Counted from the stretch's first letter, positions 1-64,000 are shown. The stretch: 64,000 nt of DNA from an uncultured Planctomycetia bacterium (GCA_964415355.1 CAYPYS010000007.1:11208-75207); one strand, 5' to 3'. Program-made: numbers and translations. The notes: generated by a model from the sequence alone, not told the origin.

Positions 1-1455
1 GACGCAGGCATATTCAGGTATATTTTAGAAAAATATGATAAGGATGATATCATGAGGATCCGCGAATTACGCAGCCTGGCTTCGTTTATCAATATGGTCA
101 AGGATTCTGATTTTTCAAATCCAGGCATCGGCTTGAAGGATTTTGTCGAAGAGATAAAGACGCGCAATGAACATAATCTTCCCATACAGGGGGAGCTTGT
201 CACGATGACGCAGGATGGCGTGAGGATATTCACTGCCCATGGTTCAAAAGGCCAGGAGTTTCATAGCGTGATAATACCTTTTTGCGTGCAGGATTCGAGC
301 TGGCCTATAAAACCAATGCCGGATAGGATACCTCTTCCGCCAGAGATAGTAAAGACCAGGGAAAAGGTGGACAGCAAAGAAAAGATAAAAGAACTGAGAT
401 ATTATGACGAAACCAGGCTTTTTTATGTTGCCATAAGTCGCGCCAAAGGCAACGTGCTTTTTACGTCCAGCCCTAAAGAGGACGAGATCCCGAGTTCTTT
501 TATCCATCGGTTAGGCATCGAGACAACGCTGGTTTCGCATAGCGAGGAATCTATATTAGAGGTATCGTTGAGGAAAGAAGATGCCGAGGACCCTTTTATA
601 GGAACGGAAAAGGTTTTAAAAGATATGGTCAGGGATATGAGCTTGAATCCCACTAGTCTGAACAATTATCTGCGTTGCAGGAGAAAGTTCTTGTATGACA
701 ATGTATTGATGTTGCCGTCTGCAAAAAAACAGAGCTTGATTTTTGGCAATGCAGTGCATTCGAGTCTCGAGGATATCTACAGGCATTATATGAAGACTGA
801 TGAGTTTCCAGATTTTCAATTTTTCAAAGACAGATTCTTTAGGGCCTTGAAATTCCAGGGGCCTGAAAAGAACGTGGAGTTGCGTTGCGTGGAGCAGTTT
901 GAGGCGCTGAAGAGATTTTTCAATAAGGTTTCTTCCGGGCCGATCAAGCCCCTGGGCCTTGAAAACCGCATGCCTGTAAATATCGACGGCATTGTCTTTA
1001 CCGGGAAATACGATAAGCTAGAGCTGGAGAGCGATAAGGACAGGACAGCAAGGGTCGTGGATTATAAGACAGGTCAGCCGAAAAATCACCTAGCCGGTAT
1101 TTTCAACTGCAGGAGCCTGGAAGATGGGTCGTGCGACGACTATTTTCGGCAGCTTGTTTGCTATAAACTCCTGTATGAAAGAGACAAGGTCAGGCAGGAC
1201 AAGAGTCTGTCTGTAAGTCACGGCGTGCTTGTGTTTGTCGAGCCCGCGAAGGAAGATATCAGGAAGTACGGCGTAAGAAAGGGTGAGCATTCAGAATTTA
1301 AAATAGAACTGAATGACGACATGGTAGATGAAATGACCGGGATTATAAGGAACACATGGAGAAATATCCAGGACCTGCGCTTAGAGAAGCTTCCGGAAAG
1401 GGATAATAAGAAATGCGGGTGGTGCGATTACGATCACATCTGCTGGACAAAATAG
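1..1455 (+). CDS. C-terminal part of a UvrD/AddB-type SF1 helicase fused to a PD-(D/E)XK (RecB/Cas4-like) nuclease domain with a Cys cluster; the 5' end lies outside the window
   Basis: Frame 1 is open from nt 1 (no stop before the ORF-track Met at 52). Helicase motif-like strings 'TAHGSKGQEF' and 'LFYVAISRAKGNV'. Nuclease signatures 'YLRCRRKF', 'VVDYKTG', 'QLVCYKLLY' and terminal 'CGWCDYDHIC'. Confidence 0.75.
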   Translation, partial: DAGIFRYILEKYDKDDIMRIRELRSLASFINMVKDSDFSNPGIGLKDFVEEIKTRNEHNLPIQGELVTMTQDGVRIFTAHGSKGQEFHSVIIPFCVQDSSWPIKPMPDRIPLPPEIVKTREKVDSKEKIKELRYYDETRLFYVAISRAKGNVLFTSSPKEDEIPSSFIHRLGIETTLVSHSEESILEVSLRKEDAEDPFIGTEKVLKDMVRDMSLNPTSLNNYLRCRRKFLYDNVLMLPSAKKQSLIFGNAVHSSLEDIYRHYMKTDEFPDFQFFKDRFFRALKFQGPEKNVELRCVEQFEALKRFFNKVSSGPIKPLGLENRMPVNIDGIVFTGKYDKLELESDKDRTARVVDYKTGQPKNHLAGIFNCRSLEDGSCDDYFRQLVCYKLLYERDKVRQDKSLSVSHGVLVFVEPAKEDIRKYGVRKGEHSEFKIELNDDMVDEMTGIIRNTWRNIQDLRLEKLPERDNKKCGWCDYDHICWTK

Positions 1456-1467
1456 AAGGGGGCAAAC

Positions 1468-2061
1468 ATGAATAGGATTGCTTTTTTTGCATCTATATTT
1501 TTTATCGCTACGATTCTGTTCTCCGGATGCAATATTGTACCTAAATCAGTGCAGTATCAAAAAGAGGAAGAAAAGCTCATAGGTAATACAGACACCATAA
1601 ATCCCAGGGTGGAAGAGATTCAGATCGTGCTCGACGGGCTCGGATACGATATGGGTAATACTGACGGTAGAATGGGACAAAAGACGCGCGAGGCAATAAA
1701 GGAATTTCAAGAGTCACTGGGACTCAAGAGCACAGGATATATAAACGAACGCACGCTGATTCAGGTCGAAGACATCAGGAGGGTTGACGAGGATAAGGAA
1801 TTGAAGGACAAATATGGAGTGGACGTGAGGAGTCCGTATGTAGAAGAAATCGTTTCAGCTGGGTTCGAGCCCACAGCAAAGGACATACAAAATGCTTTAA
1901 AGAACGCTGGGTTTGACCCGGGCGCCATCGACGGCAAAATAGGGCCGCGGACAAAACAAGCTGTCATGGAATTTCAGAAGGTAAATGGCCTTAAGGTGGA
2001 CGGCAAGGTCGGCTCCAAGACATGGGGGGAGCTTAGTAAGTATTTAGGCGCACAAGATTAA
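1468..2061 (+). CDS. Lipoprotein with two peptidoglycan-binding (PG_binding_1-like) repeats
   Basis: 197-aa ORF with a hydrophobic N-terminus ending in lipobox-like 'LFSGC'. Two repeats are present: 'GQKTREAIKEFQESLGLKSTG' and 'GPRTKQAVMEFQKVNGLKVDG'. SD-like aaggggg lies upstream. Confidence 0.7.
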   Translation: MNRIAFFASIFFIATILFSGCNIVPKSVQYQKEEEKLIGNTDTINPRVEEIQIVLDGLGYDMGNTDGRMGQKTREAIKEFQESLGLKSTGYINERTLIQVEDIRRVDEDKELKDKYGVDVRSPYVEEIVSAGFEPTAKDIQNALKNAGFDPGAIDGKIGPRTKQAVMEFQKVNGLKVDGKVGSKTWGELSKYLGAQD

Positions 2062-2105
2062 CTTTAAGTATACACTTCAACGTTGTTGAAGTGTATACTT
2101 AAAGT
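2059..2105 (+). repeat. Intergenic palindromic repeat copy 1 (T2 TATACA-arm subfamily, centre AACGTTGTT, perfect 21-bp arms)
   Basis: taactttaagtatacacttcaacgttgttgaagtgtatacttaaagt; the leading TAA is the stop of CDS 1468-2061. Confidence 0.9.
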
Positions 2106-2107
2106 AT

Positions 2108-2132
2108 GTCATGCCCGTTTTCGCGGGAATGA
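2108..2132 (+). repeat. Second hairpin repeat family (GTCATnCCCG-loop-CGGGAATGAC), copy 1
   Basis: gtcatgcccg ttttc cgggaatgac, 3 nt after a T2-type palindromic repeat. Confidence 0.7.
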
Positions 2133-2161
2133 CAGGTTAGTTACAGCGGGCTTAAAAAATA

Positions 2162-2190
2162 TTGACAAAATCTAGTTCGGGTGATATAAA
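2162..2190 (+). promoter_or_regulatory. Sigma70-type promoter with extended -10 for the small membrane protein gene
   Basis: TTGACA (2162-2167), 17-nt spacer ending in TGa, TATAAA (2185-2190). Confidence 0.6.
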
Positions 2191-2227
2191 AATAAATACA
2201 CAAGATCTCAAAAGGAGGGAGAGTTAA

Positions 2228-2434
2228 ATGGGCAAGTATATAACTGTTCTTGGAGGTCTGATAAGCATTCTTATAGGTATATGGGGCGTTAAGACTTGGT
2301 GGTGGAGTTTTGCAGAGCTTCTAAAAGGGGCTGTCCCTCCAATGCTTATACTTGGAGGTCTTGCGGCATTTTTTGCAGGTATAAGCGAGATCAAGGATTC
2401 TGCGCAGGCCAAGAAAGAAAAAGACAAAAAATAA
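2228..2434 (+). CDS. Small (68 aa) two-helix membrane protein with a Lys-rich tail, function unknown
   Basis: Strong SD (aaaggaggga) 6-7 nt before the ATG. Two hydrophobic stretches. Flanked by its own consensus-like promoter (2162-2190) and a classical intrinsic terminator (2465-2499). Confidence 0.6.
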   Translation: MGKYITVLGGLISILIGIWGVKTWWWSFAELLKGAVPPMLILGGLAAFFAGISEIKDSAQAKKEKDKK

Positions 2435-2464
2435 TTATTTAAAAGACGTCTCGCATTTATTATG

Positions 2465-2499
2465 GATAGGCCCGAGCAATAAAGGGCCTATCTTTTTTT
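2465..2499 (+). terminator. Rho-independent terminator
   Basis: Perfect 9-bp GC-containing stem gataggccc / gggcctatc (2465-2473 / 2484-2492) followed by T7 (2493-2499). Confidence 0.8.
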
Positions 2500-2512
2500 C
2501 AAGGAGGCTGTT

Positions 2513-3361
2513 ATGAATTACATTAAGACTGGATTCTTGTTGGTGCTTTTGACCATGCTTTTTGTGTGGATCGGAGGACACTTTGGCGGACAGGCAGGCG
2601 CTACGTATGCGTTTATGTTCGCGCTTATAATGAATGTCGGGGCGTATTGGTTTAGCGATAAGATCGTGCTTAAGATGTACGGCACGAAAGAGGCCCAGGA
2701 GAGCGAGGTCCCCGAGCTTTATAATATAGTGAAAGAGTCGACGGCTTCTGCAAAGCTCCCGATGCCGAAGGTATGCATCGCGCCTCAAAATTCTCCGAAC
2801 GCGTTTGCGACCGGCCGTAATCCTAAACACGCGGCGGTCTGCGTGACGCAGGGCATATTAAATCTTCTGAGCCGCGAAGAATTAAAAGGCGTAATAGCGC
2901 ACGAACTCGCGCATATAAAAAATAGAGACACGTTAATAATGACAGTGGCTGCTACTATAGCCGGAGCCATTACAATGCTTGCCAGCTTGGCGAGGTGGGC
3001 CGCGATATTCGGAGGTTTCGGCGGGAGGGGCGGACGCTCTAGGGACAGCAACGTGCTCGGATATTTGTTTATGCTCATCGTTGCGCCTATAGCAGCGATG
3101 CTCATACAGCTTGCGATATCAAGATCGAGGGAATATGAGGCTGACAAAAGAGGCGCTTATATAGCGAAGAACCCCACAGGCCTGGCTGACGCGCTTTTGA
3201 AATTAGAAAAAGGTACAAGGCGTTATCCTGTACAGGCTAATAATGCAACAGCTCATCTTTTCATTGTAAATCCTTTGCGGGGCAAAGGCCTGGCAGCTCT
3301 TTTCAGCACTCATCCTCCGGTCAAAGACCGCGTAGAAAGACTCAGGAAATTAAATGTCTAA
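2513..3361 (+). CDS. htpX: Zinc metalloprotease HtpX (peptidase M48)
   Basis: 'HELAHIKNRD' HExxH motif, 4 TM segments, typical HtpX N-terminus and 'NAFATG' motif. SD aaggagg. Confidence 0.9.
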   Translation: MNYIKTGFLLVLLTMLFVWIGGHFGGQAGATYAFMFALIMNVGAYWFSDKIVLKMYGTKEAQESEVPELYNIVKESTASAKLPMPKVCIAPQNSPNAFATGRNPKHAAVCVTQGILNLLSREELKGVIAHELAHIKNRDTLIMTVAATIAGAITMLASLARWAAIFGGFGGRGGRSRDSNVLGYLFMLIVAPIAAMLIQLAISRSREYEADKRGAYIAKNPTGLADALLKLEKGTRRYPVQANNATAHLFIVNPLRGKGLAALFSTHPPVKDRVERLRKLNV

Positions 3362-3396
3362 CTTTACACTTTAACATTGTTAAAATGTAAAGTTAG
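3359..3396 (+). repeat. Palindromic repeat copy 2 (T1, fwd)
   Basis: taactttacactttaacattgttaaaatgtaaagttag; TAA is the htpX stop. Confidence 0.9.
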
Positions 3397-3420
3397 GTGG
3401 AGAAATTTTTTTATTTTTTG

Positions 3421-3449
3421 TTGCAAAGAGAAAGAAAATTTTTTATAAT
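3421..3449 (+). promoter_or_regulatory. Sigma70-type promoter (distal, upstream of nrdJ)
   Basis: TTGCAA (3421-3426), 17-nt spacer, TATAAT (3444-3449). Confidence 0.55.
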
Positions 3450-3553
3450 GTTTACACGCTTGTAATTTTCTAACAGCTTTTATATTTTTGGTTTTCAGTA
3501 TTTATGAAGCGTCTGGCTGAACCTCGACGATATAATTGATTTTTGACAATGAC

Positions 3554-3570
3554 CACAACATATAGTTGTG
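3554..3570 (+). promoter_or_regulatory. Candidate NrdR box 1 (imperfect)
   Basis: Inverted repeat CACAAC-atata-GTTGTG. Resembles the published NrdR palindrome acaCwAtATaTwGtgt but has one extra central base. Confidence 0.4.
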
Positions 3571-3584
3571 CATACCCTGTAAAA

Positions 3585-3600
3585 CAGCAATATATTGTAT
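3585..3600 (+). promoter_or_regulatory. Candidate NrdR box 2
   Basis: cagCAATATATTGtat: the 10-nt core CAATATATTG matches the consensus core CwAtATaTwG exactly (12/16 overall). The centre lies ~31 bp from box 1. Confidence 0.5.
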
Positions 3601-3607
3601 TTTTGTC

Positions 3608-3635
3608 TTGACTTGAATTTTTTAGATGATATACT
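3608..3635 (+). promoter_or_regulatory. Sigma70-type promoter (proximal) for nrdJ-dcd
   Basis: TTGACT (3608-3613), 16-nt spacer, TATACT (3630-3635), immediately downstream of the NrdR-like boxes. Confidence 0.5.
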
Positions 3636-3654
3636 TATTTTTATCACATAACCT

Positions 3655-3692
3655 TAACTTTACACTTTAACGTTGTTAAAATGTAAAGTTAG
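3655..3692 (+). repeat. Palindromic repeat copy 3 (T1, fwd), located in the nrdJ 5' UTR
   Basis: taactttacactttaacgttgttaaaatgtaaagttag. It lies between promoter 3608-3635 and the nrdJ SD and is not at a gene 3' end. Confidence 0.9.
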
Positions 3693-3711
3693 GGATTAAG
3701 AGGGGGTGAAG

Positions 3712-6012
3712 ATGCAGGTAGATGTAGTCAGCAGGAAAAAATTGAATATCTCCGAGAATTGCCTTAAGGTCCTTAAAAGAAGATATCTAAAAAAAGATAA
3801 AAATGGAAATGTTATAGAAGCGCCCGAAGAAATGTTTGCGCGTGTCAGCCGGCACATAGCGCAAGCCGATAAATCATATGGCGCGACAGCCAAGGAGATC
3901 AAGAAAACAGAGGAAAAATTTTACGATTCACTTAGCAATTTTGAATTCGTACCAAACAGCCCTACTTTAATGAATGCCGGAAAGGACCTCGGACAATTAT
4001 CTGCCTGTTTCGTGCTGCCCATTGGGGATTCGATGGAGTCGATTTTTGATGCGATAAAAAATACCGCCATGATACATAAAAGCGGAGGCGGGACCGGATT
4101 TAGTTTTTCGAGGCTACGACCGAAAAACAGTGTTGTGCGTTCCACTGGAGGCGTCTCGAGCGGCCCGGTTTCATTTATGAAGGTATTTAACGCAGCGACC
4201 CAGGCCGTGAAACAAGGCGGAACGCGTCGCGGCGCAAATATGGGCATATTGCGCGTTGATCATCCTGACATCCTTGAATTCATAAAGTGTAAAGAGAACG
4301 ATAAAGAGATCACAAATTTCAATATTTCTATAGCTGTCACGGAAGATTTCATGAAAAAGGTAATAGAGGAAAAAGAGTATGATTTGATAGATCCTCATGC
4401 AAAAAATGTTGTTTCCAGGCTTAAGGCAAAAGAAGTCTTTGATCTCATTGTCGAAATGGCATGGAAGAACGGCGAGCCAGGCATTGTTTTTATCGACAGG
4501 ATCAACAAGGATAATCCTACGCCTGCGCTGGGAGACATTGAGAGCACTAATCCATGCGGCGAGCAACCGCTTTTGCCTTTTGAAAGCTGCAACCTGGGTT
4601 CTGTAAATCTTTCCAAAGCAGTGAGCGCAAACGGAAAAAAAGAAATAGACTGGGAAAAATTAAAAAGATTAACGCATTTGGGCGTACATTTTCTGGATAA
4701 CGTGATAGATAGAAATAAATTTCCTCTGGATCAAATAAAAGATATGACCAGAAGTAACCGAAAGATAGGGCTGGGGGTGATGGGCTGGGCAGATATGTTG
4801 ATCCAGCTGGAGATACCCTATAATAGCGACGAGGCTGTTGACCTGGCTGAGAAAATCATGGGATTTATAGACGGAGAGGCGGGAAAGAAATCCGAAGAGT
4901 TGGCTGGCCTGCGAAAACCGTTTCCTTCCTATAAAGAGAGTGTTTTTTCTAAAAATGGCAGAGGCAAAGAAATCAGAAATGCCACGCTTACTACAATAGC
5001 GCCTACGGGAACGATTTCTATAATATCAAACTCCTCCAGCGGCATTGAACCTTTGTTCGCTATTTCGTATTACAGGAACGTTATGGATAATGATAAACTC
5101 ATCGAGGCGAATCCATTATTTGAAGAGATCGCGAAGAGAGAGGGGTTTTATTCAAGGAAACTGATGGAGACCATCGCGGATAAGGGCTCTATCAAGGACA
5201 TAAAAGAAGTGCCTGAAAAATACAGAAAGATTTTTGTCACCTCGCACGATATTGCTCCGCTATGGCACATAAGGATGCAGGCGGCGTTTCAAAAATATAC
5301 TCACAACGCTGTTTCTAAGACGGTAAATTTTCACAATGACGCTACGAAAGATGACGTGAGAGAAGTGTACATGCTCGCTTATAAATTAGGTTGCAAGGGC
5401 GTGACGATTTACAGGGATAAGAGCAGGGAGGAGCAGGTCTTGAACATAAATTCCGGTTCTAAAAAATCTTCTGGCGAGACAAAGCCGACCCAGGAGGTTA
5501 AAGATAAGAAAGCAGTTGCCCCGCGTCCCAGACCTGCAGTCACTACCGGGACCACGACAAAGGTAACCACAGGTTGCGGTAACCTTTACATTACAATAAA
5601 TGTGGATGACAGAAGCATGCCGTTCGAGGTATTCATCCAGATGGGAAAGGCTGGGGGTTGCGCTGCGAGCCAGCTTGAGGCGACAGGAAGGCTTGTGTCT
5701 CTGGCGCTTCGTTCCGGCGTGGAGAATAAAAAGATCATAGATCAGCTGAGAGGCATACGATGCCCTTCTCCGTCGTGGGAAAAAGGCGGAAGGATTTTTT
5801 CTTGCGCTGACGCGATTGCGAGAGTTTTAGAGTTAAGACTGGGCAATGGCAAAATGCACCATGAAGAAGAGGAATTAGAAAAACATTCTCCGCACACGAT
5901 GATAGAAGATAAGCTTGGCAATGTCGTCGGTGTTTGTCCTGATTGCGGGGCTGCACTGAGACATGAAGAAGGCTGTGTGGTCTGTCGTTCCTGCGGATAT
6001 TCTAAATGTTAA
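3712..6012 (+). CDS. nrdJ: Adenosylcobalamin-dependent (class II) ribonucleotide reductase
   Basis: Active-site string '[18 protein letters not shown]', 'TIAPTGTIS', and a Cys-rich C-terminal tail '[25 protein letters not shown]'. The ATG at 3712 is preferred over the ORF-track GTG at 3706 because the SD aagaggggg is better spaced. Confidence 0.9.
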
Positions 6013-6013
6013 C

Positions 6014-6568
6014 ATGTCAATAAGACCCGATTCCTGGATCAAGAGAATGGCTTTAGAGCACGACATGATAAGGCCATTCGAGCCCACCCAAGTAAAAAAC
6101 GGCAACATTTCTTTTGGTCTATCCAGTTTTGGATATGATATGAGGATCGCTGACGAGTTCAAGCTATTAAGATCCTCAGGCGCGAAAGACGCCCTGGACC
6201 CTAAAAAAATAAATCCGGATCTATTCGAAGATTATAAGGGTAAAGTTTGCGTAATCCCGCCGAATTCTTTTGTCCTGGCGCGTTCGCTCGAATATTTTAA
6301 GATCCCAAGAAATGTCCTGGCGCTTTGTACTGGAAAAAGTACTTATGCGAGGATAGGGGTGGTGGTAAATGTAACGCCGCTGGAGCCTTCCTGGGAAGGT
6401 TTTATCACAATGGATATATCGAACACGTCCCCCTATCCTGTAAAGATTTATGCCAATGAGGGCATTGGCCAGATAGTTTTTTTTGAATCACAGGAGGCCT
6501 GCGAAATCAGTTATTCTGACCGCAAAGGCCGATATCAATCCCAAACCAAAATCACTTTACCCACCTAA
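6014..6568 (+). CDS. dcd: dCTP deaminase
   Basis: '[13 protein letters not shown]...IRPFEP', '[10 protein letters not shown]' and '[11 protein letters not shown]' are typical Dcd strings. The ATG at 6014 (2 nt after the nrdJ stop) is preferred over the ORF-track start 5963, which overlaps nrdJ. Confidence 0.85.
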
Positions 6569-6603
6569 CTTTACATTTCAACAACGTTAAAGTGTAAAGT
6601 TAG
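6566..6603 (-). repeat. Palindromic repeat copy 4 (T1, rev)
   Basis: taactttacatttcaacaacgttaaagtgtaaagttag; TAA is the dcd stop. Confidence 0.9.
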
Positions 6604-6617
6604 AGCAGGAGGATGTA

Positions 6618-7373
6618 ATGGGAAACATAAAACTTGTGCTTTTAAGGCACGGCGAGAGCATATGGAACAAGGAAAATAAATTTACAGGGTGGACAGATGT
6701 TGATCTGTCTGAAAAAGGCGTGGAAGAGGCAAAAGAATCGGGCAGGGTTTTGAAAAAAGAAGGCTACATGTTTGACGTCGCGTTTACGTCTGTCTTGAAG
6801 AGAGCGATAAGGACGCTGTGGCTTGCTTTGGACGAGATGGATCTCATGTGGATTCCTGTCTACAGGTCGTGGCGTTTGAACGAGCGTCATTACGGCGCGC
6901 TGCAAGGACTAAACAAGGCAGAGACGGCAAAAAAATTCGGCGAGGAACAAGTGCTTATCTGGCGTAGGAGTTATGACGTGCCGCCTAGTGCATTGGATAA
7001 GACAGACGAGCGCTATCCCGGCAATGACCCAAGGTATCACGTATTGGATGAAAAAGATATCCCGCTTACCGAGTGTCTTAAAGATACAGTGGCCCGATTT
7101 CTTCCTTATTGGCACGATACGATAGCGCCTGCTGTGAAATCTGGCAAACGCGTACTTATAGCTGCGCACGGAAATAGTCTGCGTGCGCTCGTGAAATATC
7201 TGGACAATATCTCTGATGAGAAAATAGTAAAACTGAATATCCCCACCGGTATCCCGCTTATTTATGAACTAGACAAAGAGCTGAAGCCCGTCAGGCATTA
7301 TTACCTGGGCGACCCTGAAAAAGTCAAAAAGGCAATGGAAGCCGTAAGTAAACAGGGCAAGGCCAAGACCTAA
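6618..7373 (+). CDS. gpmA: 2,3-bisphosphoglycerate-dependent phosphoglycerate mutase
   Basis: '[29 protein letters not shown]', 'ERHYGALQG', '[10 protein letters not shown]'. SD aggagga. Confidence 0.9.
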
Positions 7374-7406
7374 CTTTACACTTTAACGTTGTTGAAATGT
7401 AAAGTT
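7371..7406 (+). repeat. Palindromic repeat copy 5 (T1, fwd)
   Basis: taactttacactttaacgttgttgaaatgtaaagtt; TAA is the gpmA stop. Confidence 0.9.
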
Positions 7407-7434
7407 GACTTATAGCAGCTATATATGATAATAT

Positions 7435-8346
7435 ATGGCGGTCATGGCTAAGACAAAGCCGAAGCACGTTGTAATTTATCTATGCTTTAGAATTTTTAGC
7501 TTCTTTGTGTTTATGCTGCCGCTTAGGTGTGGCCTGGGGATCGGCCAGGGCCTTGGTAGATTGGCTTTCCGCCTTTTTAAAAAAGCTCGATTAAAGGCAT
7601 TAAAGAACCTGGATGCCTCATTTGCGAATTCCAGGACCAGAGAAGAGAAAGAGTTTATAGCTGAAGGGGTCTTTGAAAATCTTGGAAAAAATATTATCGA
7701 GATTATTTGCCTCTCGAAATTCGATAGAAACAATATAGACGCCTATATAAAATGCAAAGGGCTTAAGGCTATTACAGGGTTGATAGAGAAAGGGAAAGGC
7801 GGCGTTGTTCTCTCTGCTCATTTTGGTAATTGGGAGCTCATAGCGCATTATTTTGGGATCAAAGGGTATTCGGTTAACGTCATCGCCAGGCGAGTGAGGA
7901 TGGGACAGTTCGAGAATTTCCTAGCCAAAGCAAGGAAGCGCAACAGCGTAAAGATCTTATACAGGGACGCGTCCGCGAAAGAGACGGTCGCGCTTTTGAA
8001 GAAAAATGAATTCGTAGGCGTGATGCCTGACCAGGATATGGACAGCGTCTCCGGCGTCTTCGTAGATTTTTTTGGGCGCAAGGCATTTACGCCGAACGGG
8101 CCAGCGGTTTTAAATCTTATGACAGGAGTGCCCATAATTCCTTGCTTTATTGTCAGAAAGGATTTTGGCCACGAGATCGTTATAGATGAGCCCATAGAGC
8201 TCAGCACTACAGGAGACAGGCGCAGAGATATTCTGGAGAACACCCAGAGATATACAAAAGTAATAGAGGATCAAATAAGGAAATACCCGTCGCAGTGGGT
8301 CTGGTTTCACGACAGATGGAAGACAAAGGAAGAACAATGCGCTTAA
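7435..8346 (+). CDS. Lipid A biosynthesis (LpxL/HtrB-family) lysophospholipid acyltransferase
   Basis: N-terminal TM segment, 'SAHFGNWE' acyltransferase motif, and a location next to lptC/A-lptB. Confidence 0.7.
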   Translation: MAVMAKTKPKHVVIYLCFRIFSFFVFMLPLRCGLGIGQGLGRLAFRLFKKARLKALKNLDASFANSRTREEKEFIAEGVFENLGKNIIEIICLSKFDRNNIDAYIKCKGLKAITGLIEKGKGGVVLSAHFGNWELIAHYFGIKGYSVNVIARRVRMGQFENFLAKARKRNSVKILYRDASAKETVALLKKNEFVGVMPDQDMDSVSGVFVDFFGRKAFTPNGPAVLNLMTGVPIIPCFIVRKDFGHEIVIDEPIELSTTGDRRRDILENTQRYTKVIEDQIRKYPSQWVWFHDRWKTKEEQCA

Positions 8347-8382
8347 GTTTACACTTTAACATTGTTGAAATGTATACTTAAG
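8344..8382 (+). repeat. Palindromic repeat copy 6 (T1/T2 hybrid arms, fwd)
   Basis: taagtttacactttaacattgttgaaatgtatacttaag; TAA is the acyltransferase stop. Confidence 0.85.
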
Positions 8383-8400
8383 AGGGTAAATATTCACGTT

Positions 8401-9237
8401 ATGCAAAAGTATAAAATAGCAACTGTATTGGTTTTTATTATGAATCTTTGCTTGTTCTGCTTTGCGCAGGAAGAAGAAGTAGATCAGCAGATCGACGGAT
8501 TTTCTCTTGTGCAGTATGAAGACGGCGGCGATAAGAAATGGGAATTAAACGGCACCTCAGCGGACGTAGAAGAAGAGAATGTCAAGATCAGCGAGATATC
8601 AGGGATCGCTTTTACAGATGAAGCAACGCTTAAATTAAAGGCGGAAGAAGGGAATTTTGATAGAGAAGACCAGATGGTGCATCTTGCGAATAATGTGGTG
8701 ATAAAAGCTACAGACGGCACTGCCCTCAGGACGGATTCGTTAGATTGGGATGCGCAGGGGAAGAGTGTATTTACGGACGAAGAAGTCAGTATTAAAAAAG
8801 CAGATTTTCATGTCAATGGCAAAGGCGCAGAGGTTGATCTGGAAAACAGGACCGCTGAGCTGAAGAAAGATGTTGTCGCAAATATAGTATCTTCAGAAGC
8901 AGGTGTTTTGCGGAAAGCGGACGACGATGCGCGGGATACGATAATAACTTGCGACGGCCCGCTCGAGATAAACTATAAGAAGAACAAGGCTACATTTAGG
9001 AACAATGTAGAGGTGCGGGACGCAGAAGGCAATATAATCGCTGATCGAATAGATGTTTATTTTGGCAAAGACACTAGGCGTGTGAGGGTCGTTGTCGCCA
9101 GGGGCAATGTTAAGATCATAAACGAGGGCAATGTGACATATAGTGAGAAGGCGATCTACCTTGTTGAACAGGGTCGCGTGGTCTTACCTAAGCGTCCGAA
9201 GCTAGTAATACAGAGAGAAGAAGTCGGAGAATTTTAA
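8401..9237 (+). CDS. LptC/LptA-like OstA-domain periplasmic LPS transport protein
   Basis: Signal-like N-terminus, beta-rich repeats typical of OstA/LptA, directly upstream of lptB. The ATG at 8401 is preferred; the ORF-track start 8362 lies inside the palindromic repeat. Confidence 0.55.
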   Translation: MQKYKIATVLVFIMNLCLFCFAQEEEVDQQIDGFSLVQYEDGGDKKWELNGTSADVEEENVKISEISGIAFTDEATLKLKAEEGNFDREDQMVHLANNVVIKATDGTALRTDSLDWDAQGKSVFTDEEVSIKKADFHVNGKGAEVDLENRTAELKKDVVANIVSSEAGVLRKADDDARDTIITCDGPLEINYKKNKATFRNNVEVRDAEGNIIADRIDVYFGKDTRRVRVVVARGNVKIINEGNVTYSEKAIYLVEQGRVVLPKRPKLVIQREEVGEF

Positions 9238-9254
9238 ATTTAAAATGAAAAGAT

Positions 9255-9992
9255 ATGATTAATAACAACGGACATTTATTACGAATACAGGGCCTCGAGA
9301 AATCTTACGACGGTAAAAGAGTCGTGAACGGCGTTAGCATGGAAGTGAAAAGAGGCGAGATCGTCGGGCTTTTAGGTCCTAACGGTGCGGGAAAGACTAC
9401 GACTTTTTATATGGTTGTGGGGATGCTAAAGCCTGAAGGAGGCAAGATAACCTTTGACGGGCAAGATATCACAAAACTGCCCATGTACAGGCGTTCGCGA
9501 TGCGGCATTGGTTATCTTTCTCAAGAGCCTTCTATTTTTAGAAAACTTACGGTCGAAGAGAATATAATGGCGATATTAGAGACGCTGGATCTTCCGCGCT
9601 CAGTCCGCAAGAAAAGGCTAAAGGAACTCCTGGGGGAATTACATATTGCGCATCTCGCTAAAAAGAGCGCGTACATGCTTTCCGGCGGGGAGAGACGCAG
9701 ATTAGAAATAACAAGGGCGCTTGTGACAAACCCGCTGTTTATACTTCTTGATGAGCCTTTTAGCGGCATTGACCCCATTGCAGTGTCTGATGCGCAGGAC
9801 ATAATAGCTGACCTGAGGCAAAAAGGCCTCGGCATCCTTCTTACCGATCACAATGTTAGAGAAACACTTGAAATAACAGACCGTTCGTATATAATGGCAG
9901 AAGGAAGAATACTGATATCAGGGACAGCTGATAAACTTATAAAGGATTCAAGGGCCCGTGAAATATATTTGGGTGAGAATTTCCGCATGTAA
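9255..9992 (+). CDS. lptB: LPS export ABC transporter ATP-binding protein LptB
   Basis: Walker A 'GPNGAGKTT', 'YLSQEPSIFRKLTVEENI', signature 'LSGGERRR', Walker B 'ILLDEPF'. Confidence 0.9.
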   Translation: MINNNGHLLRIQGLEKSYDGKRVVNGVSMEVKRGEIVGLLGPNGAGKTTTFYMVVGMLKPEGGKITFDGQDITKLPMYRRSRCGIGYLSQEPSIFRKLTVEENIMAILETLDLPRSVRKKRLKELLGELHIAHLAKKSAYMLSGGERRRLEITRALVTNPLFILLDEPFSGIDPIAVSDAQDIIADLRQKGLGILLTDHNVRETLEITDRSYIMAEGRILISGTADKLIKDSRAREIYLGENFRM

Positions 9993-10026
9993 CTTTACAT
10001 TTCAACAACGTTAAAGTGTAAAGTTA
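9990..10026 (-). repeat. Palindromic repeat copy 7 (T1, rev)
   Basis: taactttacatttcaacaacgttaaagtgtaaagtta; TAA is the lptB stop. Confidence 0.9.
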
Positions 10027-10048
10027 AAACGAGAAAGAATAGAACAAT

Positions 10049-11110
10049 ATGAAATCCAGCATAAAAAAACACAAAAACTGCAAAAGAGTAGCGGAGGTCA
10101 AGCTTGCGCCTGAGAGGGTCAAGGACGAGTTTGAGAGAGTCTACAGGGATATTCAGAGAGTTGCAAGCGTGCCTGGGTACAGGGTCGGGAAGGCGCCGCG
10201 TGATCTATTGGAACTTCACTATGGAAAGACTGCCAGAGAAGAAGTGATCAAAAATCTCATACCTGAGACTTACAGGAAGTTATTGGAAGAACACAAGTTG
10301 GACCCGATAGGCTATCCAGACATAAGCGATGTGAAGCTGGATCTAAAAGACGGATTTTATTATAAGGCCAGCATTGAGACAAAGCCGGAATTTACATTGA
10401 AAAGTTACAAGGGTTTGAAGATTAAAAAGAAAAGTGCTGAGGCAAAAGAAGAAGATGTCCAGAAAAATTTAGAGTCGCTGCGAGAGATGCATGCGCAAAG
10501 AATACCTAAGAAAGAAAGCAAAGAAGGCGAGGAAAAAGAAAAGGTTCTTCCTAAGCTGGATGATGAGTTTGCCAAGGATCTTGGCCTTGAGAATCTGGAA
10601 AAACTAAAAGAAGTAGTGAAAGATGGATTAAAGAAGCGCCTGGAACAGGAGAGTCAAGCTGATCTGGAGATGCAGATCATCAATCAGCTTGTCGATGGTG
10701 TTAATTTTGAGGTACCTGAGTCACTTGTGAATGCCGAAAAAGAAAGGTTGATAAAAGACGCCGAGAATCGCATCTCGTATATGCAGGCTATCCAGAAACA
10801 ACAAGATCCGAAAAAGGAATTTTCATTGAATGATAAGGACAAGAAAGAGCTGGAGGCCAATGCAGAAAAGCAGGCGTTGCGCCAGGTAAAGGCGTTTTTT
10901 ATGCTGGACAGGATCGCGCAGGCTGAAAAGATATATTTGAAACAGGAAGAGCTGGAACAGCACATTGACCAGATTGCAAAGCAGTATAAAAAGACAAAGG
11001 AAGAAGCAAGGGCGCAGCTGGAAAAGAACCGCATGCTTGACGAGATGGCCGTGAACATGAGGAATGCAAAGGTAATAGAGTTTCTTATAAAGGAAGCAAA
11101 GGTTTCTTAA
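10049..11110 (+). CDS. tig: Trigger factor lacking the FKBP/PPIase domain
   Basis: Ribosome-binding signature 'VPGYRVGKAP' (GFRxGxxP-like) in the N-domain. The C-terminal arm domain is recognisable ('LPKLDDEFAKDLG...'). At 353 aa the middle ~100-aa PPIase module is replaced by a short Lys/Glu linker. Confidence 0.8.
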   Translation: MKSSIKKHKNCKRVAEVKLAPERVKDEFERVYRDIQRVASVPGYRVGKAPRDLLELHYGKTAREEVIKNLIPETYRKLLEEHKLDPIGYPDISDVKLDLKDGFYYKASIETKPEFTLKSYKGLKIKKKSAEAKEEDVQKNLESLREMHAQRIPKKESKEGEEKEKVLPKLDDEFAKDLGLENLEKLKEVVKDGLKKRLEQESQADLEMQIINQLVDGVNFEVPESLVNAEKERLIKDAENRISYMQAIQKQQDPKKEFSLNDKDKKELEANAEKQALRQVKAFFMLDRIAQAEKIYLKQEELEQHIDQIAKQYKKTKEEARAQLEKNRMLDEMAVNMRNAKVIEFLIKEAKVS

Positions 11111-11146
11111 AGTATACTTTTAACATTGTTGAAATGTATACTTAAG
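11108..11146 (+). repeat. Palindromic repeat copy 8 (T2, fwd)
   Basis: taaagtatacttttaacattgttgaaatgtatacttaag; TAA is the tig stop. Confidence 0.85.
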
Positions 11147-11152
11147 CGTTAT

Positions 11153-11175
11153 GTCATTCCCGTGTAAACGGGAAT
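11153..11175 (+). repeat. Second hairpin repeat family, copy 2
   Basis: gtcattcccg tgtaaa cgggaat, 7 nt after a T2-type palindromic repeat. It generates the spurious 'MSFPCKRES' extension of clpP. Confidence 0.7.
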
Positions 11176-11195
11176 CCAAAAACCAGGAGGCGTAT

Positions 11196-11798
11196 ATGTC
11201 AACATTGGTTCCTATAGTCGTAGAGCAATCGGATCGGGGCGAGCGCGCGTATGATATTTATTCAAGGCTTTTGAAAGACAGGATAATTTTTATCGGCGAC
11301 GCTATAAATGACCTTGTTGCGAATCTTGTAATTGCGCAGATGCTTTTTCTCCAGCAGGAAGACGCCGGCAGGGATATTAATATTTACATAAATAGCCCAG
11401 GCGGCGTAGTGACAGCCGGGCTCGCGATCTACGACACCATGCAGTTCGTGAAGCCGGACATCGCTACATTTTGTGTCGGGCAAGCGACCAGCATGGGAGC
11501 AGTGCTTCTGGCAGCAGGCGCGAAAGGCAAGCGCCACGCATTGCCTAACTCCAGGGTGATGATCCATCAGCCTTGGGGAGGCGTACAGGGCCAGGCCGCA
11601 GATATCGGCATACAGGCTAAAGAGATATTAAAGATGCGCGACAGGATTAATGAGATATTGGCAAAGCACACAGGTCAGAAATTAGATAAGATACAAAAAG
11701 ACACGGACAGAGACTATTTTATGGCAGCTAAAGAGGCAGAGGAATACGGACTCATAGACGAAGTAATTATCGGCGGAAAACCAGCAAAGAAGAAATAA
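11196..11798 (+). CDS. clpP: ATP-dependent Clp protease proteolytic subunit
   Basis: '[22 protein letters not shown]', catalytic Ser in '[12 protein letters not shown]', His in 'MIHQP'. The ATG at 11196 with SD aggagg is preferred; the ORF-track start 11151 lies in a hairpin repeat. Confidence 0.95.
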
Positions 11799-11815
11799 CC
11801 TCACGCTTAACATTG

Positions 11816-11856
11816 CTTAAGTATACATTTCAACAATGTTAAAGTATGTACTTAAG
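11816..11856 (-). repeat. Palindromic repeat copy 9 (T2, rev)
   Basis: cttaagtatacatttcaacaatgttaaagtatgtacttaag; 18 nt after the clpP stop. Confidence 0.85.
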
Positions 11857-11880
11857 ACGCAGGAAAGGCAAAAGAGAGAG

Positions 11881-13011
11881 ATGAAGAATTATTTATTAAC
11901 GCCTGGGCCGACACCGGTGCCGCCAGAGTCTTTAACTGCAATGGCAAGGCCAATGATCCACCACAGGACTCCGCAGTTCCAGGCTATATTAAAGGAAACA
12001 GAAGAAGACCTTAAGTATGTATTCGAAACCAAGGACCCTGTTTTGATATTTGCTGCTAGCGGCACAGGCGCAATGGAAGGGACAGTGTGCAACCTGCTTT
12101 CTCCCGGAGACAAGGCAATAGTCGTAAGAGCCGGGAAATTCGGAGAGAGATGGGGCGAACTGTGCACAGCGTATGGCATAGAATTTATCCCTGTGGATGT
12201 GGAATGGGGCAAGGCAGTCGAGCCGCAGGAGATAAAAAAGATTTTAGATAAAGAATCTAAGATAAAGGCAGTTTATGTAACACTCTGCGAGACATCCACG
12301 GGTACCGCTACAGACATACGGAAAATCGCAGCGATAACAAAGGACACTCAGGCGGTTTTGGTCGTGGATGCGATAAGCGCGCTCGGCGCAGTGCCTCTGA
12401 AGACTGACGAGTGGGGCATTGATGTTGTAGTATCTGGTTCGCAGAAAGGGCTGATGATCCCGCCAGGCCTTGCGTTTGTGAGTTTAAACGAAAAGGCATG
12501 GAAGCTTGCTGAGGTATCGAAGCTGCCAAAATACTATTTTAATTTCAAGGCGTACAAAAAATCTATCGAGAAAAACGACACGCCTTATACGTCTGCCGTG
12601 AATCTTATAATAGGCCTGAACGAGGCGCTGAGGATCATCAGGAGAGACGGGCTTGCGAATGTAATTGCCCGACATAAAAAGCATGCGCAGGCTGTGCGCT
12701 CGGCTTGCAACGCCCTGGGGCTCGAGCTTTTCGCGCCAGACGCGTATTCTGACGCTGTGACTTCGGTTAAGGTGCCAGAGGGGATTGACGGCGCGAAGCT
12801 TGTAAAGACAATGCGCGACAAATACGGCGTGGCGATCGCTGGCGGACAGGCGCAGCTAAAAGGAAAGATATTCAGGATAGCTACCATGGGCTACATTACG
12901 GCAGCGGATTTAAAAATAGGCATAGAGACTCTTGAGACAGCACTTGCAGAGTCAGGATATAAGTTTGAAAAAGGCGCAGGAGTCAAGGCGCTGGAGAAGG
13001 GGTTGAGCTAA
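11881..13011 (+). CDS. Class V aminotransferase (serine-pyruvate/phosphoserine aminotransferase type)
   Basis: 'LLTPGPTPVP' N-terminus, PLP-Lys context 'SGSQKGLMIPPG', adjacent to serA. Start 11881 is preferred over 11836, which lies in the repeat. Confidence 0.8.
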   Translation: MKNYLLTPGPTPVPPESLTAMARPMIHHRTPQFQAILKETEEDLKYVFETKDPVLIFAASGTGAMEGTVCNLLSPGDKAIVVRAGKFGERWGELCTAYGIEFIPVDVEWGKAVEPQEIKKILDKESKIKAVYVTLCETSTGTATDIRKIAAITKDTQAVLVVDAISALGAVPLKTDEWGIDVVVSGSQKGLMIPPGLAFVSLNEKAWKLAEVSKLPKYYFNFKAYKKSIEKNDTPYTSAVNLIIGLNEALRIIRRDGLANVIARHKKHAQAVRSACNALGLELFAPDAYSDAVTSVKVPEGIDGAKLVKTMRDKYGVAIAGGQAQLKGKIFRIATMGYITAADLKIGIETLETALAESGYKFEKGAGVKALEKGLS

Positions 13012-13046
13012 CTTTACACTTTAACGTTGTTGAAATGTAAAGTTAG
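13009..13046 (+). repeat. Palindromic repeat copy 10 (T1, fwd)
   Basis: taactttacactttaacgttgttgaaatgtaaagttag; TAA is the stop of the class V aminotransferase. Confidence 0.9.
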
Positions 13047-13086
13047 TGCTTCTGCTTTCACAGGAGCGACAATAAGAGGAGAAGTT

Positions 13087-14670
13087 ATGCTCAGGATACT
13101 TATAAGTGACCCTTTGGCAAAAGAAGGTGTTGAGTTACTGCAGGCGGAAAAGAGTTTTAAGGTAGACGTGAAATTAAAACTTCCTCCGGAAGAGCTGAAG
13201 AAGATAATCAAGGATTATGACGCGCTTTTGGTGCGGAGTGGCACAAAGGTCACGAAAGACATTATAGAGAAGGCGAATAAATTAAAGGTGATAGGCAGGG
13301 CCGGAGTAGGACTTGACAATGTTGATCTTAGCGCTGCTTCGAAGCGCGGCATCATAGTCATGAATACGCCAGGAGGCAACACGATCTCTACTGCTGAGCA
13401 CACGATGTCTCTTATGCTCGCGCTTTCCCGAAACATACCTCAGGCAGACGTTTCGACGAAACAGGGTAAGTGGGAGAGAAAAAAGTTCATGGGCGTCGAG
13501 CTGCATGGTAAGACACTGGGCATTATAGGGCTCGGGAGGATCGGCGGCGAGGTTGCGAAGCGCGCCAAGACATTTGGCATGAAGGTGCTGGTGTATGATC
13601 CGTTTTTGTCATTGGATAAAGTAGAGGAATTAGGCATTGTGTCAGCTGAATTGGACGCTATATTTAAAGCGTCGGACTACATTACGGTCCATACGCCGCT
13701 CACAGATGAAACAAAGCATATTATCGGCAAGAAGACAATAGACAAGATGAAAAAAGGAGTGCGCATTGTAAATTGCGCAAGAGGTGGCATTATAGATGAA
13801 ACGGCAGTGGTCTATGGAATAAAGAGCGGGAAAATAGCGGGCGCTGCATTTGACGTATATGAAAAAGAGCCTCCGAAAGACAGTCCTCTGATTGGATGCG
13901 AGAATATTATCCTTACTCCTCACTTGGGCGCGTCTACAGAGGAAGCGCAGGTCAATGTGGCGGTAGATATTGCCAATAGCGCGAAGGACGCGCTCTTGGG
14001 CTGCGGCATACGGAATGCCGTGAACGTGCCATGTGTCGACGCAGAGCTTTACAAGGTCCTGCATCCTTACGCAGAGCTCAGCGAGAAGATGGGTTCGCTA
14101 GCCGCGCAGATCGCTAGCGGCAGGATATCGCAGATAAATATAAAATACTCAGGTGACATCGCCAAGTATGGTTCGTCCCCTTTGACAGTGGCTGTTGTAA
14201 AAGGAGCGCTTACGCCTATTTTACAGGAGACAGTCAACTACGTTAATTCTCTTATAGTGGCAAAGGAGCGGGGGATAAAGGTCAAGGAATCCAAGTCAAT
14301 GGAACTGGAAGAGTACGCGAATCTTGTAACAGTGGAGGTCAAGACAGATAAGGGTTCGGTGTCGGTCGACGGGACCTTGTTTACGAAGACCGATGCGAGG
14401 ATCGTGAAGGTCAATGAGTTTCATGTGGATGCGATACCCGAAGGCTACATGCTGGTGGCTCACAATATTGACGTGCCCGGCATCATAGGTAAGATAGGGA
14501 CGATACTCGGGAATAACAAAATAAATATCGCGGCGATGACATTCGGGCGGGAAAAACCGGGCGGAAAAACACTTTCGGTCTTAAACGTGGATAGCGCAGT
14601 GCCTGAAAATGTGCTTTCAGAGATAAGAAAGGCAAAGAATATTTTAGACGCAACGCTGATAAAACTCTAA
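13087..14670 (+). CDS. serA: D-3-phosphoglycerate dehydrogenase (long form with C-terminal ACT domain)
   Basis: 'GRAGVGLDNVD', NAD fold 'GIIGLGRIGGEVA', 'TPHLGAST'. Start 13087 with SD aagaggag; the ORF-track start 13027 ('MLKCKV') is a repeat-derived artefact. Confidence 0.9.
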   Translation: MLRILISDPLAKEGVELLQAEKSFKVDVKLKLPPEELKKIIKDYDALLVRSGTKVTKDIIEKANKLKVIGRAGVGLDNVDLSAASKRGIIVMNTPGGNTISTAEHTMSLMLALSRNIPQADVSTKQGKWERKKFMGVELHGKTLGIIGLGRIGGEVAKRAKTFGMKVLVYDPFLSLDKVEELGIVSAELDAIFKASDYITVHTPLTDETKHIIGKKTIDKMKKGVRIVNCARGGIIDETAVVYGIKSGKIAGAAFDVYEKEPPKDSPLIGCENIILTPHLGASTEEAQVNVAVDIANSAKDALLGCGIRNAVNVPCVDAELYKVLHPYAELSEKMGSLAAQIASGRISQINIKYSGDIAKYGSSPLTVAVVKGALTPILQETVNYVNSLIVAKERGIKVKESKSMELEEYANLVTVEVKTDKGSVSVDGTLFTKTDARIVKVNEFHVDAIPEGYMLVAHNIDVPGIIGKIGTILGNNKINIAAMTFGREKPGGKTLSVLNVDSAVPENVLSEIRKAKNILDATLIKL

Positions 14671-14705
14671 CTTTACATTTCAACAATGTTAAAGTGTAAA
14701 GTTAG
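14668..14705 (-). repeat. Palindromic repeat copy 11 (T1, rev)
   Basis: taactttacatttcaacaatgttaaagtgtaaagttag; TAA is the serA stop. Confidence 0.9.
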
Positions 14706-14735
14706 CTTGGTATGCGTAAAAAAAGGGGAAAGTAT

Positions 14736-15974
14736 ATGAAAAAGAAAAACAAGATCTATATCATAGATGTAACCAACAGGGATGGCGTGCAGACATCCAG
14801 ACTCGGATTGGCAAAACTTCAGAAGACCATGATAAACATCATGCTGAACAATATGGGTGTATTTGGAAGCGAGTTTGGTTTTCCTGTTACGCACCACGAG
14901 ACCAATTATCTGAATGCGAATTTGAAGCTTGTGCGCAAAGGCTTGCTGAAACCAATAGCGTTAAATGGCTGGGTAAGGGCAATAAAGGCCGATGTGAAGG
15001 CAGCGCTGGAGTTGACAGATGTTGAAAATCTGAATCTTTCAATATCCACTTCAGATCAGATGACGCGCGGCAAGTTTCAAGGCAAGAAGACAAGAGATGA
15101 TGTCATAAAGATGATGACAGAGGCGTTGGATTATTCCAGAAAGAGGAAGCTCAAGATAATCGGTGTAAATGCAGAAGATGCATCGCGAACTGATATGCCG
15201 TTTCTTATAAAATTCGCAAAGGTTGCTAGAGATCATGGTGCAGATAGGATCAGGTATTGTGACACGCTTGGCTATGATGATCCGTTTACGATTTACAGGC
15301 GCGTAAAGACGCTTGCGAGCGAGGTGAAGTTGCCGATAGAACTCCATTGTCACAATGACCTAGGCATGGTGGTGGCGTGTTCGATCAGCGGTGCAAAGGC
15401 AGCGATCGACGCTGGTTGTGACGCGTACATAAATACTACTGTAAACGGTATGGGAGAGAGGGCTGGCAACGCAGACCTTGTCTCAGTCATACTCGCGCTT
15501 AAGTATTCGAGCGGATTTGCCAAAAAATACCATTTAGATGAGAATGTAAAGCTGGATCATGCCTGGAAGATTGCAAAGTATGCTTCGTATGCATTTGGAG
15601 TGCCGATACCTATAAATCAACCGGGCGTTGGCGCAAACGCATTTGCGCACGAAAGCGGCATTCACGCAGACGGCGCGTTAAAAGACAGGCGCAATTATGA
15701 GCTTTATGATTATGAGGAGCTCGGAAGAGGCGACGCAGAACTCATAGAGACAGGCAGGCAGATCACCGCTGGAGAGTATAGCGGCATCAAAGGTTTTAGA
15801 AATGTATACGAAAGGCTGGAAGTAAAGTTCAAGAACGACAAACAGGCTACCGAGATCCTTGAGCTGGTGCGTTACGCAAATGTTCACACGCAGCAACCCC
15901 TTACGAACGACGAGCTTAAGTTTATAGCCAAATATCCAGACATAGCAAAGCAGATTTTTACAATGACCCCCTAA
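14736..15974 (+). CDS. HMGL-like 2-isopropylmalate/homocitrate/citramalate synthase family protein
   Basis: 'IIDVTNRDGVQT' and 'HCHNDLGM' metal-binding motifs of the DRE-TIM aldolase family. Substrate is not assignable by eye. Start 14736 with SD aagggga. Confidence 0.7.
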   Translation: MKKKNKIYIIDVTNRDGVQTSRLGLAKLQKTMINIMLNNMGVFGSEFGFPVTHHETNYLNANLKLVRKGLLKPIALNGWVRAIKADVKAALELTDVENLNLSISTSDQMTRGKFQGKKTRDDVIKMMTEALDYSRKRKLKIIGVNAEDASRTDMPFLIKFAKVARDHGADRIRYCDTLGYDDPFTIYRRVKTLASEVKLPIELHCHNDLGMVVACSISGAKAAIDAGCDAYINTTVNGMGERAGNADLVSVILALKYSSGFAKKYHLDENVKLDHAWKIAKYASYAFGVPIPINQPGVGANAFAHESGIHADGALKDRRNYELYDYEELGRGDAELIETGRQITAGEYSGIKGFRNVYERLEVKFKNDKQATEILELVRYANVHTQQPLTNDELKFIAKYPDIAKQIFTMTP

Positions 15975-16007
15975 CTTTACATTTCAACAATGTTAAAGTG
16001 TAAAGTT
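15972..16007 (-). repeat. Palindromic repeat copy 12 (T1, rev)
   Basis: taactttacatttcaacaatgttaaagtgtaaagtt; TAA is the stop of the HMGL-like synthase. Confidence 0.9.
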
Positions 16008-16046
16008 GGACGGGGTGGTATGCGGTAACGCATAGAAGGAGAGATT

Positions 16047-17279
16047 ATGCCGTGCACAGTTGTTATCGGAGCGCAATGGGGAGATGAAGGCAAAGGGAAG
16101 ATAATAGATATCCTCGCGGCCGACGTAGATATTATCGTGAGATTTCAAGGCGGGAACAATGCTGGTCACACTGTTGTTGTGGGTGACAGGGAATTTATAT
16201 TGCACCTTATACCGTCTGGCGTGCTTCATGAAGGAAAGACCTGTGTTATAGGTAATGGTGTTGTCATTGATCCTGGCGTGCTTTTGTCTGAGCTGGAGAT
16301 GCTCAGGAGAAAATGTATAAAGGTAGATGGTAATTTGCTTATCAGCGAGTCAGCGCATATTATTTTGCCTTACCATAAAGTAATAGATAAGAGGCGCGGA
16401 GCAGAAATAGGCACGACCGGAAGAGGCATAGGGCCGTGTTATGTTGATAAGATGGCGCGTTGCGGCATACGCGCAGTGGATCTGGTGAATGCAGATGTCC
16501 TAAAAAGAAAATTGACAGCTAATTTAGAAGGCTCGAAGGAATTTGACGTCGACGCTATTTACAAAGAATACTTGAATTATGGCAAGAAAATAAAAAAATA
16601 TCTCGCCAATGTCTCTTTGCTTTTGAATACAGCCATATCTAAAAAGAAAAGGATTTTATTCGAAGGCGCCCAGGGTACGCTTTTAGACGTAGACCATGGT
16701 ACATATCCTTATGTGACTTCTTCCAGCGCGAGTGCTGGCGGGGCCTTGACCGGTACTGGCGTGGGTCCGACAAAGATACAGAAGGTAGTGGGCGTTGTAA
16801 AGGCGTATACGACGAGAGTGGGCGAAGGACCGTTTCCGACTGAGTTTAAAAAAGACCTCATGGAAAAAATAAGAAGCAAGGGCAGGGAGTTTGGCGCAAC
16901 CACCGGCAGGCCAAGGCGGTGCGGCTGGTTCGATGCAGTGGTTGTGAAACATTCCGTGCTTGTCAATGGCTTGAGCGAGATCGCGGTGACAAAGCTTGAC
17001 GTTTTGGACGAGATGAAGAGTATAAAAATCTGCACCGGTTATAAATATAAAGGAAATTTGTATAAAGTTTTTCCAGCAGACATAGATGCTTTGTGGCACG
17101 CAAAGCCTGTTTACGAAGAACATAAGGGCTGGATGCAGGATACGACTGGCGTAAGGCAGTACAAAAATTTACCTAAAAACGCAAAGTCGTATTTGAATCG
17201 TCTTTCAAGGCTTTTGGATGTTAAAATCGGGATGGTTTCAGTAGGTTCAAAGCGAAGGCAGGCCTTTAGGGTCAGCTAA
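16047..17279 (+). CDS. purA: Adenylosuccinate synthetase
   Basis: 'GAQWGDEGKGK', 'GNNAGHT', 'GTTGRGIGP', 'GATTGRPRRCGW'. Confidence 0.95.
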   Translation: MPCTVVIGAQWGDEGKGKIIDILAADVDIIVRFQGGNNAGHTVVVGDREFILHLIPSGVLHEGKTCVIGNGVVIDPGVLLSELEMLRRKCIKVDGNLLISESAHIILPYHKVIDKRRGAEIGTTGRGIGPCYVDKMARCGIRAVDLVNADVLKRKLTANLEGSKEFDVDAIYKEYLNYGKKIKKYLANVSLLLNTAISKKKRILFEGAQGTLLDVDHGTYPYVTSSSASAGGALTGTGVGPTKIQKVVGVVKAYTTRVGEGPFPTEFKKDLMEKIRSKGREFGATTGRPRRCGWFDAVVVKHSVLVNGLSEIAVTKLDVLDEMKSIKICTGYKYKGNLYKVFPADIDALWHAKPVYEEHKGWMQDTTGVRQYKNLPKNAKSYLNRLSRLLDVKIGMVSVGSKRRQAFRVS

Positions 17280-17315
17280 CTTTACACTTTAACGTTGTTG
17301 AAATGTAAACTTAAG
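17277..17315 (+). repeat. Palindromic repeat copy 13 (T1, fwd, right arm GTAAACTT)
   Basis: taactttacactttaacgttgttgaaatgtaaacttaag; TAA is the purA stop. Confidence 0.9.
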
Positions 17316-17329
17316 AGAGGAGAAGAGGG

Positions 17330-19420
17330 ATGTTATTTTTGGCACCGATTGGTTCTGTGATAGCTATAATTTTCGCTATTTTTCTAATCTTAAAAATATT
17401 GCGCCAGGACGAGGGCACGGCTGAGATGAAGGAGATCGCAGCTTGTGTCAGGGAGGGTGCTTATGCCTACATTAAAAGGCAATACTCGATCGTAGGCATA
17501 TTTTTTGCCGTTACTTTTTCTGTTTTATTTTTACTTTATTTACGAGGTTACCTTATTATATTTGTTCCATTTGCATTTCTGACAGGTGGTTTCTTTTCAG
17601 GCCTTTGTGGATTTATCGGTATGAGCGTTGCGACTCAATCGAGCGCAAGGACTACGGCTGCGGCGCGTACCAGCTTGAATGGCGCGTTACGCGTGGCCTT
17701 CTCGAGCGGCGCCGTGATGGGCTTGATGGTGGTCGGTCTCGGACTTTTGGACCTGAGCATATGGTATTATTTCTTAAATTGGTATTATAGGAACCTCGAT
17801 GAGGCGATCAGGATTCAGAATATTACGAGCACCATGTTGAATTTTGGTATGGGCGCGAGTTTTATGGCGTTGTTCGCGCGCGTAGGCGGCGGGATCTTTA
17901 CAAAGGCGGCAGATGTCGGCGCAGACCTCGTCGGTAAAGTCGAAGCAGGCATACCCGAAGACGACCCGCGCAATCCGGCCGTGATCGCTGACAATGTAGG
18001 TGACAATGTCGGTGATGTCGCAGGCATGGGCGCGGATCTCTACGAGTCGTACGTGGGTTCGATCGTAGCGACAATGGCGCTGGGCTCAGCTGCATTCATA
18101 CAGTATGGGAAGAGCTTGAAAGGCATTACCATCCCTTTGGTAATAGCAGCCGTAGGAGTCATTGCGAGTTTGATCGGCACGTTATTTGTGCGCTCCGGAG
18201 AAAAGGCTGAGCAGCATGAATTGCTTTTGGCGCTGAGAAAAGGAATTTTTACGAGCGCAGCACTTATCGCGATCAGTTCTTATTTTGTAATAAAGTTTGT
18301 TTTGGGTGTGGAGTTTATAGGAGTGTATTGGGCTGTTTTTTCAGGTCTGGTCGCAGGGATCATAATCGGTCTTTCAACAGAATATTTTACGTCTGACAAA
18401 TATTCGCCGACGCGCACAGTAGCCAAGTCCGCGCGCACAGGGCCTGCTACTGTGATCATAGAGGGCTTGTCAGTCGGTATGCTTTCGACCGCTATTCCTG
18501 TTGTTGCTATTGCGGCTGCAATACTTGCGAGTTTTTATTTTTCAGGCGGCGCGAGAGATTTTAATCTTGGATTGTACGGCGTTGGCATTGCCGCTGTCGG
18601 CATGCTAAGCACTTTGGGCATAACGCTTGCGACAGATGCTTACGGGCCAGTCGCAGACAATGCCGGAGGCAACGCAGAGATGTCACATCAGCCGCCAGAG
18701 GTACGACGCCGAACAGACGCGCTAGACACATTAGGTAACACCACTGCTGCCACAGGTAAAGGTTTTGCAATTGGCTCTGCTGCGCTATCTGCTCTCGCAT
18801 TGATCGCTGCTTACAGAGAGCATTTACATTTATTGGGTAAGGAAGTAAATACAGATCTCATGAACCCACGCCTCTTGGCAGGCCTTTTTATAGGAGGCAT
18901 GCTTCCGTTTGCTTTTTGCTCGCTTACAATGAGTGCAGTCGGCCGCGCAGCTTCGAGTGTCGTGATGGAAGTGAGGCGACAGTTTAGAGAGATAAAGGGT
19001 TTGATGGAAGGCAGGGAAAAGCCGGATTACGCGAATTGTGTGACCATTGTCACGAAGAGCGCGCAGAAAGAGATGGTATTGCCGTCGCTCCTCGCAATAC
19101 TAGCGCCGGTTGTCGTTGGGCTTTCGATGGGGATAGAGGCAGGCGTTGGACTTTTAGTTGGCGCGCTAGTCTCTGGATTTGTGCTTGCGATCATGATGGC
19201 CAATGCAGGCGGCACATGGGACAACGCAAAGAAATACGTAGAGAGTGGCGCAGAAGGCGGCAAAGGCTCTTCTGCTCATAAGGCAACAGTAGTTGGTGAC
19301 ACAGTAGGGGACCCGTTTAAAGACACGTCAGGTCCTTCATTGAATATATTATTGAAGCTGATGTCAATGGTCTCCATTGTCTTCGCTTCTTTTATAATAT
19401 CCAACACGCTTTTTAAATAA
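17330..19420 (+). CDS. hppA: Membrane-integral ion-translocating pyrophosphatase (K+-dependent subtype by the Ala in GNTTAA)
   Basis: 'GDNVGDVAGMGADL', 'GNTTAATGKGFAIGSAAL', 'DTVGDPFKDTSGPSLN'; many TM helices. Confidence 0.95.
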   Translation: MLFLAPIGSVIAIIFAIFLILKILRQDEGTAEMKEIAACVREGAYAYIKRQYSIVGIFFAVTFSVLFLLYLRGYLIIFVPFAFLTGGFFSGLCGFIGMSVATQSSARTTAAARTSLNGALRVAFSSGAVMGLMVVGLGLLDLSIWYYFLNWYYRNLDEAIRIQNITSTMLNFGMGASFMALFARVGGGIFTKAADVGADLVGKVEAGIPEDDPRNPAVIADNVGDNVGDVAGMGADLYESYVGSIVATMALGSAAFIQYGKSLKGITIPLVIAAVGVIASLIGTLFVRSGEKAEQHELLLALRKGIFTSAALIAISSYFVIKFVLGVEFIGVYWAVFSGLVAGIIIGLSTEYFTSDKYSPTRTVAKSARTGPATVIIEGLSVGMLSTAIPVVAIAAAILASFYFSGGARDFNLGLYGVGIAAVGMLSTLGITLATDAYGPVADNAGGNAEMSHQPPEVRRRTDALDTLGNTTAATGKGFAIGSAALSALALIAAYREHLHLLGKEVNTDLMNPRLLAGLFIGGMLPFAFCSLTMSAVGRAASSVVMEVRRQFREIKGLMEGREKPDYANCVTIVTKSAQKEMVLPSLLAILAPVVVGLSMGIEAGVGLLVGALVSGFVLAIMMANAGGTWDNAKKYVESGAEGGKGSSAHKATVVGDTVGDPFKDTSGPSLNILLKLMSMVSIVFASFIISNTLFK

Positions 19421-19422
19421 GC

Positions 19423-19460
19423 TAACTTTACACTTTAACGTTGTTGAAATGTAAAGTTAG
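19423..19460 (+). repeat. Palindromic repeat copy 14 (T1, fwd)
   Basis: taactttacactttaacgttgttgaaatgtaaagttag; begins 3 nt after the hppA stop. Confidence 0.9.
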
Positions 19461-19476
19461 GAATGAACGAAACTGC

Positions 19477-19505
19477 TTGACTTTAAAGAGATAGCGTATT
19501 ATATT
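19477..19505 (+). promoter_or_regulatory. Sigma70-type promoter upstream of the OmpA-like gene
   Basis: TTGACT (19477-19482), 17-nt spacer, TATATT (19500-19505). Confidence 0.55.
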
Positions 19506-19528
19506 AAAGAAAAACTAGGAGGTAAAAC

Positions 19529-20260
19529 ATGCTCTCCCAAAAAGGTTTATTTTATGCGGTTTTAGGCGTAATTGTCCTTTCTATGTTGACCACCGGATGT
19601 TCGATTACAATCCAAAAAGGCAGACGCAGCGATATTGAAAAGATCGAATCTCTGCAGTATGAACTGGATGCTATGAATCTAAGGTTAAAGCAGCTACAGG
19701 ACGAGAAAGGTAAGGAAGTATCTCAACTCGAAAACGCTAAGAAGCTTTTGGAAAAGCAGTTGAAAAAGGAAATAGGCGACAAGGATGTCCGTCTCGAGAT
19801 GGCAGAGAGAGGTCTCGTGATTATATTTCTGGCAGAGGTTCTTTTTGATTCTGGTAAGTCGGATATAAAAGAAGAAGCACATTCAGCTCTGGAGAAGATA
19901 GCAAAAATCCTAAATAAAAATGTCGCGGACAGGAATATAGGCATAGAAGGTCATACGGATAACGAACCTATTAAATATTCAGGCTGGAAGTCGAATTGGG
20001 AACTTTCGACAGCAAGGGCTACCAGCGTTTTGCATTATTTAGAAGATGAGAAAGGCCTTGACCCAAAGAGGCTTTCCGCGACAGGTTATGCTCAACACAG
20101 GCCAGTGGCGTCTAATGACGACGAAGAAGGCCGCAGGCAGAACAGGCGCGTTGAAATAGTCATACTTCCAAAGAACATCGAAAAGATTCAGGCAGACATA
20201 GATAAATTAGAGAAGAGGAAGAAGAGGATAGAGAAGCGCTTAAAGCGATACAAGAAATAA
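19529..20260 (+). CDS. OmpA/MotB-domain lipoprotein with coiled-coil segments
   Basis: Lipobox 'LTTGC'. OmpA-like C-domain 'GHTDNEP...NWELSTARATSV...NRRVEIVI'. Confidence 0.8.
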   Translation: MLSQKGLFYAVLGVIVLSMLTTGCSITIQKGRRSDIEKIESLQYELDAMNLRLKQLQDEKGKEVSQLENAKKLLEKQLKKEIGDKDVRLEMAERGLVIIFLAEVLFDSGKSDIKEEAHSALEKIAKILNKNVADRNIGIEGHTDNEPIKYSGWKSNWELSTARATSVLHYLEDEKGLDPKRLSATGYAQHRPVASNDDEEGRRQNRRVEIVILPKNIEKIQADIDKLEKRKKRIEKRLKRYKK

Positions 20261-20296
20261 CTTTACATTTCAACAACGTTAAAGTGTAAAGTTAAG
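20258..20296 (-). repeat. Palindromic repeat copy 15 (T1, rev)
   Basis: taactttacatttcaacaacgttaaagtgtaaagttaag; TAA is the stop of the OmpA-like gene. Confidence 0.9.
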
Positions 20297-20305
20297 AACC
20301 ATAGA

Positions 20306-20350
20306 GAAACGCGAATCGCGCTTTTTAAAAGACGCGTTTCGCGTTTTTTT
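20306..20350 (+). terminator. Terminator-like hairpin(s) plus T7 tract after the OmpA-like gene
   Basis: gaaacgcg (20306-20313) pairs with cgcgtttc (20333-20340). An alternative short stem is acgcg/cgcgt (20332-20344). A T-run follows to 20350. Confidence 0.45.
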
Positions 20351-20361
20351 ATAAAGAAAAT

Positions 20362-21057
20362 ATGAGCACGCCGAAGCATATCGCAATAATAATGGACGGG
20401 AACGGACGTTGGGCTAGAAAACGCGGCCTCCCAAAGATAATGGGTCACAAGAAAGGGGTTGAGACTGTAAAAAAGATAGTCAAGGCCTGTATAAAATTTA
20501 AAATAAAATATTTAACGCTCTACACTTTTTCTACTGAAAATTGGAACCGTCCGACAAAAGAAGTGAAAGCGCTCTTTAAACTATTGTATCAATTTTTAGA
20601 CAGGCAGAGTAAGCTTTTTCACGACAACAAGGTAAGATTTTGCGTGATTGGTGAAAGAGATAAAATTGACGGAAGCTTGAAGAAGAAGATAGAAAAGACA
20701 GAGAGAGATACAAGGAACTATGATACGTTGCGGGTTAATATCGCCTTGAGTTATGGCGGGAGGCAAGAGATCTTAAGCGCTACAAGGTCAATAGCGGAAA
20801 AGATCAAAAGCGGAACTTTAAAGCCTGAAGAGATAGATGAAAATATTTTTTCAAATCAGCTTTATACGCGTGAGTGCCCTGACCCGGATTTATTAATAAG
20901 GACTAGCGGAGAGATGCGCGTTTCAAATTTTTTATTGTGGCAGATCTCTTACGCTGAGCTCTATGTCACTGAAAAACTTTGGCCTGATTTCAGTGAGCAG
21001 GATTTAAAAAACGCAATAGAGGAATACAGGAAACGGGAACGGAAGTTCGGTAGATAA
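20362..21057 (+). CDS. uppS: Undecaprenyl-diphosphate synthase (isoprenyl transferase)
   Basis: 'HIAIIMDGNGRWA', 'FSTENWNRP', 'IRTSGEMRVSNFLLWQ'. Confidence 0.95.
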   Translation: MSTPKHIAIIMDGNGRWARKRGLPKIMGHKKGVETVKKIVKACIKFKIKYLTLYTFSTENWNRPTKEVKALFKLLYQFLDRQSKLFHDNKVRFCVIGERDKIDGSLKKKIEKTERDTRNYDTLRVNIALSYGGRQEILSATRSIAEKIKSGTLKPEEIDENIFSNQLYTRECPDPDLLIRTSGEMRVSNFLLWQISYAELYVTEKLWPDFSEQDLKNAIEEYRKRERKFGR

Positions 21058-21093
21058 CTTTACACTTTAACGTTGTTAAAGTGTAAAGTTAAG
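21055..21093 (+). repeat. Palindromic repeat copy 16 (T1, fwd, perfectly complementary arms)
   Basis: taactttacactttaacgttgttaaagtgtaaagttaag; TAA is the uppS stop. Confidence 0.9.
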
Positions 21094-21096
21094 GAT

Positions 21097-21138
21097 CTTA
21101 AGTATACATTTCAACAATGTTAAAATGTATACTTAAAG
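21097..21138 (-). repeat. Palindromic repeat copy 17 (T2, rev), tandem to copy 16
   Basis: cttaagtatacatttcaacaatgttaaaatgtatacttaaag. Confidence 0.85.
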
Positions 21139-21160
21139 GCAACAAAGCTACAGGTGAAAT

Positions 21161-21967
21161 ATGCTTAAGCGCACGATCAGTTCAATAATACTAATATTTA
21201 TTACACTTATTACGATATTTTTATTGCCTGTATGGGCTTTTAGCATAGTAGCGTCTGTATTTATAGGATTGGGACTTTACGAATTTTTCAGGTTGAATTC
21301 TAAGGATTTGTTTCCAAAGAGCTTTATAATCCTGGGTATATTTTTTAGTGCCCTCCTTCCTTATATAACATATTTTTACAGGCCTGCCGGCGGACTGTGG
21401 GAGGCGTTGTTTTTTATCCTGGTCTTGATCACGCTTTTTCTCATAGAGTTTACCAGACGAGAAAATCAAAACGCAGTGGTGCTGATTGCAGTGACGCTAT
21501 TTGGTATTTTTTACGTTGGCTGGTTTTTTACGTTTCTTGTAAAGATAAGATTTTTGGAAGAAGGGCATAAGCTGGTTGCATTTTTGCTATTGGTGACCAA
21601 GTCAGGAGATATCGGCGCGTATTTAATCGGTACATATTTAGGAAAACATCCCCTCATCCCCAGGATAAGTCCAAAAAAGTCGGTCGAAGGAGCTATAGGC
21701 GGATTTTTGTTCAGCATTGTTTTTGCTATTTTGGGGCGATCATTTTTAGGGCCGCTGTCGCTTGGCGTTGCACTTGGAGCAGGGATATTGATTGGAATCT
21801 TTGCTCAACTCGGAGACCTGGCAGAGAGCCTTGTGAAGCGAGATTATAGAGTCAAGGATTCGAGTCCCTTTTTCCCGGGCCTGGGCGGCATGTTGGATGT
21901 AATTGACAGCATTCTCTTTACTGCCCCGATTTTTTATATCTACTTAAACGTTATAATGTGGCTTTAA
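21161..21967 (+). CDS. cdsA: Phosphatidate cytidylyltransferase
   Basis: Polytopic membrane protein with a CdsA signature-like 'SLVKRDYRVKDSSPFFPGLGGMLDVIDS'. Conserved uppS-cdsA-dxr-rseP synteny. Confidence 0.8.
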   Translation: MLKRTISSIILIFITLITIFLLPVWAFSIVASVFIGLGLYEFFRLNSKDLFPKSFIILGIFFSALLPYITYFYRPAGGLWEALFFILVLITLFLIEFTRRENQNAVVLIAVTLFGIFYVGWFFTFLVKIRFLEEGHKLVAFLLLVTKSGDIGAYLIGTYLGKHPLIPRISPKKSVEGAIGGFLFSIVFAILGRSFLGPLSLGVALGAGILIGIFAQLGDLAESLVKRDYRVKDSSPFFPGLGGMLDVIDSILFTAPIFYIYLNVIMWL

Positions 21968-22002
21968 CTTTACATTTCAACAACGTTAAAGTGTAAAGTT
22001 AG
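21965..22002 (-). repeat. Palindromic repeat copy 18 (T1, rev)
   Basis: taactttacatttcaacaacgttaaagtgtaaagttag; TAA is the cdsA stop. Confidence 0.9.
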
Positions 22003-22016
22003 ACGGATCAGGAGTT

Positions 22017-23162
22017 ATGCAGAAGGTATCAGTAATAGGTTCAACAGGTTCGATAGGTACGAGCGCGCTGGATGTGGTTTCCAGGTTTTCGGAGAAGTTC
22101 ACGGTAGACTCGCTTTCAACTTACTCTAATGCAGCGCTTTTGTGGCAGCAGGTGCAGAGATTCAGGCCAAAGGCAGTTTGTATTGTCAATACAAAGAAGG
22201 CGCAAGAATTCAGGAAGAGATTTAAAAAAGAGAGAATCTTGCTTTATGAAGGCGAGGCAGGTCTTCTGAGCATGATGAAAAGGCAAATTGATACGCTCGT
22301 TGTAGGCGTGGTAGGTTCGTCCGCGCTCCTTCCTATTTTAACGGCGCTTTCTAATATAAAGCGGCTCGCTCTTGCTAATAAAGAGGCACTTGTCATGGCA
22401 GGTGATATTATCATGCAGAAGGCCAGACGCAATAAAGTCACGGTTTTGCCTGTCGATAGCGAACACAACGCGATATTCCAATGCATCGGGTCAAAAGATC
22501 CTTCAGGCATAAAAAATATTTATCTCACGGGCTCAGGCGGGCCATTGCTCAGAGTGCCAAAAAAAGATTTTAGAAAAATAGAGCCTGCGCAGGCAGTCAA
22601 TCACCCTAAATGGAAGATGGGGAAAAAGATATCCATAGATTCAGCAACTATGATGAATAAAGGACTTGAGGTGATTGAGGCGCATCACCTTTTTGGTGTG
22701 GAAATAGACAGCATCAAGGTACTGATTCACCCGGAGACAGTCGTGCATTCAATGGTGGAATTCGTGGACGGCTCTATATTAGCTCATATGGGTACATGCG
22801 ATATGAGGATGCCGATACAATATGCACTTACATATCCGTTGCGTGATACCTCGTCAGTAAAAGGCGTCATGTTTTCTAAGTTAAAGGCATTGCATTTCGA
22901 CGAACCTGACTTTGGGAAATTCCCGTGCTTGCGACTTGCGTATGAAGCTGCTCGGACAGGAGGCACGTATCCGTGCGCCCTAAACGCGTCGAATGAGGTC
23001 GTCGTGGAAGAATTTTTGAAGGGGCGGTTGCGATTTCCGGATATACCCAAGATAATAGAATGCATTTTAAGTCTGCATAAAAATATAAAAAACCCCAAAT
23101 TAAAGGATATATTAGGGGTTGATAAATGGGCGAAAGAAAAAACCATGGCCTTGCTAAAATAG
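22017..23162 (+). CDS. dxr: 1-deoxy-D-xylulose-5-phosphate reductoisomerase
   Basis: 'GSTGSIGTSALDV', 'LANKEALV', 'PVDSEHNAIFQC', 'NKGLEVIEAHHLF'. Confidence 0.95.
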   Translation: MQKVSVIGSTGSIGTSALDVVSRFSEKFTVDSLSTYSNAALLWQQVQRFRPKAVCIVNTKKAQEFRKRFKKERILLYEGEAGLLSMMKRQIDTLVVGVVGSSALLPILTALSNIKRLALANKEALVMAGDIIMQKARRNKVTVLPVDSEHNAIFQCIGSKDPSGIKNIYLTGSGGPLLRVPKKDFRKIEPAQAVNHPKWKMGKKISIDSATMMNKGLEVIEAHHLFGVEIDSIKVLIHPETVVHSMVEFVDGSILAHMGTCDMRMPIQYALTYPLRDTSSVKGVMFSKLKALHFDEPDFGKFPCLRLAYEAARTGGTYPCALNASNEVVVEEFLKGRLRFPDIPKIIECILSLHKNIKNPKLKDILGVDKWAKEKTMALLK

Positions 23163-23169
23163 GCATGCT

Positions 23170-23207
23170 TAACTTTACACTTTAACGTTGTTGAAATGTA
23201 AAGTTAG
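23170..23207 (+). repeat. Palindromic repeat copy 19 (T1, fwd)
   Basis: taactttacactttaacgttgttgaaatgtaaagttag; 8 nt after the dxr TAG stop. Confidence 0.9.
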
Positions 23208-23216
23208 GGAGACAGG

Positions 23217-24302
23217 ATGTTGGCAACAGTTAGTTTTATAGCAGTATTGAGTATTTTGGTGATCGTGCATGAATTCGGGCATTTTATCGTCGCGAAAAAG
23301 ACTGGTGTGCGCGTTGAGAAATTCTCCGTAGGTTTTGGTCCAGAGGTTTTCGGGGTTACAAAAGGTGGCACGCGCTATAGTATTTCACTTATACCTTTGG
23401 GCGGATATGTAAAACTTGCAGGTGAGACTGGCGAAGAGGAGCTAAAGGGCGAGAGTTGGGAATATTTATCGCGTACAGTCGGCGAACGTGCGAAAATAAT
23501 TTTTGCTGGTCCGTTATTGAACTATATATTGGCATTTTTTATATTTTCATTTATTTTTGTAATCGGCTATCCGACATTGACTACGAAGATAGGCCAGGTT
23601 ATCTCGGATTATCCGGGCGCCGCAGCTGGCGTGAAAGCAGGCGATGTGATTTTAGAGATAAACGGCCAGGAAGTAAATTACTGGGAAGATGTTACTAATA
23701 GCATTCACACTAATAAAGAACCAGAGATAGATCTTTTGGTAGAGAGAGGCGGGAGGCTGGTGGATCTAAAGGTCACGCCAAAATCTCAAGAGGTCAAAAC
23801 GATATTTGGTTCTAAGAAGCGAGTTGGTCTTATAGGCATTATGCCTAGCGAGGAAATCGTATACGTAAGGCACAATGTCATAAAGTCTGTTTATATGGGC
23901 GGTAAAAAATTGGTCATGCTCACCTATATTACTTACAGGGCATTGTGGGCGAGTTTTACAGGTGTCATCCCTTTCAAAGAATCGATTACAGGGCCTGTTG
24001 GCATATTTTATATAACAGGCCAGGCAGCCAGGATGGGGATTGTGTATCTTTTGCATATCATGGGGATTTTAAGCGCATCGCTAGCGATATTTAATCTCTT
24101 GCCGGTGCCAGTGCTCGACGGTGGCCACCTTTTATTTATAGCAATAGAAAAAGTAAGGCGTAAGCCTGTTTCGCACAGGGTGCAGGAGAACATAACGCAG
24201 GTGGGTCTGGCGCTGATCATATGCATGATGCTTTTTGTTTTTTATAATGACTTCATGCGATTTGGTATTTTTGAAAAGATCGCGGGACTCTGGCAAAAAT
24301 AA
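23217..24302 (+). CDS. rseP: RIP metalloprotease RseP (site-2 protease, M50)
   Basis: 'HEFGHF' motif, a central PDZ-like region, 'NLLPVPVLDGGH'. Confidence 0.85.
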   Translation: MLATVSFIAVLSILVIVHEFGHFIVAKKTGVRVEKFSVGFGPEVFGVTKGGTRYSISLIPLGGYVKLAGETGEEELKGESWEYLSRTVGERAKIIFAGPLLNYILAFFIFSFIFVIGYPTLTTKIGQVISDYPGAAAGVKAGDVILEINGQEVNYWEDVTNSIHTNKEPEIDLLVERGGRLVDLKVTPKSQEVKTIFGSKKRVGLIGIMPSEEIVYVRHNVIKSVYMGGKKLVMLTYITYRALWASFTGVIPFKESITGPVGIFYITGQAARMGIVYLLHIMGILSASLAIFNLLPVPVLDGGHLLFIAIEKVRRKPVSHRVQENITQVGLALIICMMLFVFYNDFMRFGIFEKIAGLWQK

Positions 24303-24338
24303 GCAAAAAATAGAACAAGGGAATTCTTAAGGCCTTGC

Positions 24339-24376
24339 TAACTTTACACTTTAACGTTGTTGAAATGTAAACTTAG
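24339..24376 (+). repeat. Palindromic repeat copy 20 (T1, fwd, GTAAACTT arm)
   Basis: taactttacactttaacgttgttgaaatgtaaacttag; 36 nt after the rseP stop. Confidence 0.9.
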
Positions 24377-24384
24377 GAGAGGGG

Positions 24385-25380
24385 ATGACGAGGCAGATTA
24401 GGGTTGGAAGGATTAAGATAGGAGGAGGTGCTCCAATCGCAGTGCAGTCAATGACAAAGACTGACACGCGTGATGTGGCTGCAACTGTCAGCGAGATAAA
24501 GGAGCTGGAGCGGGCCGGGTGTGAACTGGTGCGCGTTGCAGTAAAGGATTTTCAGTCAGCGAGCGCGCTAAAGAAGATTAAAAAGAAGGTACGGATACCG
24601 CTCGTAGCCGATATACACTTTGATTATCGCCTGGCGCTGGAGGCAATAGAATATGGCGCTGACAAGATCAGGCTGAATCCGGGGAATATTCATAAAGAGG
24701 CGCAGGTTCGCGAGGTAGCGCGCCTTGCAAAGAAAAGACGCGTGCCGATAAGAGTGGGCGTGAATTCAGGGTCGGTAAAAGGGAATGATTTAGTAAAGCC
24801 GGCGTTGGATTTTATAAAGCTCTTGGAGAAGGCAAAGTTTTACGATATAATAGTTTCGTTAAAGGCATCGGATGTTTTAACGACAATAGATGCTTATAGA
24901 AGGTTTTCAAAAAAATCAAAATACCCGCTTCACTTAGGCATTACAGCAGCCGGACCCCTTGCGACAGGCCTTGTGAAGTCCAGTATAGGTATAGGCGTGC
25001 TGCTCTTAGAGGGCATTGGCGATACGATTAGAGTTTCTTTGACTGCGCATCCTTGTGAAGAAGTTATCGCAGCGAAAAATATTTTACAGACGCTTGGCCT
25101 GCGCCGATTCGGGCCGGATATAATCTCGTGTCCGACCTGCGGCCGATGCCAGGTGGATTTGCAGAAAATAGTAAGTGATTTAGAAAAACGCATTACGCAA
25201 ACAAACTCTATTAAGATCGCTGTAATGGGCTGCGAAGTCAATGGGCCCGGAGAAGCAAAGGAAGCAGACGTCGGCATTGCCTGCGGTAAAAAATCAGGAG
25301 TGATTTTTAAAAAAGGCAAGATTATAAAACGAGTAAAAGAAAAAGATATAGTTAAAAAACTTTTAAACGAGATACTATAG
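24385..25380 (+). CDS. ispG: 4-hydroxy-3-methylbut-2-en-1-yl diphosphate synthase
   Basis: 'GGGAPIAVQSMT', 'ADIHFDYRLA', Fe-S Cys 'CPTCGRC' and 'MGCEVNGPGE'. Confidence 0.95.
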   Translation: MTRQIRVGRIKIGGGAPIAVQSMTKTDTRDVAATVSEIKELERAGCELVRVAVKDFQSASALKKIKKKVRIPLVADIHFDYRLALEAIEYGADKIRLNPGNIHKEAQVREVARLAKKRRVPIRVGVNSGSVKGNDLVKPALDFIKLLEKAKFYDIIVSLKASDVLTTIDAYRRFSKKSKYPLHLGITAAGPLATGLVKSSIGIGVLLLEGIGDTIRVSLTAHPCEEVIAAKNILQTLGLRRFGPDIISCPTCGRCQVDLQKIVSDLEKRITQTNSIKIAVMGCEVNGPGEAKEADVGIACGKKSGVIFKKGKIIKRVKEKDIVKKLLNEIL

Positions 25381-25381
25381 C

Positions 25382-27091
25382 ATGCGTTGGACCAAATATT
25401 TCATCCCAACCCTAAAAGAAGTTCCTTCTGAGGCAGAGGCTGTAAGTCATCGCCTCATGATAAGGGCAGGTCTTATAAGAAAGCTTGCCTCAGGTGCATA
25501 CACATACCTTCCGCTCGGCCTCAGGATCTTGAAAAAAGTCGAAAACATAATCCGCGAAGAGATGAATAAAAAAGGAGCGCTCGAGCTTTTTCTGCCGTCG
25601 CTGCAGCCGGTCGAACTCTGGCACGAGTCAGGCCGTTACAAAGACCTGGGCGAAGATCTGATCAAGTTTAAAGATAGACACTCTCGCGTCATGGTCTTTG
25701 GGCCTACACACGAAGAGGTCATCACAGATCTTGTCCGAAATCACATTCGTTCCTATCGTCAGCTGCCCATAACCCTTTATCAGATCCAGACAAAATTCAG
25801 AGACGAGGTGCGGCCGCGCTTCGGAGTGATACGCAGTCGTGAATTCATAATGAAGGATGCCTACAGCTTTGACAGGGATAAGATCGGCCTGGACGAGAGC
25901 TATAAAAAGATGTATGAGGCTTATGAGGCTATTTTTAAAAGATGCGGCTTAAAAGTAATTGCAGTAGAAGCAGACTCCGGCGTAATGGGCGGAGATGTGT
26001 CGCATGAATTTATGATGCTCGCAGAAAGCGGCGAGGATCTTTTGGCGCACTGCCTGTCATGCGGGTATGCTGCGAGTATGCCGGTGGCAGAGTGTAAGGC
26101 TCAAGGTTTGAAGCTGAAGATCCAAGGGAAAAAGAAATTACAAGAAGTGGATACGCCCGGCGTTAGCACGATTGAAAAGGTCGGCGCGCTTCTAAAGACA
26201 AAGCCCGAGCAGATGGTCAAGACCCTTGTTTACGTTGCAGATGAAAAGCCGGTCGCAGTTCTTATTAGAGGAGACCATGAGGCAAACGAGGCAAAGATTA
26301 AGAAACATCTGGGCTGCGCTCACCTGGAGATGGCGACAGAAGACGTTATTAGAAAGGCGACGGGCGGACCTCTTGGGTTTTCAGGGCCGGTCGGGCTTCA
26401 AAACGTACAAATCATAGCCGACCACTATATTAAAGGTATTGCAAATTTTGTCACAGGTGCAAACAAAAAAGACAAGCACCTTATAAATGTTAATCCGGAC
26501 AGGGATTTTAATGTAGGAGAGTGGGCAGATTTAAGAATGATTACTGAAAAAGATAATTGTCCCAGATGCAATAAAAAGATAAAGATAGAGCATGCGATCG
26601 AGATGGGTCATGTGTTCAAGCTGGGATTAAAATACTCAAAGGCAATGAAGGCAGAGTTTTTAGATGAGGACGGCAAGCTCAAGCCATTGGTAATGGGTTG
26701 CTACGGCATAGGCGTGAACAGGATAATCGCAGCCAATATCGAACTCCACAATGATAAAAAAGGCATCATCTGGCCTTTTTCTATAGCGCCATTTCAGGCA
26801 ATAGTAATACCTTTAAATTATGAAAAACCAGAGATCCGCAAGGTCGCTGACGAGGTCTATGGCTTCTTGAGCGATAAAGGTGTAGAGGTCCTCCTGGACG
26901 ACAGGAACGACTCAGCCGGCGTCAAATTCAACGACGCCGAGCTCATTGGCATACCTTTCCAGATAGTTATCGGCGATAAAGGCCTCAAGAAAGGAATCGT
27001 CGAGATAAAGGATAGAGCAACAGGCGAGACTACAGAGCTTGATACAAAAAACCTCTCCAAAATTTCCACCCTGCTTAACTTTACACTTTAA
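25382..27091 (+). CDS. proS: Prolyl-tRNA synthetase
   Basis: Class II motif 2 'FRDEVRPRFGVIRSREFIMKDAYSF' and an editing-domain insertion. The last 5 codons (LNFTL) and the stop are supplied by the palindromic repeat. Confidence 0.95.
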   Translation: MRWTKYFIPTLKEVPSEAEAVSHRLMIRAGLIRKLASGAYTYLPLGLRILKKVENIIREEMNKKGALELFLPSLQPVELWHESGRYKDLGEDLIKFKDRHSRVMVFGPTHEEVITDLVRNHIRSYRQLPITLYQIQTKFRDEVRPRFGVIRSREFIMKDAYSFDRDKIGLDESYKKMYEAYEAIFKRCGLKVIAVEADSGVMGGDVSHEFMMLAESGEDLLAHCLSCGYAASMPVAECKAQGLKLKIQGKKKLQEVDTPGVSTIEKVGALLKTKPEQMVKTLVYVADEKPVAVLIRGDHEANEAKIKKHLGCAHLEMATEDVIRKATGGPLGFSGPVGLQNVQIIADHYIKGIANFVTGANKKDKHLINVNPDRDFNVGEWADLRMITEKDNCPRCNKKIKIEHAIEMGHVFKLGLKYSKAMKAEFLDEDGKLKPLVMGCYGIGVNRIIAANIELHNDKKGIIWPFSIAPFQAIVIPLNYEKPEIRKVADEVYGFLSDKGVEVLLDDRNDSAGVKFNDAELIGIPFQIVIGDKGLKKGIVEIKDRATGETTELDTKNLSKISTLLNFTL

Positions 27092-27113
27092 CGTTGTTGA
27101 AATGTAAACTTAG
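27076..27113 (+). repeat. Palindromic repeat copy 21 (T1, fwd) between convergent proS and the GT39 gene
   Basis: taactttacactttaacgttgttgaaatgtaaacttag. proS reads into it and stops at the internal TAA 27089-27091. The minus-strand gene's stop lies 2 nt beyond the other end. Confidence 0.9.
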
Positions 27114-27114
27114 G

Positions 27115-28599
27115 CTATCGGGGCTTGGGCGTGTAATAGTAGATGCTTGCGTGGTAAAAATCCTGCCTTTCTTTTTGAATATAAAAATTTTCAATATAAT
27201 TTAACATGGGTTCTGGATCCTTGACCCAATGCGTAACGACGAGTCGGAGATTATTTTTATGCGCAGCAAGATCTTCTTCGTCAAATAGATTTTTAAGATC
27301 AAAAAGATCATTTACGGCCCTTACCTTGTTCCCCCATTTATAGTAGGTATCTATGAAGTTCATTTCTGATGTTTTATTGTTCATAATGTAAAGAGGTAAA
27401 TCAGCATAGTATGCGAATGGCATCTTTTGTGCAATCGGGGCTATTATGGTTATATCTCCGAGTTGAGTATTATCGCTCATATAGGCTACCATATGCCTCC
27501 ACGGTATCTTTGAATCTTTGTTATAATAGGTATGCAGAGATGATGCGGTAAATATTACTATAAGTAGAATCAGGCAATTTTTAAGATATTTGGTCTTTAT
27601 AGAGCTAAGACCCTTGGCAGCAAAGATATAATAAGCTGCAGAGGCAAAGATGGCATATCTTGTTACGTAAACAGGAAAAAACATAACTGAGAAGAAGAAA
27701 AGAGTGACTATAGGAAAACCCAGCCACAAGAGTAAAAGCCAACCCTTTTTTTTCTTAAGTAGCATCAGACCCCTTAGGGAAAGCAGGAACAATGTTGAAT
27801 TATATATCCAGAAAAGCCATATAGACATGGTATTTTTCATATACTTACCAGCAGCGCCGGAGCCAAAGACAACAAAAGTCTTTGCTAAAGCGCTTAGATC
27901 TGTCTTGGCTATCCAGGCAGTCCTGTCGCCAATATCAGGCATTTGCTGTAAATGGCCGATCTGGATTATGGCCCAGGGCAGAAGGGTCAAAAGAATTATC
28001 GATTGGATGGTAAGCCATTTAACAATATTGCGTCGTCTTATGAAGAAAAAATAATATAGATTCTGAAAGACGAGGACAAAAAGGCCTAATATATGAGTGA
28101 AGACAAGCAGGCTGTTTACGATAATATAGAAAACAAATGTTTTAGTTTTATTTTTTTTCATTATTTTGATAAAAAGCAACATAGAAAGAATGGTCAAGAA
28201 TACAAATAGGCTATAAGACCTTGCTTCCTGGGAGTAATAAATATGAAACATTGATACGGAAAGAATAAATGCACTGTATAACCCGACCTTTCTATCCAGC
28301 AGATCTCGCCCTACCTTATAAATAAGAAGAATAGATAGCGCCCCAAAGATCACGGATAAGAATCTTACCGCAAATTCACTTTTGCCAAAAAGGCCTGTCC
28401 AGCATTTCAATAGTATGAAATAAAATGGCGGAGTATGGTAGGTGCGGGTAGATATGTAGGATAGCTTTGCTCCAGATACTGCAATACTTTGCGCTTCATC
28501 ATACCAAATGCTTTGAGAGGATAAATTATATACCCTGAGGCATATGCCCAGCAGTATAATGAAGGATAGGATTATATAAGGACTGTTTCTTTTTATCAT
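27115..28599 (-). CDS. Glycosyltransferase family 39 (ArnT/PMT-like) polytopic membrane protein
   Basis: 494 aa with more than 10 hydrophobic segments and a first-loop 'WYDEAQS' motif typical of GT-C/GT39. This is the only minus-strand gene in the window. Confidence 0.7.
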   Translation of the reverse strand: MIKRNSPYIILSFIILLGICLRVYNLSSQSIWYDEAQSIAVSGAKLSYISTRTYHTPPFYFILLKCWTGLFGKSEFAVRFLSVIFGALSILLIYKVGRDLLDRKVGLYSAFILSVSMFHIYYSQEARSYSLFVFLTILSMLLFIKIMKKNKTKTFVFYIIVNSLLVFTHILGLFVLVFQNLYYFFFIRRRNIVKWLTIQSIILLTLLPWAIIQIGHLQQMPDIGDRTAWIAKTDLSALAKTFVVFGSGAAGKYMKNTMSIWLFWIYNSTLFLLSLRGLMLLKKKKGWLLLLWLGFPIVTLFFFSVMFFPVYVTRYAIFASAAYYIFAAKGLSSIKTKYLKNCLILLIVIFTASSLHTYYNKDSKIPWRHMVAYMSDNTQLGDITIIAPIAQKMPFAYYADLPLYIMNNKTSEMNFIDTYYKWGNKVRAVNDLFDLKNLFDEEDLAAHKNNLRLVVTHWVKDPEPMLNYIENFYIQKERQDFYHASIYYYTPKPR

Positions 28600-28675
28600 G
28601 GTTAATTATGTATATAGCTTAGCGGATTCTATGGTTTTATACAAGTATTTTAGATTAGAATCATTAAGATTTTTC

Positions 28676-28705
28676 TTGACAGGTGAGGGGAGCTTATAGT
28701 ATATT
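28676..28705 (+). promoter_or_regulatory. Candidate promoter for rimP-nusA-infB
   Basis: TTGACA (28676-28681), 18-nt spacer, TATATT (28700-28705), in the only divergent intergenic region of the window. Confidence 0.4.
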
Positions 28706-28748
28706 GTAGCTACTCTTACGACAAAAAGGGAGGAGTAAGAGGATTAAA

Positions 28749-29231
28749 GTGGGTAGAAGTTTCACCCGCTTTTTTTATTTTATGACAGATAAAATCAGAG
28801 AACTAATACAGTCGGCGTTGGAAGAAGAAGGCGCGGAGCTCGTCGAGCTTATATATAGGAAAGAGGCAGGCAGGCAGGTGCTGCGGTTGCTTGTGGACAG
28901 AGAGGGCGGGATCACGCTGGAAGATTGCGTGGCCCTGAACGAACGCATAGGCAATTTGCTTGAGGAGAGCGATGCAATCACCGAGCGCTACGTGCTGGAA
29001 GTGGATTCACCAGGCATTGACAGGCCTTTTAAAGTAAAACGTGACTACGAGAGGGCGCTGGGGAGGCTTGTCAGGGTGAGTTTGAGCGAGGCTGTATTGG
29101 ATAAAAAAGAATATATAGGCAGGCTTGAGCAAGTGCTCGAAGATTCCATAAAGGTGAATGTGAAGAAAAAAGGGATTTTGGACATACCATTTACGAAGAT
29201 CACAAGGGCTAGACAGGAAGTTGAATTTTAA
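28749..29231 (+). CDS. rimP: Ribosome maturation factor RimP
   Basis: 'YVLEVDSPGIDRP' motif and rimP-nusA-infB synteny. The start is uncertain: GTG 28749 has SD aagagga, and ATG 28782 is the alternative. Confidence 0.8.
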   Translation: MGRSFTRFFYFMTDKIRELIQSALEEEGAELVELIYRKEAGRQVLRLLVDREGGITLEDCVALNERIGNLLEESDAITERYVLEVDSPGIDRPFKVKRDYERALGRLVRVSLSEAVLDKKEYIGRLEQVLEDSIKVNVKKKGILDIPFTKITRARQEVEF

Positions 29232-29239
29232 TACTACGC

Positions 29240-29277
29240 TAACTTTACATTTCAACAACGTTAAAGTGTAAAGTTAG
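29240..29277 (-). repeat. Palindromic repeat copy 22 (T1, rev)
   Basis: taactttacatttcaacaacgttaaagtgtaaagttag; 8 nt after the rimP stop. Confidence 0.9.
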
Positions 29278-29293
29278 TCTTAAGGAGTGGAAG

Positions 29294-30592
29294 ATGAATC
29301 AGGATTTACTTGTAATATTGGATGGCATTGAACGGGATAAGGGCATAAAGAAGGAGATTCTTATAAAGGCGATAGAGTCTGCTTTGATGAGCGCCGCGCG
29401 TAAAAAAATCGGTAAGCACATTACTGATATAAAAGTGGAGTTTGACTCAGAGACCGGAGACTTTAAGGTGTTTGGGCCTGACGGTGCAGAACTATCAGGT
29501 GATTTTGGGAGGATTTCTGCGCAGACAGCCAAGCAGGTCATTATACAGAAGATTCGTGAGGCAGAGCGCGATGTTGTGTTTGACGAATACCAGCATAAGG
29601 TGAATGATATTGCCTCTGGCAGCGTGCATAGATTCGAAAAAGGGACGATAGTCGTAGATCTGGGACGCGCAGAGGGGATACTGCCTCGGCGTGAGATTCC
29701 GCCGGATGAGGAATACAGGCAGGGTGACAGGATAAAGGCATTGATCCTCGGGGTAAAGAAGACGCCCAAGGGTCCTGAGATCTTGCTCTCGAGAACAAAT
29801 CCGGGACTAGTGAAGAGATTGTTCGAGCTCGAGGTGCCTGAGATTTACGAGGGTATTGTGGAGATAAAGTCTGTGTCTCGCGAGGCAGGTCGTCGTTCGA
29901 AGATCGCGGTCTATTCTAAGGATGATAAAGTTGATCCTGTTGGGGCGTGTGTTGGCATGCGAGGGCAGCGCGTGAAAAACATTGTCAGGGAATTAGGAGG
30001 CGAGAAGATCGACATAATACGTTGGGGTATTGATACAGGAGAGTTTATTTCCGCGAGCTTGAGTCCGGCAGAGATTTCTAGCGTGAGAGTGAACGAGGCT
30101 GATAAGAGGGCTGAGGTGATAGTGGCGGATGACCAGCTGTCTCTTGCAATCGGGAAGAAGGGGCAGAACGTGAGGCTTGCTGCAAAGCTGACAGGATGGA
30201 ACATTGATATAAGGAGCAAGGGCGAAATCGATAAGGTAAAGGAGATTTCGATCAGTGAGATAGAAGGCGTGGGCGCTAAGACAGAAAAAGCGCTCAAGAA
30301 AGCTGGATTTAAGACTGCGGGTGATATTGCGGCTGCAGACGTGAAGGCGCTTACGAAAGCAGAAGGCGTTGGCAAGAAAACGGCAGAGAAGATAATGAAA
30401 TCAGTGAAGGAGCTTTTGGAGCAAAAGGTTCACGAGGCTCGAGATATCAAGAATAAAGAAAAGAAGGCAAAAGAGGAGGCAGAGAAGGCGCAGGCAGAGG
30501 CACAAGCGGAAGCAGAAGAAACAGAAGAGACAAAAGAGGGTGAAGAGGAAGAAGCGACCGAAGAAACAGAAGGCGGGGAAGAAAAATCTTAA
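29294..30592 (+). CDS. nusA: Transcription termination/antitermination factor NusA with an acidic C-terminal tail
   Basis: S1 and two KH motifs ('GACVGMRGQRVKNI', 'AIGKKGQNVRLA'), HhH-like 'IEGVGAKTEKAL', and a Glu-rich tail. Confidence 0.95.
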   Translation: MNQDLLVILDGIERDKGIKKEILIKAIESALMSAARKKIGKHITDIKVEFDSETGDFKVFGPDGAELSGDFGRISAQTAKQVIIQKIREAERDVVFDEYQHKVNDIASGSVHRFEKGTIVVDLGRAEGILPRREIPPDEEYRQGDRIKALILGVKKTPKGPEILLSRTNPGLVKRLFELEVPEIYEGIVEIKSVSREAGRRSKIAVYSKDDKVDPVGACVGMRGQRVKNIVRELGGEKIDIIRWGIDTGEFISASLSPAEISSVRVNEADKRAEVIVADDQLSLAIGKKGQNVRLAAKLTGWNIDIRSKGEIDKVKEISISEIEGVGAKTEKALKKAGFKTAGDIAAADVKALTKAEGVGKKTAEKIMKSVKELLEQKVHEARDIKNKEKKAKEEAEKAQAEAQAEAEETEETKEGEEEEATEETEGGEEKS

Positions 30593-30627
30593 CTTTACAC
30601 TTTAACGTTGTTGAAATGTAAAGTTAG
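30590..30627 (+). repeat. Palindromic repeat copy 23 (T1, fwd)
   Basis: taactttacactttaacgttgttgaaatgtaaagttag; TAA is the nusA stop. Confidence 0.9.
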
Positions 30628-30645
30628 GAAAGAAAGAGGGATGAG

Positions 30646-32838
30646 ATGGCTGTGCGCGTAAGTAAATTGGCTAAAGAATTAAAGCTTACAAGCAGTGAGC
30701 TTATTACGAAACTTCGCGCTCTTAAGGTAGAAGTCAAGGGCGCTACTAGTTCTCTTGATGATGAGACTGCGATTCTCGTGAAAGAAGAGCTTATGTCAAA
30801 GAAGTCGACCAAGAAGTCTAAGCCTGCAAAAACGACAAAGGCAGCAGCGAAAGGCAAGAAAAAAGAGGCGAAGGGCAAAAAAAAGACAGCGCCTGTTAAA
30901 AGAGTTGCTAAGGCACCTGTAAAGAAAAAGGAAAAAGCAAGAAAAGCAAAAACAGAAAAGCCAAAAGAGGCTGCGTCGGTTACTGTGGCGCCAGTTAAGC
31001 CGGCAACAATGACACGGGCAGAAGCAGTCTCGCCTGTAGTCCAAAAAGCAGAAAAAACAGAAGAAGCAGATAAAGACTTAGGCTTAAAAGTATTAAAGAT
31101 AGATATACCCGTTACAGTAAAAGAATTATCCATAAAGCTTCAGATAAAACCCAATGAATTAATAAAGAGATTTTTAAGTAAGAAGATCCTTGTCACCATA
31201 AATCAGTCGCTCGACGAGGAAAATGCGCAGTCTATTTGCAGGGAATACGGCTACAGGATCGAGAAGCTTCCTACTCAAGAAGAGGAGATTTTGGCGGATA
31301 GCGAGAAGGAAGATCCGTCAAAGTTAAGGCCGCGCGCGCCTATAGTGACTTTTATGGGGCATGTCGATCATGGCAAGACCTCGCTCCTGGATATGATCCG
31401 CAAGACAAAAGTCGTGGACAGGGAGGCAGGCGGCATCACCCAGCATATCGGTGCATACGAGGTGTCGCTCCCGAAAGGCAACGTTACTTTTCTGGATACG
31501 CCGGGCCATGCCGCATTCACTGCGATGCGCGCAAGGGGCGCGAACGTTACAGACGTGGTCGTGCTCGTCGTCGCCGCAGATGACGGTATCATGCCGCAGA
31601 CCGTGGAGGCGATCGATCATGCGCGCGCGGCAAACGTACCCATAGTCGTCGCTATAAATAAAATTGACAGGCAAAATATTAGCCTAGACAAGGTCAAGAA
31701 GCAGCTTGCCCAGCACGAACTTGCTCCAGAGGATTGGGGCGGAAAGACTATCACAGTCGGCGTATCGGCTAAGACAGGTCAGGGCATAGACGATCTTTTA
31801 GAGATGCTACTTTTAGAGGCAGAACTTTTGGAGCTGAAGGCCAATCCGGACAGGGACGCCAGCGGTATAGTGGTAGAGGCTGAACTTTCCAAAGGCAAAG
31901 GTCCTGTTGCGACCGTTTTGGTTTCAAAAGGCACTCTAAAGATCGGGGATACAGTTGTCGTAGGAGTTAATTACGGCAAGATAAAGGCGATGCTGGATGA
32001 TAATGGTCGCAGGGTGAGAGAGGCTGGGCCTGCGAAACCGGTTGAGATATTGGGACTTTCTGGCGTACCATTGGCAGGAGAGAGATTTTATGTAGTTTCC
32101 GACGAGAAAAAGGCAAGGAGTATCGTAACTGCTAGACGCATGGAAGAGGAAAAGAAAAAGCTTGAGGCCAGGGCTGGAAAGATCAGTCTGGAGGACCTTT
32201 ATAATAAGATCAAAGAAGGTGAAATAAAGGAGCTGAAGATCATTTTAAAAGCAGATGTACGTGGTTCGCTCGAGGCAGTCAAAGATTCTCTTGAAAAGTT
32301 GAGCACGAAAGAAGTAAAACTTTCTGTTATACACGGACAGGTCGGTAACATCAACGAGTCGGATATTATGCTCAGCTCTGCGTCTAACGCAGTAGTGCTG
32401 GGTTTTCACGTAAGCATAACGCCTGAAGCAAAGGCCCTTTCTAAGCGTGAAGGTGTTGACGTGAGGATTTATAATATAATTTATGAGGCAGTAGGCGACG
32501 TGCAGGCTGCCATGGAAGGGATGCTCGAGCCTATTATAGAGGAAACATTTTTAGGCAGGGCAGAAGTAAAACAGGTTTTTAAGGTTTCACGTGTCGGAAT
32601 CGTAGCAGGGTGTTTTATTACAAAGGGAGCCATACCGCGCAATGCAATGGCCAGGCTGGTAAGAAACAAAGAAGAGATTTTTAAAGGTAAAATTACGTCG
32701 TTGAAGCATGTGAAGGATGACATAAAAGAGGCGAGAGAGGGTTTCGAATGCGGCATCAGCCTCAGCTTTAACGATATTAAAAAAGGCGATATCATAGAGG
32801 CGATCGAAGTCAAAAAAGTCGCCCGAAGACTAAGGTAA
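30646..32838 (+). CDS. infB: Translation initiation factor IF-2
   Basis: Lys/Ala-rich N-region. G-domain '[12 protein letters not shown]', 'DTPGHAAF', 'NKID'. Confidence 0.95.
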
Positions 32839-32873
32839 CTTTACACTTCAACAACGTTGAATTGTAAAGTTAG
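32836..32873 (-). repeat. Palindromic repeat copy 24 (T1 variant, rev)
   Basis: taactttacacttcaacaacgttgaattgtaaagttag; TAA is the infB stop. Confidence 0.85.
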
Positions 32874-32886
32874 GTGAGAGGCGCGT

Positions 32887-33867
32887 ATGAAGAAACGAAT
32901 TTTAAGCGGCATGCGACCGACTGGTCCTCTGCACCTCGGACATTTATTCGGCGCGTTGGATAACTGGGTGAAGCTCCAGAAGGAACATGATTGTTTATTC
33001 ATGATCGCTGACTGGCATGCATTGATGAGTGAATACAGGAATCCAGCTAAACTGCCTGATTACGCAATAGAATGCGCAGCAGACTGGATAGCGGCAGGCG
33101 TGGATCCTAATAAAAGCACGATATTCGTCCAGTCTCACGTAAAAGAACACCTTGAGCTTTACGCGACGTTTTCTAATTTTGTGCCGCTAGGCTGGCTGGA
33201 AAGATGCCCGACTTATAAAGAACAGTTGCGTGAGCTGGCTTCTCGCGAACTACATACGTATGGCTTTCTGGGATATCCTGTCCTTCAGGCAGCGGATATT
33301 TTGCTATACAAGGCAGACGCTGTGCCAGTCGGAAAAGACCAGTTGCCACACCTTGAGCTAACGAATGACATAGCGGCTAAATTCAATAATTTATATGGTA
33401 ATACATTTAAAGAGATAAAGCCGCTTTTGACAAAGATGTCAAAGCTTCTGGGAGTCGACGGCAGAAAGATGAGCAAGTCCTACGGGAATTTTATTGCGCT
33501 TGGCGACTCGGAAGACGAGATAAAGAAAAAATGCAGTCAGATGTTCACTGATCCTAAAAGGATAAAGCTTTCTGACAAAGGCCATCCAGACACGTGTAAT
33601 CTGTACGCGTATTTTAATCTGTTCAAAAAGGAATATGCGCCTGAGATATACGAATATTGCGCAAAGGCAAAAATAGGCTGTACAGAGTGTAAAAAAAATC
33701 TGGGCAGCGTGATTTCAGATTACCTTGCAGATATTAGATCAAAAAGAGAAAAGCTATTAAAAGACAAAAGCAAGCTTCGCGCAATTTTAGACCAGGGTTC
33801 AAAGAAGGCACAGAAGATCGCAACCAAGACTATGGCCGATGTCAGAAAAAAGACAGGCCTGATCTAA
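32887..33867 (+). CDS. trpS: Tryptophanyl-tRNA synthetase
   Basis: 'GMRPTGPLHLGH' (HIGH) and 'KMSKS' motifs; 326 aa. Confidence 0.95.
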   Translation: MKKRILSGMRPTGPLHLGHLFGALDNWVKLQKEHDCLFMIADWHALMSEYRNPAKLPDYAIECAADWIAAGVDPNKSTIFVQSHVKEHLELYATFSNFVPLGWLERCPTYKEQLRELASRELHTYGFLGYPVLQAADILLYKADAVPVGKDQLPHLELTNDIAAKFNNLYGNTFKEIKPLLTKMSKLLGVDGRKMSKSYGNFIALGDSEDEIKKKCSQMFTDPKRIKLSDKGHPDTCNLYAYFNLFKKEYAPEIYEYCAKAKIGCTECKKNLGSVISDYLADIRSKREKLLKDKSKLRAILDQGSKKAQKIATKTMADVRKKTGLI

Positions 33868-33903
33868 CTTTACACTTTAACGTTGTTGAAATGTAAAGTT
33901 AAG
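33865..33903 (+). repeat. Palindromic repeat copy 25 (T1, fwd)
   Basis: taactttacactttaacgttgttgaaatgtaaagttaag; TAA is the trpS stop. Confidence 0.9.
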
Positions 33904-33920
33904 CGTTTATATCGTATCTT

Positions 33921-34643
33921 ATGTCATATAAAGTAAAGCTTGAGGTTTTTGAAGGTCCGCTGGATTTATTGTTATATCTTATAAAGAAGAATGAAATAGA
34001 TATTTACGATATACCCATTGCTGCGATCACGGAACAATATCTTGAATATCTCGAATTGATGCGCATGCTAGATCTGAACATCGCAGGAGAGTTCCTGGTG
34101 ATGGCAGCTACGCTGATTCACATAAAGAGCAAAATGCTCTTGCCTCCTGAAGAGAGCGAGATCTTGCCGGAAGACGAAGAGGATCCGCGCGAGGAGCTTG
34201 TGAGGCGCCTTCTAGAGTATAAAAAATTCAAAGAGGCTGCAGGCGTGCTTCAGGACCTGGAGGGACATCGTAAGAAGATGTATACTAGGACTGTTGCGCT
34301 GGACGTCGATCCAAACGAGAAATTTTTTGAAGCGAGTTTGTTTGATCTTATAACAGCCCTTACAAGGGTCTTGAAGGATGTCCCAAAGGAGGTCTTTCAG
34401 GAGATCATAAAGGATGAGTTTACAGTGGAGCAGAAGATCCACGATCTTTTGCATATTTTAGTGGATACGCCGCGCATGTATCTCTCGGAGCTTTTCAAGA
34501 ACGCAAAAAACAAGCTGGAGATCATAGCGACGTTTCTCGCGGTGTTGGAGCTTATAAGGATGAAGGAGATCATCGTAGGCCAGAAGAAGAGCTTTAGTGA
34601 GATCGAGGTAATACGCAACGAAAAACACCGACTACGCACTTAA
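33921..34643 (+). CDS. scpA: Segregation and condensation protein A (kleisin)
   Basis: 'FEGPLDLLLYLIKKNEIDIYDIPI' N-terminus and 'LAVLELIR' C-terminus. Confidence 0.85.
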   Translation: MSYKVKLEVFEGPLDLLLYLIKKNEIDIYDIPIAAITEQYLEYLELMRMLDLNIAGEFLVMAATLIHIKSKMLLPPEESEILPEDEEDPREELVRRLLEYKKFKEAAGVLQDLEGHRKKMYTRTVALDVDPNEKFFEASLFDLITALTRVLKDVPKEVFQEIIKDEFTVEQKIHDLLHILVDTPRMYLSELFKNAKNKLEIIATFLAVLELIRMKEIIVGQKKSFSEIEVIRNEKHRLRT

Positions 34644-34678
34644 CTTTACACTTCAACAACGTTAAAGTGTAAAGTTAG
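34641..34678 (-). repeat. Palindromic repeat copy 26 (T1, rev variant)
   Basis: taactttacacttcaacaacgttaaagtgtaaagttag; TAA is the scpA stop. Confidence 0.9.
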
Positions 34679-34688
34679 GAAAGAGACA

Positions 34689-35333
34689 ATGGATAAGGAA
34701 CAGGTAAAACATATAATAGAGGCTATGCTTTTCGTGAGCGACAAGCCTTTATTTGTCAACGAGATCAAAGGCGTGCTGGAAGATGTTGACGCCCGCCAGG
34801 TAAAAGATACCCTGGTTGAATTGGCAAAGGAGTACGAGGATATAAACAGGGCTTTTAGAATAAAGGAAATAGCCGGAGGCTACCAGATCGTGACCAATAC
34901 AACGTTGGCGCCTTGGCTCAAGAAATTATACAAGACGTCTGGCGCAGACAGGTTGACTGGCCCGAGCCTGGAGACCCTGGCTATAGTGGCGTATAAGCAG
35001 CCGGCGACAAAGCCCGAGATCGAAGCGATAAGAGGCGTGAATGTGGACGGGGTATTAAAGACGCTGATTGAAAAAAGCCTTGTAAAGATCGTCGGCAGAA
35101 GAGAAACAGTGGGCAGGCCCATACTCTATGGCACGACATCGGAATTTTTACAATATTTTGGCCTGAATTCTCTGGAGGAATTGCCAAAGTTAGAGGAGTT
35201 TAACATAACGGAAAAGGATATCGAGTTACCAGAACATTTAAAGCAGGAAGAAGATGGCGGCAGTCAGCAGGATGAGAGTCGCCAGGAGGAGAAGCAAGAT
35301 GAAGTTAATCAATCTTCGGAAGAAAATAGATAA
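34689..35333 (+). CDS. scpB: Segregation and condensation protein B
   Basis: 'IEAMLFVSDKPL', 'LETLAIVAYKQPATKPEIEAIRGV', and an acidic tail. Confidence 0.85.
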   Translation: MDKEQVKHIIEAMLFVSDKPLFVNEIKGVLEDVDARQVKDTLVELAKEYEDINRAFRIKEIAGGYQIVTNTTLAPWLKKLYKTSGADRLTGPSLETLAIVAYKQPATKPEIEAIRGVNVDGVLKTLIEKSLVKIVGRRETVGRPILYGTTSEFLQYFGLNSLEELPKLEEFNITEKDIELPEHLKQEEDGGSQQDESRQEEKQDEVNQSSEENR

Positions 35334-36357
35334 TATTGACGGGCAGATCGTCCGGCTTTTGAATAAACGGGCGACTGTAGCCAAAAAGGTTGGAAAATTA
35401 AAGAGTCGCACAGGCGCAGGTATATATGTCCCTGACAGAGAAGTGGAGATATATAATAACATTTTAAAAAAGAGCAAAGGTCCGCTTTCCAAAAGCGCCC
35501 TGAAAGCGATTTATACAGAGATAATGTCCGGCTCTATTTCTCTTGAGAAAAATTTAAAGATAGCGTATCTGGGGCCAGAGGCAACGTTTACTAATCTTGC
35601 GGCCAAAAAGAAATTCGGCAGTCAGGTTGAATATTCTCCCTGTAATACTATTACAGAGGTCTTTAGAGAAGTAGAGGTTTCGAGCTCTGATTATGGGGTG
35701 GTACCGGTCGAGAACTCCATAGAAGGCGCGGTGACTCATACGCTTGATATGTTCATCGATTCAGATCTAAAGATATGTTCTGAAGTGTCGCTTGAGATCG
35801 CGCATAATCTTATAGGCAAGACGAATCTAAAGTCTGTAAAGCGGGTGTACTCAAATCCGCAGGTCTTCGGCCAGTGCAGGAATTGGCTGGATTCGAATTT
35901 GCGCGGCATAGAGTTTATCGAGGTTTCGACTACGAGCAGGGCTGCGGAGATAGCGTCGCGGGAAAAAGGTTCATGCGCTATCGCCAGTATACTCGCGGCT
36001 GAAAAATATAAACTCAGGGTTCTTGCGAGAGATATAGAGGACAATGCGCATAATATCACGCGTTTTCTTGTGATCGGGCTTCGCATTCCGGCTCCGACAA
36101 AGAAAGACAAGACCTCTATAATGTTTTCTGTGAAGGATAGGGTGGGAGCGCTTCACGACATGCTGGCGCCTTTCAAGAAAAATAAAGTAAATCTCACAAA
36201 GATAGAATCCAGGCCTTCGAAGAAAAAGGCATGGCAATATTACTTCTTCGTTGACATGTTTGGCCATTACGAGGACACCAATGTCAAGAAGGCGATAAAG
36301 GGACTTGCGCAGCATTGTGCATTTTTAAAGGTTCTGGGCTCATACCCTAGGCCCTAA
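35299..36357 (+). CDS. pheA: Bifunctional chorismate mutase / prephenate dehydratase (P-protein)
   Basis: CM helix 'LRKKIDNIDGQIVRLLNKRA'; PDT 'IAYLGPEATFTNLAA', 'NITRFLVIG'; ACT 'FSVKDRVGALHDML', 'ESRPS'. ATG 35299 with SD aggagga overlaps the scpB end by 35 nt; the ORF-track start is 35254. Confidence 0.85.
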   Translation: MKLINLRKKIDNIDGQIVRLLNKRATVAKKVGKLKSRTGAGIYVPDREVEIYNNILKKSKGPLSKSALKAIYTEIMSGSISLEKNLKIAYLGPEATFTNLAAKKKFGSQVEYSPCNTITEVFREVEVSSSDYGVVPVENSIEGAVTHTLDMFIDSDLKICSEVSLEIAHNLIGKTNLKSVKRVYSNPQVFGQCRNWLDSNLRGIEFIEVSTTSRAAEIASREKGSCAIASILAAEKYKLRVLARDIEDNAHNITRFLVIGLRIPAPTKKDKTSIMFSVKDRVGALHDMLAPFKKNKVNLTKIESRPSKKKAWQYYFFVDMFGHYEDTNVKKAIKGLAQHCAFLKVLGSYPRP

Positions 36358-36391
36358 CTTTACATTTTAACGTTGTTGAAATGTAAACTTA
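36355..36391 (+). repeat. Palindromic repeat copy 27 (T1, fwd)
   Basis: taactttacattttaacgttgttgaaatgtaaactta; TAA is the pheA stop. Confidence 0.9.
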
Positions 36392-36392
36392 C

Positions 36393-36429
36393 TAACTTTA
36401 CACTTTAACAACGTTAAAATGTAAAGTTA
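36393..36429 (-). repeat. Palindromic repeat copy 28 (T1, rev), 1 nt after copy 27
   Basis: taactttacactttaacaacgttaaaatgtaaagtta. Confidence 0.9.
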
Positions 36430-36440
36430 CAATAAAAATT

Positions 36441-37517
36441 ATGTTGGCTAGAAAAACTATATTAAATATAAAACCATATAAACCGGGGAAGCCTATCGAA
36501 GAGGTGAGGCGCGAGCTGGGACTAAAGGATGTCATTAAGATGGCTTCCAACGAGAACCCGCTTGGCCCGTCTCCAGAAGCATTGTCCGCGATAAAAAAAT
36601 ACCTCAATAATATAAACAGGTATCCTGAGAGTGGGTGTTTTTATCTACGGCAGGCCCTCTCCAGGAGGCTGAAGGTAAAACCGGAGCAGATTATTTTTGG
36701 AAACGGCTCTGACGAGTTGATTATTCTGGCGTTGCGAGCGTTCGTAGGCGAAGGTGACGAAGTGGTTGTTGCGAAGCCTACCTTTTTGATATATGAGATA
36801 GCTTCTAAGATCCAGGGCGCAAAGATAAAGAGCGTGCCGACTCGATATTTCAAGTATGATCTAAAGGCAATGAAGGCCGCGGTGAACAAGAATACAAAAC
36901 TGGTCTTTATCGCAAATCCCGACAATCCCAACAGTACTTATGTTGCAAAATATGAATTGGAGGCGTTTCTGAAAGATCTGCCGTCTCAAGTCATTGTTTT
37001 TATAGACGAGGCATATTTTGATTATGTCCAGGAAAGGAATTATCCTAACGGAATGGATTACATTTCCAAGAATGTAATAGTGACGAGAAGCTTTTCAAAA
37101 TCATATGGGCTGGCTGGCTTGAGGATTGGCTACGGTGTCTCTAAGCCGGAAATAATTAAATGCATGGATTCCGTAAGGGAACCGTTTAATGTGAATTCAA
37201 TGGCGCAGGTCGGGGCATTGGGAGCGCTTAAGGACAAGAAATTTCTCTCGCGGACGAAAAAACTGACACAAGACGGGAAAAAGTTTTTATACTCTGAGTT
37301 TAGCAAGCTTGGCCTGAGATATGTACCCAGCGTTACCAACTTTGTGTTGTTCGAGGTCGGCAGGGATGCCGATAATATATGCAAGGCGCTTTTGAAAAAA
37401 GGCGTTATCGTGCGCAACATGAAGGCATGGGGAATGGATAGTTTTATACGCGTAACAGTGGGCAAAGAAAAAGAAAACAAGAGATTCATAAAAGAACTAA
37501 AAAAGGCAATCTCTTAA
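36441..37517 (+). CDS. hisC: Histidinol-phosphate/aromatic aminotransferase (class II)
   Basis: 'MASNENPLGPSP' and PLP-Lys context 'RSFSKSYGLAGLRIGY'. Embedded in the aromatic biosynthesis cluster. Confidence 0.8.
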   Translation: MLARKTILNIKPYKPGKPIEEVRRELGLKDVIKMASNENPLGPSPEALSAIKKYLNNINRYPESGCFYLRQALSRRLKVKPEQIIFGNGSDELIILALRAFVGEGDEVVVAKPTFLIYEIASKIQGAKIKSVPTRYFKYDLKAMKAAVNKNTKLVFIANPDNPNSTYVAKYELEAFLKDLPSQVIVFIDEAYFDYVQERNYPNGMDYISKNVIVTRSFSKSYGLAGLRIGYGVSKPEIIKCMDSVREPFNVNSMAQVGALGALKDKKFLSRTKKLTQDGKKFLYSEFSKLGLRYVPSVTNFVLFEVGRDADNICKALLKKGVIVRNMKAWGMDSFIRVTVGKEKENKRFIKELKKAIS

Positions 37518-37552
37518 CTTTACATTTCAACAACGTTAAAGTGTAAAGTTAG
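37515..37552 (-). repeat. Palindromic repeat copy 29 (T1, rev)
   Basis: taactttacatttcaacaacgttaaagtgtaaagttag; TAA is the hisC stop. Confidence 0.9.
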
Positions 37553-37564
37553 GTCGGAGGAAAT

Positions 37565-38578
37565 ATGATTATAGTATTGCGGCCGGATGCCAAGAAGAAA
37601 GAGATCGACCACATAATAGAAAAGGTCAAGAAACTTGGCCTGAAACCAATGGTTTCCAGAGGTGTCGAACGCACCATTATCGGTGTTATCGGAGAAGAAG
37701 ATATTCTGCGGGTACAGCCGCTCGAGGCATTTCCTGGCGTCGAGAAGGTAATGCCGATCCTGAAGCCCTATAAACTTGTATCGCGAGAGTTTAGACGCGA
37801 GAAGACTGTTGTAGATGCGGATGGCGTGAAGATAGGTGGCAAGAAGGTTGTCGTGATGGCAGGCCCTTGTTCCGTGGAAAGCCTTGATGGCCTTTTGGCT
37901 ATCGCGCAAAAAGTAAAAAATGCCGGAGCTGTTTTCCTAAGAGGAGGCGCTTTTAAACCAAGGACCTCACCTTACAGTTTTCAGGGGCTTGGAGAAAAAG
38001 GTCTTAAGTTTCTGAAAGAGGCCAAGGAAAAAACCGGGCTAAAGATCGTGACAGAAGTGATGGATACAAAAGATATAGAGTTAGTAGAAAAATATGCAGA
38101 CATATTACAGATCGGCGCAAGGAACATGCAGAATTTTAATCTACTGAAAGAAGTCGGTCTTTCCAAAAAACCAGTGCTTTTAAAGAGAGGTATATCAGCT
38201 ACAATAAAAGAATTTTTGATGTCGGCCGAATATATTCTTTCCAACGGAAATTTCAACTGCATACTCTGCGAGAGAGGCATAAGGACATTTGAAGACGCGA
38301 CAAGATTTACTTTGGATTTGAGCGCGGTCCCCATGATAAAGAAGCTGAGCCATTTGCCAGTGGTCGTTGACCCTAGTCATGGCACAGGAAAGTGGGATTT
38401 AATATCATCCATGTCAAAGGCAGCTATTGCTTGTGGCGCGGATGGTCTTATGATAGAGGTACATCCGAATCCCGAAGAGGCGTATTCTGACGGTGCACAA
38501 TCTTTGCTGCCCGCAAAATTCGGAAGCATAATGAAAGAATTAGGCCCTGTGGCAAAGGCAGTAGGGCGAGATATCTAA
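37565..38578 (+). CDS. 3-deoxy-7-phosphoheptulonate (DAHP) synthase, type I-beta with an N-terminal ferredoxin-like domain
   Basis: 'MAGPCSVES', '[17 protein letters not shown]', 'LLKRG', 'DPSHGTG'. Confidence 0.85.
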
Positions 38579-38613
38579 CTTTACACTTTAACGTTGTTGA
38601 AATGTAAAGTTAG
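38576..38613 (+). repeat. Palindromic repeat copy 30 (T1, fwd)
   Basis: taactttacactttaacgttgttgaaatgtaaagttag; TAA is the DAHP synthase stop. Confidence 0.9.
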
Positions 38614-38639
38614 GTGATTTTCGTATATTAAAAAAGAAT

Positions 38640-39485
38640 ATGTTTAGACGCGTAACGATAATAGGGCTTGGTCTTATAGGTGGATCATTAGCTTTCGCGA
38701 TAAAGAAAGAAGGTCTCGCGAAAGAAGTGGTGGGTGTTTCTAGAAGGCGTAGTACTATTCGAAGAGCCCTGGCGCGCAAAATAGTCGACAGCGCTACGCT
38801 GGATGTCAAAAAAGGGATAAAGGGCTCAGACCTTGTTATTTTGGCGACATCTGTCTTGAAGATCATAGATATTGCAAGAAAGATTTCACCATATCTCTCG
38901 AAGAGCGCCATTTTAATCGATGCTGGCAGCACAAAAAAAGAGATCGTGAATAAAATAGAAAAGATTTTGCCGCGAGGCGGCGTGAGTTTTATCGGAAGCC
39001 ATCCATTGGCAGGCTCTGAGAAGGCGGGCATTGAGCATATTAACAAAAGATTATTCAAAGGCGCGTATTGCATTTTGGCAAAAACAAAAAAGACCGACGC
39101 AAAGGCCTTGAATAAGGCAAAGAGATTCTGGAGGGCATTGGGCATGAAGGTCGAGGTTATGAGTCCCGAGAAACATGATAGGTTGCTTTCAAGGATAAGT
39201 CATCTTCCGCACGTTACAGCAACAGCTCTTATGAATGCGTGCGGCAAGAAGGAATTGCGCCTGGCTGCAGGAGGACTTAAGGATACGACAAGAATCGCCT
39301 CGAGCAAGCCTGGACTGTGGAAGGATATTTTTATTACCAATAGAAGCAACATAGCAAACGACATCGGTCTTTTAAAAAAAGAATTGTCCAAGATAGAAAG
39401 CGCATTGAAAAAGAAGGATACTGCTAGGCTTATGAGCTTGCTCAGAAAAGCCAAGTCTATCAGAGATATCATGCAATCTTCCTAA
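38640..39485 (+). CDS. tyrA: Prephenate dehydrogenase
   Basis: NAD fold 'IIGLGLIGGSLA', 'GSHPLAGSEK', 'HDRLLSRISHLPH'. Confidence 0.8.
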   Translation: MFRRVTIIGLGLIGGSLAFAIKKEGLAKEVVGVSRRRSTIRRALARKIVDSATLDVKKGIKGSDLVILATSVLKIIDIARKISPYLSKSAILIDAGSTKKEIVNKIEKILPRGGVSFIGSHPLAGSEKAGIEHINKRLFKGAYCILAKTKKTDAKALNKAKRFWRALGMKVEVMSPEKHDRLLSRISHLPHVTATALMNACGKKELRLAAGGLKDTTRIASSKPGLWKDIFITNRSNIANDIGLLKKELSKIESALKKKDTARLMSLLRKAKSIRDIMQSS

Positions 39486-39520
39486 CTTTACACTTTAACG
39501 TTGTTGAAATGTAAAGTTAG
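39483..39520 (+). repeat. Palindromic repeat copy 31 (T1, fwd)
   Basis: taactttacactttaacgttgttgaaatgtaaagttag; TAA is the tyrA stop. Confidence 0.9.
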
Positions 39521-39533
39521 CTGTTATTACGAT

Positions 39534-40151
39534 ATGTTTCACATTTTTGCGAGATTTATATTATTTCTGATCTTTAAAATATTTTTTAGGCTAAGGGTAT
39601 TTGGCAGGGAAAATTTTCCTGCAGAAGGACCTGTTATCGTGGCGCCTAACCACGTAAGTTTTTTAGACCCTGTGCTGGTGGGAGTAGCTGCTCCACCCAA
39701 GCTGAACTATCTGGCACGCGATACATTATTCAAGTCCAGATTTTTTGCCAGGATGCTGTATGCGGTGGATGTTTCGCCTATAAAGCGTGAAAGCGGAGAC
39801 ATAAACGCCTTTAAGACAGCATTGAGTAAATTATCCCAGCGCAAGCCGATCCTGATTTTTCCAGAAGGCACGCGTTCGATAGACGGGAATCTGCAGGAAC
39901 CGAAGACAGGAATAGGATTTTTGCAAATTGCCTCAGGTGCAAGCATCCTGCCGTGTTATGTAAAAGGTTCGGTAGAGGCGTGGCCCAGGCATTCGAAATT
40001 TCCCAGGGTCAGTCCTGTTTCCGTGTATTTCGGAAGACCTTTAAAATTTGAGAAAATACCAGGCAATAAAAAAGAACGCTACGCCTACATTGCCAAACAG
40101 ACGATAGCGGCGATAGCTAAGCTGCAAGAGGATTCTGAAAAGATAGGCTAG
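39534..40151 (+). CDS. plsC: 1-acyl-sn-glycerol-3-phosphate acyltransferase
   Basis: 'APNHVSFLDP' (HX4D) and 'FPEGTRS' motifs. ATG 39534 is preferred; the ORF-track start 39501 ('MLKCKV') is repeat-derived. Confidence 0.8.
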   Translation: MFHIFARFILFLIFKIFFRLRVFGRENFPAEGPVIVAPNHVSFLDPVLVGVAAPPKLNYLARDTLFKSRFFARMLYAVDVSPIKRESGDINAFKTALSKLSQRKPILIFPEGTRSIDGNLQEPKTGIGFLQIASGASILPCYVKGSVEAWPRHSKFPRVSPVSVYFGRPLKFEKIPGNKKERYAYIAKQTIAAIAKLQEDSEKIG

Positions 40152-40156
40152 TCGGC

Positions 40157-40194
40157 TAACTTTACACTTTAACGTTGTTGAAATGTAAAGTTAG
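40157..40194 (+). repeat. Palindromic repeat copy 32 (T1, fwd)
   Basis: taactttacactttaacgttgttgaaatgtaaagttag; 5 nt after the plsC TAG stop. Confidence 0.9.
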
Positions 40195-40201
40195 GATTGA
40201 T

Positions 40202-41011
40202 ATGCAGGTAAAAATAGCGACACATTCTGGTTTTTGTTTTGGCGTGAAGCGTGCGATAAATATAGCCGAAAAAACCCTTAAGTCTGAGAAGGGCAAGAGT
40301 AAGATTTATTCGCTCGGTCATATTATACATAATCCTCAAGTTGTCGAGGCTCTTTTAAAAAAAGGACTAAACGTCGTAACGAGCGTAGGCGATATAAATA
40401 AGGGCACGGTAATCATATCTTCGCATGGCGCTCCGAAAGAAGTAATCGAGAAGATAAAAAAGAAAAAGATAAAACTCGTTGATGCGACTTGTCCGTTCGT
40501 GAAAAATGCACAGGACATAGTAAAAAATCTTGTGAAAGAAGGTTACGCAGTTGCTATAGTAGGAGACAAGGAGCACCCTGAGGTCAAGGCGTTGCTAAGT
40601 CTTGCCGGAAAGGCGAAGAAGGGCAGTAAGATCGGGATCATTTCCCAGACGACCCAGAGCAAGGATAATTACTCTAAGGGGATTTTGGATATATTAAAGA
40701 GAGATTTTAGCGAAGTGAGGATCTTTAATACGATTTGCAACGACACCTCGCGCAGGCAGGAATTAGCTCGCAGGCTTCTGAAAGAGTGCGACGCTATGGT
40801 AATAGTTGGCGGGAAGAACAGCGCCAACACAAGACGTTTATGGCAGATCTGCAAGGAAAGCGGGGTGGATAGTTATCACATTGAAACCGATGCTGAACTA
40901 AAGGTAAAAGACTTTAAAGGTAAAAAATGTGTGGGAGTCGTGAGCGGCGCTTCGACTCCTGATTCGATAGTGGCAAAGGTATCTAAAAAAATAGAAAAAT
41001 TATCTATTTAA
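40202..41011 (+). CDS. ispH: 4-hydroxy-3-methylbut-2-enyl diphosphate reductase
   Basis: 'HSGFCFGVKRAI', 'HNPQVV', 'DATCPFV', 'NTICNDT', 'GGKNSANT'. Start 40202; 40175 is repeat-derived. Confidence 0.95.
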   Translation: MQVKIATHSGFCFGVKRAINIAEKTLKSEKGKSKIYSLGHIIHNPQVVEALLKKGLNVVTSVGDINKGTVIISSHGAPKEVIEKIKKKKIKLVDATCPFVKNAQDIVKNLVKEGYAVAIVGDKEHPEVKALLSLAGKAKKGSKIGIISQTTQSKDNYSKGILDILKRDFSEVRIFNTICNDTSRRQELARRLLKECDAMVIVGGKNSANTRRLWQICKESGVDSYHIETDAELKVKDFKGKKCVGVVSGASTPDSIVAKVSKKIEKLSI

Positions 41012-41045
41012 ATCAAAAAATCAATTCGAAAGGGGAAAAGAAGTC

Positions 41046-42641
41046 ATGATTAAAGAACAGAAAAAGGAAGAGGTAAAGACGCAGGAGACGTTTGATCTTG
41101 CGTCGGCTTATGAAAAGACTTTTCGCAGCTTGAACGAGGGCGACATAGTCAAGGCAAAGGTTATTGCGATAGGGAAGAAGGATGTCTATGTCGATTTCGG
41201 TTATAAATCCGAGGGTATTATACCGCTCATAGAATTTAAAAATGCGTCCATAGAGGCTAATGTGGGCGATGAGCTTGAAGTCTTCGTGGAGTCTAAGGAA
41301 AACGAGGATGGGTTGATTGTCTGCTCAAAGAAAAGGGCGGAAAAGGCACAGGGTTGGGACAAGATCGTCAACCAATACAAAGAAGGCGATTTCATAGAAG
41401 GTAAGGTCACGCGAAAGGTCAAAGGCGGACTGATGGTAAATGTTGGGATAGAGGCCTTTTTGCCGGCATCCCTGGTCGCCCTTAAAGGTTTTGGCAATGT
41501 CAATCAGGTAATAGGCCAGAACCTGAAATTTAAGATAGTGAAGATGAACAGATCCAGGAAAAACATCGTGGTGTCGAGAAAAGATGCCATAATCAAAGAG
41601 AGGGACGAGGTTAAGAACAAGTTGATAGGTGAGCTCAAAGTCGGAGAGATGAGAAAAGGTCTTGTTAAGAACATAACAGATTTCGGCGCATTCATCGATC
41701 TCGGCGGCGTGGACGGACTTCTGCATATCACTGACATGAGCTGGGGAAGGGTCTCGCATCCCAGTGAGGTGCTTGCGATCGGAGACACCATAGAGGTGAT
41801 GGTGCTTAGTTTTGATAAAGAGAGCATGAAGGTTTCGTTGGGTCTGAAGCAGAAGACAGAGAGTCCGTGGAAAGACGTGGATAGTAAATACGCCATTGGC
41901 TCAAAGATCAAAGGCAAGGTCGTGAACATCGTCCCTTACGGAGCGTTTGTGGAGCTCGAGAAAGGCGTCGAAGGCCTGGTGCATGTTTCAGAGTTGTCCT
42001 GGACCACGAGAATAAATAATCCTGCGGATGTCCTTGCAATAGGAGATGTCGTAGAAGCAATAGTTTTGAGCGTGGATAAGAATAGCCAGAAGATCTCTCT
42101 CGGAGTAAAGCAGATAGAGCCGAATCCGTGGATGGAGATCAAGGAGAAGTTCACTCCTGGCACAAAGGTCGAGGGGAAGATCAGGAACCTGACTGACTTT
42201 GGCGCGTTTGTGGAGCTCGAAGGCCGCATAGAAGGCTTTGTCCATGTAAGTGACATGTCGTGGACAAAAAAAATAAATAACCCGAAGGAATTTTTGAAAA
42301 AAGGGCAGAAGATAGATGTTATGATACTTACAGTCGACCCTGATAATCAAAAGATCTCTTTAGGAATAAAGCAGGTTGCGACTGATCCGTGGCCCGAGAT
42401 CATGAAGAAATATTGTCTTGGCACGACTGTCGAAGGCGCTATTACAAAGATCACGAGTTTTGGTTTGTTTGTCGAGATAGATAAGGACCTTGAGGCGCTG
42501 GTTCATATTTCTGAGCTGGAACTCGCGCCTGATCAGAAGCTGGAAGAGGCCTATAAGGTAGGAGACAAGGTCGAGGCTGTTGTAATTAAGATAGACGACG
42601 TAGAGCGCAAGATAGGCCTTAGCATCAAGAAGAAAGAATAA
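41046..42641 (+). CDS. rpsA: 30S ribosomal protein S1 (six S1 repeats)
   Basis: Six repeats of the pattern G-x-V-x(5)-FGAF(V/I)-(E/D)-L; the common ispH-rpsA adjacency. Confidence 0.95.
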   Translation: MIKEQKKEEVKTQETFDLASAYEKTFRSLNEGDIVKAKVIAIGKKDVYVDFGYKSEGIIPLIEFKNASIEANVGDELEVFVESKENEDGLIVCSKKRAEKAQGWDKIVNQYKEGDFIEGKVTRKVKGGLMVNVGIEAFLPASLVALKGFGNVNQVIGQNLKFKIVKMNRSRKNIVVSRKDAIIKERDEVKNKLIGELKVGEMRKGLVKNITDFGAFIDLGGVDGLLHITDMSWGRVSHPSEVLAIGDTIEVMVLSFDKESMKVSLGLKQKTESPWKDVDSKYAIGSKIKGKVVNIVPYGAFVELEKGVEGLVHVSELSWTTRINNPADVLAIGDVVEAIVLSVDKNSQKISLGVKQIEPNPWMEIKEKFTPGTKVEGKIRNLTDFGAFVELEGRIEGFVHVSDMSWTKKINNPKEFLKKGQKIDVMILTVDPDNQKISLGIKQVATDPWPEIMKKYCLGTTVEGAITKITSFGLFVEIDKDLEALVHISELELAPDQKLEEAYKVGDKVEAVVIKIDDVERKIGLSIKKKE

Positions 42642-42676
42642 CTTTACACTTTAACGTTGTTGAAATGTAAAGTTAG
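42639..42676 (+). repeat. Palindromic repeat copy 33 (T1, fwd)
   Basis: taactttacactttaacgttgttgaaatgtaaagttag; TAA is the rpsA stop. Confidence 0.9.
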
Positions 42677-42686
42677 GGCGGGTGAT

Positions 42687-43853
42687 ATGGATATTCAAAA
42701 GCAGTTGGAGATCATAAGGCGTGGTGCAGTAGAGATAATCTCTGAGAAGGAGCTTGCCTCAAAGCTGGAAAGGCAAAAACCCCTTATTGTAAAGGCAGGA
42801 TTTGACCCGAGCGCGCCTGACATACACCTGGGCCACACCGTGCTTTTGCGCAAGCTTAGGCATCTTCAGGACCTCGGTCATAAGGTAGTTTTCCTTATAG
42901 GAGATTTTACAGGCATGATAGGAGATCCTACCGGACGCAGCGAGGTCAGGAAGAGATTGACGCAGAAAGAAGTCAAGGAGAACGCAAAGACCTATAAAAA
43001 GCAGGTTTTTAAAATATTGGACGAGAGAAAGACACAGGTGGTATTCAATAGCAAATGGCTCAGCTCAATGAAGCTGAGTGACTCTTTGGAATTGACCTCG
43101 CACAGCACTGTGTCGCAGCTGCTCGCGAGAGCGGATTTTAATGAAAGATATAAGTCAGGCAAGGACATAAGTCTTCTGGAATTCATGTACCCGCTTCTCC
43201 AGGCATATGATTCTGTGCATCTTAAAGCTGACGTCGAGTTGGGCGGCACTGACCAGAAATTCAATCTGCTTTTAGGCCGCGAGATCCAGAAGGATTACGG
43301 CCAGGAGCCTCAGGCTATTATCATGATGCCGCTTTTGGTCGGGCTTGACGGCACGCAGAAAATGAGCAAGTCTTTCGGGAACCATATAGGCATAGAAGAA
43401 GCTCCGGAGCAGGTATTTGGCAAGATCATGTCTCTCTCAGATGAACTTATGACGCAGTATTACGAGCTATTGACAGACGAGGATCTGGATGGAGTGCGAA
43501 AGCTGCATCCGATGAAGGCAAAGAAGAACCTAGCGCAGAAGATAGTAGGGCAGTATCACGGTGATAAGACAGCATCTCTGGCGCGCAGAGACTTCGAAAA
43601 CAAATTCCAAAAAAAAGACCCCTTTACAGAGCTGGAACCGCAGACAAAACCATACCATAAGACGCTGGCAGATTTTCTAGTAGCAGATAAGATATGTGTC
43701 AGTAAAAGCGAATACAGACGCTTAATGGAGCAGGGGGCAATAGAGGTAAACGGTAGCCGCATCAAAACACCGGATTTCGTATTAGAGCCCTCCAAAGAAT
43801 ATCGCATAAAAGTAGGCAAAAAACGCTTCCTAAAGGTCACCTTTCTCCGTTAA
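42687..43853 (+). CDS. tyrS: Tyrosyl-tRNA synthetase
   Basis: 'PDIHLGH' (HIGH), 'KMSKS', and a C-terminal S4-like domain. Start 42687; 42657 is repeat-derived. Confidence 0.95.
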   Translation: MDIQKQLEIIRRGAVEIISEKELASKLERQKPLIVKAGFDPSAPDIHLGHTVLLRKLRHLQDLGHKVVFLIGDFTGMIGDPTGRSEVRKRLTQKEVKENAKTYKKQVFKILDERKTQVVFNSKWLSSMKLSDSLELTSHSTVSQLLARADFNERYKSGKDISLLEFMYPLLQAYDSVHLKADVELGGTDQKFNLLLGREIQKDYGQEPQAIIMMPLLVGLDGTQKMSKSFGNHIGIEEAPEQVFGKIMSLSDELMTQYYELLTDEDLDGVRKLHPMKAKKNLAQKIVGQYHGDKTASLARRDFENKFQKKDPFTELEPQTKPYHKTLADFLVADKICVSKSEYRRLMEQGAIEVNGSRIKTPDFVLEPSKEYRIKVGKKRFLKVTFLR

Positions 43854-43888
43854 CTTTACACTTTAACGTTGTTAAAATGTAAAGTTAA
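43851..43888 (+). repeat. Palindromic repeat copy 34 (T1, fwd)
   Basis: taactttacactttaacgttgttaaaatgtaaagttaa; TAA is the tyrS stop. Confidence 0.9.
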
Positions 43889-43895
43889 ATCAGGG

Positions 43896-43924
43896 TTGAC
43901 AAGAAAGCGTTTTCGCGGTATAAT
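43896..43924 (+). promoter_or_regulatory. Perfect-consensus sigma70 promoter in front of giant ORF 1
   Basis: TTGACA (43896-43901), exactly 17 nt, TATAAT (43919-43924). Confidence 0.7.
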
Positions 43925-43942
43925 TTATATATTATGTAGTAG

Positions 43943-43962
43943 TTTATAAATATATTTATAAA
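43943..43962. promoter_or_regulatory. Perfect 20-bp A/T palindrome (candidate operator) in the 5' UTR of giant ORF 1
   Basis: TTTATAAATATATTTATAAA equals its own reverse complement. It lies between the -10 box and the SD. Confidence 0.4.
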
Positions 43963-43980
43963 GAGTTGAAAGGGGGATCT

Positions 43981-44064
43981 ATGTATCGCAGGCGCATCAA
44001 CAGGATCACATCCATCGTAACTCTTCTGACGTTTCTTTCCACCAGCACCCTTTACGCAGCACCA
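43981..44064 (+). other. Shared 28-aa N-terminal leader, copy in giant ORF 1
   Basis: MYRRRINRITSIVTLLTFLSTSTLYAAP versus ORF3 MTWKIIRKITSIVILITFLSTNVIYAAP: 17/28 identical with no gaps. Basic n-region, hydrophobic core, and a YA|AP cleavage-like end. Confidence 0.8.
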
Positions 44065-47000
44065 TCCAGCCGTTCATTCTTCAAAAATAAAAAAGTAGAT
44101 CACAAGAAACTAAGTGACCAGAACGAAGACTTTATAGAGAAAAAAGGCTCTGTCCTTGATATTAAAAATGGCGCAAAGCCCCAGGCGCGCAGGAAAGAGG
44201 CAAGGGCCCTCCTTTCTTCCCATCTAAAGGATTTATCGCAGATACATATACCTTCTGAACTGGGAAGGATAATAGAGGTGTATGAAGGGGAAAAGGATAA
44301 ACGACAAGGAACAAGGCCTTTGATCGTTCATATCCAGGACCTCCACACAAATCCAGAGGCAGAACTTAACCTTGCCAAGATCCTCGAAATACTTATAAAA
44401 GACTATAGCATGAATCTGGTCTGCTCAGAAGGCGCAGACGGAGAGGTGGATACTTCTTCTGTCTCAAGCTTTCCGGATTACTCTGTGAGAGAAAAAGTAG
44501 CCAGGCTCTTCATAGATTCAGGAGAATTGACAGGAGAGGAGTATTTATCGATAACAAAATATCCTGATCTAGCCATATGGGGCATAGAGGATAGAGATAT
44601 ATACTTTAAAAACATAATAGAGTTCAATAAGATTATAAAATTCTCTCCCCAAAGCCACGTATTTATATCCCAGGCCAAAAAGGCCCTGGAGCAACTTAAG
44701 CCCAAGATATGCTCAAGGGAACTAAAAGACCTGGACCAGAAAGAAGCCTCCTATGATAACCAGGAGATAGAGGTAGCCCAGTATCTTAATTACCTCGCTG
44801 ATTATGTTGAGGCACTCGGAATCAATACAAAAGACTATAGAAATGTGAATCTATTGGCTGAATCCATAGACCAGGAAAAGACTATAAATCAACAAAAGAT
44901 AATGGATGAGTCGCAAAGTCTTTTGTTGAACCTTCAGGTCTCTCTTTCTAATAAAAGGATAAAAAAAGAGCAGGATGAACTTATGGCGCGCGCAGAGCTT
45001 TTCAGGGACCAGAAGATCTCACCCTTTTCATTCTATAGCTACTTAAAAGCCTTGGCTCTCAGGCACCTGAAAGAAGGTCTTTCAAAATACCCTGATCTTG
45101 ATCGCTACATCACCTATCTCACGAATGTAAACTCTTTAGACCAGGTGAAACTCTTCAATGAACTAAAAGATCTCGCATACGATATAAAACAGGCCCTCGC
45201 AAGGACGCCTGAACAAAAAAGATTTGTAAAGGCCCTCAGGAACATAAACTTTTTAGAATCTTTCTTTAACCTCAAGGTCTCAAACGAAGAATTAGACTAT
45301 TACCTGGCCAATAGAGACTCCCACAAGGTAGGATTCTTTCAGGATTTTCTGAAACCCACCCTGAAAAAATACAGACTATCGAGTTTCATAGATTATAATA
45401 CAGACCTTATAGACTCAAAGCTTCCTATCCTCGAAGACTTCTACAAGACTGTCAAAGACCGCGACGTAGCAATGGTCAAAAACTCCCTCTCTGAGATCGA
45501 AAACCGCAATTCAAAAGTCTCTGCCCTGATCGCAGGCGGTTTTCATACAAAGGGCATAACAACTTTACTAAGAGACAAAAACTATTCCTATATAGTAGTA
45601 TCCCCATACTCATCCACTGACATAGACGAGGAGAATTATCATTTTCTATTATCAGGTAAACGCAAGCCGCTGACAGAGCTATTGAATAAGCTTGATGCGT
45701 CAGAAATCGTAGACGGGCTTTCCTCAAGCTTAAGGGTAACGGTGGGTTTTGATCTTGATATGCACGATGGCTTAAGAGAAAAGGTTGCCCCTGTGCTCGC
45801 AGAAGAATTAGGCGTATCAGTGGAAGAGGTAACCCCGGAAAATATTCTTGGGAGAATAGTTCCGGTTCTTCTATTGCACAGAGAGGCCTCGAGCTGGTTT
45901 AGTAATTTTGACAAGATTATCGGCGTAGAGATAAAGCGGACTGCCAAGGGACTTGTAATGAAGATATCCCCTAAAGGTAGAGGGACAAAAGCAAGATATA
46001 TTATGGCCACAAGAGATAGCGGGTTTACTCTTGCGACAGCACGTGACTTCAATGCTGCAGGCGCGACAGTAATAGCTGTTGCTCCCGAGAAGAGCCCTCT
46101 GGCAGATACAGAGGATGATTCTTCACTTACCTATGCCGGAGGAGAGCAAGCTAGAAACGTAACTACTTATAATGACCTATCAGCGCAGGGCATCAGGGAT
46201 TCACTGGCGACACTTTCTCGCGACGGCGCTATTTTAGTCCTGGCTGACGGCACAAAGTGGACTGTGAGTGAATGGGATAGCCAGAGCAAGACCGCAGCGC
46301 TTACTGGTCTAGGAGATGCAAAAGGAGAAACGCAATACATATCAGTGCTGGATGACGGCCTGGTTGTCATAAGTGCTACTCCTCTTATTCGCGACTATAC
46401 AGTCGTGGCCATTGCATCGGATGCTTCTGTTTCTGTCAAGATAAAGGCATTGGCAGAGGATATTTTTACGAGTCCTGACAGGGCGCTTGCGACAGCCGCG
46501 CTTCAATATGGCCTGACCCGCGGATTCCAGCCGCTTATCAATTACATATCAGCGCTTCTTGAGAGAGAAGGCGTAAAGGCCCATCCTGAGACAGAGGTCG
46601 TAATGCTGGATGATGTCTTTGAAGGAGAAGATATTTTAGCAAGACTCCTCATAGAAGAAGGCGATATAGTTGTTTACAATAGCGGAAACCTGTCCGAGCA
46701 GGACAAAAGGATTTATACCAATCGTGGCGCAGAGTTAATAGAGATGGACCTCTCGACACCCGTTGGGATGCACAAGTTGTCCGGGCGTCTCGAGAACGGT
46801 AGTATAGACGCGGACCGCGTTAAATTTATTCAGGTTTTGTCCGAGAGAAAACTAGGGACAGAAACTATGTCGCAGTCTGCAAGAGTCGCGCTTTTAGCAC
46901 TGGCCAGAGAGCATGATTTTCTTTTAGTAGAAGACGCCAGGTACAGGGATCCTGTTTTGTCAGAAAACGAAAGTTTAAAGGCCATCGATTACGAAGGCCT

Positions 47001-48084
47001 TGATAGCAGGGTCGTGCAGCTTCGCAGTCTTTCGCAGCTTTTTGGGAAAGACGTAGAGATAGGTTCTGGTTATGCCGTGCTTCCGGCCGCGCTCGCGGTA
47101 AAGTTTGAGGCGACTAAAGGCTCTGTAACGCTTCACCCGAATTCAATGGCGCAGATACTTGTATATAAGGAATTATTGAGGAGATACGGAGATAGAGACA
47201 TTGAATTTTCTGAACTTACTGAGGCAGAGAAAAATCCGGAATTACCGGCCTGGCTCTCGGATAAATTATCTGACTATGGCAGAGGCATCAAGCTTTCAGA
47301 GATAAGAAGGATCCTGAAACTCATGGCCGACCCTGATTTGATTTCATTGGCCGGAGGCATACCTGCCGCCGAACTGTTTCCTTACGAACAGACCTATGAA
47401 CTTATTGCAGAATTCGGCGAAGGAGACTGGAGAACGGCTCTGACTGCTTCTCACAGTCAGGGCATTGAGAGGCTCAGGGCATTGGCAGCAAAGACTGTTG
47501 GCGCCGGCGCAGAGAATGTGCTTATAACAGATGGCTCGCAAGAGGGCCTTGACCTTTTAGGCCGCTTTGTCAGGTCTATTTCGTCAGAGAGGGATGACAG
47601 GGCTAATGAGGTCATAACCCAGAAGCCGACATACCTTGGATTCATGAGCGCTGCGGATCCATATGGATGCGAGGTCCAACCGTATGATCTGAATAATCTA
47701 GAAGGCATTGAAGAACTTAGAAAAGATCTGAGGACGAGAGCTGATGCCGGAGATGCCCTTCCTTCTCTTATGTATATAATGCCTACCTTTGGCAATCCAA
47801 ACGGAGACGTAATGAGTTTAGAGGAAAGGGTAAGGCTTTTGGAGGTAGCAGACGAGTTTGACATAGCCATTGCCGAAGACAATCCATATGGAGCGCTTAG
47901 ATACGAGGGGGAAGCTATCCCTACCTTGCTTGAGTTATCAAGAGAATCAGGCAATGCCACTGTTTTATACCTTGGCACAGTGTCCAAGACATTTACCCCG
48001 GGCATGAGGATAGGCTGGACAGTAGGGCCTGTGGAAATAATACAGCGTTTAACAGCATACAAGGAAGAGACGGTAAAAAGGTAG
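43981..48084 (+). CDS. Giant fusion ORF 1 (1367 aa): signal-like leader, unknown (possibly TraB/Tiki/ChaN-like) N-region, unknown middle, degenerate plus canonical class I aminotransferase modules; ends at a frame break
   Basis: Uninterrupted 4.1-kb ORF. ATG 43981 follows SD aaaggggg and a consensus promoter. 'ISLAGGIPAAELFP', 'MPTFGNPNG', 'AEDNPYG' and 'GTVSKTFTPGMRIGW' are aminotransferase (Aro8/LysN-type) motifs. See the domain features below. Confidence 0.8.
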   Translation: MYRRRINRITSIVTLLTFLSTSTLYAAPSSRSFFKNKKVDHKKLSDQNEDFIEKKGSVLDIKNGAKPQARRKEARALLSSHLKDLSQIHIPSELGRIIEVYEGEKDKRQGTRPLIVHIQDLHTNPEAELNLAKILEILIKDYSMNLVCSEGADGEVDTSSVSSFPDYSVREKVARLFIDSGELTGEEYLSITKYPDLAIWGIEDRDIYFKNIIEFNKIIKFSPQSHVFISQAKKALEQLKPKICSRELKDLDQKEASYDNQEIEVAQYLNYLADYVEALGINTKDYRNVNLLAESIDQEKTINQQKIMDESQSLLLNLQVSLSNKRIKKEQDELMARAELFRDQKISPFSFYSYLKALALRHLKEGLSKYPDLDRYITYLTNVNSLDQVKLFNELKDLAYDIKQALARTPEQKRFVKALRNINFLESFFNLKVSNEELDYYLANRDSHKVGFFQDFLKPTLKKYRLSSFIDYNTDLIDSKLPILEDFYKTVKDRDVAMVKNSLSEIENRNSKVSALIAGGFHTKGITTLLRDKNYSYIVVSPYSSTDIDEENYHFLLSGKRKPLTELLNKLDASEIVDGLSSSLRVTVGFDLDMHDGLREKVAPVLAEELGVSVEEVTPENILGRIVPVLLLHREASSWFSNFDKIIGVEIKRTAKGLVMKISPKGRGTKARYIMATRDSGFTLATARDFNAAGATVIAVAPEKSPLADTEDDSSLTYAGGEQARNVTTYNDLSAQGIRDSLATLSRDGAILVLADGTKWTVSEWDSQSKTAALTGLGDAKGETQYISVLDDGLVVISATPLIRDYTVVAIASDASVSVKIKALAEDIFTSPDRALATAALQYGLTRGFQPLINYISALLEREGVKAHPETEVVMLDDVFEGEDILARLLIEEGDIVVYNSGNLSEQDKRIYTNRGAELIEMDLSTPVGMHKLSGRLENGSIDADRVKFIQVLSERKLGTETMSQSARVALLALAREHDFLLVEDARYRDPVLSENESLKAIDYEGLDSRVVQLRSLSQLFGKDVEIGSGYAVLPAALAVKFEATKGSVTLHPNSMAQILVYKELLRRYGDRDIEFSELTEAEKNPELPAWLSDKLSDYGRGIKLSEIRRILKLMADPDLISLAGGIPAAELFPYEQTYELIAEFGEGDWRTALTASHSQGIERLRALAAKTVGAGAENVLITDGSQEGLDLLGRFVRSISSERDDRANEVITQKPTYLGFMSAADPYGCEVQPYDLNNLEGIEELRKDLRTRADAGDALPSLMYIMPTFGNPNGDVMSLEERVRLLEVADEFDIAIAEDNPYGALRYEGEAIPTLLELSRESGNATVLYLGTVSKTFTPGMRIGWTVGPVEIIQRLTAYKEETVKR
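44300..45610 (+). other. Unknown N-region of ORF 1 with weak TraB/GumN/Tiki/ChaN-like end motifs
   Basis: 'LIVHIQDLHTNPEAE...LVCSEGADG' near the start and 'ALIAGGFHTKGITTLLRDKNYSYIVVSP' near the end resemble the two conserved blocks of that superfamily. The assignment is by eye only. Confidence 0.3.
46470..47190 (+). other. Degenerate aminotransferase large-domain copy (module 1)
   Basis: 'LQYGLTRGFQPLINYISALLEREGV', 'LVEDARY' and 'KGSVTLHPNSMAQILVYKELL' align by eye with class I aminotransferase blocks. The NPxG and SxSK motifs are not preserved. Confidence 0.5.
47290..48081 (+). other. Canonical class I (Aro8/LysN-type) aminotransferase module 2, truncated ~30 aa after the PLP lysine
   Basis: 'ISLAGGIPAAELFP', 'ITDGSQEGLDLL', 'KPTYLGF', 'MPTFGNPNG', 'AEDNPYG', and 'GTVSKTFTPGMRIGW' (Lys codon 47986-47988). 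Confidence 0.75.
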
Positions 48085-48089
48085 GCTTT

Positions 48090-51000
48090 GTGCCTGGCTG
48101 GCCGTTTTTAGGAGAGTCAAATCAGATCAGGCTGTCTTTCCCGACAAACTCCCCTGATATTATAGACGGCGCAGTAAAGGCAGTTAGTATTGCCATAAAG
48201 GACAGCATGGGCAAAGGCACCCTGGCTATGGAAGGCCAGGTCCCTGCTGCTGATCTCGAGATCCTTACTAACTTTGGGACAGCCGGATGGCGAGGCACTG
48301 ATTTTACAGACGGCAATGTCAGGCGCATGGCACAGGCTGTTGCCGAAGTAGGGATAGCAGAAATCAATAAGCCTGTTTCTGAGATTCGCATGGCTGTCGG
48401 ATATGATGCAAGGCCTGGTGCCAGGGAAGATGCTATCCTCCTAACAGAGGTTCTGGTAGCGAACGGCATACACGTTGATTTCATAGATCAGGTATTGCCT
48501 TCACCCGTAATGATAGAGGTAACGCACGGAAGCGTTCCTGATTCAGAAAGATATGATCTAACGGTTTATTTTACCGCAAGTCATAATCCCGTGTATCAAT
48601 CGCTTGACCCGCTTAAGCAGTATAAAGGTATAAAGATATTAATAGAGGGTGTTCCTGCCGGCGATGAGTTTACCTCAAAGATATCAGCTCGAGCAAATGA
48701 CCTGGCCAAGAATGCCACATATAAATATATTCCCTTTGATCAGATTCCGGATATGCTTATTACGCATGACGTGGATCTTATTGCAAAAGATAGAGCTCGA
48801 CTTGAAAAAGCCTTTGGGCTTTCAGATTATGGAGTAAAAATAGCCAGATTATTTACTATATTTCCTAATTTGACGATTCGCATAAGTCCGATGAACGGTG
48901 CGACCGTGGAACAGATCGCTATATTCGATAAAATAGGCCTACCTGTAGTTTTTTATGATACCGCGCCTTTGCATGAAGTTATAGCCAGCGGAGAATACGA
49001 GCTTCAGACTGCAGACGGGATAATGAAAGGACCTGATCCGACAAAACCCTATAATCTTAATGCAGAGATGTTAAAAGATACAGAAGGGCAGGATGTCATA
49101 AAGTTTCTTATTGACGGAGACGGGGACCGTCTTGTTGTCGAGGATATAAACGGCAGGCCGATCACGCCTAATGAAATCGGTCTTATCATCGCCCATTATC
49201 TCCTGGAGCACAAGGGCGAGGAAGGTTACGTCGTCCGCACTTTGCCTACTACGAGAATGCTGGATCGTCTCGCAAGAAAATTTGGAATGCCTCTCGCGCA
49301 GACAGGAGTCGGCTCAAAGAACTTCGGGCCTTATACTGTTCAAGGGACCGAGCAGCGTCTTATCGTTGCCGTTGAAGAGAGCGGACATGTTTTCTTTAGA
49401 TTAGGCGATGAGATATTTGTCGACCATGCAGTAGCCGAGGCCTTGATCCTGCTCGATATCATGGCAACGACAGGCAAGACATTGACCCAGTATCTTGAGG
49501 AGGTCGAAAGAGAGCTGGGGACTATTCATTATAAACGGGATGCCGTGGCCAAGGAATTAGCGGTCCCTGGCCTGAAGCGCGGGCTATTGTGGCTGCGCAA
49601 TAATGATCCTGAGCTTTTGGCGCGCGCAATCGCAGATGAACTGGGTATGGATTTGAAAGGTTTTGATCCATTGGATAAGACCGGTGTCCTTGTAACCTTT
49701 GAAGATGATCAATGGATTTTACCTCGCGCATCAGGCACGACAAATACTATAAGGATTTACGCTGAGACGAGTTCTCAGGAAGATCTGGAAAAATGGATAA
49801 GCGGAGCAGAAAGGGTTTTGGTAAAACTTGTCAATGATATGGCTGCTCAAGGCATACTGGACAGGTCTCCGGATATCTGGTCGCATGTTATAGAAAGAGG
49901 AAAATCTCTCGCAGGCGATATCGTGAAGTGGCTCGGCTGGGTAGATGCGCCTGTGAGATTTTTGAAACGGATGTCAAAGATTAGAAGCTTGAAGTCAGAG
50001 CTTGCAGAGGAAGGCATAACCAATGTCGTTGTCCTTGGCACCGGAGGATCAGGCCTGGGTATAGGGACTTACGCCGAGGTCTTTGAAAAAGATAATTTAA
50101 TAGTCATTGATTTAGAAGATCCTCAGGGCATACAGAATGCAATGGCATGGGTCGATGAAAGGGGTTGGGATAAGACGATCTTTACTGTGCAGAGCAAATC
50201 CTGGGGCACTACTGAAACAAGAAACGCAGAGGCAGTTTTCAGGCAGGTCCTGGCTGATCGGATAGGGGCTGAAAATGTAGCCCGGCATTTTATAGCAGTG
50301 ACTGACGCAGGCAGGATAAAGGGAGAAGAGAGGGCTAATTTTAGGGAAATATTTGCGACTAATTATCCCGGAGATGCCAGGAAAGGTCGCGATATAGGTG
50401 GCAGATATTCTTCAGATTCCTTCTTTAGTCTTGTTCCGGCTGAATTAGCAGGCATACCCCATGAAGAGCTTTTAGTGGATGCCCGCGATGAATATAACCA
50501 GTTCAGGCGAGAGCTTGGAGAATATATAGGTGTCCGCATAGGCGCAGAGCTTAGCAGGTTCCACGGCCTTGGCAGAAATAAAATTACCTTTATATTAGAT
50601 AAAGGCCTTGAAGCATTTGGACCGTGGGTGCAGCAGCTTATAAATGAATCCGTAGGCAAGAACGAAGATACCGTAGTCTGTGTTACCGGAGAAGAATTTT
50701 CAGGAGATAGTTCTGTGTATGGGGATGACAGGGTCTTTGTGAAGATCGCTATAGGTAAAGGTCCTGCTATGCAAGTCACAGAACAAGGCATTGTTCTCAT
50801 AGTCGAAAGTAAAAATGACATAAATAGATTGCAATATAGGTTCAAGGTAGCTACTGCTATCCTGGCAAATCTAATGGGTGTGCACCCGTTTAATCAGCCG
50901 TTTGTCGAGAGCAGTAAATGGATTACAAAGGGTCTCCTGGATTCGGAGTTGACTCCTGAGCAGCTCACAGCAGAGCTTGTCGTAGCCGCATCTGAAAATT

Positions 51001-51899
51001 TAAAGAAATACGAAGGAGCAGAGGTCGCTATGCATTACACAGGAAGGACAGAAGACGCTATTGACATTGACCTGGAAACTGCTTCTGTGGAAGATGTATT
51101 GGCAGCATTTCTGGCAACAATAGAGTCAGGGGATTATATCTATCTTTCTCCTTATACATTTGATTCTCCTGCGCTGCAAAAGGCCTTTTCTGAGATAAGG
51201 AGTATTATAAGAGATAATCATCCTGCTCATCCAGCCACGCTTTTTGGCATTGGCTCAAGGAGCCAGCATTCCGACAATCAGCTTAATAACGCCACTGACC
51301 AGGCAACGGTATTGGCGTTTACCTTTGATTCGGCCGAAGGTGTTGATAGGGCAGTGCCCGGTAAAAATTATACACTGGCTCAGGAAAACATGGCGCATGC
51401 ATTGGGAACGGTAGGCGCGCTGGAGGATAAGGGAAGAAGGGTCATGAGGATCCACCTTTCCGATGAGTACAGGCAGGACATAACAAAATTAACAGCACTC
51501 TTTGAGAAAGCCGTTGCAAGGATGCGCGGAATGGAATTAGTCAGGTCATCGAGTAAGCAGCAGGCCGCGTCAATGGAACAGATCCTGGTCGTTCCCGCAA
51601 ACAAGGTAATAGCCGATAAAGAGGGTTTTGAAAAATGGATGTCATCCGGCCGCCAGGAAAATAACGCTGTGGTGATAGTAGCTTATGATGTCGACGAATA
51701 CAATCGGGTCAAGGAATTCGGGGACATTGCCTATATAAGGGTAGTCGGAAAGGATATTAGCGAGGAATACGACCTTAAGCTGCTCCAGATGTTTGCATTG
51801 TTCGGAAAAGATAATATGTTTGGCGGATTTATACTTGGGACACCGGCTGACCTGGATGATTTCAGATCAGTTTCCGAAGAGATATCCTCTGGCGTCTAA
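48090..51899 (+). CDS. Giant fusion ORF 2 (1269 aa): aminotransferase C-terminal remnant, alpha-D-phosphohexomutase, glucose-6-phosphate isomerase, shared C-terminal domain
   Basis: GTG start 5 nt after the ORF1 stop, in the -1 frame. 'FVPGWPFLGESNQIRLSF' (aminotransferase end); 'FGTAGWRG', 'TASHNP', 'DGDGDR', 'EESGH', 'RASGTTNTIRIYAE' (PGM/PMM); 'GTGGSGLG', 'SKSWGTTET', 'GGRYSS' (PGI). Confidence 0.8.
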   Translation: MPGWPFLGESNQIRLSFPTNSPDIIDGAVKAVSIAIKDSMGKGTLAMEGQVPAADLEILTNFGTAGWRGTDFTDGNVRRMAQAVAEVGIAEINKPVSEIRMAVGYDARPGAREDAILLTEVLVANGIHVDFIDQVLPSPVMIEVTHGSVPDSERYDLTVYFTASHNPVYQSLDPLKQYKGIKILIEGVPAGDEFTSKISARANDLAKNATYKYIPFDQIPDMLITHDVDLIAKDRARLEKAFGLSDYGVKIARLFTIFPNLTIRISPMNGATVEQIAIFDKIGLPVVFYDTAPLHEVIASGEYELQTADGIMKGPDPTKPYNLNAEMLKDTEGQDVIKFLIDGDGDRLVVEDINGRPITPNEIGLIIAHYLLEHKGEEGYVVRTLPTTRMLDRLARKFGMPLAQTGVGSKNFGPYTVQGTEQRLIVAVEESGHVFFRLGDEIFVDHAVAEALILLDIMATTGKTLTQYLEEVERELGTIHYKRDAVAKELAVPGLKRGLLWLRNNDPELLARAIADELGMDLKGFDPLDKTGVLVTFEDDQWILPRASGTTNTIRIYAETSSQEDLEKWISGAERVLVKLVNDMAAQGILDRSPDIWSHVIERGKSLAGDIVKWLGWVDAPVRFLKRMSKIRSLKSELAEEGITNVVVLGTGGSGLGIGTYAEVFEKDNLIVIDLEDPQGIQNAMAWVDERGWDKTIFTVQSKSWGTTETRNAEAVFRQVLADRIGAENVARHFIAVTDAGRIKGEERANFREIFATNYPGDARKGRDIGGRYSSDSFFSLVPAELAGIPHEELLVDARDEYNQFRRELGEYIGVRIGAELSRFHGLGRNKITFILDKGLEAFGPWVQQLINESVGKNEDTVVCVTGEEFSGDSSVYGDDRVFVKIAIGKGPAMQVTEQGIVLIVESKNDINRLQYRFKVATAILANLMGVHPFNQPFVESSKWITKGLLDSELTPEQLTAELVVAASENLKKYEGAEVAMHYTGRTEDAIDIDLETASVEDVLAAFLATIESGDYIYLSPYTFDSPALQKAFSEIRSIIRDNHPAHPATLFGIGSRSQHSDNQLNNATDQATVLAFTFDSAEGVDRAVPGKNYTLAQENMAHALGTVGALEDKGRRVMRIHLSDEYRQDITKLTALFEKAVARMRGMELVRSSSKQQAASMEQILVVPANKVIADKEGFEKWMSSGRQENNAVVIVAYDVDEYNRVKEFGDIAYIRVVGKDISEEYDLKLLQMFALFGKDNMFGGFILGTPADLDDFRSVSEEISSGV
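48264..49830 (+). other. alpha-D-phosphohexomutase (PGM/PMM/GlmM-family) module
   Basis: Catalytic-Ser loop 'TASHNP' (48573-48590), metal loop 'DGDGDR' (49113-49130), sugar loop 'EESGH', phosphate loop 'RASGTTNTIRIY'. Confidence 0.8.
49900..51540 (+). other. Glucose-6-phosphate isomerase (SIS-fold PGI) module
   Basis: 'VVVLGTGGSGLG', 'SKSWGTTET' (50193-50219), 'IGGRYSSDS', 'GIGSRSQHSDNQL'. Confidence 0.7.
51576..51896 (+). other. Shared C-terminal domain (~107 aa), copy in giant ORF 2
   Basis: EQILVVPANKVIADKEGFEKW...AVVIVAYDVDEYNRVKEFGDIAYIRVVGKDISEE...NMFGGFILG...DLDDFRSVSEEISSGV. About half the positions are identical to the ORF3 C-terminus. Confidence 0.8.
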
Positions 51900-51935
51900 C
51901 TTTACATTTCAACGTTGTTGAAATGTAAAGTTAAG
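51897..51935 (+). repeat. Palindromic repeat copy 35 (T1, fwd, perfectly complementary arms)
   Basis: taactttacatttcaacgttgttgaaatgtaaagttaag; TAA is the stop of giant ORF 2. Confidence 0.9.
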
Positions 51936-51952
51936 CAGTGCGCTGACCACCT

Positions 51953-51989
51953 TAACTTCACGCTTTAACGTTGTTGAAGTGTGAAGTTA
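51953..51989 (+). repeat. Palindromic repeat copy 36 (diverged T1, fwd)
   Basis: taacttcacgctttaacgttgttgaagtgtgaagtta; 17 nt after copy 35. Confidence 0.8.
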
Positions 51990-52038
51990 TTTTTGGTGTT
52001 GTTGGCAAAGAGATTTAAAAAGAGCAAAATGATTTTAT

Positions 52039-52060
52039 TAGTAATACTATAGATTTACTA
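52039..52060. promoter_or_regulatory. Inverted repeat TAGTAA-N10-TTACTA upstream of the Rrf2 gene (candidate autoregulatory operator)
   Basis: tagtaa (52039-52044) and ttacta (52055-52060) are reverse complements. The spacer contains -10-like tactat/tataga. Sits 20 nt before the rrf2 ATG. Confidence 0.3.
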
Positions 52061-52079
52061 GCATAGAGGGTATTTTAGT

Positions 52080-52520
52080 ATGAAGATATCTACAAGAATC
52101 AGATATGGCACGCGTTTGATGCTGGAATTAGGGCTTTCTTATAAGGAAGGCCCTATTTTTTTAAAAGATATTGCCAGGAAGCAGGAGATCTCTGAAAAAT
52201 ATTTAAGCCAGATCATCATTCCTCTAAAGGCTGCAGGCCTGATCAATACTTATAATGGCGCTCACAGCGGATATGTCCTAGCTAAATCTCCGCAAGAAAT
52301 AACAGTGAAAGAGATAGCAGAGATCGTAGAAGGGAATTTCGATCTTATAGAATGTGTGACTAACCCTTCCGGATGTGCACGCGCAGCTATGTGTGCGACA
52401 AGAGATCTATGGGATGATCTGGGCAGGACGATCGCGGAAAAACTCGATTCATTCACTATTAAGGATTTAATAGATAGATCCAAAGAAAAACAGGAAAATT
52501 CAACAGCATATAATATCTGA
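52080..52520 (+). CDS. Rrf2-family (IscR/NsrR-like) transcriptional regulator with a three-Cys cluster-binding motif
   Basis: 'MKISTRIRYGTRLMLELG' N-terminus, wHTH 'ISEKYLSQIIIPLKAAGLI', Cys motif 'CVTNPSGCARAAMC'. The stop lies 25 nt before giant ORF 3 with no repeat between. Confidence 0.85.
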   Translation: MKISTRIRYGTRLMLELGLSYKEGPIFLKDIARKQEISEKYLSQIIIPLKAAGLINTYNGAHSGYVLAKSPQEITVKEIAEIVEGNFDLIECVTNPSGCARAAMCATRDLWDDLGRTIAEKLDSFTIKDLIDRSKEKQENSTAYNI

Positions 52521-52545
52521 TTATCCTAGGACAAGGAGATTAAAA

Positions 52546-52629
52546 ATGACCTGGAAAATTATAAGAAAAATTACTTCTATTGTAATACTCATAACTTTTC
52601 TATCTACCAATGTCATATACGCGGCTCCG
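52546..52629 (+). other. Shared 28-aa N-terminal leader, copy in giant ORF 3
   Basis: MTWKIIRKITSIVILITFLSTNVIYAAP. The nucleotide sequences of the two leaders differ at many synonymous sites, so the peptide is conserved rather than recently copied. Confidence 0.8.
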
Positions 52630-55600
52630 GGGCCCCGCAAGACACTAAGGGTGCCTCTGGGGTTTGCGAGAGAAAAGCTTTTAGAGCAGGAGCAAACAGG
52701 GCTTCCCACAAAGGAAATGCTTCTTATGATGGCCCAGGCAGTAGCCATGAGGATGGATGACGAATCCATACTCATGGATCTAGGGACTACTTTTTTCAAC
52801 ACAGCCTTTCGCAGAAATCTCGGCTCTCCTATCGAGATCCGCAGGAATAAAAATACAGGTACAGTCCATATCCGTTACAATGACAGATATATATCCATAA
52901 CAAGAAGCGGAAACATATCCGTGTCAAGCAGAATAAACTTTGATAAAGCCGAGCTCGTGATTGCCAGCATCAAGCCGCTTGTCGCATCCTCTTCTGATCC
53001 GACTGATAAAAAAGACAGGACAATAGGGTCTCTTCTCGGACTAATGGAGACATTTGCAGATCTCGGGCTCAAGCCAGGAGAGAAGATAACCATAAATGAC
53101 ATAATCCCTGAAAGAAAAAAGCAGGACGGTACATTGTATTCTCGTACGACAGTCTCAAGAGAATTTAAGGATGCAGTGGCGCTTGACCTTTTGAGGCTCA
53201 CAGGCAACAAGATAAAAAATAGCAATGAATATGAAGTCCTGAAGTCTTTTACGAGAGAACAGCTTAGTAGATTGCCGGGGCATATAAGGAAAAAGTTAAA
53301 CAGGGGCAGGATCAGATCTGATGAGATAGAAGAGCTCAGGCGCATATTCATAGCTGAGACATTAATGGGGCAAGGGACATTGCTGAAGGTATTCCTGGCA
53401 GGCCTTGCAGGTTTTCAGGAGGCGCTTGCAGACATACCTTATGATCTTTCAGGCGCAAATACTGAGACGGTCCAGAGTTTATTCACGGCTGTTGAAAACA
53501 TAGTTTTCCTGGCAAGGGATTTTGATAAAAAAGATCCTGCCTATGCCGAGGCTTATATCTATGAAAGCTTAGGGTTTGTTGATATTGATGGGAAAAGAAG
53601 ACTTGCTCTTGTCATCACGCCTTTTGAGGACAGGAGAAAGACCGGGTCCCTGGATGTCCTGGTATTTGATTCGCTTCTATCCGCGAATTATACGAGCCAC
53701 GCAATAAAAGCGACAGAAATAGAAATGGTGTCTACTATTGTCGGACGCCTGGATGAAAAGGATATTATCTCGCTTTCTCTTAAGTTCAGGGCAGAGTATC
53801 TGGATAACCCTGATGGCCCTGGCACGAGCGACACAAGGCGATCTGCCAAGGATTTTTTCCTGTATTTTGCCTCAAAGCGTAACGCAACCCAGGAAATATT
53901 GGATTTGGACGAAGAACTGATAGATGGTCTGGAGGGAAGGGACCTGGAAATAAAAGAACGCATGGCGCGCCTGAAAGAGGGCGTGTCGGATAAAGATCTT
54001 CTGGACGAATGGTTTATAGAAATTATGCAGGGAAAAGATACTCTTGTTCAGTACCTGTTATACACAGGGGACGCGGCTACATTCTGGTATGATTTACTGC
54101 TGGAGCTTGATTATACGCGCGCAATAAATGAGATGTTTTTATCAAGGCCTGACGCAATGACAACTTATGCCAGAAATGCATACGAACAGGCAGTCGTGGC
54201 CTCATGGATTTATATTCACCGCGCTGATTTTGGATCGCCTTTAGGAGAGAGGGCAGCCGAGGACAGAATAGAGGATTTTCAGCTGGCCCTGACATGGGAC
54301 ACGCTTGGCATACCAGGCCAGAAGGCGCTTGGCATGACAAAGGCAGAGTTTCCTGTGTGCTTGAATTGTGTTGGAAGGCCCTGTCAGCATGGGCCGCTGG
54401 GAAGCGTTGCTGCCCAGACGCGCACAAGGTCGGGTTTCGCCTCAGGCATAAGGTCTTTGATAGAAGACAATAATGTCTCTGCCAGCGTTCAGTTAGAGGG
54501 CGTATTTATATCCGAAGGAGTTTCATACTTAACCCATTTATATAATTATGCTGAACTATTGCTTATAGACCAGGCAGACGTCACCAGGTGGATGAATATG
54601 ACAGCGAGGGAACTGGACAGCGAAATAAGGTTGTTGACAGATGATGCAGACGCAATAGATCAAGAGGCAAAAAACATCGCAGAGCCGCATTGCCCGTTAG
54701 AGGTTCCTATCGCGGATATGTTCAGGCTTATGCGGCAGGATAGATTTGAAGAGGCGCTTGAGATCTTGAATAACAGCAGTTTTCTTGCAGGTATCTTCGG
54801 GCTCGTATGTCCCCAGGAACACCTGTGTCAGGCCGCGTGCGTCCAGGGCAGGCTGAGCGACAGGCCTTTGCCCATAGATATAGGAAAATTAGAATATCTC
54901 ATAGAGCTTACTTATATGAGGATAAACGGAGAATTGCCTATGCCTGAGGTCGCACCATTTACAGGAAAGTATGTCGCGATTATAGGTTCTGGCCCGGCAG
55001 GACTTCAGGCAGCATATGACCTGGCAAGAGAGGGTCACAAAGTGGTTTTATTCGAGCACCTGCATAAGGTCGGAGGTGTTTTAGTATATGGTATACCTAC
55101 ATTCAGGCTTCCTCCCGAGCTCCTCGAAGAAAAGGTCAGGATACTTAAGGAGATGGGCGTAAACTTTGTCACGAATGCTATTATAGGAGAAGACGGTGCG
55201 TATACCATAGAGGAGATGAGAAGATCATTTGACGCAGTAATAGTGGGCGTTGGCGCAGGCCAGTCAAACAAGATGGAGATAAGAGGCAAGGTGGTCCTTC
55301 TCGACGAAAAAACAGGAAGGGCAAGATTAGAGGTGCCTGAATACGCAAAGAGAGTGCCGATACCGGGCAGGGCCTTGAATGGCATTTATTCAGCGTATCA
55401 TTTTCTTTCATGGACATATCTGATGAATGCAATAAAGCCGGGTTATGATACGCCCATACCGCTCTCAAAAAATATACTCCAAGCATTTACGGAATCCAGG
55501 GCTACAGGAGAGGAAAAAGAAGTTACTGTGGTCGTAGAGGGCATAGGAAACGTGGCGCTGGACAGCGGCAGGACAGCTCTCAGATGGATAAATGTCCTGA

Positions 55601-58600
55601 ACAGGATATATGGCACAAATGTCAGGCCAAAGATCATATTCCTCTACAGGCGTCCGAGGGAAGAACTGGACCTCAAGGCGCGCGCAGAGGAATTAAAACA
55701 TCTCAGGGAAGAAGGCGTTGACACAATAGACATAGACGTATATGAGCTTCACCAGACCGTTGAATATCTCGGAAATACAAAGGGACATATAGAAGGAATA
55801 AGGGCCATAAGGTATGACAGAAAAGGCGCTAAGGAAGGCGTGCTGGTCGACATCCCCGTTGACATGGTTGTAGAAGCCCTGGGAGCAAAGCCGGCGACCG
55901 AGATATTAGGACCTTCCATACCTTTAAATAGATACGGGTATATCGAGATAGATAATCACAGGACAATGCAGGTAAGAGACATGGACGGCTCTGATGGCCT
56001 GGCGCCTGTATATGCTGTCGGAGACTGCGCAGAGGTGGACGCTATAGATGAAAGGATTATGGCGACCGCTGTCCTTGCTGCAACGCATGGAAAAAGGGCA
56101 TCCGAGGCACTCATAGAAAGACTGGATAATGAGACTGGCATGGTTCAGAGATATATAGATATCGATAAGGTATTTTTTAAAGCTACTCCATACAGGATGC
56201 ATGAGATATTGGAAAGGCGCAGGATAGGCAAAAGAGAGCTTGTATCCAGGCCGCTACGCGGAGATACGGGCAATGTTTTTAGCGAGCAGAGGATCGTGGA
56301 ATTTACTATTTATGCGCCTCATGTAGCCCGCAGGATCAGACCGGGCCAGTTTGTAACGCTGATGGCAGATGAATACAGCGAGAAAATACCTATAACATAT
56401 GTCGGTCTTGGAAAGATAAAAGGCAGTATACGCCTTGCCATCCTTGACGCAGGCGAATCAACAGTAAAAATAAATAATATGAAAAAGGGTGATTTGTTTT
56501 ACGCAGTCACCGGACCTGCAGGAGAACCTTCGATCTTTACAGGGCTGGCAGGCGAGGTAGACCTGGTGGGGTTGGGCAGTGGCATAGCCGCGATTGTCGG
56601 CATCGCCGAGCACAGGGCAGACCTGGACAGGAAATATAAAGAGTTGATGGCCAGGCTGGCAGGCAATTCCCGCGCAGATGTAGTCCTGTCGCTGATAGAA
56701 GAGATTTGGTCAGAATTGAGTCTTGCAAAGGATGATCTTTTGCACTATATAGTCGATGCGATAAGAGACAGGGATTATAATGAAGCAAAGAATCTGTTGA
56801 CAGCACTTGCCTACTCTATTGAACAGGATTTTCCGGCGAGCGAGCTTATAGCAGATGCAGAAGCACTGGTTGATACGATAACCATGCTCGAGGATTCTGT
56901 AGAAGACGAGGATGAATTGAATCTGCTTGTAAAACAGGAGGTCTATCAGGCGATAGACGATATATGGGAAGAGTTTGAGATATTAAAGAGAGAGAAACTA
57001 TTAAGGGAAATCAGTGATTTTGTATCTTCCGGAAATTACAAAAATGCATCTAATGCCTTGAATGCCGTTATCGGCGCAGGCTTTGAGACAAAGGTATTTC
57101 TGGCTGTCGGGAATAAGGATCTTTTGATGTATAAGACCGAGCTGGAAGAGGCTGTTGGCAGGGAGAACATATTCATAGCGCTTGAGGATGCCGAGGGCTT
57201 TGATCCGCATGCCGAAGGATATGCCAGCCTGATAGCGCATGAGAACAGGTTTTTTACAGGTTATGGCACTATTGCTTTTGGGGATTATTTAGGCAGGACG
57301 CATGATCCTATTAGCGGATTGTTGGTAGCAGGACCTGCGTTCGCAATGAATCTTTTTGTGCCATTGGTCAGAGAAGCAAACAGGCCTGATATCCTGAGTA
57401 CGAGAGACGTGTGGATGAGTACTAACCCGCCCATGTACTGTGCCTACGGCGGTTGTTTGATGTGTCTGGTGGCTACAGAACAGGCGATTCCGTGGCGCGG
57501 GTGTTTAGGTCCTGAGGCAGAGGCAGATATGCTTATCGGCGATTCTATTGTCAAGGGGCTTGAAATGAGCAAGCCTCAAGACATAATGCCGGGCGTTATA
57601 TTCAGCACGTCACCTTCTGTTGACAGGGAGCAAGCGATATCTGATATAGTGCAGGCGCTTGATGAGATTCTTTATATGCCTACTGTAGATGGTAAATTAT
57701 TTGTTGCCATATCTGATGCAAAGGGTTCGTTTATCGCTGAGTTAAGAAATGGTATTTTAGAGGAGAGATTATCTGACGAGGATATTGATGCAGTGCTCGA
57801 GAATATTGATTGGGAAAGACTAGGTGTTTTTAAGCCAGGCCATAAGATAAGGTTTGCAGGTAGGATATCCGATGTCTCAGGATTAGAGCTTGATAGGGTC
57901 ATGGAATTGCTCGGACTGACAATGCAGGGTGGAAGCGGTGCAGAAGATTCTGATTCCGGGATGACGCTCGATGATTTATTCAGTAGGAGCTTGGATCTCT
58001 CGATACTTGGCATAGAGGTCATCGGAGAATTCCGCGAGGTCTCTATATCGCCTTCCGGTTTTTCACGGCTCCGGGCGTTCCTTGAGGAGATCGGCGATAG
58101 ACAGAAGTTGGAAGAAATTTTGGGACTCGAAGGAAGTGAGTTTATTTTTGTTATGAATGGCGCGAATGAGCTTGTCGCGATTGTGATCCGCAACGAGACC
58201 AGGCAGAAAGAGCTTCTATGGATAGAGGGAGAGGCATCGTCCGAACTTTTCAGCTATCTGACTCTGAGAGCCTCTCTGCGTGGCAGTTCTATATCCGCGG
58301 ACCTGACAGTGGAGGAGATAAAACCCGGCGCAATACTCGGACCCGGCGCGACCACTACTCCCGCAAGCTCTGCCCTGGCAAAGACAGGGACGTGGACCAC
58401 GAAATACGCAGAGCATGATCTTGATGCGTGCGTGCAGTGTGGCCTGTGCGCACTGGTATGTCCCGAAGGCGCGATAGCGTTTGATATGGAGCCGGCGCTG
58501 AATACAGGCAGGCTGGTCCTTCCGACAAATCCTGATTATTGCAAGGGCTGCGATGCCTGCGTGGTACATTGTCCTTTAAAAGGATACGCGCTTAAGATGA

Positions 58601-61600
58601 TAGAAAAGACAGACCTTCGCCAGGTAGCAGTATCTCTGGATACGAATCCTGAGGGAAGAGGCGTTGTTATCGAAGGCGCTCCGGCATTACAGTTTGAAGG
58701 GCTGTTTAAGGAAGGCATTGATAGATTCAAAAAGGCATTAGGGCTCGATGTAGTTGAGATAATCAGCGAGAGTGAATCTTTTGTGCAGGTGAGGTATGAG
58801 AGAGGTGACATAGCATATCTTTTTACATTCGATAAGAAAAATACAAGATTGATCTTGAAACCATTGAGGACATTTGCCGTCGTTGGCCTTGAGAGTAAAA
58901 ATATTGATCTGGCAGATGCATTGCGCAGCAGGGGATTTGCGGTTACCGGCTTGATTTCTACTAAAGACAGAGGTTTTAGAGATAAATTAATGGAGGCCGA
59001 GAGACAGGGTATCAGTGTTTATGCGATAGAAGCAGGTTTGCTAAACCCTGGTATTAGCGGCAGTCTTCAGGCATTGCTTAATGACATCGAACGCCTGCGT
59101 CTTGCTAGATTTGTCGCGGTTGACACAGAGACGATCAGGGAGATAATCGGCCTGGACGAATACACGAAACTCGTCGAGGAGATAAACGAATATACACATA
59201 ATTCTATAATAAACTCTGTGGATTTGTTGCCGACAGGCAACACAGACTTTGATGAGGTCATGGCGAGTTTTGCTCCCGAATGGCAGGACCAGGTTCGCGA
59301 CCTCGCGCCCGGACACGGCCTATGCCCCGGCTGCGGTCAGCCGACAGACACGCACCTTGTATTAAAGGTAGCGGATGAACATGGAATGGCGCCGGTGGGT
59401 GTCATTACGACAGGCTGCCAGGAAGTCTCGACCACTAACTGGCCTTTTAATTCATGGCGCATACCAATGGTCCACGGAAACTATACAGCATCAGCCGCAA
59501 TCGTCAGCGGTATCTTCCGTGTCTATCAGTGGTTCAAAAAGATGGGCGTAAGTGTTTACGGGGATAAAGAAATCTTGCCTATAGTTATTATGGGAGACGG
59601 TGGTTTTGCAATAGGGCTAAATGTAATATCAGGCGGCCTGGAAAAGGGATTACCGATTTTATATCTGGTCGAGAATAATTCAGGCACTCAGAATACGGGC
59701 GCGCAGGCATCCACGCTTTCGATGCCGGGCATAACTGCGCAAGGCGCCTCACAGGTAAAGACCACGCAAGGCGTGTATATACCTGATATAGCAAAGGCGC
59801 ACGGACCTAACGTCTATTACGCAAGGGTTTCCAATGCATATCCCGAAGATTTTGAGAGAAAATTAAACCGCGCAATGGAATGGATAAAACAGGGAAGAGG
59901 ACCTGCGGTCATAGAGTCTTTTAACACCGCATGCCCTACCGGCTGGAAGTCTGACGCGACACAGAGCCAGGAAGAAACCTCTCTTTCGGTCCAGACAGGC
60001 GTTGGCATGACTGTGCTTTTTGAGCAGGTCGGGAATCGCATAAGGATAACGCAACCACCTCTTCTAAGAGACGGAAAGATATATATAAATACAGAATATA
60101 TGCGAAGCCTGGAATATGAGTTAGGTCATTTAAGGAATGCCGGCGGCAAGAGGCTGTTATCTGACAGACAGGTGGCTTCCATGATTTCGCATATCAAGAA
60201 GAGAAGGGAATTTATTTTGGCAAGAGAGCTTGAAAGAAGACAGCCTAAAAAACCAGGCCTGCCGTTTGTCCAGCTCGACTTAGATGCGTTAAAGAACCTG
60301 CTTGTCCTTCATTCGTTCAACCTGCCTCTGGAGTCAGACCTATTGATAGACAGGTTGGATGTCCTGGGCCTTTCCGGAGACGAGATAGAGGACATTGCGC
60401 AGCATCGGTCAGAGGGTAATGAATTCAGAAACAGGCAGGACGTGCTTCGGTTTATAACCGATGTGCGTTACAGAGAGGTTACGGAAAGAATACTTGATAT
60501 ATATGACACAGTCGAGATCAGGGATTTTATTATGGAATGGACAGAGACAAAGGAAGAGGGAAATATCGATTTCGAGGAGACCGTTGTATTTGAGAAGATA
60601 GAAGATATTTTGAAAGTCCCGGGCATAGGGCCAGTGACGTATGATGCCGTAAGTCCGTATCTTACATTAGAACCGAGAAGACCTCATATATTCGAATACT
60701 TATCGAGACAGGGAAGATTCAGGAGGCTTCTTGGCTGGGATGACGAGGCGTTTCTGGGAGACATGCAGCGAGATGTGGACGCGCATATACTTAGGCTGAT
60801 GGCGCAGCATGAAAACGACAGGGCTTTCTTTGAGAACTTTGATAATTTACTGGCCAGAGGAGAAAAAATCCCGGTAGAGCAGTTCAGGTACAAGTCAGCA
60901 AGGGAGGCGCATGACAAGGCCCTTGTTCCTGCTAGAGTCATACCTGCGGATCCGGAAAGAAACATCAGGATTTTAGAACGCAGGGCAAGGCTAGGGGATA
61001 GGGTTTTTGAAGAACGCTGGCATGGAAGAGGCGGCCAGGGTGCTATTACTGCGGCAACGCTTCTGGCAACATATGCGGGCGAGGTAGAAGGTATAGGCAT
61101 TCAGGCGTTTCCGCACTTTGGGGTCGAACGCGCAGGTGCGCCTGTAAAGGCATATGTCAGAATGGGTAATAATATAAAACAGCATGACCCTGTTACGGAA
61201 CCTGATGTAGTAGTGGTTATAGATGAGTCTTTGCTGGAACTTCCCGAAGTGTTGGAAGGTATAAAGCCGGGCGGTTTTCTATTGGTGAATAGCAAAAAGC
61301 CGGCTGAAAAAATACTGGAAGAATTAAGGGCTAAAGGCAATGCGCTTAAGGATATTACTCTTTTTAGCGTGGACGCTACCGGTATAAGCATAAAACACAT
61401 GGGAAGAAATCTCCCTAATATTCCTATGCTGGCTGCGAGGATTATGGTTTCGAGGCTTACTGATGCAGACTTGGGTCCGGCAGAAGGCGCCACGGATTAC
61501 ATAAGGCAGCTTTTAGTAGAGATGTTTGGAGAAAAGATAGCCGGATTAAATTACGACGCGATGCAGGAATCAGTACGTTCTATAGATGCTGTATCAGGCG

Positions 61601-63657
61601 CTGTTGAAGAGTTGATAGAAGAGTTTCTGGCAAAAAGAGAGCCTGTTGAAATTGATGTTGCTCAACCGGAAGAAGAAGACGCAGCGCTAAAAAGTAATGT
61701 CAGGCTCATGAATTCAAACAAGGCAGCTGCTATTGCACAGGTGCAGTCTGGCGTAAAGTATGTCCCCGGCTATCCGACAACCCCTGCGAGCAGTGTGGTC
61801 GAGATATTGGATACATATCAGGACAAGGGCTTGCCGCTTATAGTATCGCTTCTTCCTGCAGAAGACTCAGTGGGCGGAGAATTACTTGGCACTGCGCTGG
61901 CAGGAGGCATGCCTGCGACAGGGACTACATCAGTGGCATTGGCGTATATGTTTAACCAGCATCTTGCAGATATGGTAGGTAAAAGGACGCCTGTTGTCGT
62001 AAATGTGCCTGTCCGCGCATTGAATATAGGTTCCTTGAGTATATTTCCCGACGAGACAGACATAGCAATGTTCAGGGATTATGGTGTGTATCTGCGCGCG
62101 CGCAATGCGCAGGAAGTGTATTATTTCAATATCATTGCGTGGAGGATCGCAAAGAAACTTAGGATGCCTGTATTCGTAGTGTATACGGGATTCCGCAACA
62201 GCCATACCACAGAACCTGTCGAAATACTCGGTGATTACGATAGAATAGAGGAGTATCTGGGCGGGACAGGATTATTTTCTATAAGAGATACTATACTGGA
62301 CCAGGAATCGCCTAAGATGATAGGGCCTGTTGTCGGCAAAGAGATCATGATGGAGCAGATGGCAGAGCTTTTTGAGGATATAGCACGAAATCAGGACCAT
62401 GTAATAGAGGAGGCTTTTGCGGAATTTGAAAGGCTCTTTGGTATTAGGTTTGATAGATTCAGGCAGTATAGGGTCGAGGATGCCGATGAGATAATAGTGG
62501 TGCAAGGAGATACAGGCGAGACTATCGAGCTTATGGTCGACAGATTAAGGGACCAGGGCAGAAGGGTCGGCGTAATAGAGATAGCTACAATAAGGCCTTT
62601 CCCCGGGAAGGAATTAAGAGAGGCGCTTGTTAATATAAATCCGAAGATAATAACTGTCCTGGATAATGCGCCGAGCCACTATTTGTATGATGATGTCGTA
62701 AGGTCTATCCAGTTTACAGATATACAGGTCTGGGGACCTGTGATATATGGTCTGGGCGGGAGGGATTTCTTCAGACAGGATGCGGTAACGCTTTATGATA
62801 CGCTGATCTCGCTTAGAGTGCTTCAGGCATTAGGAGCAAAAGAAAGTCCTGTTTCTCTGACCAGAGCGTCTCTGACGCAGCTTTTGAATGAGGAGGCAGT
62901 GACACTGGGCATGGCAAAGCACGGATTTGTCGAACCAGGCGATGCGCTTGCGGGCCGGCGAGGAGCAAGAAGCATCCCGGCGATACTTGACACGCTGGAT
63001 TTTGCAGCCAGCTCGGCTGATATGCCTGGATTTTCAAGAAACGCTGTCTTTGAAAAGTTGACGCAGGGTGAGCTCCTCAAGCTTTTTGGCGACGAGTATT
63101 ATTTTGGAGCTCGCAGGAAATATAAGCATGATCTGCTTATGCACGCGCTGGTGAATGAGTTGGCAGTCAGGCTTTCTAGGCAGTTACTGGGATCTAATAT
63201 CGGCACTATAGACGAGAGGACGCAGGCAATAGATGCGCTCGTGCATTTGAGTGACATAGAAGCGGATAAGGAACTCGCCAGAACAAGCTCTGAGAGTTTG
63301 CGCAAGTATCGACGCAGGGATCAGGTTGCTTCAACGGACCAGATTATCGCAGTGTCTGCCGCACAGGTCATAGCCGAGAAAAAAGAATTCGAGGCATGGA
63401 TAGAGAACCAGTCAGAGAATATTGCTGTAGTTATAATAGCTACGGCTGAAGAGTATTATCAGGTCAGGGAGTATGAGGACATCGCCTATATAAAGGTAGT
63501 GGGCAAGGACATTAGCGAAGCGCATGGCCTTACCTTGAAAAGGTTGTTGGCATTGCACGGTCATTTAGATAATTTCGGTGGCTTCAGGCTTGGCGACGAA
63601 AAGTTCGATCTAGACGAATACAGGTCAGCCCTGACCGAGCTCTCCACCGGCATCTAA
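52546..63657 (+). CDS. Giant fusion ORF 3 (3703 aa): signal-like leader, unknown ~600-aa region, NfnB/GltD-like flavoprotein, NfnA/PyrK-like module, PorD-, PorB-, PorC- and PorA-like 2-oxoacid:ferredoxin oxidoreductase modules, shared C-terminal domain
   Basis: Uninterrupted 11.1-kb ORF with SD aaggag 7 nt before the ATG. Domain motifs are listed in the separate domain features. Confidence 0.85.
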   Translation: MTWKIIRKITSIVILITFLSTNVIYAAPGPRKTLRVPLGFAREKLLEQEQTGLPTKEMLLMMAQAVAMRMDDESILMDLGTTFFNTAFRRNLGSPIEIRRNKNTGTVHIRYNDRYISITRSGNISVSSRINFDKAELVIASIKPLVASSSDPTDKKDRTIGSLLGLMETFADLGLKPGEKITINDIIPERKKQDGTLYSRTTVSREFKDAVALDLLRLTGNKIKNSNEYEVLKSFTREQLSRLPGHIRKKLNRGRIRSDEIEELRRIFIAETLMGQGTLLKVFLAGLAGFQEALADIPYDLSGANTETVQSLFTAVENIVFLARDFDKKDPAYAEAYIYESLGFVDIDGKRRLALVITPFEDRRKTGSLDVLVFDSLLSANYTSHAIKATEIEMVSTIVGRLDEKDIISLSLKFRAEYLDNPDGPGTSDTRRSAKDFFLYFASKRNATQEILDLDEELIDGLEGRDLEIKERMARLKEGVSDKDLLDEWFIEIMQGKDTLVQYLLYTGDAATFWYDLLLELDYTRAINEMFLSRPDAMTTYARNAYEQAVVASWIYIHRADFGSPLGERAAEDRIEDFQLALTWDTLGIPGQKALGMTKAEFPVCLNCVGRPCQHGPLGSVAAQTRTRSGFASGIRSLIEDNNVSASVQLEGVFISEGVSYLTHLYNYAELLLIDQADVTRWMNMTARELDSEIRLLTDDADAIDQEAKNIAEPHCPLEVPIADMFRLMRQDRFEEALEILNNSSFLAGIFGLVCPQEHLCQAACVQGRLSDRPLPIDIGKLEYLIELTYMRINGELPMPEVAPFTGKYVAIIGSGPAGLQAAYDLAREGHKVVLFEHLHKVGGVLVYGIPTFRLPPELLEEKVRILKEMGVNFVTNAIIGEDGAYTIEEMRRSFDAVIVGVGAGQSNKMEIRGKVVLLDEKTGRARLEVPEYAKRVPIPGRALNGIYSAYHFLSWTYLMNAIKPGYDTPIPLSKNILQAFTESRATGEEKEVTVVVEGIGNVALDSGRTALRWINVLNRIYGTNVRPKIIFLYRRPREELDLKARAEELKHLREEGVDTIDIDVYELHQTVEYLGNTKGHIEGIRAIRYDRKGAKEGVLVDIPVDMVVEALGAKPATEILGPSIPLNRYGYIEIDNHRTMQVRDMDGSDGLAPVYAVGDCAEVDAIDERIMATAVLAATHGKRASEALIERLDNETGMVQRYIDIDKVFFKATPYRMHEILERRRIGKRELVSRPLRGDTGNVFSEQRIVEFTIYAPHVARRIRPGQFVTLMADEYSEKIPITYVGLGKIKGSIRLAILDAGESTVKINNMKKGDLFYAVTGPAGEPSIFTGLAGEVDLVGLGSGIAAIVGIAEHRADLDRKYKELMARLAGNSRADVVLSLIEEIWSELSLAKDDLLHYIVDAIRDRDYNEAKNLLTALAYSIEQDFPASELIADAEALVDTITMLEDSVEDEDELNLLVKQEVYQAIDDIWEEFEILKREKLLREISDFVSSGNYKNASNALNAVIGAGFETKVFLAVGNKDLLMYKTELEEAVGRENIFIALEDAEGFDPHAEGYASLIAHENRFFTGYGTIAFGDYLGRTHDPISGLLVAGPAFAMNLFVPLVREANRPDILSTRDVWMSTNPPMYCAYGGCLMCLVATEQAIPWRGCLGPEAEADMLIGDSIVKGLEMSKPQDIMPGVIFSTSPSVDREQAISDIVQALDEILYMPTVDGKLFVAISDAKGSFIAELRNGILEERLSDEDIDAVLENIDWERLGVFKPGHKIRFAGRISDVSGLELDRVMELLGLTMQGGSGAEDSDSGMTLDDLFSRSLDLSILGIEVIGEFREVSISPSGFSRLRAFLEEIGDRQKLEEILGLEGSEFIFVMNGANELVAIVIRNETRQKELLWIEGEASSELFSYLTLRASLRGSSISADLTVEEIKPGAILGPGATTTPASSALAKTGTWTTKYAEHDLDACVQCGLCALVCPEGAIAFDMEPALNTGRLVLPTNPDYCKGCDACVVHCPLKGYALKMIEKTDLRQVAVSLDTNPEGRGVVIEGAPALQFEGLFKEGIDRFKKALGLDVVEIISESESFVQVRYERGDIAYLFTFDKKNTRLILKPLRTFAVVGLESKNIDLADALRSRGFAVTGLISTKDRGFRDKLMEAERQGISVYAIEAGLLNPGISGSLQALLNDIERLRLARFVAVDTETIREIIGLDEYTKLVEEINEYTHNSIINSVDLLPTGNTDFDEVMASFAPEWQDQVRDLAPGHGLCPGCGQPTDTHLVLKVADEHGMAPVGVITTGCQEVSTTNWPFNSWRIPMVHGNYTASAAIVSGIFRVYQWFKKMGVSVYGDKEILPIVIMGDGGFAIGLNVISGGLEKGLPILYLVENNSGTQNTGAQASTLSMPGITAQGASQVKTTQGVYIPDIAKAHGPNVYYARVSNAYPEDFERKLNRAMEWIKQGRGPAVIESFNTACPTGWKSDATQSQEETSLSVQTGVGMTVLFEQVGNRIRITQPPLLRDGKIYINTEYMRSLEYELGHLRNAGGKRLLSDRQVASMISHIKKRREFILARELERRQPKKPGLPFVQLDLDALKNLLVLHSFNLPLESDLLIDRLDVLGLSGDEIEDIAQHRSEGNEFRNRQDVLRFITDVRYREVTERILDIYDTVEIRDFIMEWTETKEEGNIDFEETVVFEKIEDILKVPGIGPVTYDAVSPYLTLEPRRPHIFEYLSRQGRFRRLLGWDDEAFLGDMQRDVDAHILRLMAQHENDRAFFENFDNLLARGEKIPVEQFRYKSAREAHDKALVPARVIPADPERNIRILERRARLGDRVFEERWHGRGGQGAITAATLLATYAGEVEGIGIQAFPHFGVERAGAPVKAYVRMGNNIKQHDPVTEPDVVVVIDESLLELPEVLEGIKPGGFLLVNSKKPAEKILEELRAKGNALKDITLFSVDATGISIKHMGRNLPNIPMLAARIMVSRLTDADLGPAEGATDYIRQLLVEMFGEKIAGLNYDAMQESVRSIDAVSGAVEELIEEFLAKREPVEIDVAQPEEEDAALKSNVRLMNSNKAAAIAQVQSGVKYVPGYPTTPASSVVEILDTYQDKGLPLIVSLLPAEDSVGGELLGTALAGGMPATGTTSVALAYMFNQHLADMVGKRTPVVVNVPVRALNIGSLSIFPDETDIAMFRDYGVYLRARNAQEVYYFNIIAWRIAKKLRMPVFVVYTGFRNSHTTEPVEILGDYDRIEEYLGGTGLFSIRDTILDQESPKMIGPVVGKEIMMEQMAELFEDIARNQDHVIEEAFAEFERLFGIRFDRFRQYRVEDADEIIVVQGDTGETIELMVDRLRDQGRRVGVIEIATIRPFPGKELREALVNINPKIITVLDNAPSHYLYDDVVRSIQFTDIQVWGPVIYGLGGRDFFRQDAVTLYDTLISLRVLQALGAKESPVSLTRASLTQLLNEEAVTLGMAKHGFVEPGDALAGRRGARSIPAILDTLDFAASSADMPGFSRNAVFEKLTQGELLKLFGDEYYFGARRKYKHDLLMHALVNELAVRLSRQLLGSNIGTIDERTQAIDALVHLSDIEADKELARTSSESLRKYRRRDQVASTDQIIAVSAAQVIAEKKEFEAWIENQSENIAVVIIATAEEYYQVREYEDIAYIKVVGKDISEAHGLTLKRLLALHGHLDNFGGFRLGDEKFDLDEYRSALTELSTGI
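54358..56125 (+). other. NfnB / GltD-like (glutamate synthase small-subunit family) FAD/NAD(P)H oxidoreductase module with a split N-terminal Fe-S motif
   Basis: 'CLNCVGRPC' ... (~100-aa insert) ... 'HCPLEVPI', 'GLVCPQEHLCQAAC', dinucleotide fold 'KYVAIIGSGPAGLQAAYDLAREGHKVVLFE', 'GGVLVYGIPTFRLP', 'VYAVGDCA'. Confidence 0.75.
56165..57530 (+). other. NfnA / PyrK-like ferredoxin-NADP reductase-type module (FAD barrel, NAD fold, 2Fe-2S) with a ~155-aa helical insertion
   Basis: 'RPGQFVTLM', 'IPITYVG', 'TGPAGEP', 'DLVGLGSGIAAIVGIAEH', then an insertion at 56610-57085. The fold resumes at 'KVFLAVGN' and ends in the Cys motif 'MYCAYGGCLMCLV...RGCLGPE'. Confidence 0.65.
58320..58610 (+). other. 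PorD-like (delta subunit) 2x[4Fe-4S] ferredoxin module
   Basis: 'KPGAILGPGATTTP...KTGTWTT' followed by 'CVQCGLCALVCP' (58428-58463) and 'CKGCDACVVHCP' (58540-58575). Confidence 0.85.
59300..60030 (+). other. PorB-like (beta subunit) thiamine-diphosphate-binding module
   Basis: 'GHGLCPGCG', 'TTGCQEV', TPP motif 'GDGGFAIGLNVISGGLEKGLPILYLVENN' (GDG-X24-NN), 'NTACPTGW'. All four Fe-S Cys positions are present. Confidence 0.85.
60365..60665 (+). other. Two ComEA-like helix-hairpin-helix-type segments in the PorB-PorC linker
   Basis: 'IEDIAQHRSEGNEFRNRQDVLRFI' and 'ILKVPGIGPVTYDAVSPYL' resemble the A-x-x-I-x-x-yR-x-x-G-x-F...L-x-x-V-PGIG pattern. Confidence 0.35.
60990..61490 (+). other. PorC-like (gamma subunit) module
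   Basis: 'WHGRGGQGAITAATLLA', 'AFPHFGVERAGAPV', 'PDVVVVIDESL', 'VDATGISIKHMGRNLPNIPMLAA'. Confidence 0.85.
61695..62815 (+). other. PorA-like (alpha subunit) module
   Basis: 'MNSNKAAAIAQVQSGVKYVPGYPTTPASSVVE', 'AEDSVGGELLGTALAGGMPATGTTSVALAYM', 'TPVVVNVPVRAL', 'PVFVVYTGFRNSHTTEPVE', 'IRPFP'. Confidence 0.85.
63337..63654 (+). other. Shared C-terminal domain (~106 aa), copy in giant ORF 3
   Basis: DQIIAVSAAQVIAEKKEFEAW...AVVIIATAEEYYQVREYEDIAYIKVVGKDISEA...DNFGGFRLG...DLDEYRSALTELSTGI. Confidence 0.8.
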
Positions 63658-63692
63658 GTTTACATTTTAACGTTGTTGAAATGTAAACTTAG
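63655..63692 (+). repeat. Palindromic repeat copy 37 (T1 variant, fwd)
   Basis: taagtttacattttaacgttgttgaaatgtaaacttag; TAA is the stop of giant ORF 3. Confidence 0.9.
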
Positions 63693-63697
63693 CGGTA

Positions 63698-63747
63698 GAA
63701 AAAAATTAAAAAATAGCACTTGACATGCATCAGCTCTATGATATAAT
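63698..63747 (+). promoter_or_regulatory. rRNA operon promoter with A-rich UP-like element and extended -10
   Basis: gaaaaaaattaaaaaatag (UP-like), TTGACA (63720-63725), 16-nt spacer ending in TGa, TATAAT (63742-63747). Confidence 0.7.
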
Positions 63748-63827
63748 TTGTAATTACCAAAATGGATAATTTATTGGTGAATTCTCCTTGATAATGTAAT
63801 TTGACATATTGTTAAGGGAAGATGTGA

Positions 63828-63856
63828 AAGGACATCGTCTCGATGTCCTTTTTTTT
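63828..63856 (+). promoter_or_regulatory. Leader hairpin plus T-run (boxB-like or terminator-like) in the rRNA leader
   Basis: aaggacatcg (63828-63837) / cgatgtcctt (63841-63850), a perfect 10-bp stem with a 3-nt loop, then a T-run to 63856. Confidence 0.6.
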
Positions 63857-63867
63857 GCTCTTTGAAA
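63856..63867 (+). promoter_or_regulatory. boxA-like antitermination element
   Basis: tgctctttgaaa versus the E. coli rrn boxA TGCTCTTTAACA (10/12), directly after the leader hairpin. Confidence 0.55.
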
Positions 63868-63905
63868 TTCAGCCAAACTGACAGGAAACTGAGTTACGTT
63901 AAATT

Positions 63906-64000
63906 TTTTTGGAGAGTTTGATTCTGGCTCAGAACGAACGTTGGCGGCGTGGATAAGGCATGCAAGTCGAACGGTCCGCTTCGGCGGACAGTGGCAAAAG
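63906..64000 (+). rRNA. rrs: 16S ribosomal RNA, 5' end (partial, continues beyond the window)
   Basis: 'agagtttgattctggctcagaacgaacgttggcggcgtggataaggcatgcaagtcgaacgg' matches the universal 5' region (27F primer site, helix 1-5 sequence). The start is set by alignment of AGAGTTTGAT to E. coli position 8. Confidence 0.9.

Follow-up and report, generated by a model that had tools for sequence, protein, structure and literature searches.

Results

A giant open reading frame joins Nfn-like and POR modules

We found a single open reading frame of 3,703 aa on the plus strand (52546..63657) in the ORF list and translation of the window, the whole 64,000-nt stretch of DNA from an uncultured Planctomycetia bacterium that we analyzed. 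Pfam and NCBIfam matches give this giant protein the module order NfnB-like, NfnA-like, PorD, PorB, PorG, PorA. Three spacers (aa 1681-1950, 2016-2245, and 2511-2820) gave no above-threshold match in Pfam, in agreement with a preliminary description of this DNA, which had noted unassigned spacers between the Por modules. Of the 24 cysteines, 23 align with cofactor-ligand motifs, and none lies within aa 1-604. A gene of identical length is called on JGI contig L011, and one collection protein (P0165) is identical to the giant. The neighboring genes are likewise over-long fusions with unassigned sequence.

Although unusual, the giant is a variant of known enzymes and does not constitute a new type of system. 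Literature searches turned up no account of an Nfn-POR fusion or of the samples concerned, and the known family consists of two full-length members and one fragment. The giant and its orthologue P0166 were found by an exhaustive representative search; word-index protein searches returned neither, and an exact look-up of the 3,703-aa product was likewise unsuccessful. One scan of genome_contigs and two of metagenome_contigs gave only generic NfnB/GltD genes with a contiguous motif, and synteny from the PGM-fusion relatives P0133 and P0134 revealed no giant nearby. Our reading, which we hold to be reasonably probable, is that two large inserts in the giant are translated, inherited structural excursions, and that the giant is a single-chain Nfn-plus-POR enzyme whose cofactor-binding modules are intact around them. 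The features concerned, all on the plus strand, are as follows.

54241..54393, plus: displaced NfnB-like N-terminal segment (aa 566-616), holding C605, C608, and C613 (nt 54358-54384)
54394..54690, plus: insert 1, 99 aa (aa 617-715), separating Cys 3 from Cys 4 in RCx2Cx4Cx3CP (MAFFT alignment A2)
54691..54900, plus: C716-P717, followed by the second cluster motif, GLVCPQEHLCQAAC...GKLEY (C755, C761, C765, E783); Pfam Fer4_20 from aa 712, phmmer to 4YLF_B, A2 invariant columns, motifs per PMC6405883
54946..56145, plus: NfnB-like FAD and NADPH domains (IIGSGPAGL; EGIGNVALD; LYRRP); alignments A2 and A3, P0166 and P0167 sequences, Foldseek
55279..55359, plus: small insert of 27 aa, in this species alone (A2, A3)
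55474..55527, plus: small insert of 18 aa, common to orthologues (A2, A3)
56278..56622, plus: NfnA/PyrK-like FAD beta-barrel, then beta1, GLGSG loop, and alpha1 of the NAD-binding fold (aa 1245-1359); phmmer 4YLF_A and 5JCA_S, NfnA profile 13-133, AF2 pLDDT 84-94
56623..57075, plus: insert 2, 151 aa (aa 1360-1510), located between alpha1 and beta2 in the Rossmann fold (deletion scan against the NfnA profile)
56656-56829 and 56914-57090, plus: tandem units of ~59 aa in insert 2, the second passing the scan-defined insert end by 15 nt
57076..57585, plus: NfnA-like remainder, comprising beta2 (KVFLAVG) and the rest of the Rossmann fold, with an all-Cys [2Fe-2S] motif
57439..57504, plus: the [2Fe-2S] motif, C1632-x4-C1637-x2-C1640-x12-C1653

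The flavoprotein modules are Nfn-like, and insert 2 lies in a Rossmann loop

The NfnB-like core carries IIGSGPAGL, EGIGNVALD, and LYRRP on invariant columns of alignment A2 (MAFFT with 27 NfnB sequences), and Foldseek recovers an adrenodoxin-reductase-like fold with 5jca_L (E = 8e-31) and 4ylf_B (E = 6e-29) as top matches. Against NCBIfam TIGR01316 (gltA) the giant scores 240.1 bits, short of the cut-off of 471.75 bits; it is a divergent, insert-rich relative rather than an equivalog. The NfnA-like module has the FNR-like barrel and Rossmann fold of NfnA and PyrK, including the flavin-binding strand ERxPxT. It departs from the Nfn-specific Asp(Cys)3 [2Fe-2S] motif, DGTGMCGxCRx10CV, in having a PyrK-like Cys at the Asp position, as does P0166.

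The preliminary description had the NAD-binding fold of this module begin at DLVGLGSGIAAIVGIAEH, break off for ~155 aa (56610-57085), and resume at KVFLAVGNKDLL. Both strings were located where quoted (56560-56613 and 57091-57126), and a deletion scan refined the interruption to 151 aa (56623-57075), the best deletion, aa 1360-1510, raising the NfnA profile score from 79.0 to 96.6 bits. The further proposal that the insertions sit within otherwise intact cofactor-binding folds is supported: the upstream Cys triad of the NfnB-like module is homologous to the GltD/NfnB motif (see below), both inserts recur in independent assemblies and in P0166, and AF2 models the NfnA-like core around insert 2 confidently. 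Every cofactor ligand is retained. The alpha1-beta2 loop would lie on the edge of the Rossmann sheet, distant from the nucleotide site, so that NAD(H) could still bind undisturbed in the presence of insert 2. Insert 2 is highly acidic, as had been said (D+E 22.5%, pI 4.2, G+P 2.6%). Its supposed heptad-like character was not borne out: hydrophobic power at periods 3.5 and 7 was not above shuffles, and AF2 predicts about seven helices, each 11-40 residues long and packed together as a bundle (pLDDT 78-94), a confident model that draws on only two sequences for that stretch.

Both inserts are inherited and evolve faster than the cores

P0166 (3,969 aa) is 47% identical to the giant, has an identical architecture, and is syntenic, being placed after LytB, S1, TyrRS, and Rrf2. 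It carries both inserts, which are also present in independent assemblies: about twenty independent contigs carry them where they reach them, and insert 1 is seen in each same-species contig that extends to its site. Insert 1 (99 aa, versus 112 aa in P0166) is 31% identical between the two proteins (z = 8.0; 0 of 1,000 shuffles), and insert 2 (151 versus 163 aa) is 23% identical (z = 8.9), compared with 45-60% for the cores. Both inserts are older than the split between the giant and P0166, and both evolve faster than the cores. Comparison with the divergent haplotype L015 gave a dN/dS of ~0.25 for insert 2 versus 0.05 in the adjacent core; the departure from neutrality is at about p = 1e-4 in a rough chi-square by hand, and insert 2 evolves under purifying selection.

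The inserts have no relatives outside the orthologues that we could detect in Pfam or by protein searches. Insert 1 is predicted to be helical, is mildly acidic (pI 4.4), lacks Cys, matches no Pfam family, and is modelled by AF2 as three helices at low confidence. Direct local alignment of insert 2 to itself gave an internal repeat score of 64 (shuffles, 27.7 +/- 5.4; 0 of 2,000). A BLASTP self-comparison returned no internal repeats, and the ~59-aa unit was not found elsewhere in the window.

Several of these properties would also suit tolerated bloat, in which the inserts are weakly constrained surface-loop expansions, like the orphan spacers, with no specific function beyond sparing the fold. 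The low identity and differing lengths between orthologues, the lack of detectable relatives, the origin of insert 2 by simple tandem duplication, the 27-aa insert restricted to this species, and the unassigned sequence of the neighboring over-long fusions all point that way. However, both inserts are kept at the same sites with significant similarity, insert 2 departs from neutrality by the rough test above and is given a compact fold by AF2, and the roughly twenty contigs contain 0 frameshifts or stops. We consider this explanation unlikely, though with a real chance of being correct, and continue to favor inherited excursions in intact modules.

The first cluster motif of the NfnB-like module is split by 99 residues

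NfnB proteins carry a first cluster motif, RCx2Cx4Cx3CPV, and a second, GRVCPQExQCx3Cx13Gx2ER (PMC6405883). In the giant, the first motif runs C605-x2-C608-x4-C613, then 99 aa, then C716-P; the four Cys and the Pro are present and the internal spacing is right, and the motif is not contiguous. The two halves had been quoted as CLNCVGRPC and HCP, separated by ~100 aa in a GltD/NfnB-type N-terminal motif; we located them at aa 605-613 (nt 54358-54384) and from nt 54688 (C716 at 54691), and the gap is exactly 99 aa in alignment A2. The first motif is contiguous in all of the best 120 database relatives and in the generic metagenome relatives, and split likewise in P0166, by its 112-aa insert. Together with the distribution of Cys along the giant, the contiguity in these relatives shows that the pattern did not arise by chance. 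The second motif is present as GLVCPQEHLCQAAC, 14 residues, and then G-KL-EY, with a slightly longer spacer and EY instead of ER; C755, C761, C765, and E783 are invariant in alignments A2 and A3.

Could the upstream triad lie outside the GltD/NfnB cluster site, the module starting near aa 714 and the distal cluster being lost, or the triad binding some other metal site? Pfam and NCBIfam matches do begin at aa 708-715, unguided MAFFT puts the relatives contiguously on aa 672-715, and AF2 gives no confident placement of the triad. (With aa 565-714 at pLDDT 30-50, the AF2 model of the NfnB module neither confirms nor refutes packing of the triad at the cluster site.) However, the NfnB N-terminal profile matches one place in the entire giant, aa 605-616; the profile test gave two colinear matches in the displaced segment 566-616, GERAAEDRIEDFQ and CLNCVGRPCQHG, and none in aa 672-715. 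An in-register splice of 573-616 to 716 onward reaches 69.9 bits, whereas the core by itself scores 50.7. This splice ranks first among ~3,650 windows (mean 51.9, sd 1.4) and is followed by the PorD Cys motif. Excising insert 1 in silico raises the phmmer score to 4YLF_B from 197 to 216 bits and places CLNCvgrPCqhgCP onto C39-C42-C47-C51-P of that structure; the insert-free alignments to 4YLF_B, 5JCA_L, and 5VJ7_A continue across the first Cys motif. The segment flanking the triad is 32% identical between the giant and P0166, yet both proteins keep each of the seven Cys and the Glu ligand, including C765, which ligates the same cluster as the triad in homologues. P0166 retains 23 of the 24 Cys of the giant, and the one that differs, C1161, is the sole non-ligand Cys.

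We therefore regard a non-homologous triad as very improbable; the profile and splice comparisons support homology of the triad with the GltD/NfnB N-terminal motif. The start of the NfnB-like module is near aa 566 rather than aa 714, and the ligand sets of one [4Fe-4S] cluster (C605/C608/C613/C765) and of the Glu(Cys)3 cluster (C716/C755/C761/E783) are both kept. Loss of the first cluster, which the preliminary description had offered as an alternative, is disfavored by this retention. Two default MAFFT placements, with the N-terminus of the relatives on aa 672-715 and NfnA beta2 on the start of insert 2, gained no support from the profile tests, and the misplacement was cured by trimming the relatives or adding the orthologue. 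A candidate interpretation of aa 672-715 as a degenerate second N-terminal copy was rejected, as it has no profile similarity.

That the inserts are removed as inteins or introns, or are assembly or chimera artefacts, is extremely improbable: inteins do typically occupy conserved cofactor motifs ahead of a Cys, as insert 1 precedes C716, and several contigs do break within the gene, but an intein would begin with Cys or Ser and end in His-Asn ahead of Cys, Ser, or Thr, and there is no C-terminal His-Asn (the junctions read G|PLGS...EPH|C in the giant, and P0166 has ENK|C), no intein/Hint Pfam match, and an all-helical prediction rather than a HINT beta fold, excision from C613 would leave the motif short by one Cys, no Rfam intron was found in 52000-64000, the inserts are in frame (0 stops versus 4-17 in the other frames) and conserved at the protein level, and the sequence recurs unchanged in assemblies of many samples from ENA, Logan, and JGI, with no indels in the inserts.

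Discussion

Nfn (NfnB plus NfnA) provides the best sequence and fold matches to both flavoprotein modules of the giant. The two share the NfnB-type helical domain with two clusters, one with Glu(Cys)3 and one with Cys4 ligands, the FAD and NADPH motifs (YRR among them), and the NfnA/PyrK-type barrel, Rossmann fold, and [2Fe-2S] tail. They differ in that the giant has the 99-aa motif split and 151 aa in the Rossmann alpha1-beta2 loop, is fused B-then-A and then to four POR modules, has an all-Cys, PyrK-like [2Fe-2S] motif instead of the Asp(Cys)3 hallmark of NfnA, and scores far under the curated NCBIfam cut-offs. Its closest database relatives are A-B fusions with contiguous motifs. The 'pattern C' Nfn fusions of Actinobacteria and Proteobacteria, which are longer than the A-B fusions, have the NfnB part N-terminal and the NfnA part C-terminal in one polypeptide, as in the giant, and the review that describes them mentions neither a split Cys motif nor a fusion to POR (PMC6405883). 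In dihydropyrimidine dehydrogenase (DPD) and NADPH-glutamate synthase (GltS), a GltD-like distal N-terminal cluster feeds clusters of a partner, an 8Fe ferredoxin-like domain in DPD and the alpha-subunit [3Fe-4S] in GltS (PMC8097209). This wiring is a precedent for docking of a PorD-like module, although in these enzymes the first Cys motif is contiguous, the partners are other enzymes, and large helical inserts are lacking. Pyruvate:NADP+ oxidoreductase of Euglena and Cryptosporidium, a PFOR fused to an NADPH-cytochrome P450 reductase module, likewise couples pyruvate oxidation to pyridine-nucleotide reduction in a single polypeptide, but it is eukaryotic and its reductase is of the FMN/FAD CPR type, not the Nfn type. 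We know of no split cluster motif in it.

From homology with GltS, DPD, and NfnAB, we infer that the triad ligates the distal cluster, which is all-Cys and faces the partner, a placement that depends partly on the ligand numbering of DPD and GltS. Insert 1 would then surface where a ferredoxin or partner subunit docks. Of the GltD-type clusters, one is ligated by Glu(Cys)3 and corresponds to cluster I in GltS; Phe54, which adjoins Cys 3 of the first motif, points toward the cluster of the partner (PMC8097209). For NfnB, the predicted ferredoxin-binding site is close to the distal cluster (PMC6405883, PMC5861303).

The most likely role of the inserts would be architectural, and a docking or scaffold function, such as the scaffold or interaction surface for the megacomplex suggested in the preliminary description, is plausible. 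The inserts, with the equally orphan spacers, may keep the fused modules in place and in the right orientation; the distal cluster may be where insert 1 docks the PorD-like 8Fe ferredoxin module; and electrons would move between POR and Nfn inside one polypeptide. A fuller proposal, which we put forward as speculative and on balance improbable, is that (i) the inserts and spacers are purpose-built inter-module connectors, with insert 1 holding the PorD-like 8Fe module against the NfnB-like distal [4Fe-4S] cluster; (ii) the giant is a ferredoxin-free, single-polypeptide, pyruvate-oxidizing, NAD(P)-linked, possibly confurcating oxidoreductase; and (iii) the cluster site, built of segments ~100 residues apart, is an assembly hinge.

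Surface-loop insertions are common in enzymes, and the effect of these observations on general knowledge is therefore modest. If our reading is correct, a canonical Fe-S ligand motif can tolerate a split of ~100 residues and remain conserved. The first three ligands escaped Pfam, NCBIfam, and default multiple alignments, which would falsely imply an absent cluster. The family would be a natural case of a multi-subunit Nfn plus POR rebuilt as one chain with orphan helical connectors, which could help in designing fused redox enzymes and in picturing the metabolism of this uncultured lineage.

Module organization of the 3,703-aa protein

The giant (collection protein P0165) is encoded by a single ORF in which both inserts are contained. 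Its modules, as assigned by Pfam and NCBIfam, and the first insert are listed below.

Features of the giant (aa, residues of the giant; nt, window positions)
nt 52546-63657, + strand: giant ORF, 3,703 aa
aa ~708-715 to ~1200: GltD/NfnB-like module, family match only from ~708-715
aa 617-715, nt 54394-54690, + strand: insert 1, exactly 99 aa
aa ~1245-1680: PyrK/NfnA-like module
aa 1955-2013: PorD-type 2x[4Fe-4S] module
aa 2250-2510: PorB (TPP) module
aa 2821-3011: PorG module
aa 3052-3420: PorA module

The inter-module stretches, the N-terminal 570 aa, and the C-terminal 280 aa had no Pfam family match; a weak helix-hairpin-helix (HHH_3) hit in the spacer between PorB and PorG (aa 2681-2707, window 60586-60666; E 3.8e-5 on the spacer alone) fell under the Pfam cut-off. 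All strings quoted in the preliminary description were recovered in the giant at the positions it gave. The N-terminus (aa 1-30, 52546-52635) carries a segment resembling a signal peptide or signal anchor, MTWKIIRKITSIVILITFLSTNVIYAAPGP, which lacks a twin-arginine motif and is kept in the syntenic orthologue P0166 as MSSIIKKIVSVIMLITFSSTNILYAAPP. Such a start is odd on a protein rich in Fe-S, flavin, and TPP sites. The segment may tether the giant to a membrane.

Insert 1 splits the first NfnB cluster motif

NfnB proteins carry two motifs, RCx2Cx4Cx3CPV and GRVCPQExQCx3Cx13Gx2ER (PMC6405883). The first Cys motif is contiguous in 120 of the 120 best database relatives of the giant (A-B fused Nfn proteins, ~35% identity), and in all generic metagenome GltD/NfnB genes. 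The preliminary description had proposed that in the giant this motif is divided, with CLNCVGRPC as its first part. We built an N-terminal profile from the 44 residues of database relatives that end directly before the fourth Cys. Searched against the whole giant, this profile gave one match only, at aa 605-616; on isolated segments it gave two colinear matches within aa 560-620, GERAAEDRIEDFQ and CLNCVGRPCQHG, and none in the segment immediately upstream of C716.

For a splice test, each possible 44-mer of the giant was joined to aa 716-800 and scored against an Fe-S domain profile. The top score was that of the native in-register segment, 573-616, with 69.9 bits versus 50.7 for the core alone (background 51.9 +/- 1.4 bits); the PorD CxxCxxC motif ranked second. 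When aa 617-715 were deleted in silico, the alignment to T. maritima NfnB began at residue 30 rather than 49 and rose from 197 to 216 bits, with CLNCvgrPCqhgCP aligned to C39-C42-C47-C51-P; for P. furiosus NfnI-L and Xfn, the aligned region then began at residue 12. The giant has 24 Cys, none of them in aa 1-604, and 23 align with ligand motifs. Because of the profile matches, the splice test, the structure alignments, and the Cys distribution, the split-motif reading of the first NfnB cluster site holds at the level of sequence. The AF2 model of the NfnB module has low confidence at aa 565-714 (pLDDT 30-50).

Two smaller insertions were observed in the same part of the protein. A 27-aa insert (aa 912-938, 55279-55359) separates the GAG motif from IPGR in the FAD domain of the NfnB-like module; it is found in this species only, being absent from P0166 and from P0167, a 373-aa relative fragment. 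An 18-aa insert at aa 977-994 is common to all three proteins.

Insert 2 is a duplicated acidic element, predicted helical, in the NfnA-like fold

An NfnA profile matched the giant in three colinear pieces (aa 1247-1368, 1507-1548, and 1587-1660). In a deletion scan the single-domain NfnA score was highest without aa 1360-1510, rising from 79.0 to 96.6 bits, and control 150-aa deletions peaked at the same place. Insert 2 follows the helix behind the GLGSG loop and precedes strand beta2 (KVFLAVG). It had been described as acidic and heptad-like. The acidic character is borne out (D+E 22.5%, net charge -19, pI 4.2, with Gly and Pro almost absent), but no global heptad periodicity was found in the insert. 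Its halves consist of a ~59-aa unit duplicated in tandem (local alignment score 64 versus 27.7 +/- 5.4 for shuffles, 0/2000), and this unit is absent elsewhere in the window. An AF2 model of the NfnA module, whose input alignment included the orthologue, had a mean pLDDT of 81.8 and a pTM of 0.81; it shows insert 2 as about seven helices (pLDDT 78-94), with alpha1 prolonged into the insert.

Both inserts are conserved in an orthologue and in independent assemblies

An exhaustive search of 1.84 billion representatives returned the giant itself, P0166 (3,969 aa, 47% identity), and P0167 (58% identity); all other matches were generic NfnB of at most 200 bits. Only two full-length members of the giant family are known. 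A word-index search and an exact 3,703-aa look-up missed the giant, and the former also missed P0166, which calls for caution over their negatives for very long proteins. The gene order around P0166 is that of the window, LytB, S1, TyrRS, Rrf2, and giant, in NCBI assembly GCA_964445715.1 and a Logan assembly. P0166 carries inserts at both sites: its split motif reads CAACAWTPCGLG, a 112-aa insert, and CPLHLPIP, and its NfnA site has a 163-aa insert. The similarity of the inserts is significant (z = 8.0 for insert 1 and 8.9 for insert 2; 0/1000 shuffles), and 23 of the 24 Cys of the giant are conserved.

Identity between the giant and P0166
Catalytic cores: 43-60% (PorD module 31%)
Insert 1: 31%
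Insert 2: 23%
Spacers: 29-35%

Exact look-up of neighboring genes gave twenty contigs, which come from ENA, Logan, and JGI assemblies and cover many samples. They are 98.4-100% identical to the window, and every contig that reaches the inserts carries them, which excludes misassembly; the sole "break" is a scaffold N-run, and the JGI gene call on one contig (L011) is the same 3,703-aa gene. Contig L015 changes at ~56510 to a haplotype with 16% DNA divergence, in which insert 2 is kept without indels and has a dN/dS of 0.25 (133 codons) versus 0.05 in the adjacent core. More broadly, otherwise identical contigs jump to ~16-23% divergent haplotypes inside the giant gene, at 56512-57035 (L015) and 57370-57459 (L001 and L002), and several assemblies end exactly at the switch points 56513 and 57464. 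These jumps likely stem from a coexisting divergent strain or from hypervariability around insert 2.

Neighboring genes

An Rrf2-family regulator gene (52080-52520) lies directly upstream of the giant, likewise at the orthologous locus (L024/L025), and this conserved neighbor may regulate it. About 250 nt past the giant stop codon, a bacterial SSU rRNA gene begins at 63906 and is truncated where the window ends, at 64000 (Rfam RF00177, 70.9 bits). Window 43966-51899 holds a 1,372-aa ORF, whose C-terminal aminotransferase domain breaks off at position 243 of the 361-position profile, and a 1,269-aa PGM-PGI fusion ORF. The two differ from contigs L005, L006, and L012 by a single A at 48074; on L005 both fall within a single 2,639-aa gene call, and L006 has a cut call of 2,243 aa. 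This indel may reflect a frameshift, a sequencing error, or a strain variant in the window. The closest relatives of the PGM-PGI fusion (P0131-P0134; loci L022 and L023) are other very long PGM fusions of 1,238-2,204 aa with varied partners (transaldolase, glucosamine-6-P isomerase-like), one of them named Candidatus Omnitrophota. The putative assignment of the window to that lineage is based solely on this name, which belongs to the nearest relative of the fusion. The lineage appears to be characterized by over-long fusions of several enzymes.

Possible roles of the inserts

The residues at the junctions, the prediction of helices, and the lack of Hint matches exclude inteins, and no intron family was detected. 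Loss of the first cluster, which the preliminary description had offered as an alternative, is disfavored by the conservation of its ligands; its other proposal is partly supported, in that the insertions do lie within intact cofactor folds and a scaffold or interaction role is plausible. Both inserts are in frame (0 stops, versus 4-17 in other frames), and they are coding, old, and housed in modules that retain intact cofactor ligands and nucleotide motifs.

The Rossmann alpha1-beta2 loop, where insert 2 sits, occupies the edge of the sheet that is opposite to the nucleotide site. A GltD-type module carries one cluster with Glu(Cys)3 ligation, cluster I in GltS, and a second, all-Cys cluster facing the partner (PMC8097209); insert 1 would therefore exit the chain three residues past a ligand of the partner-facing cluster. 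In GltS, Phe54 adjoins the first motif at its third Cys and is a proposed mediator of transfer to the partner cluster (PMC8097209), and in NfnB, ferredoxin is predicted to dock close to the distal cluster (PMC6405883, PMC5861303). The main rival explanation is that the inserts are only tolerated, weakly constrained expansions. The most economical reading of our analysis is that they would be architectural elements of a single-chain assembly, with insert 1 a candidate surface on which the PorD-like ferredoxin module may dock. The giant is an unusual variant of known enzyme families, and its cluster site is only partly recognized by domain scanners and by alignment at default settings, a practical point for annotation.
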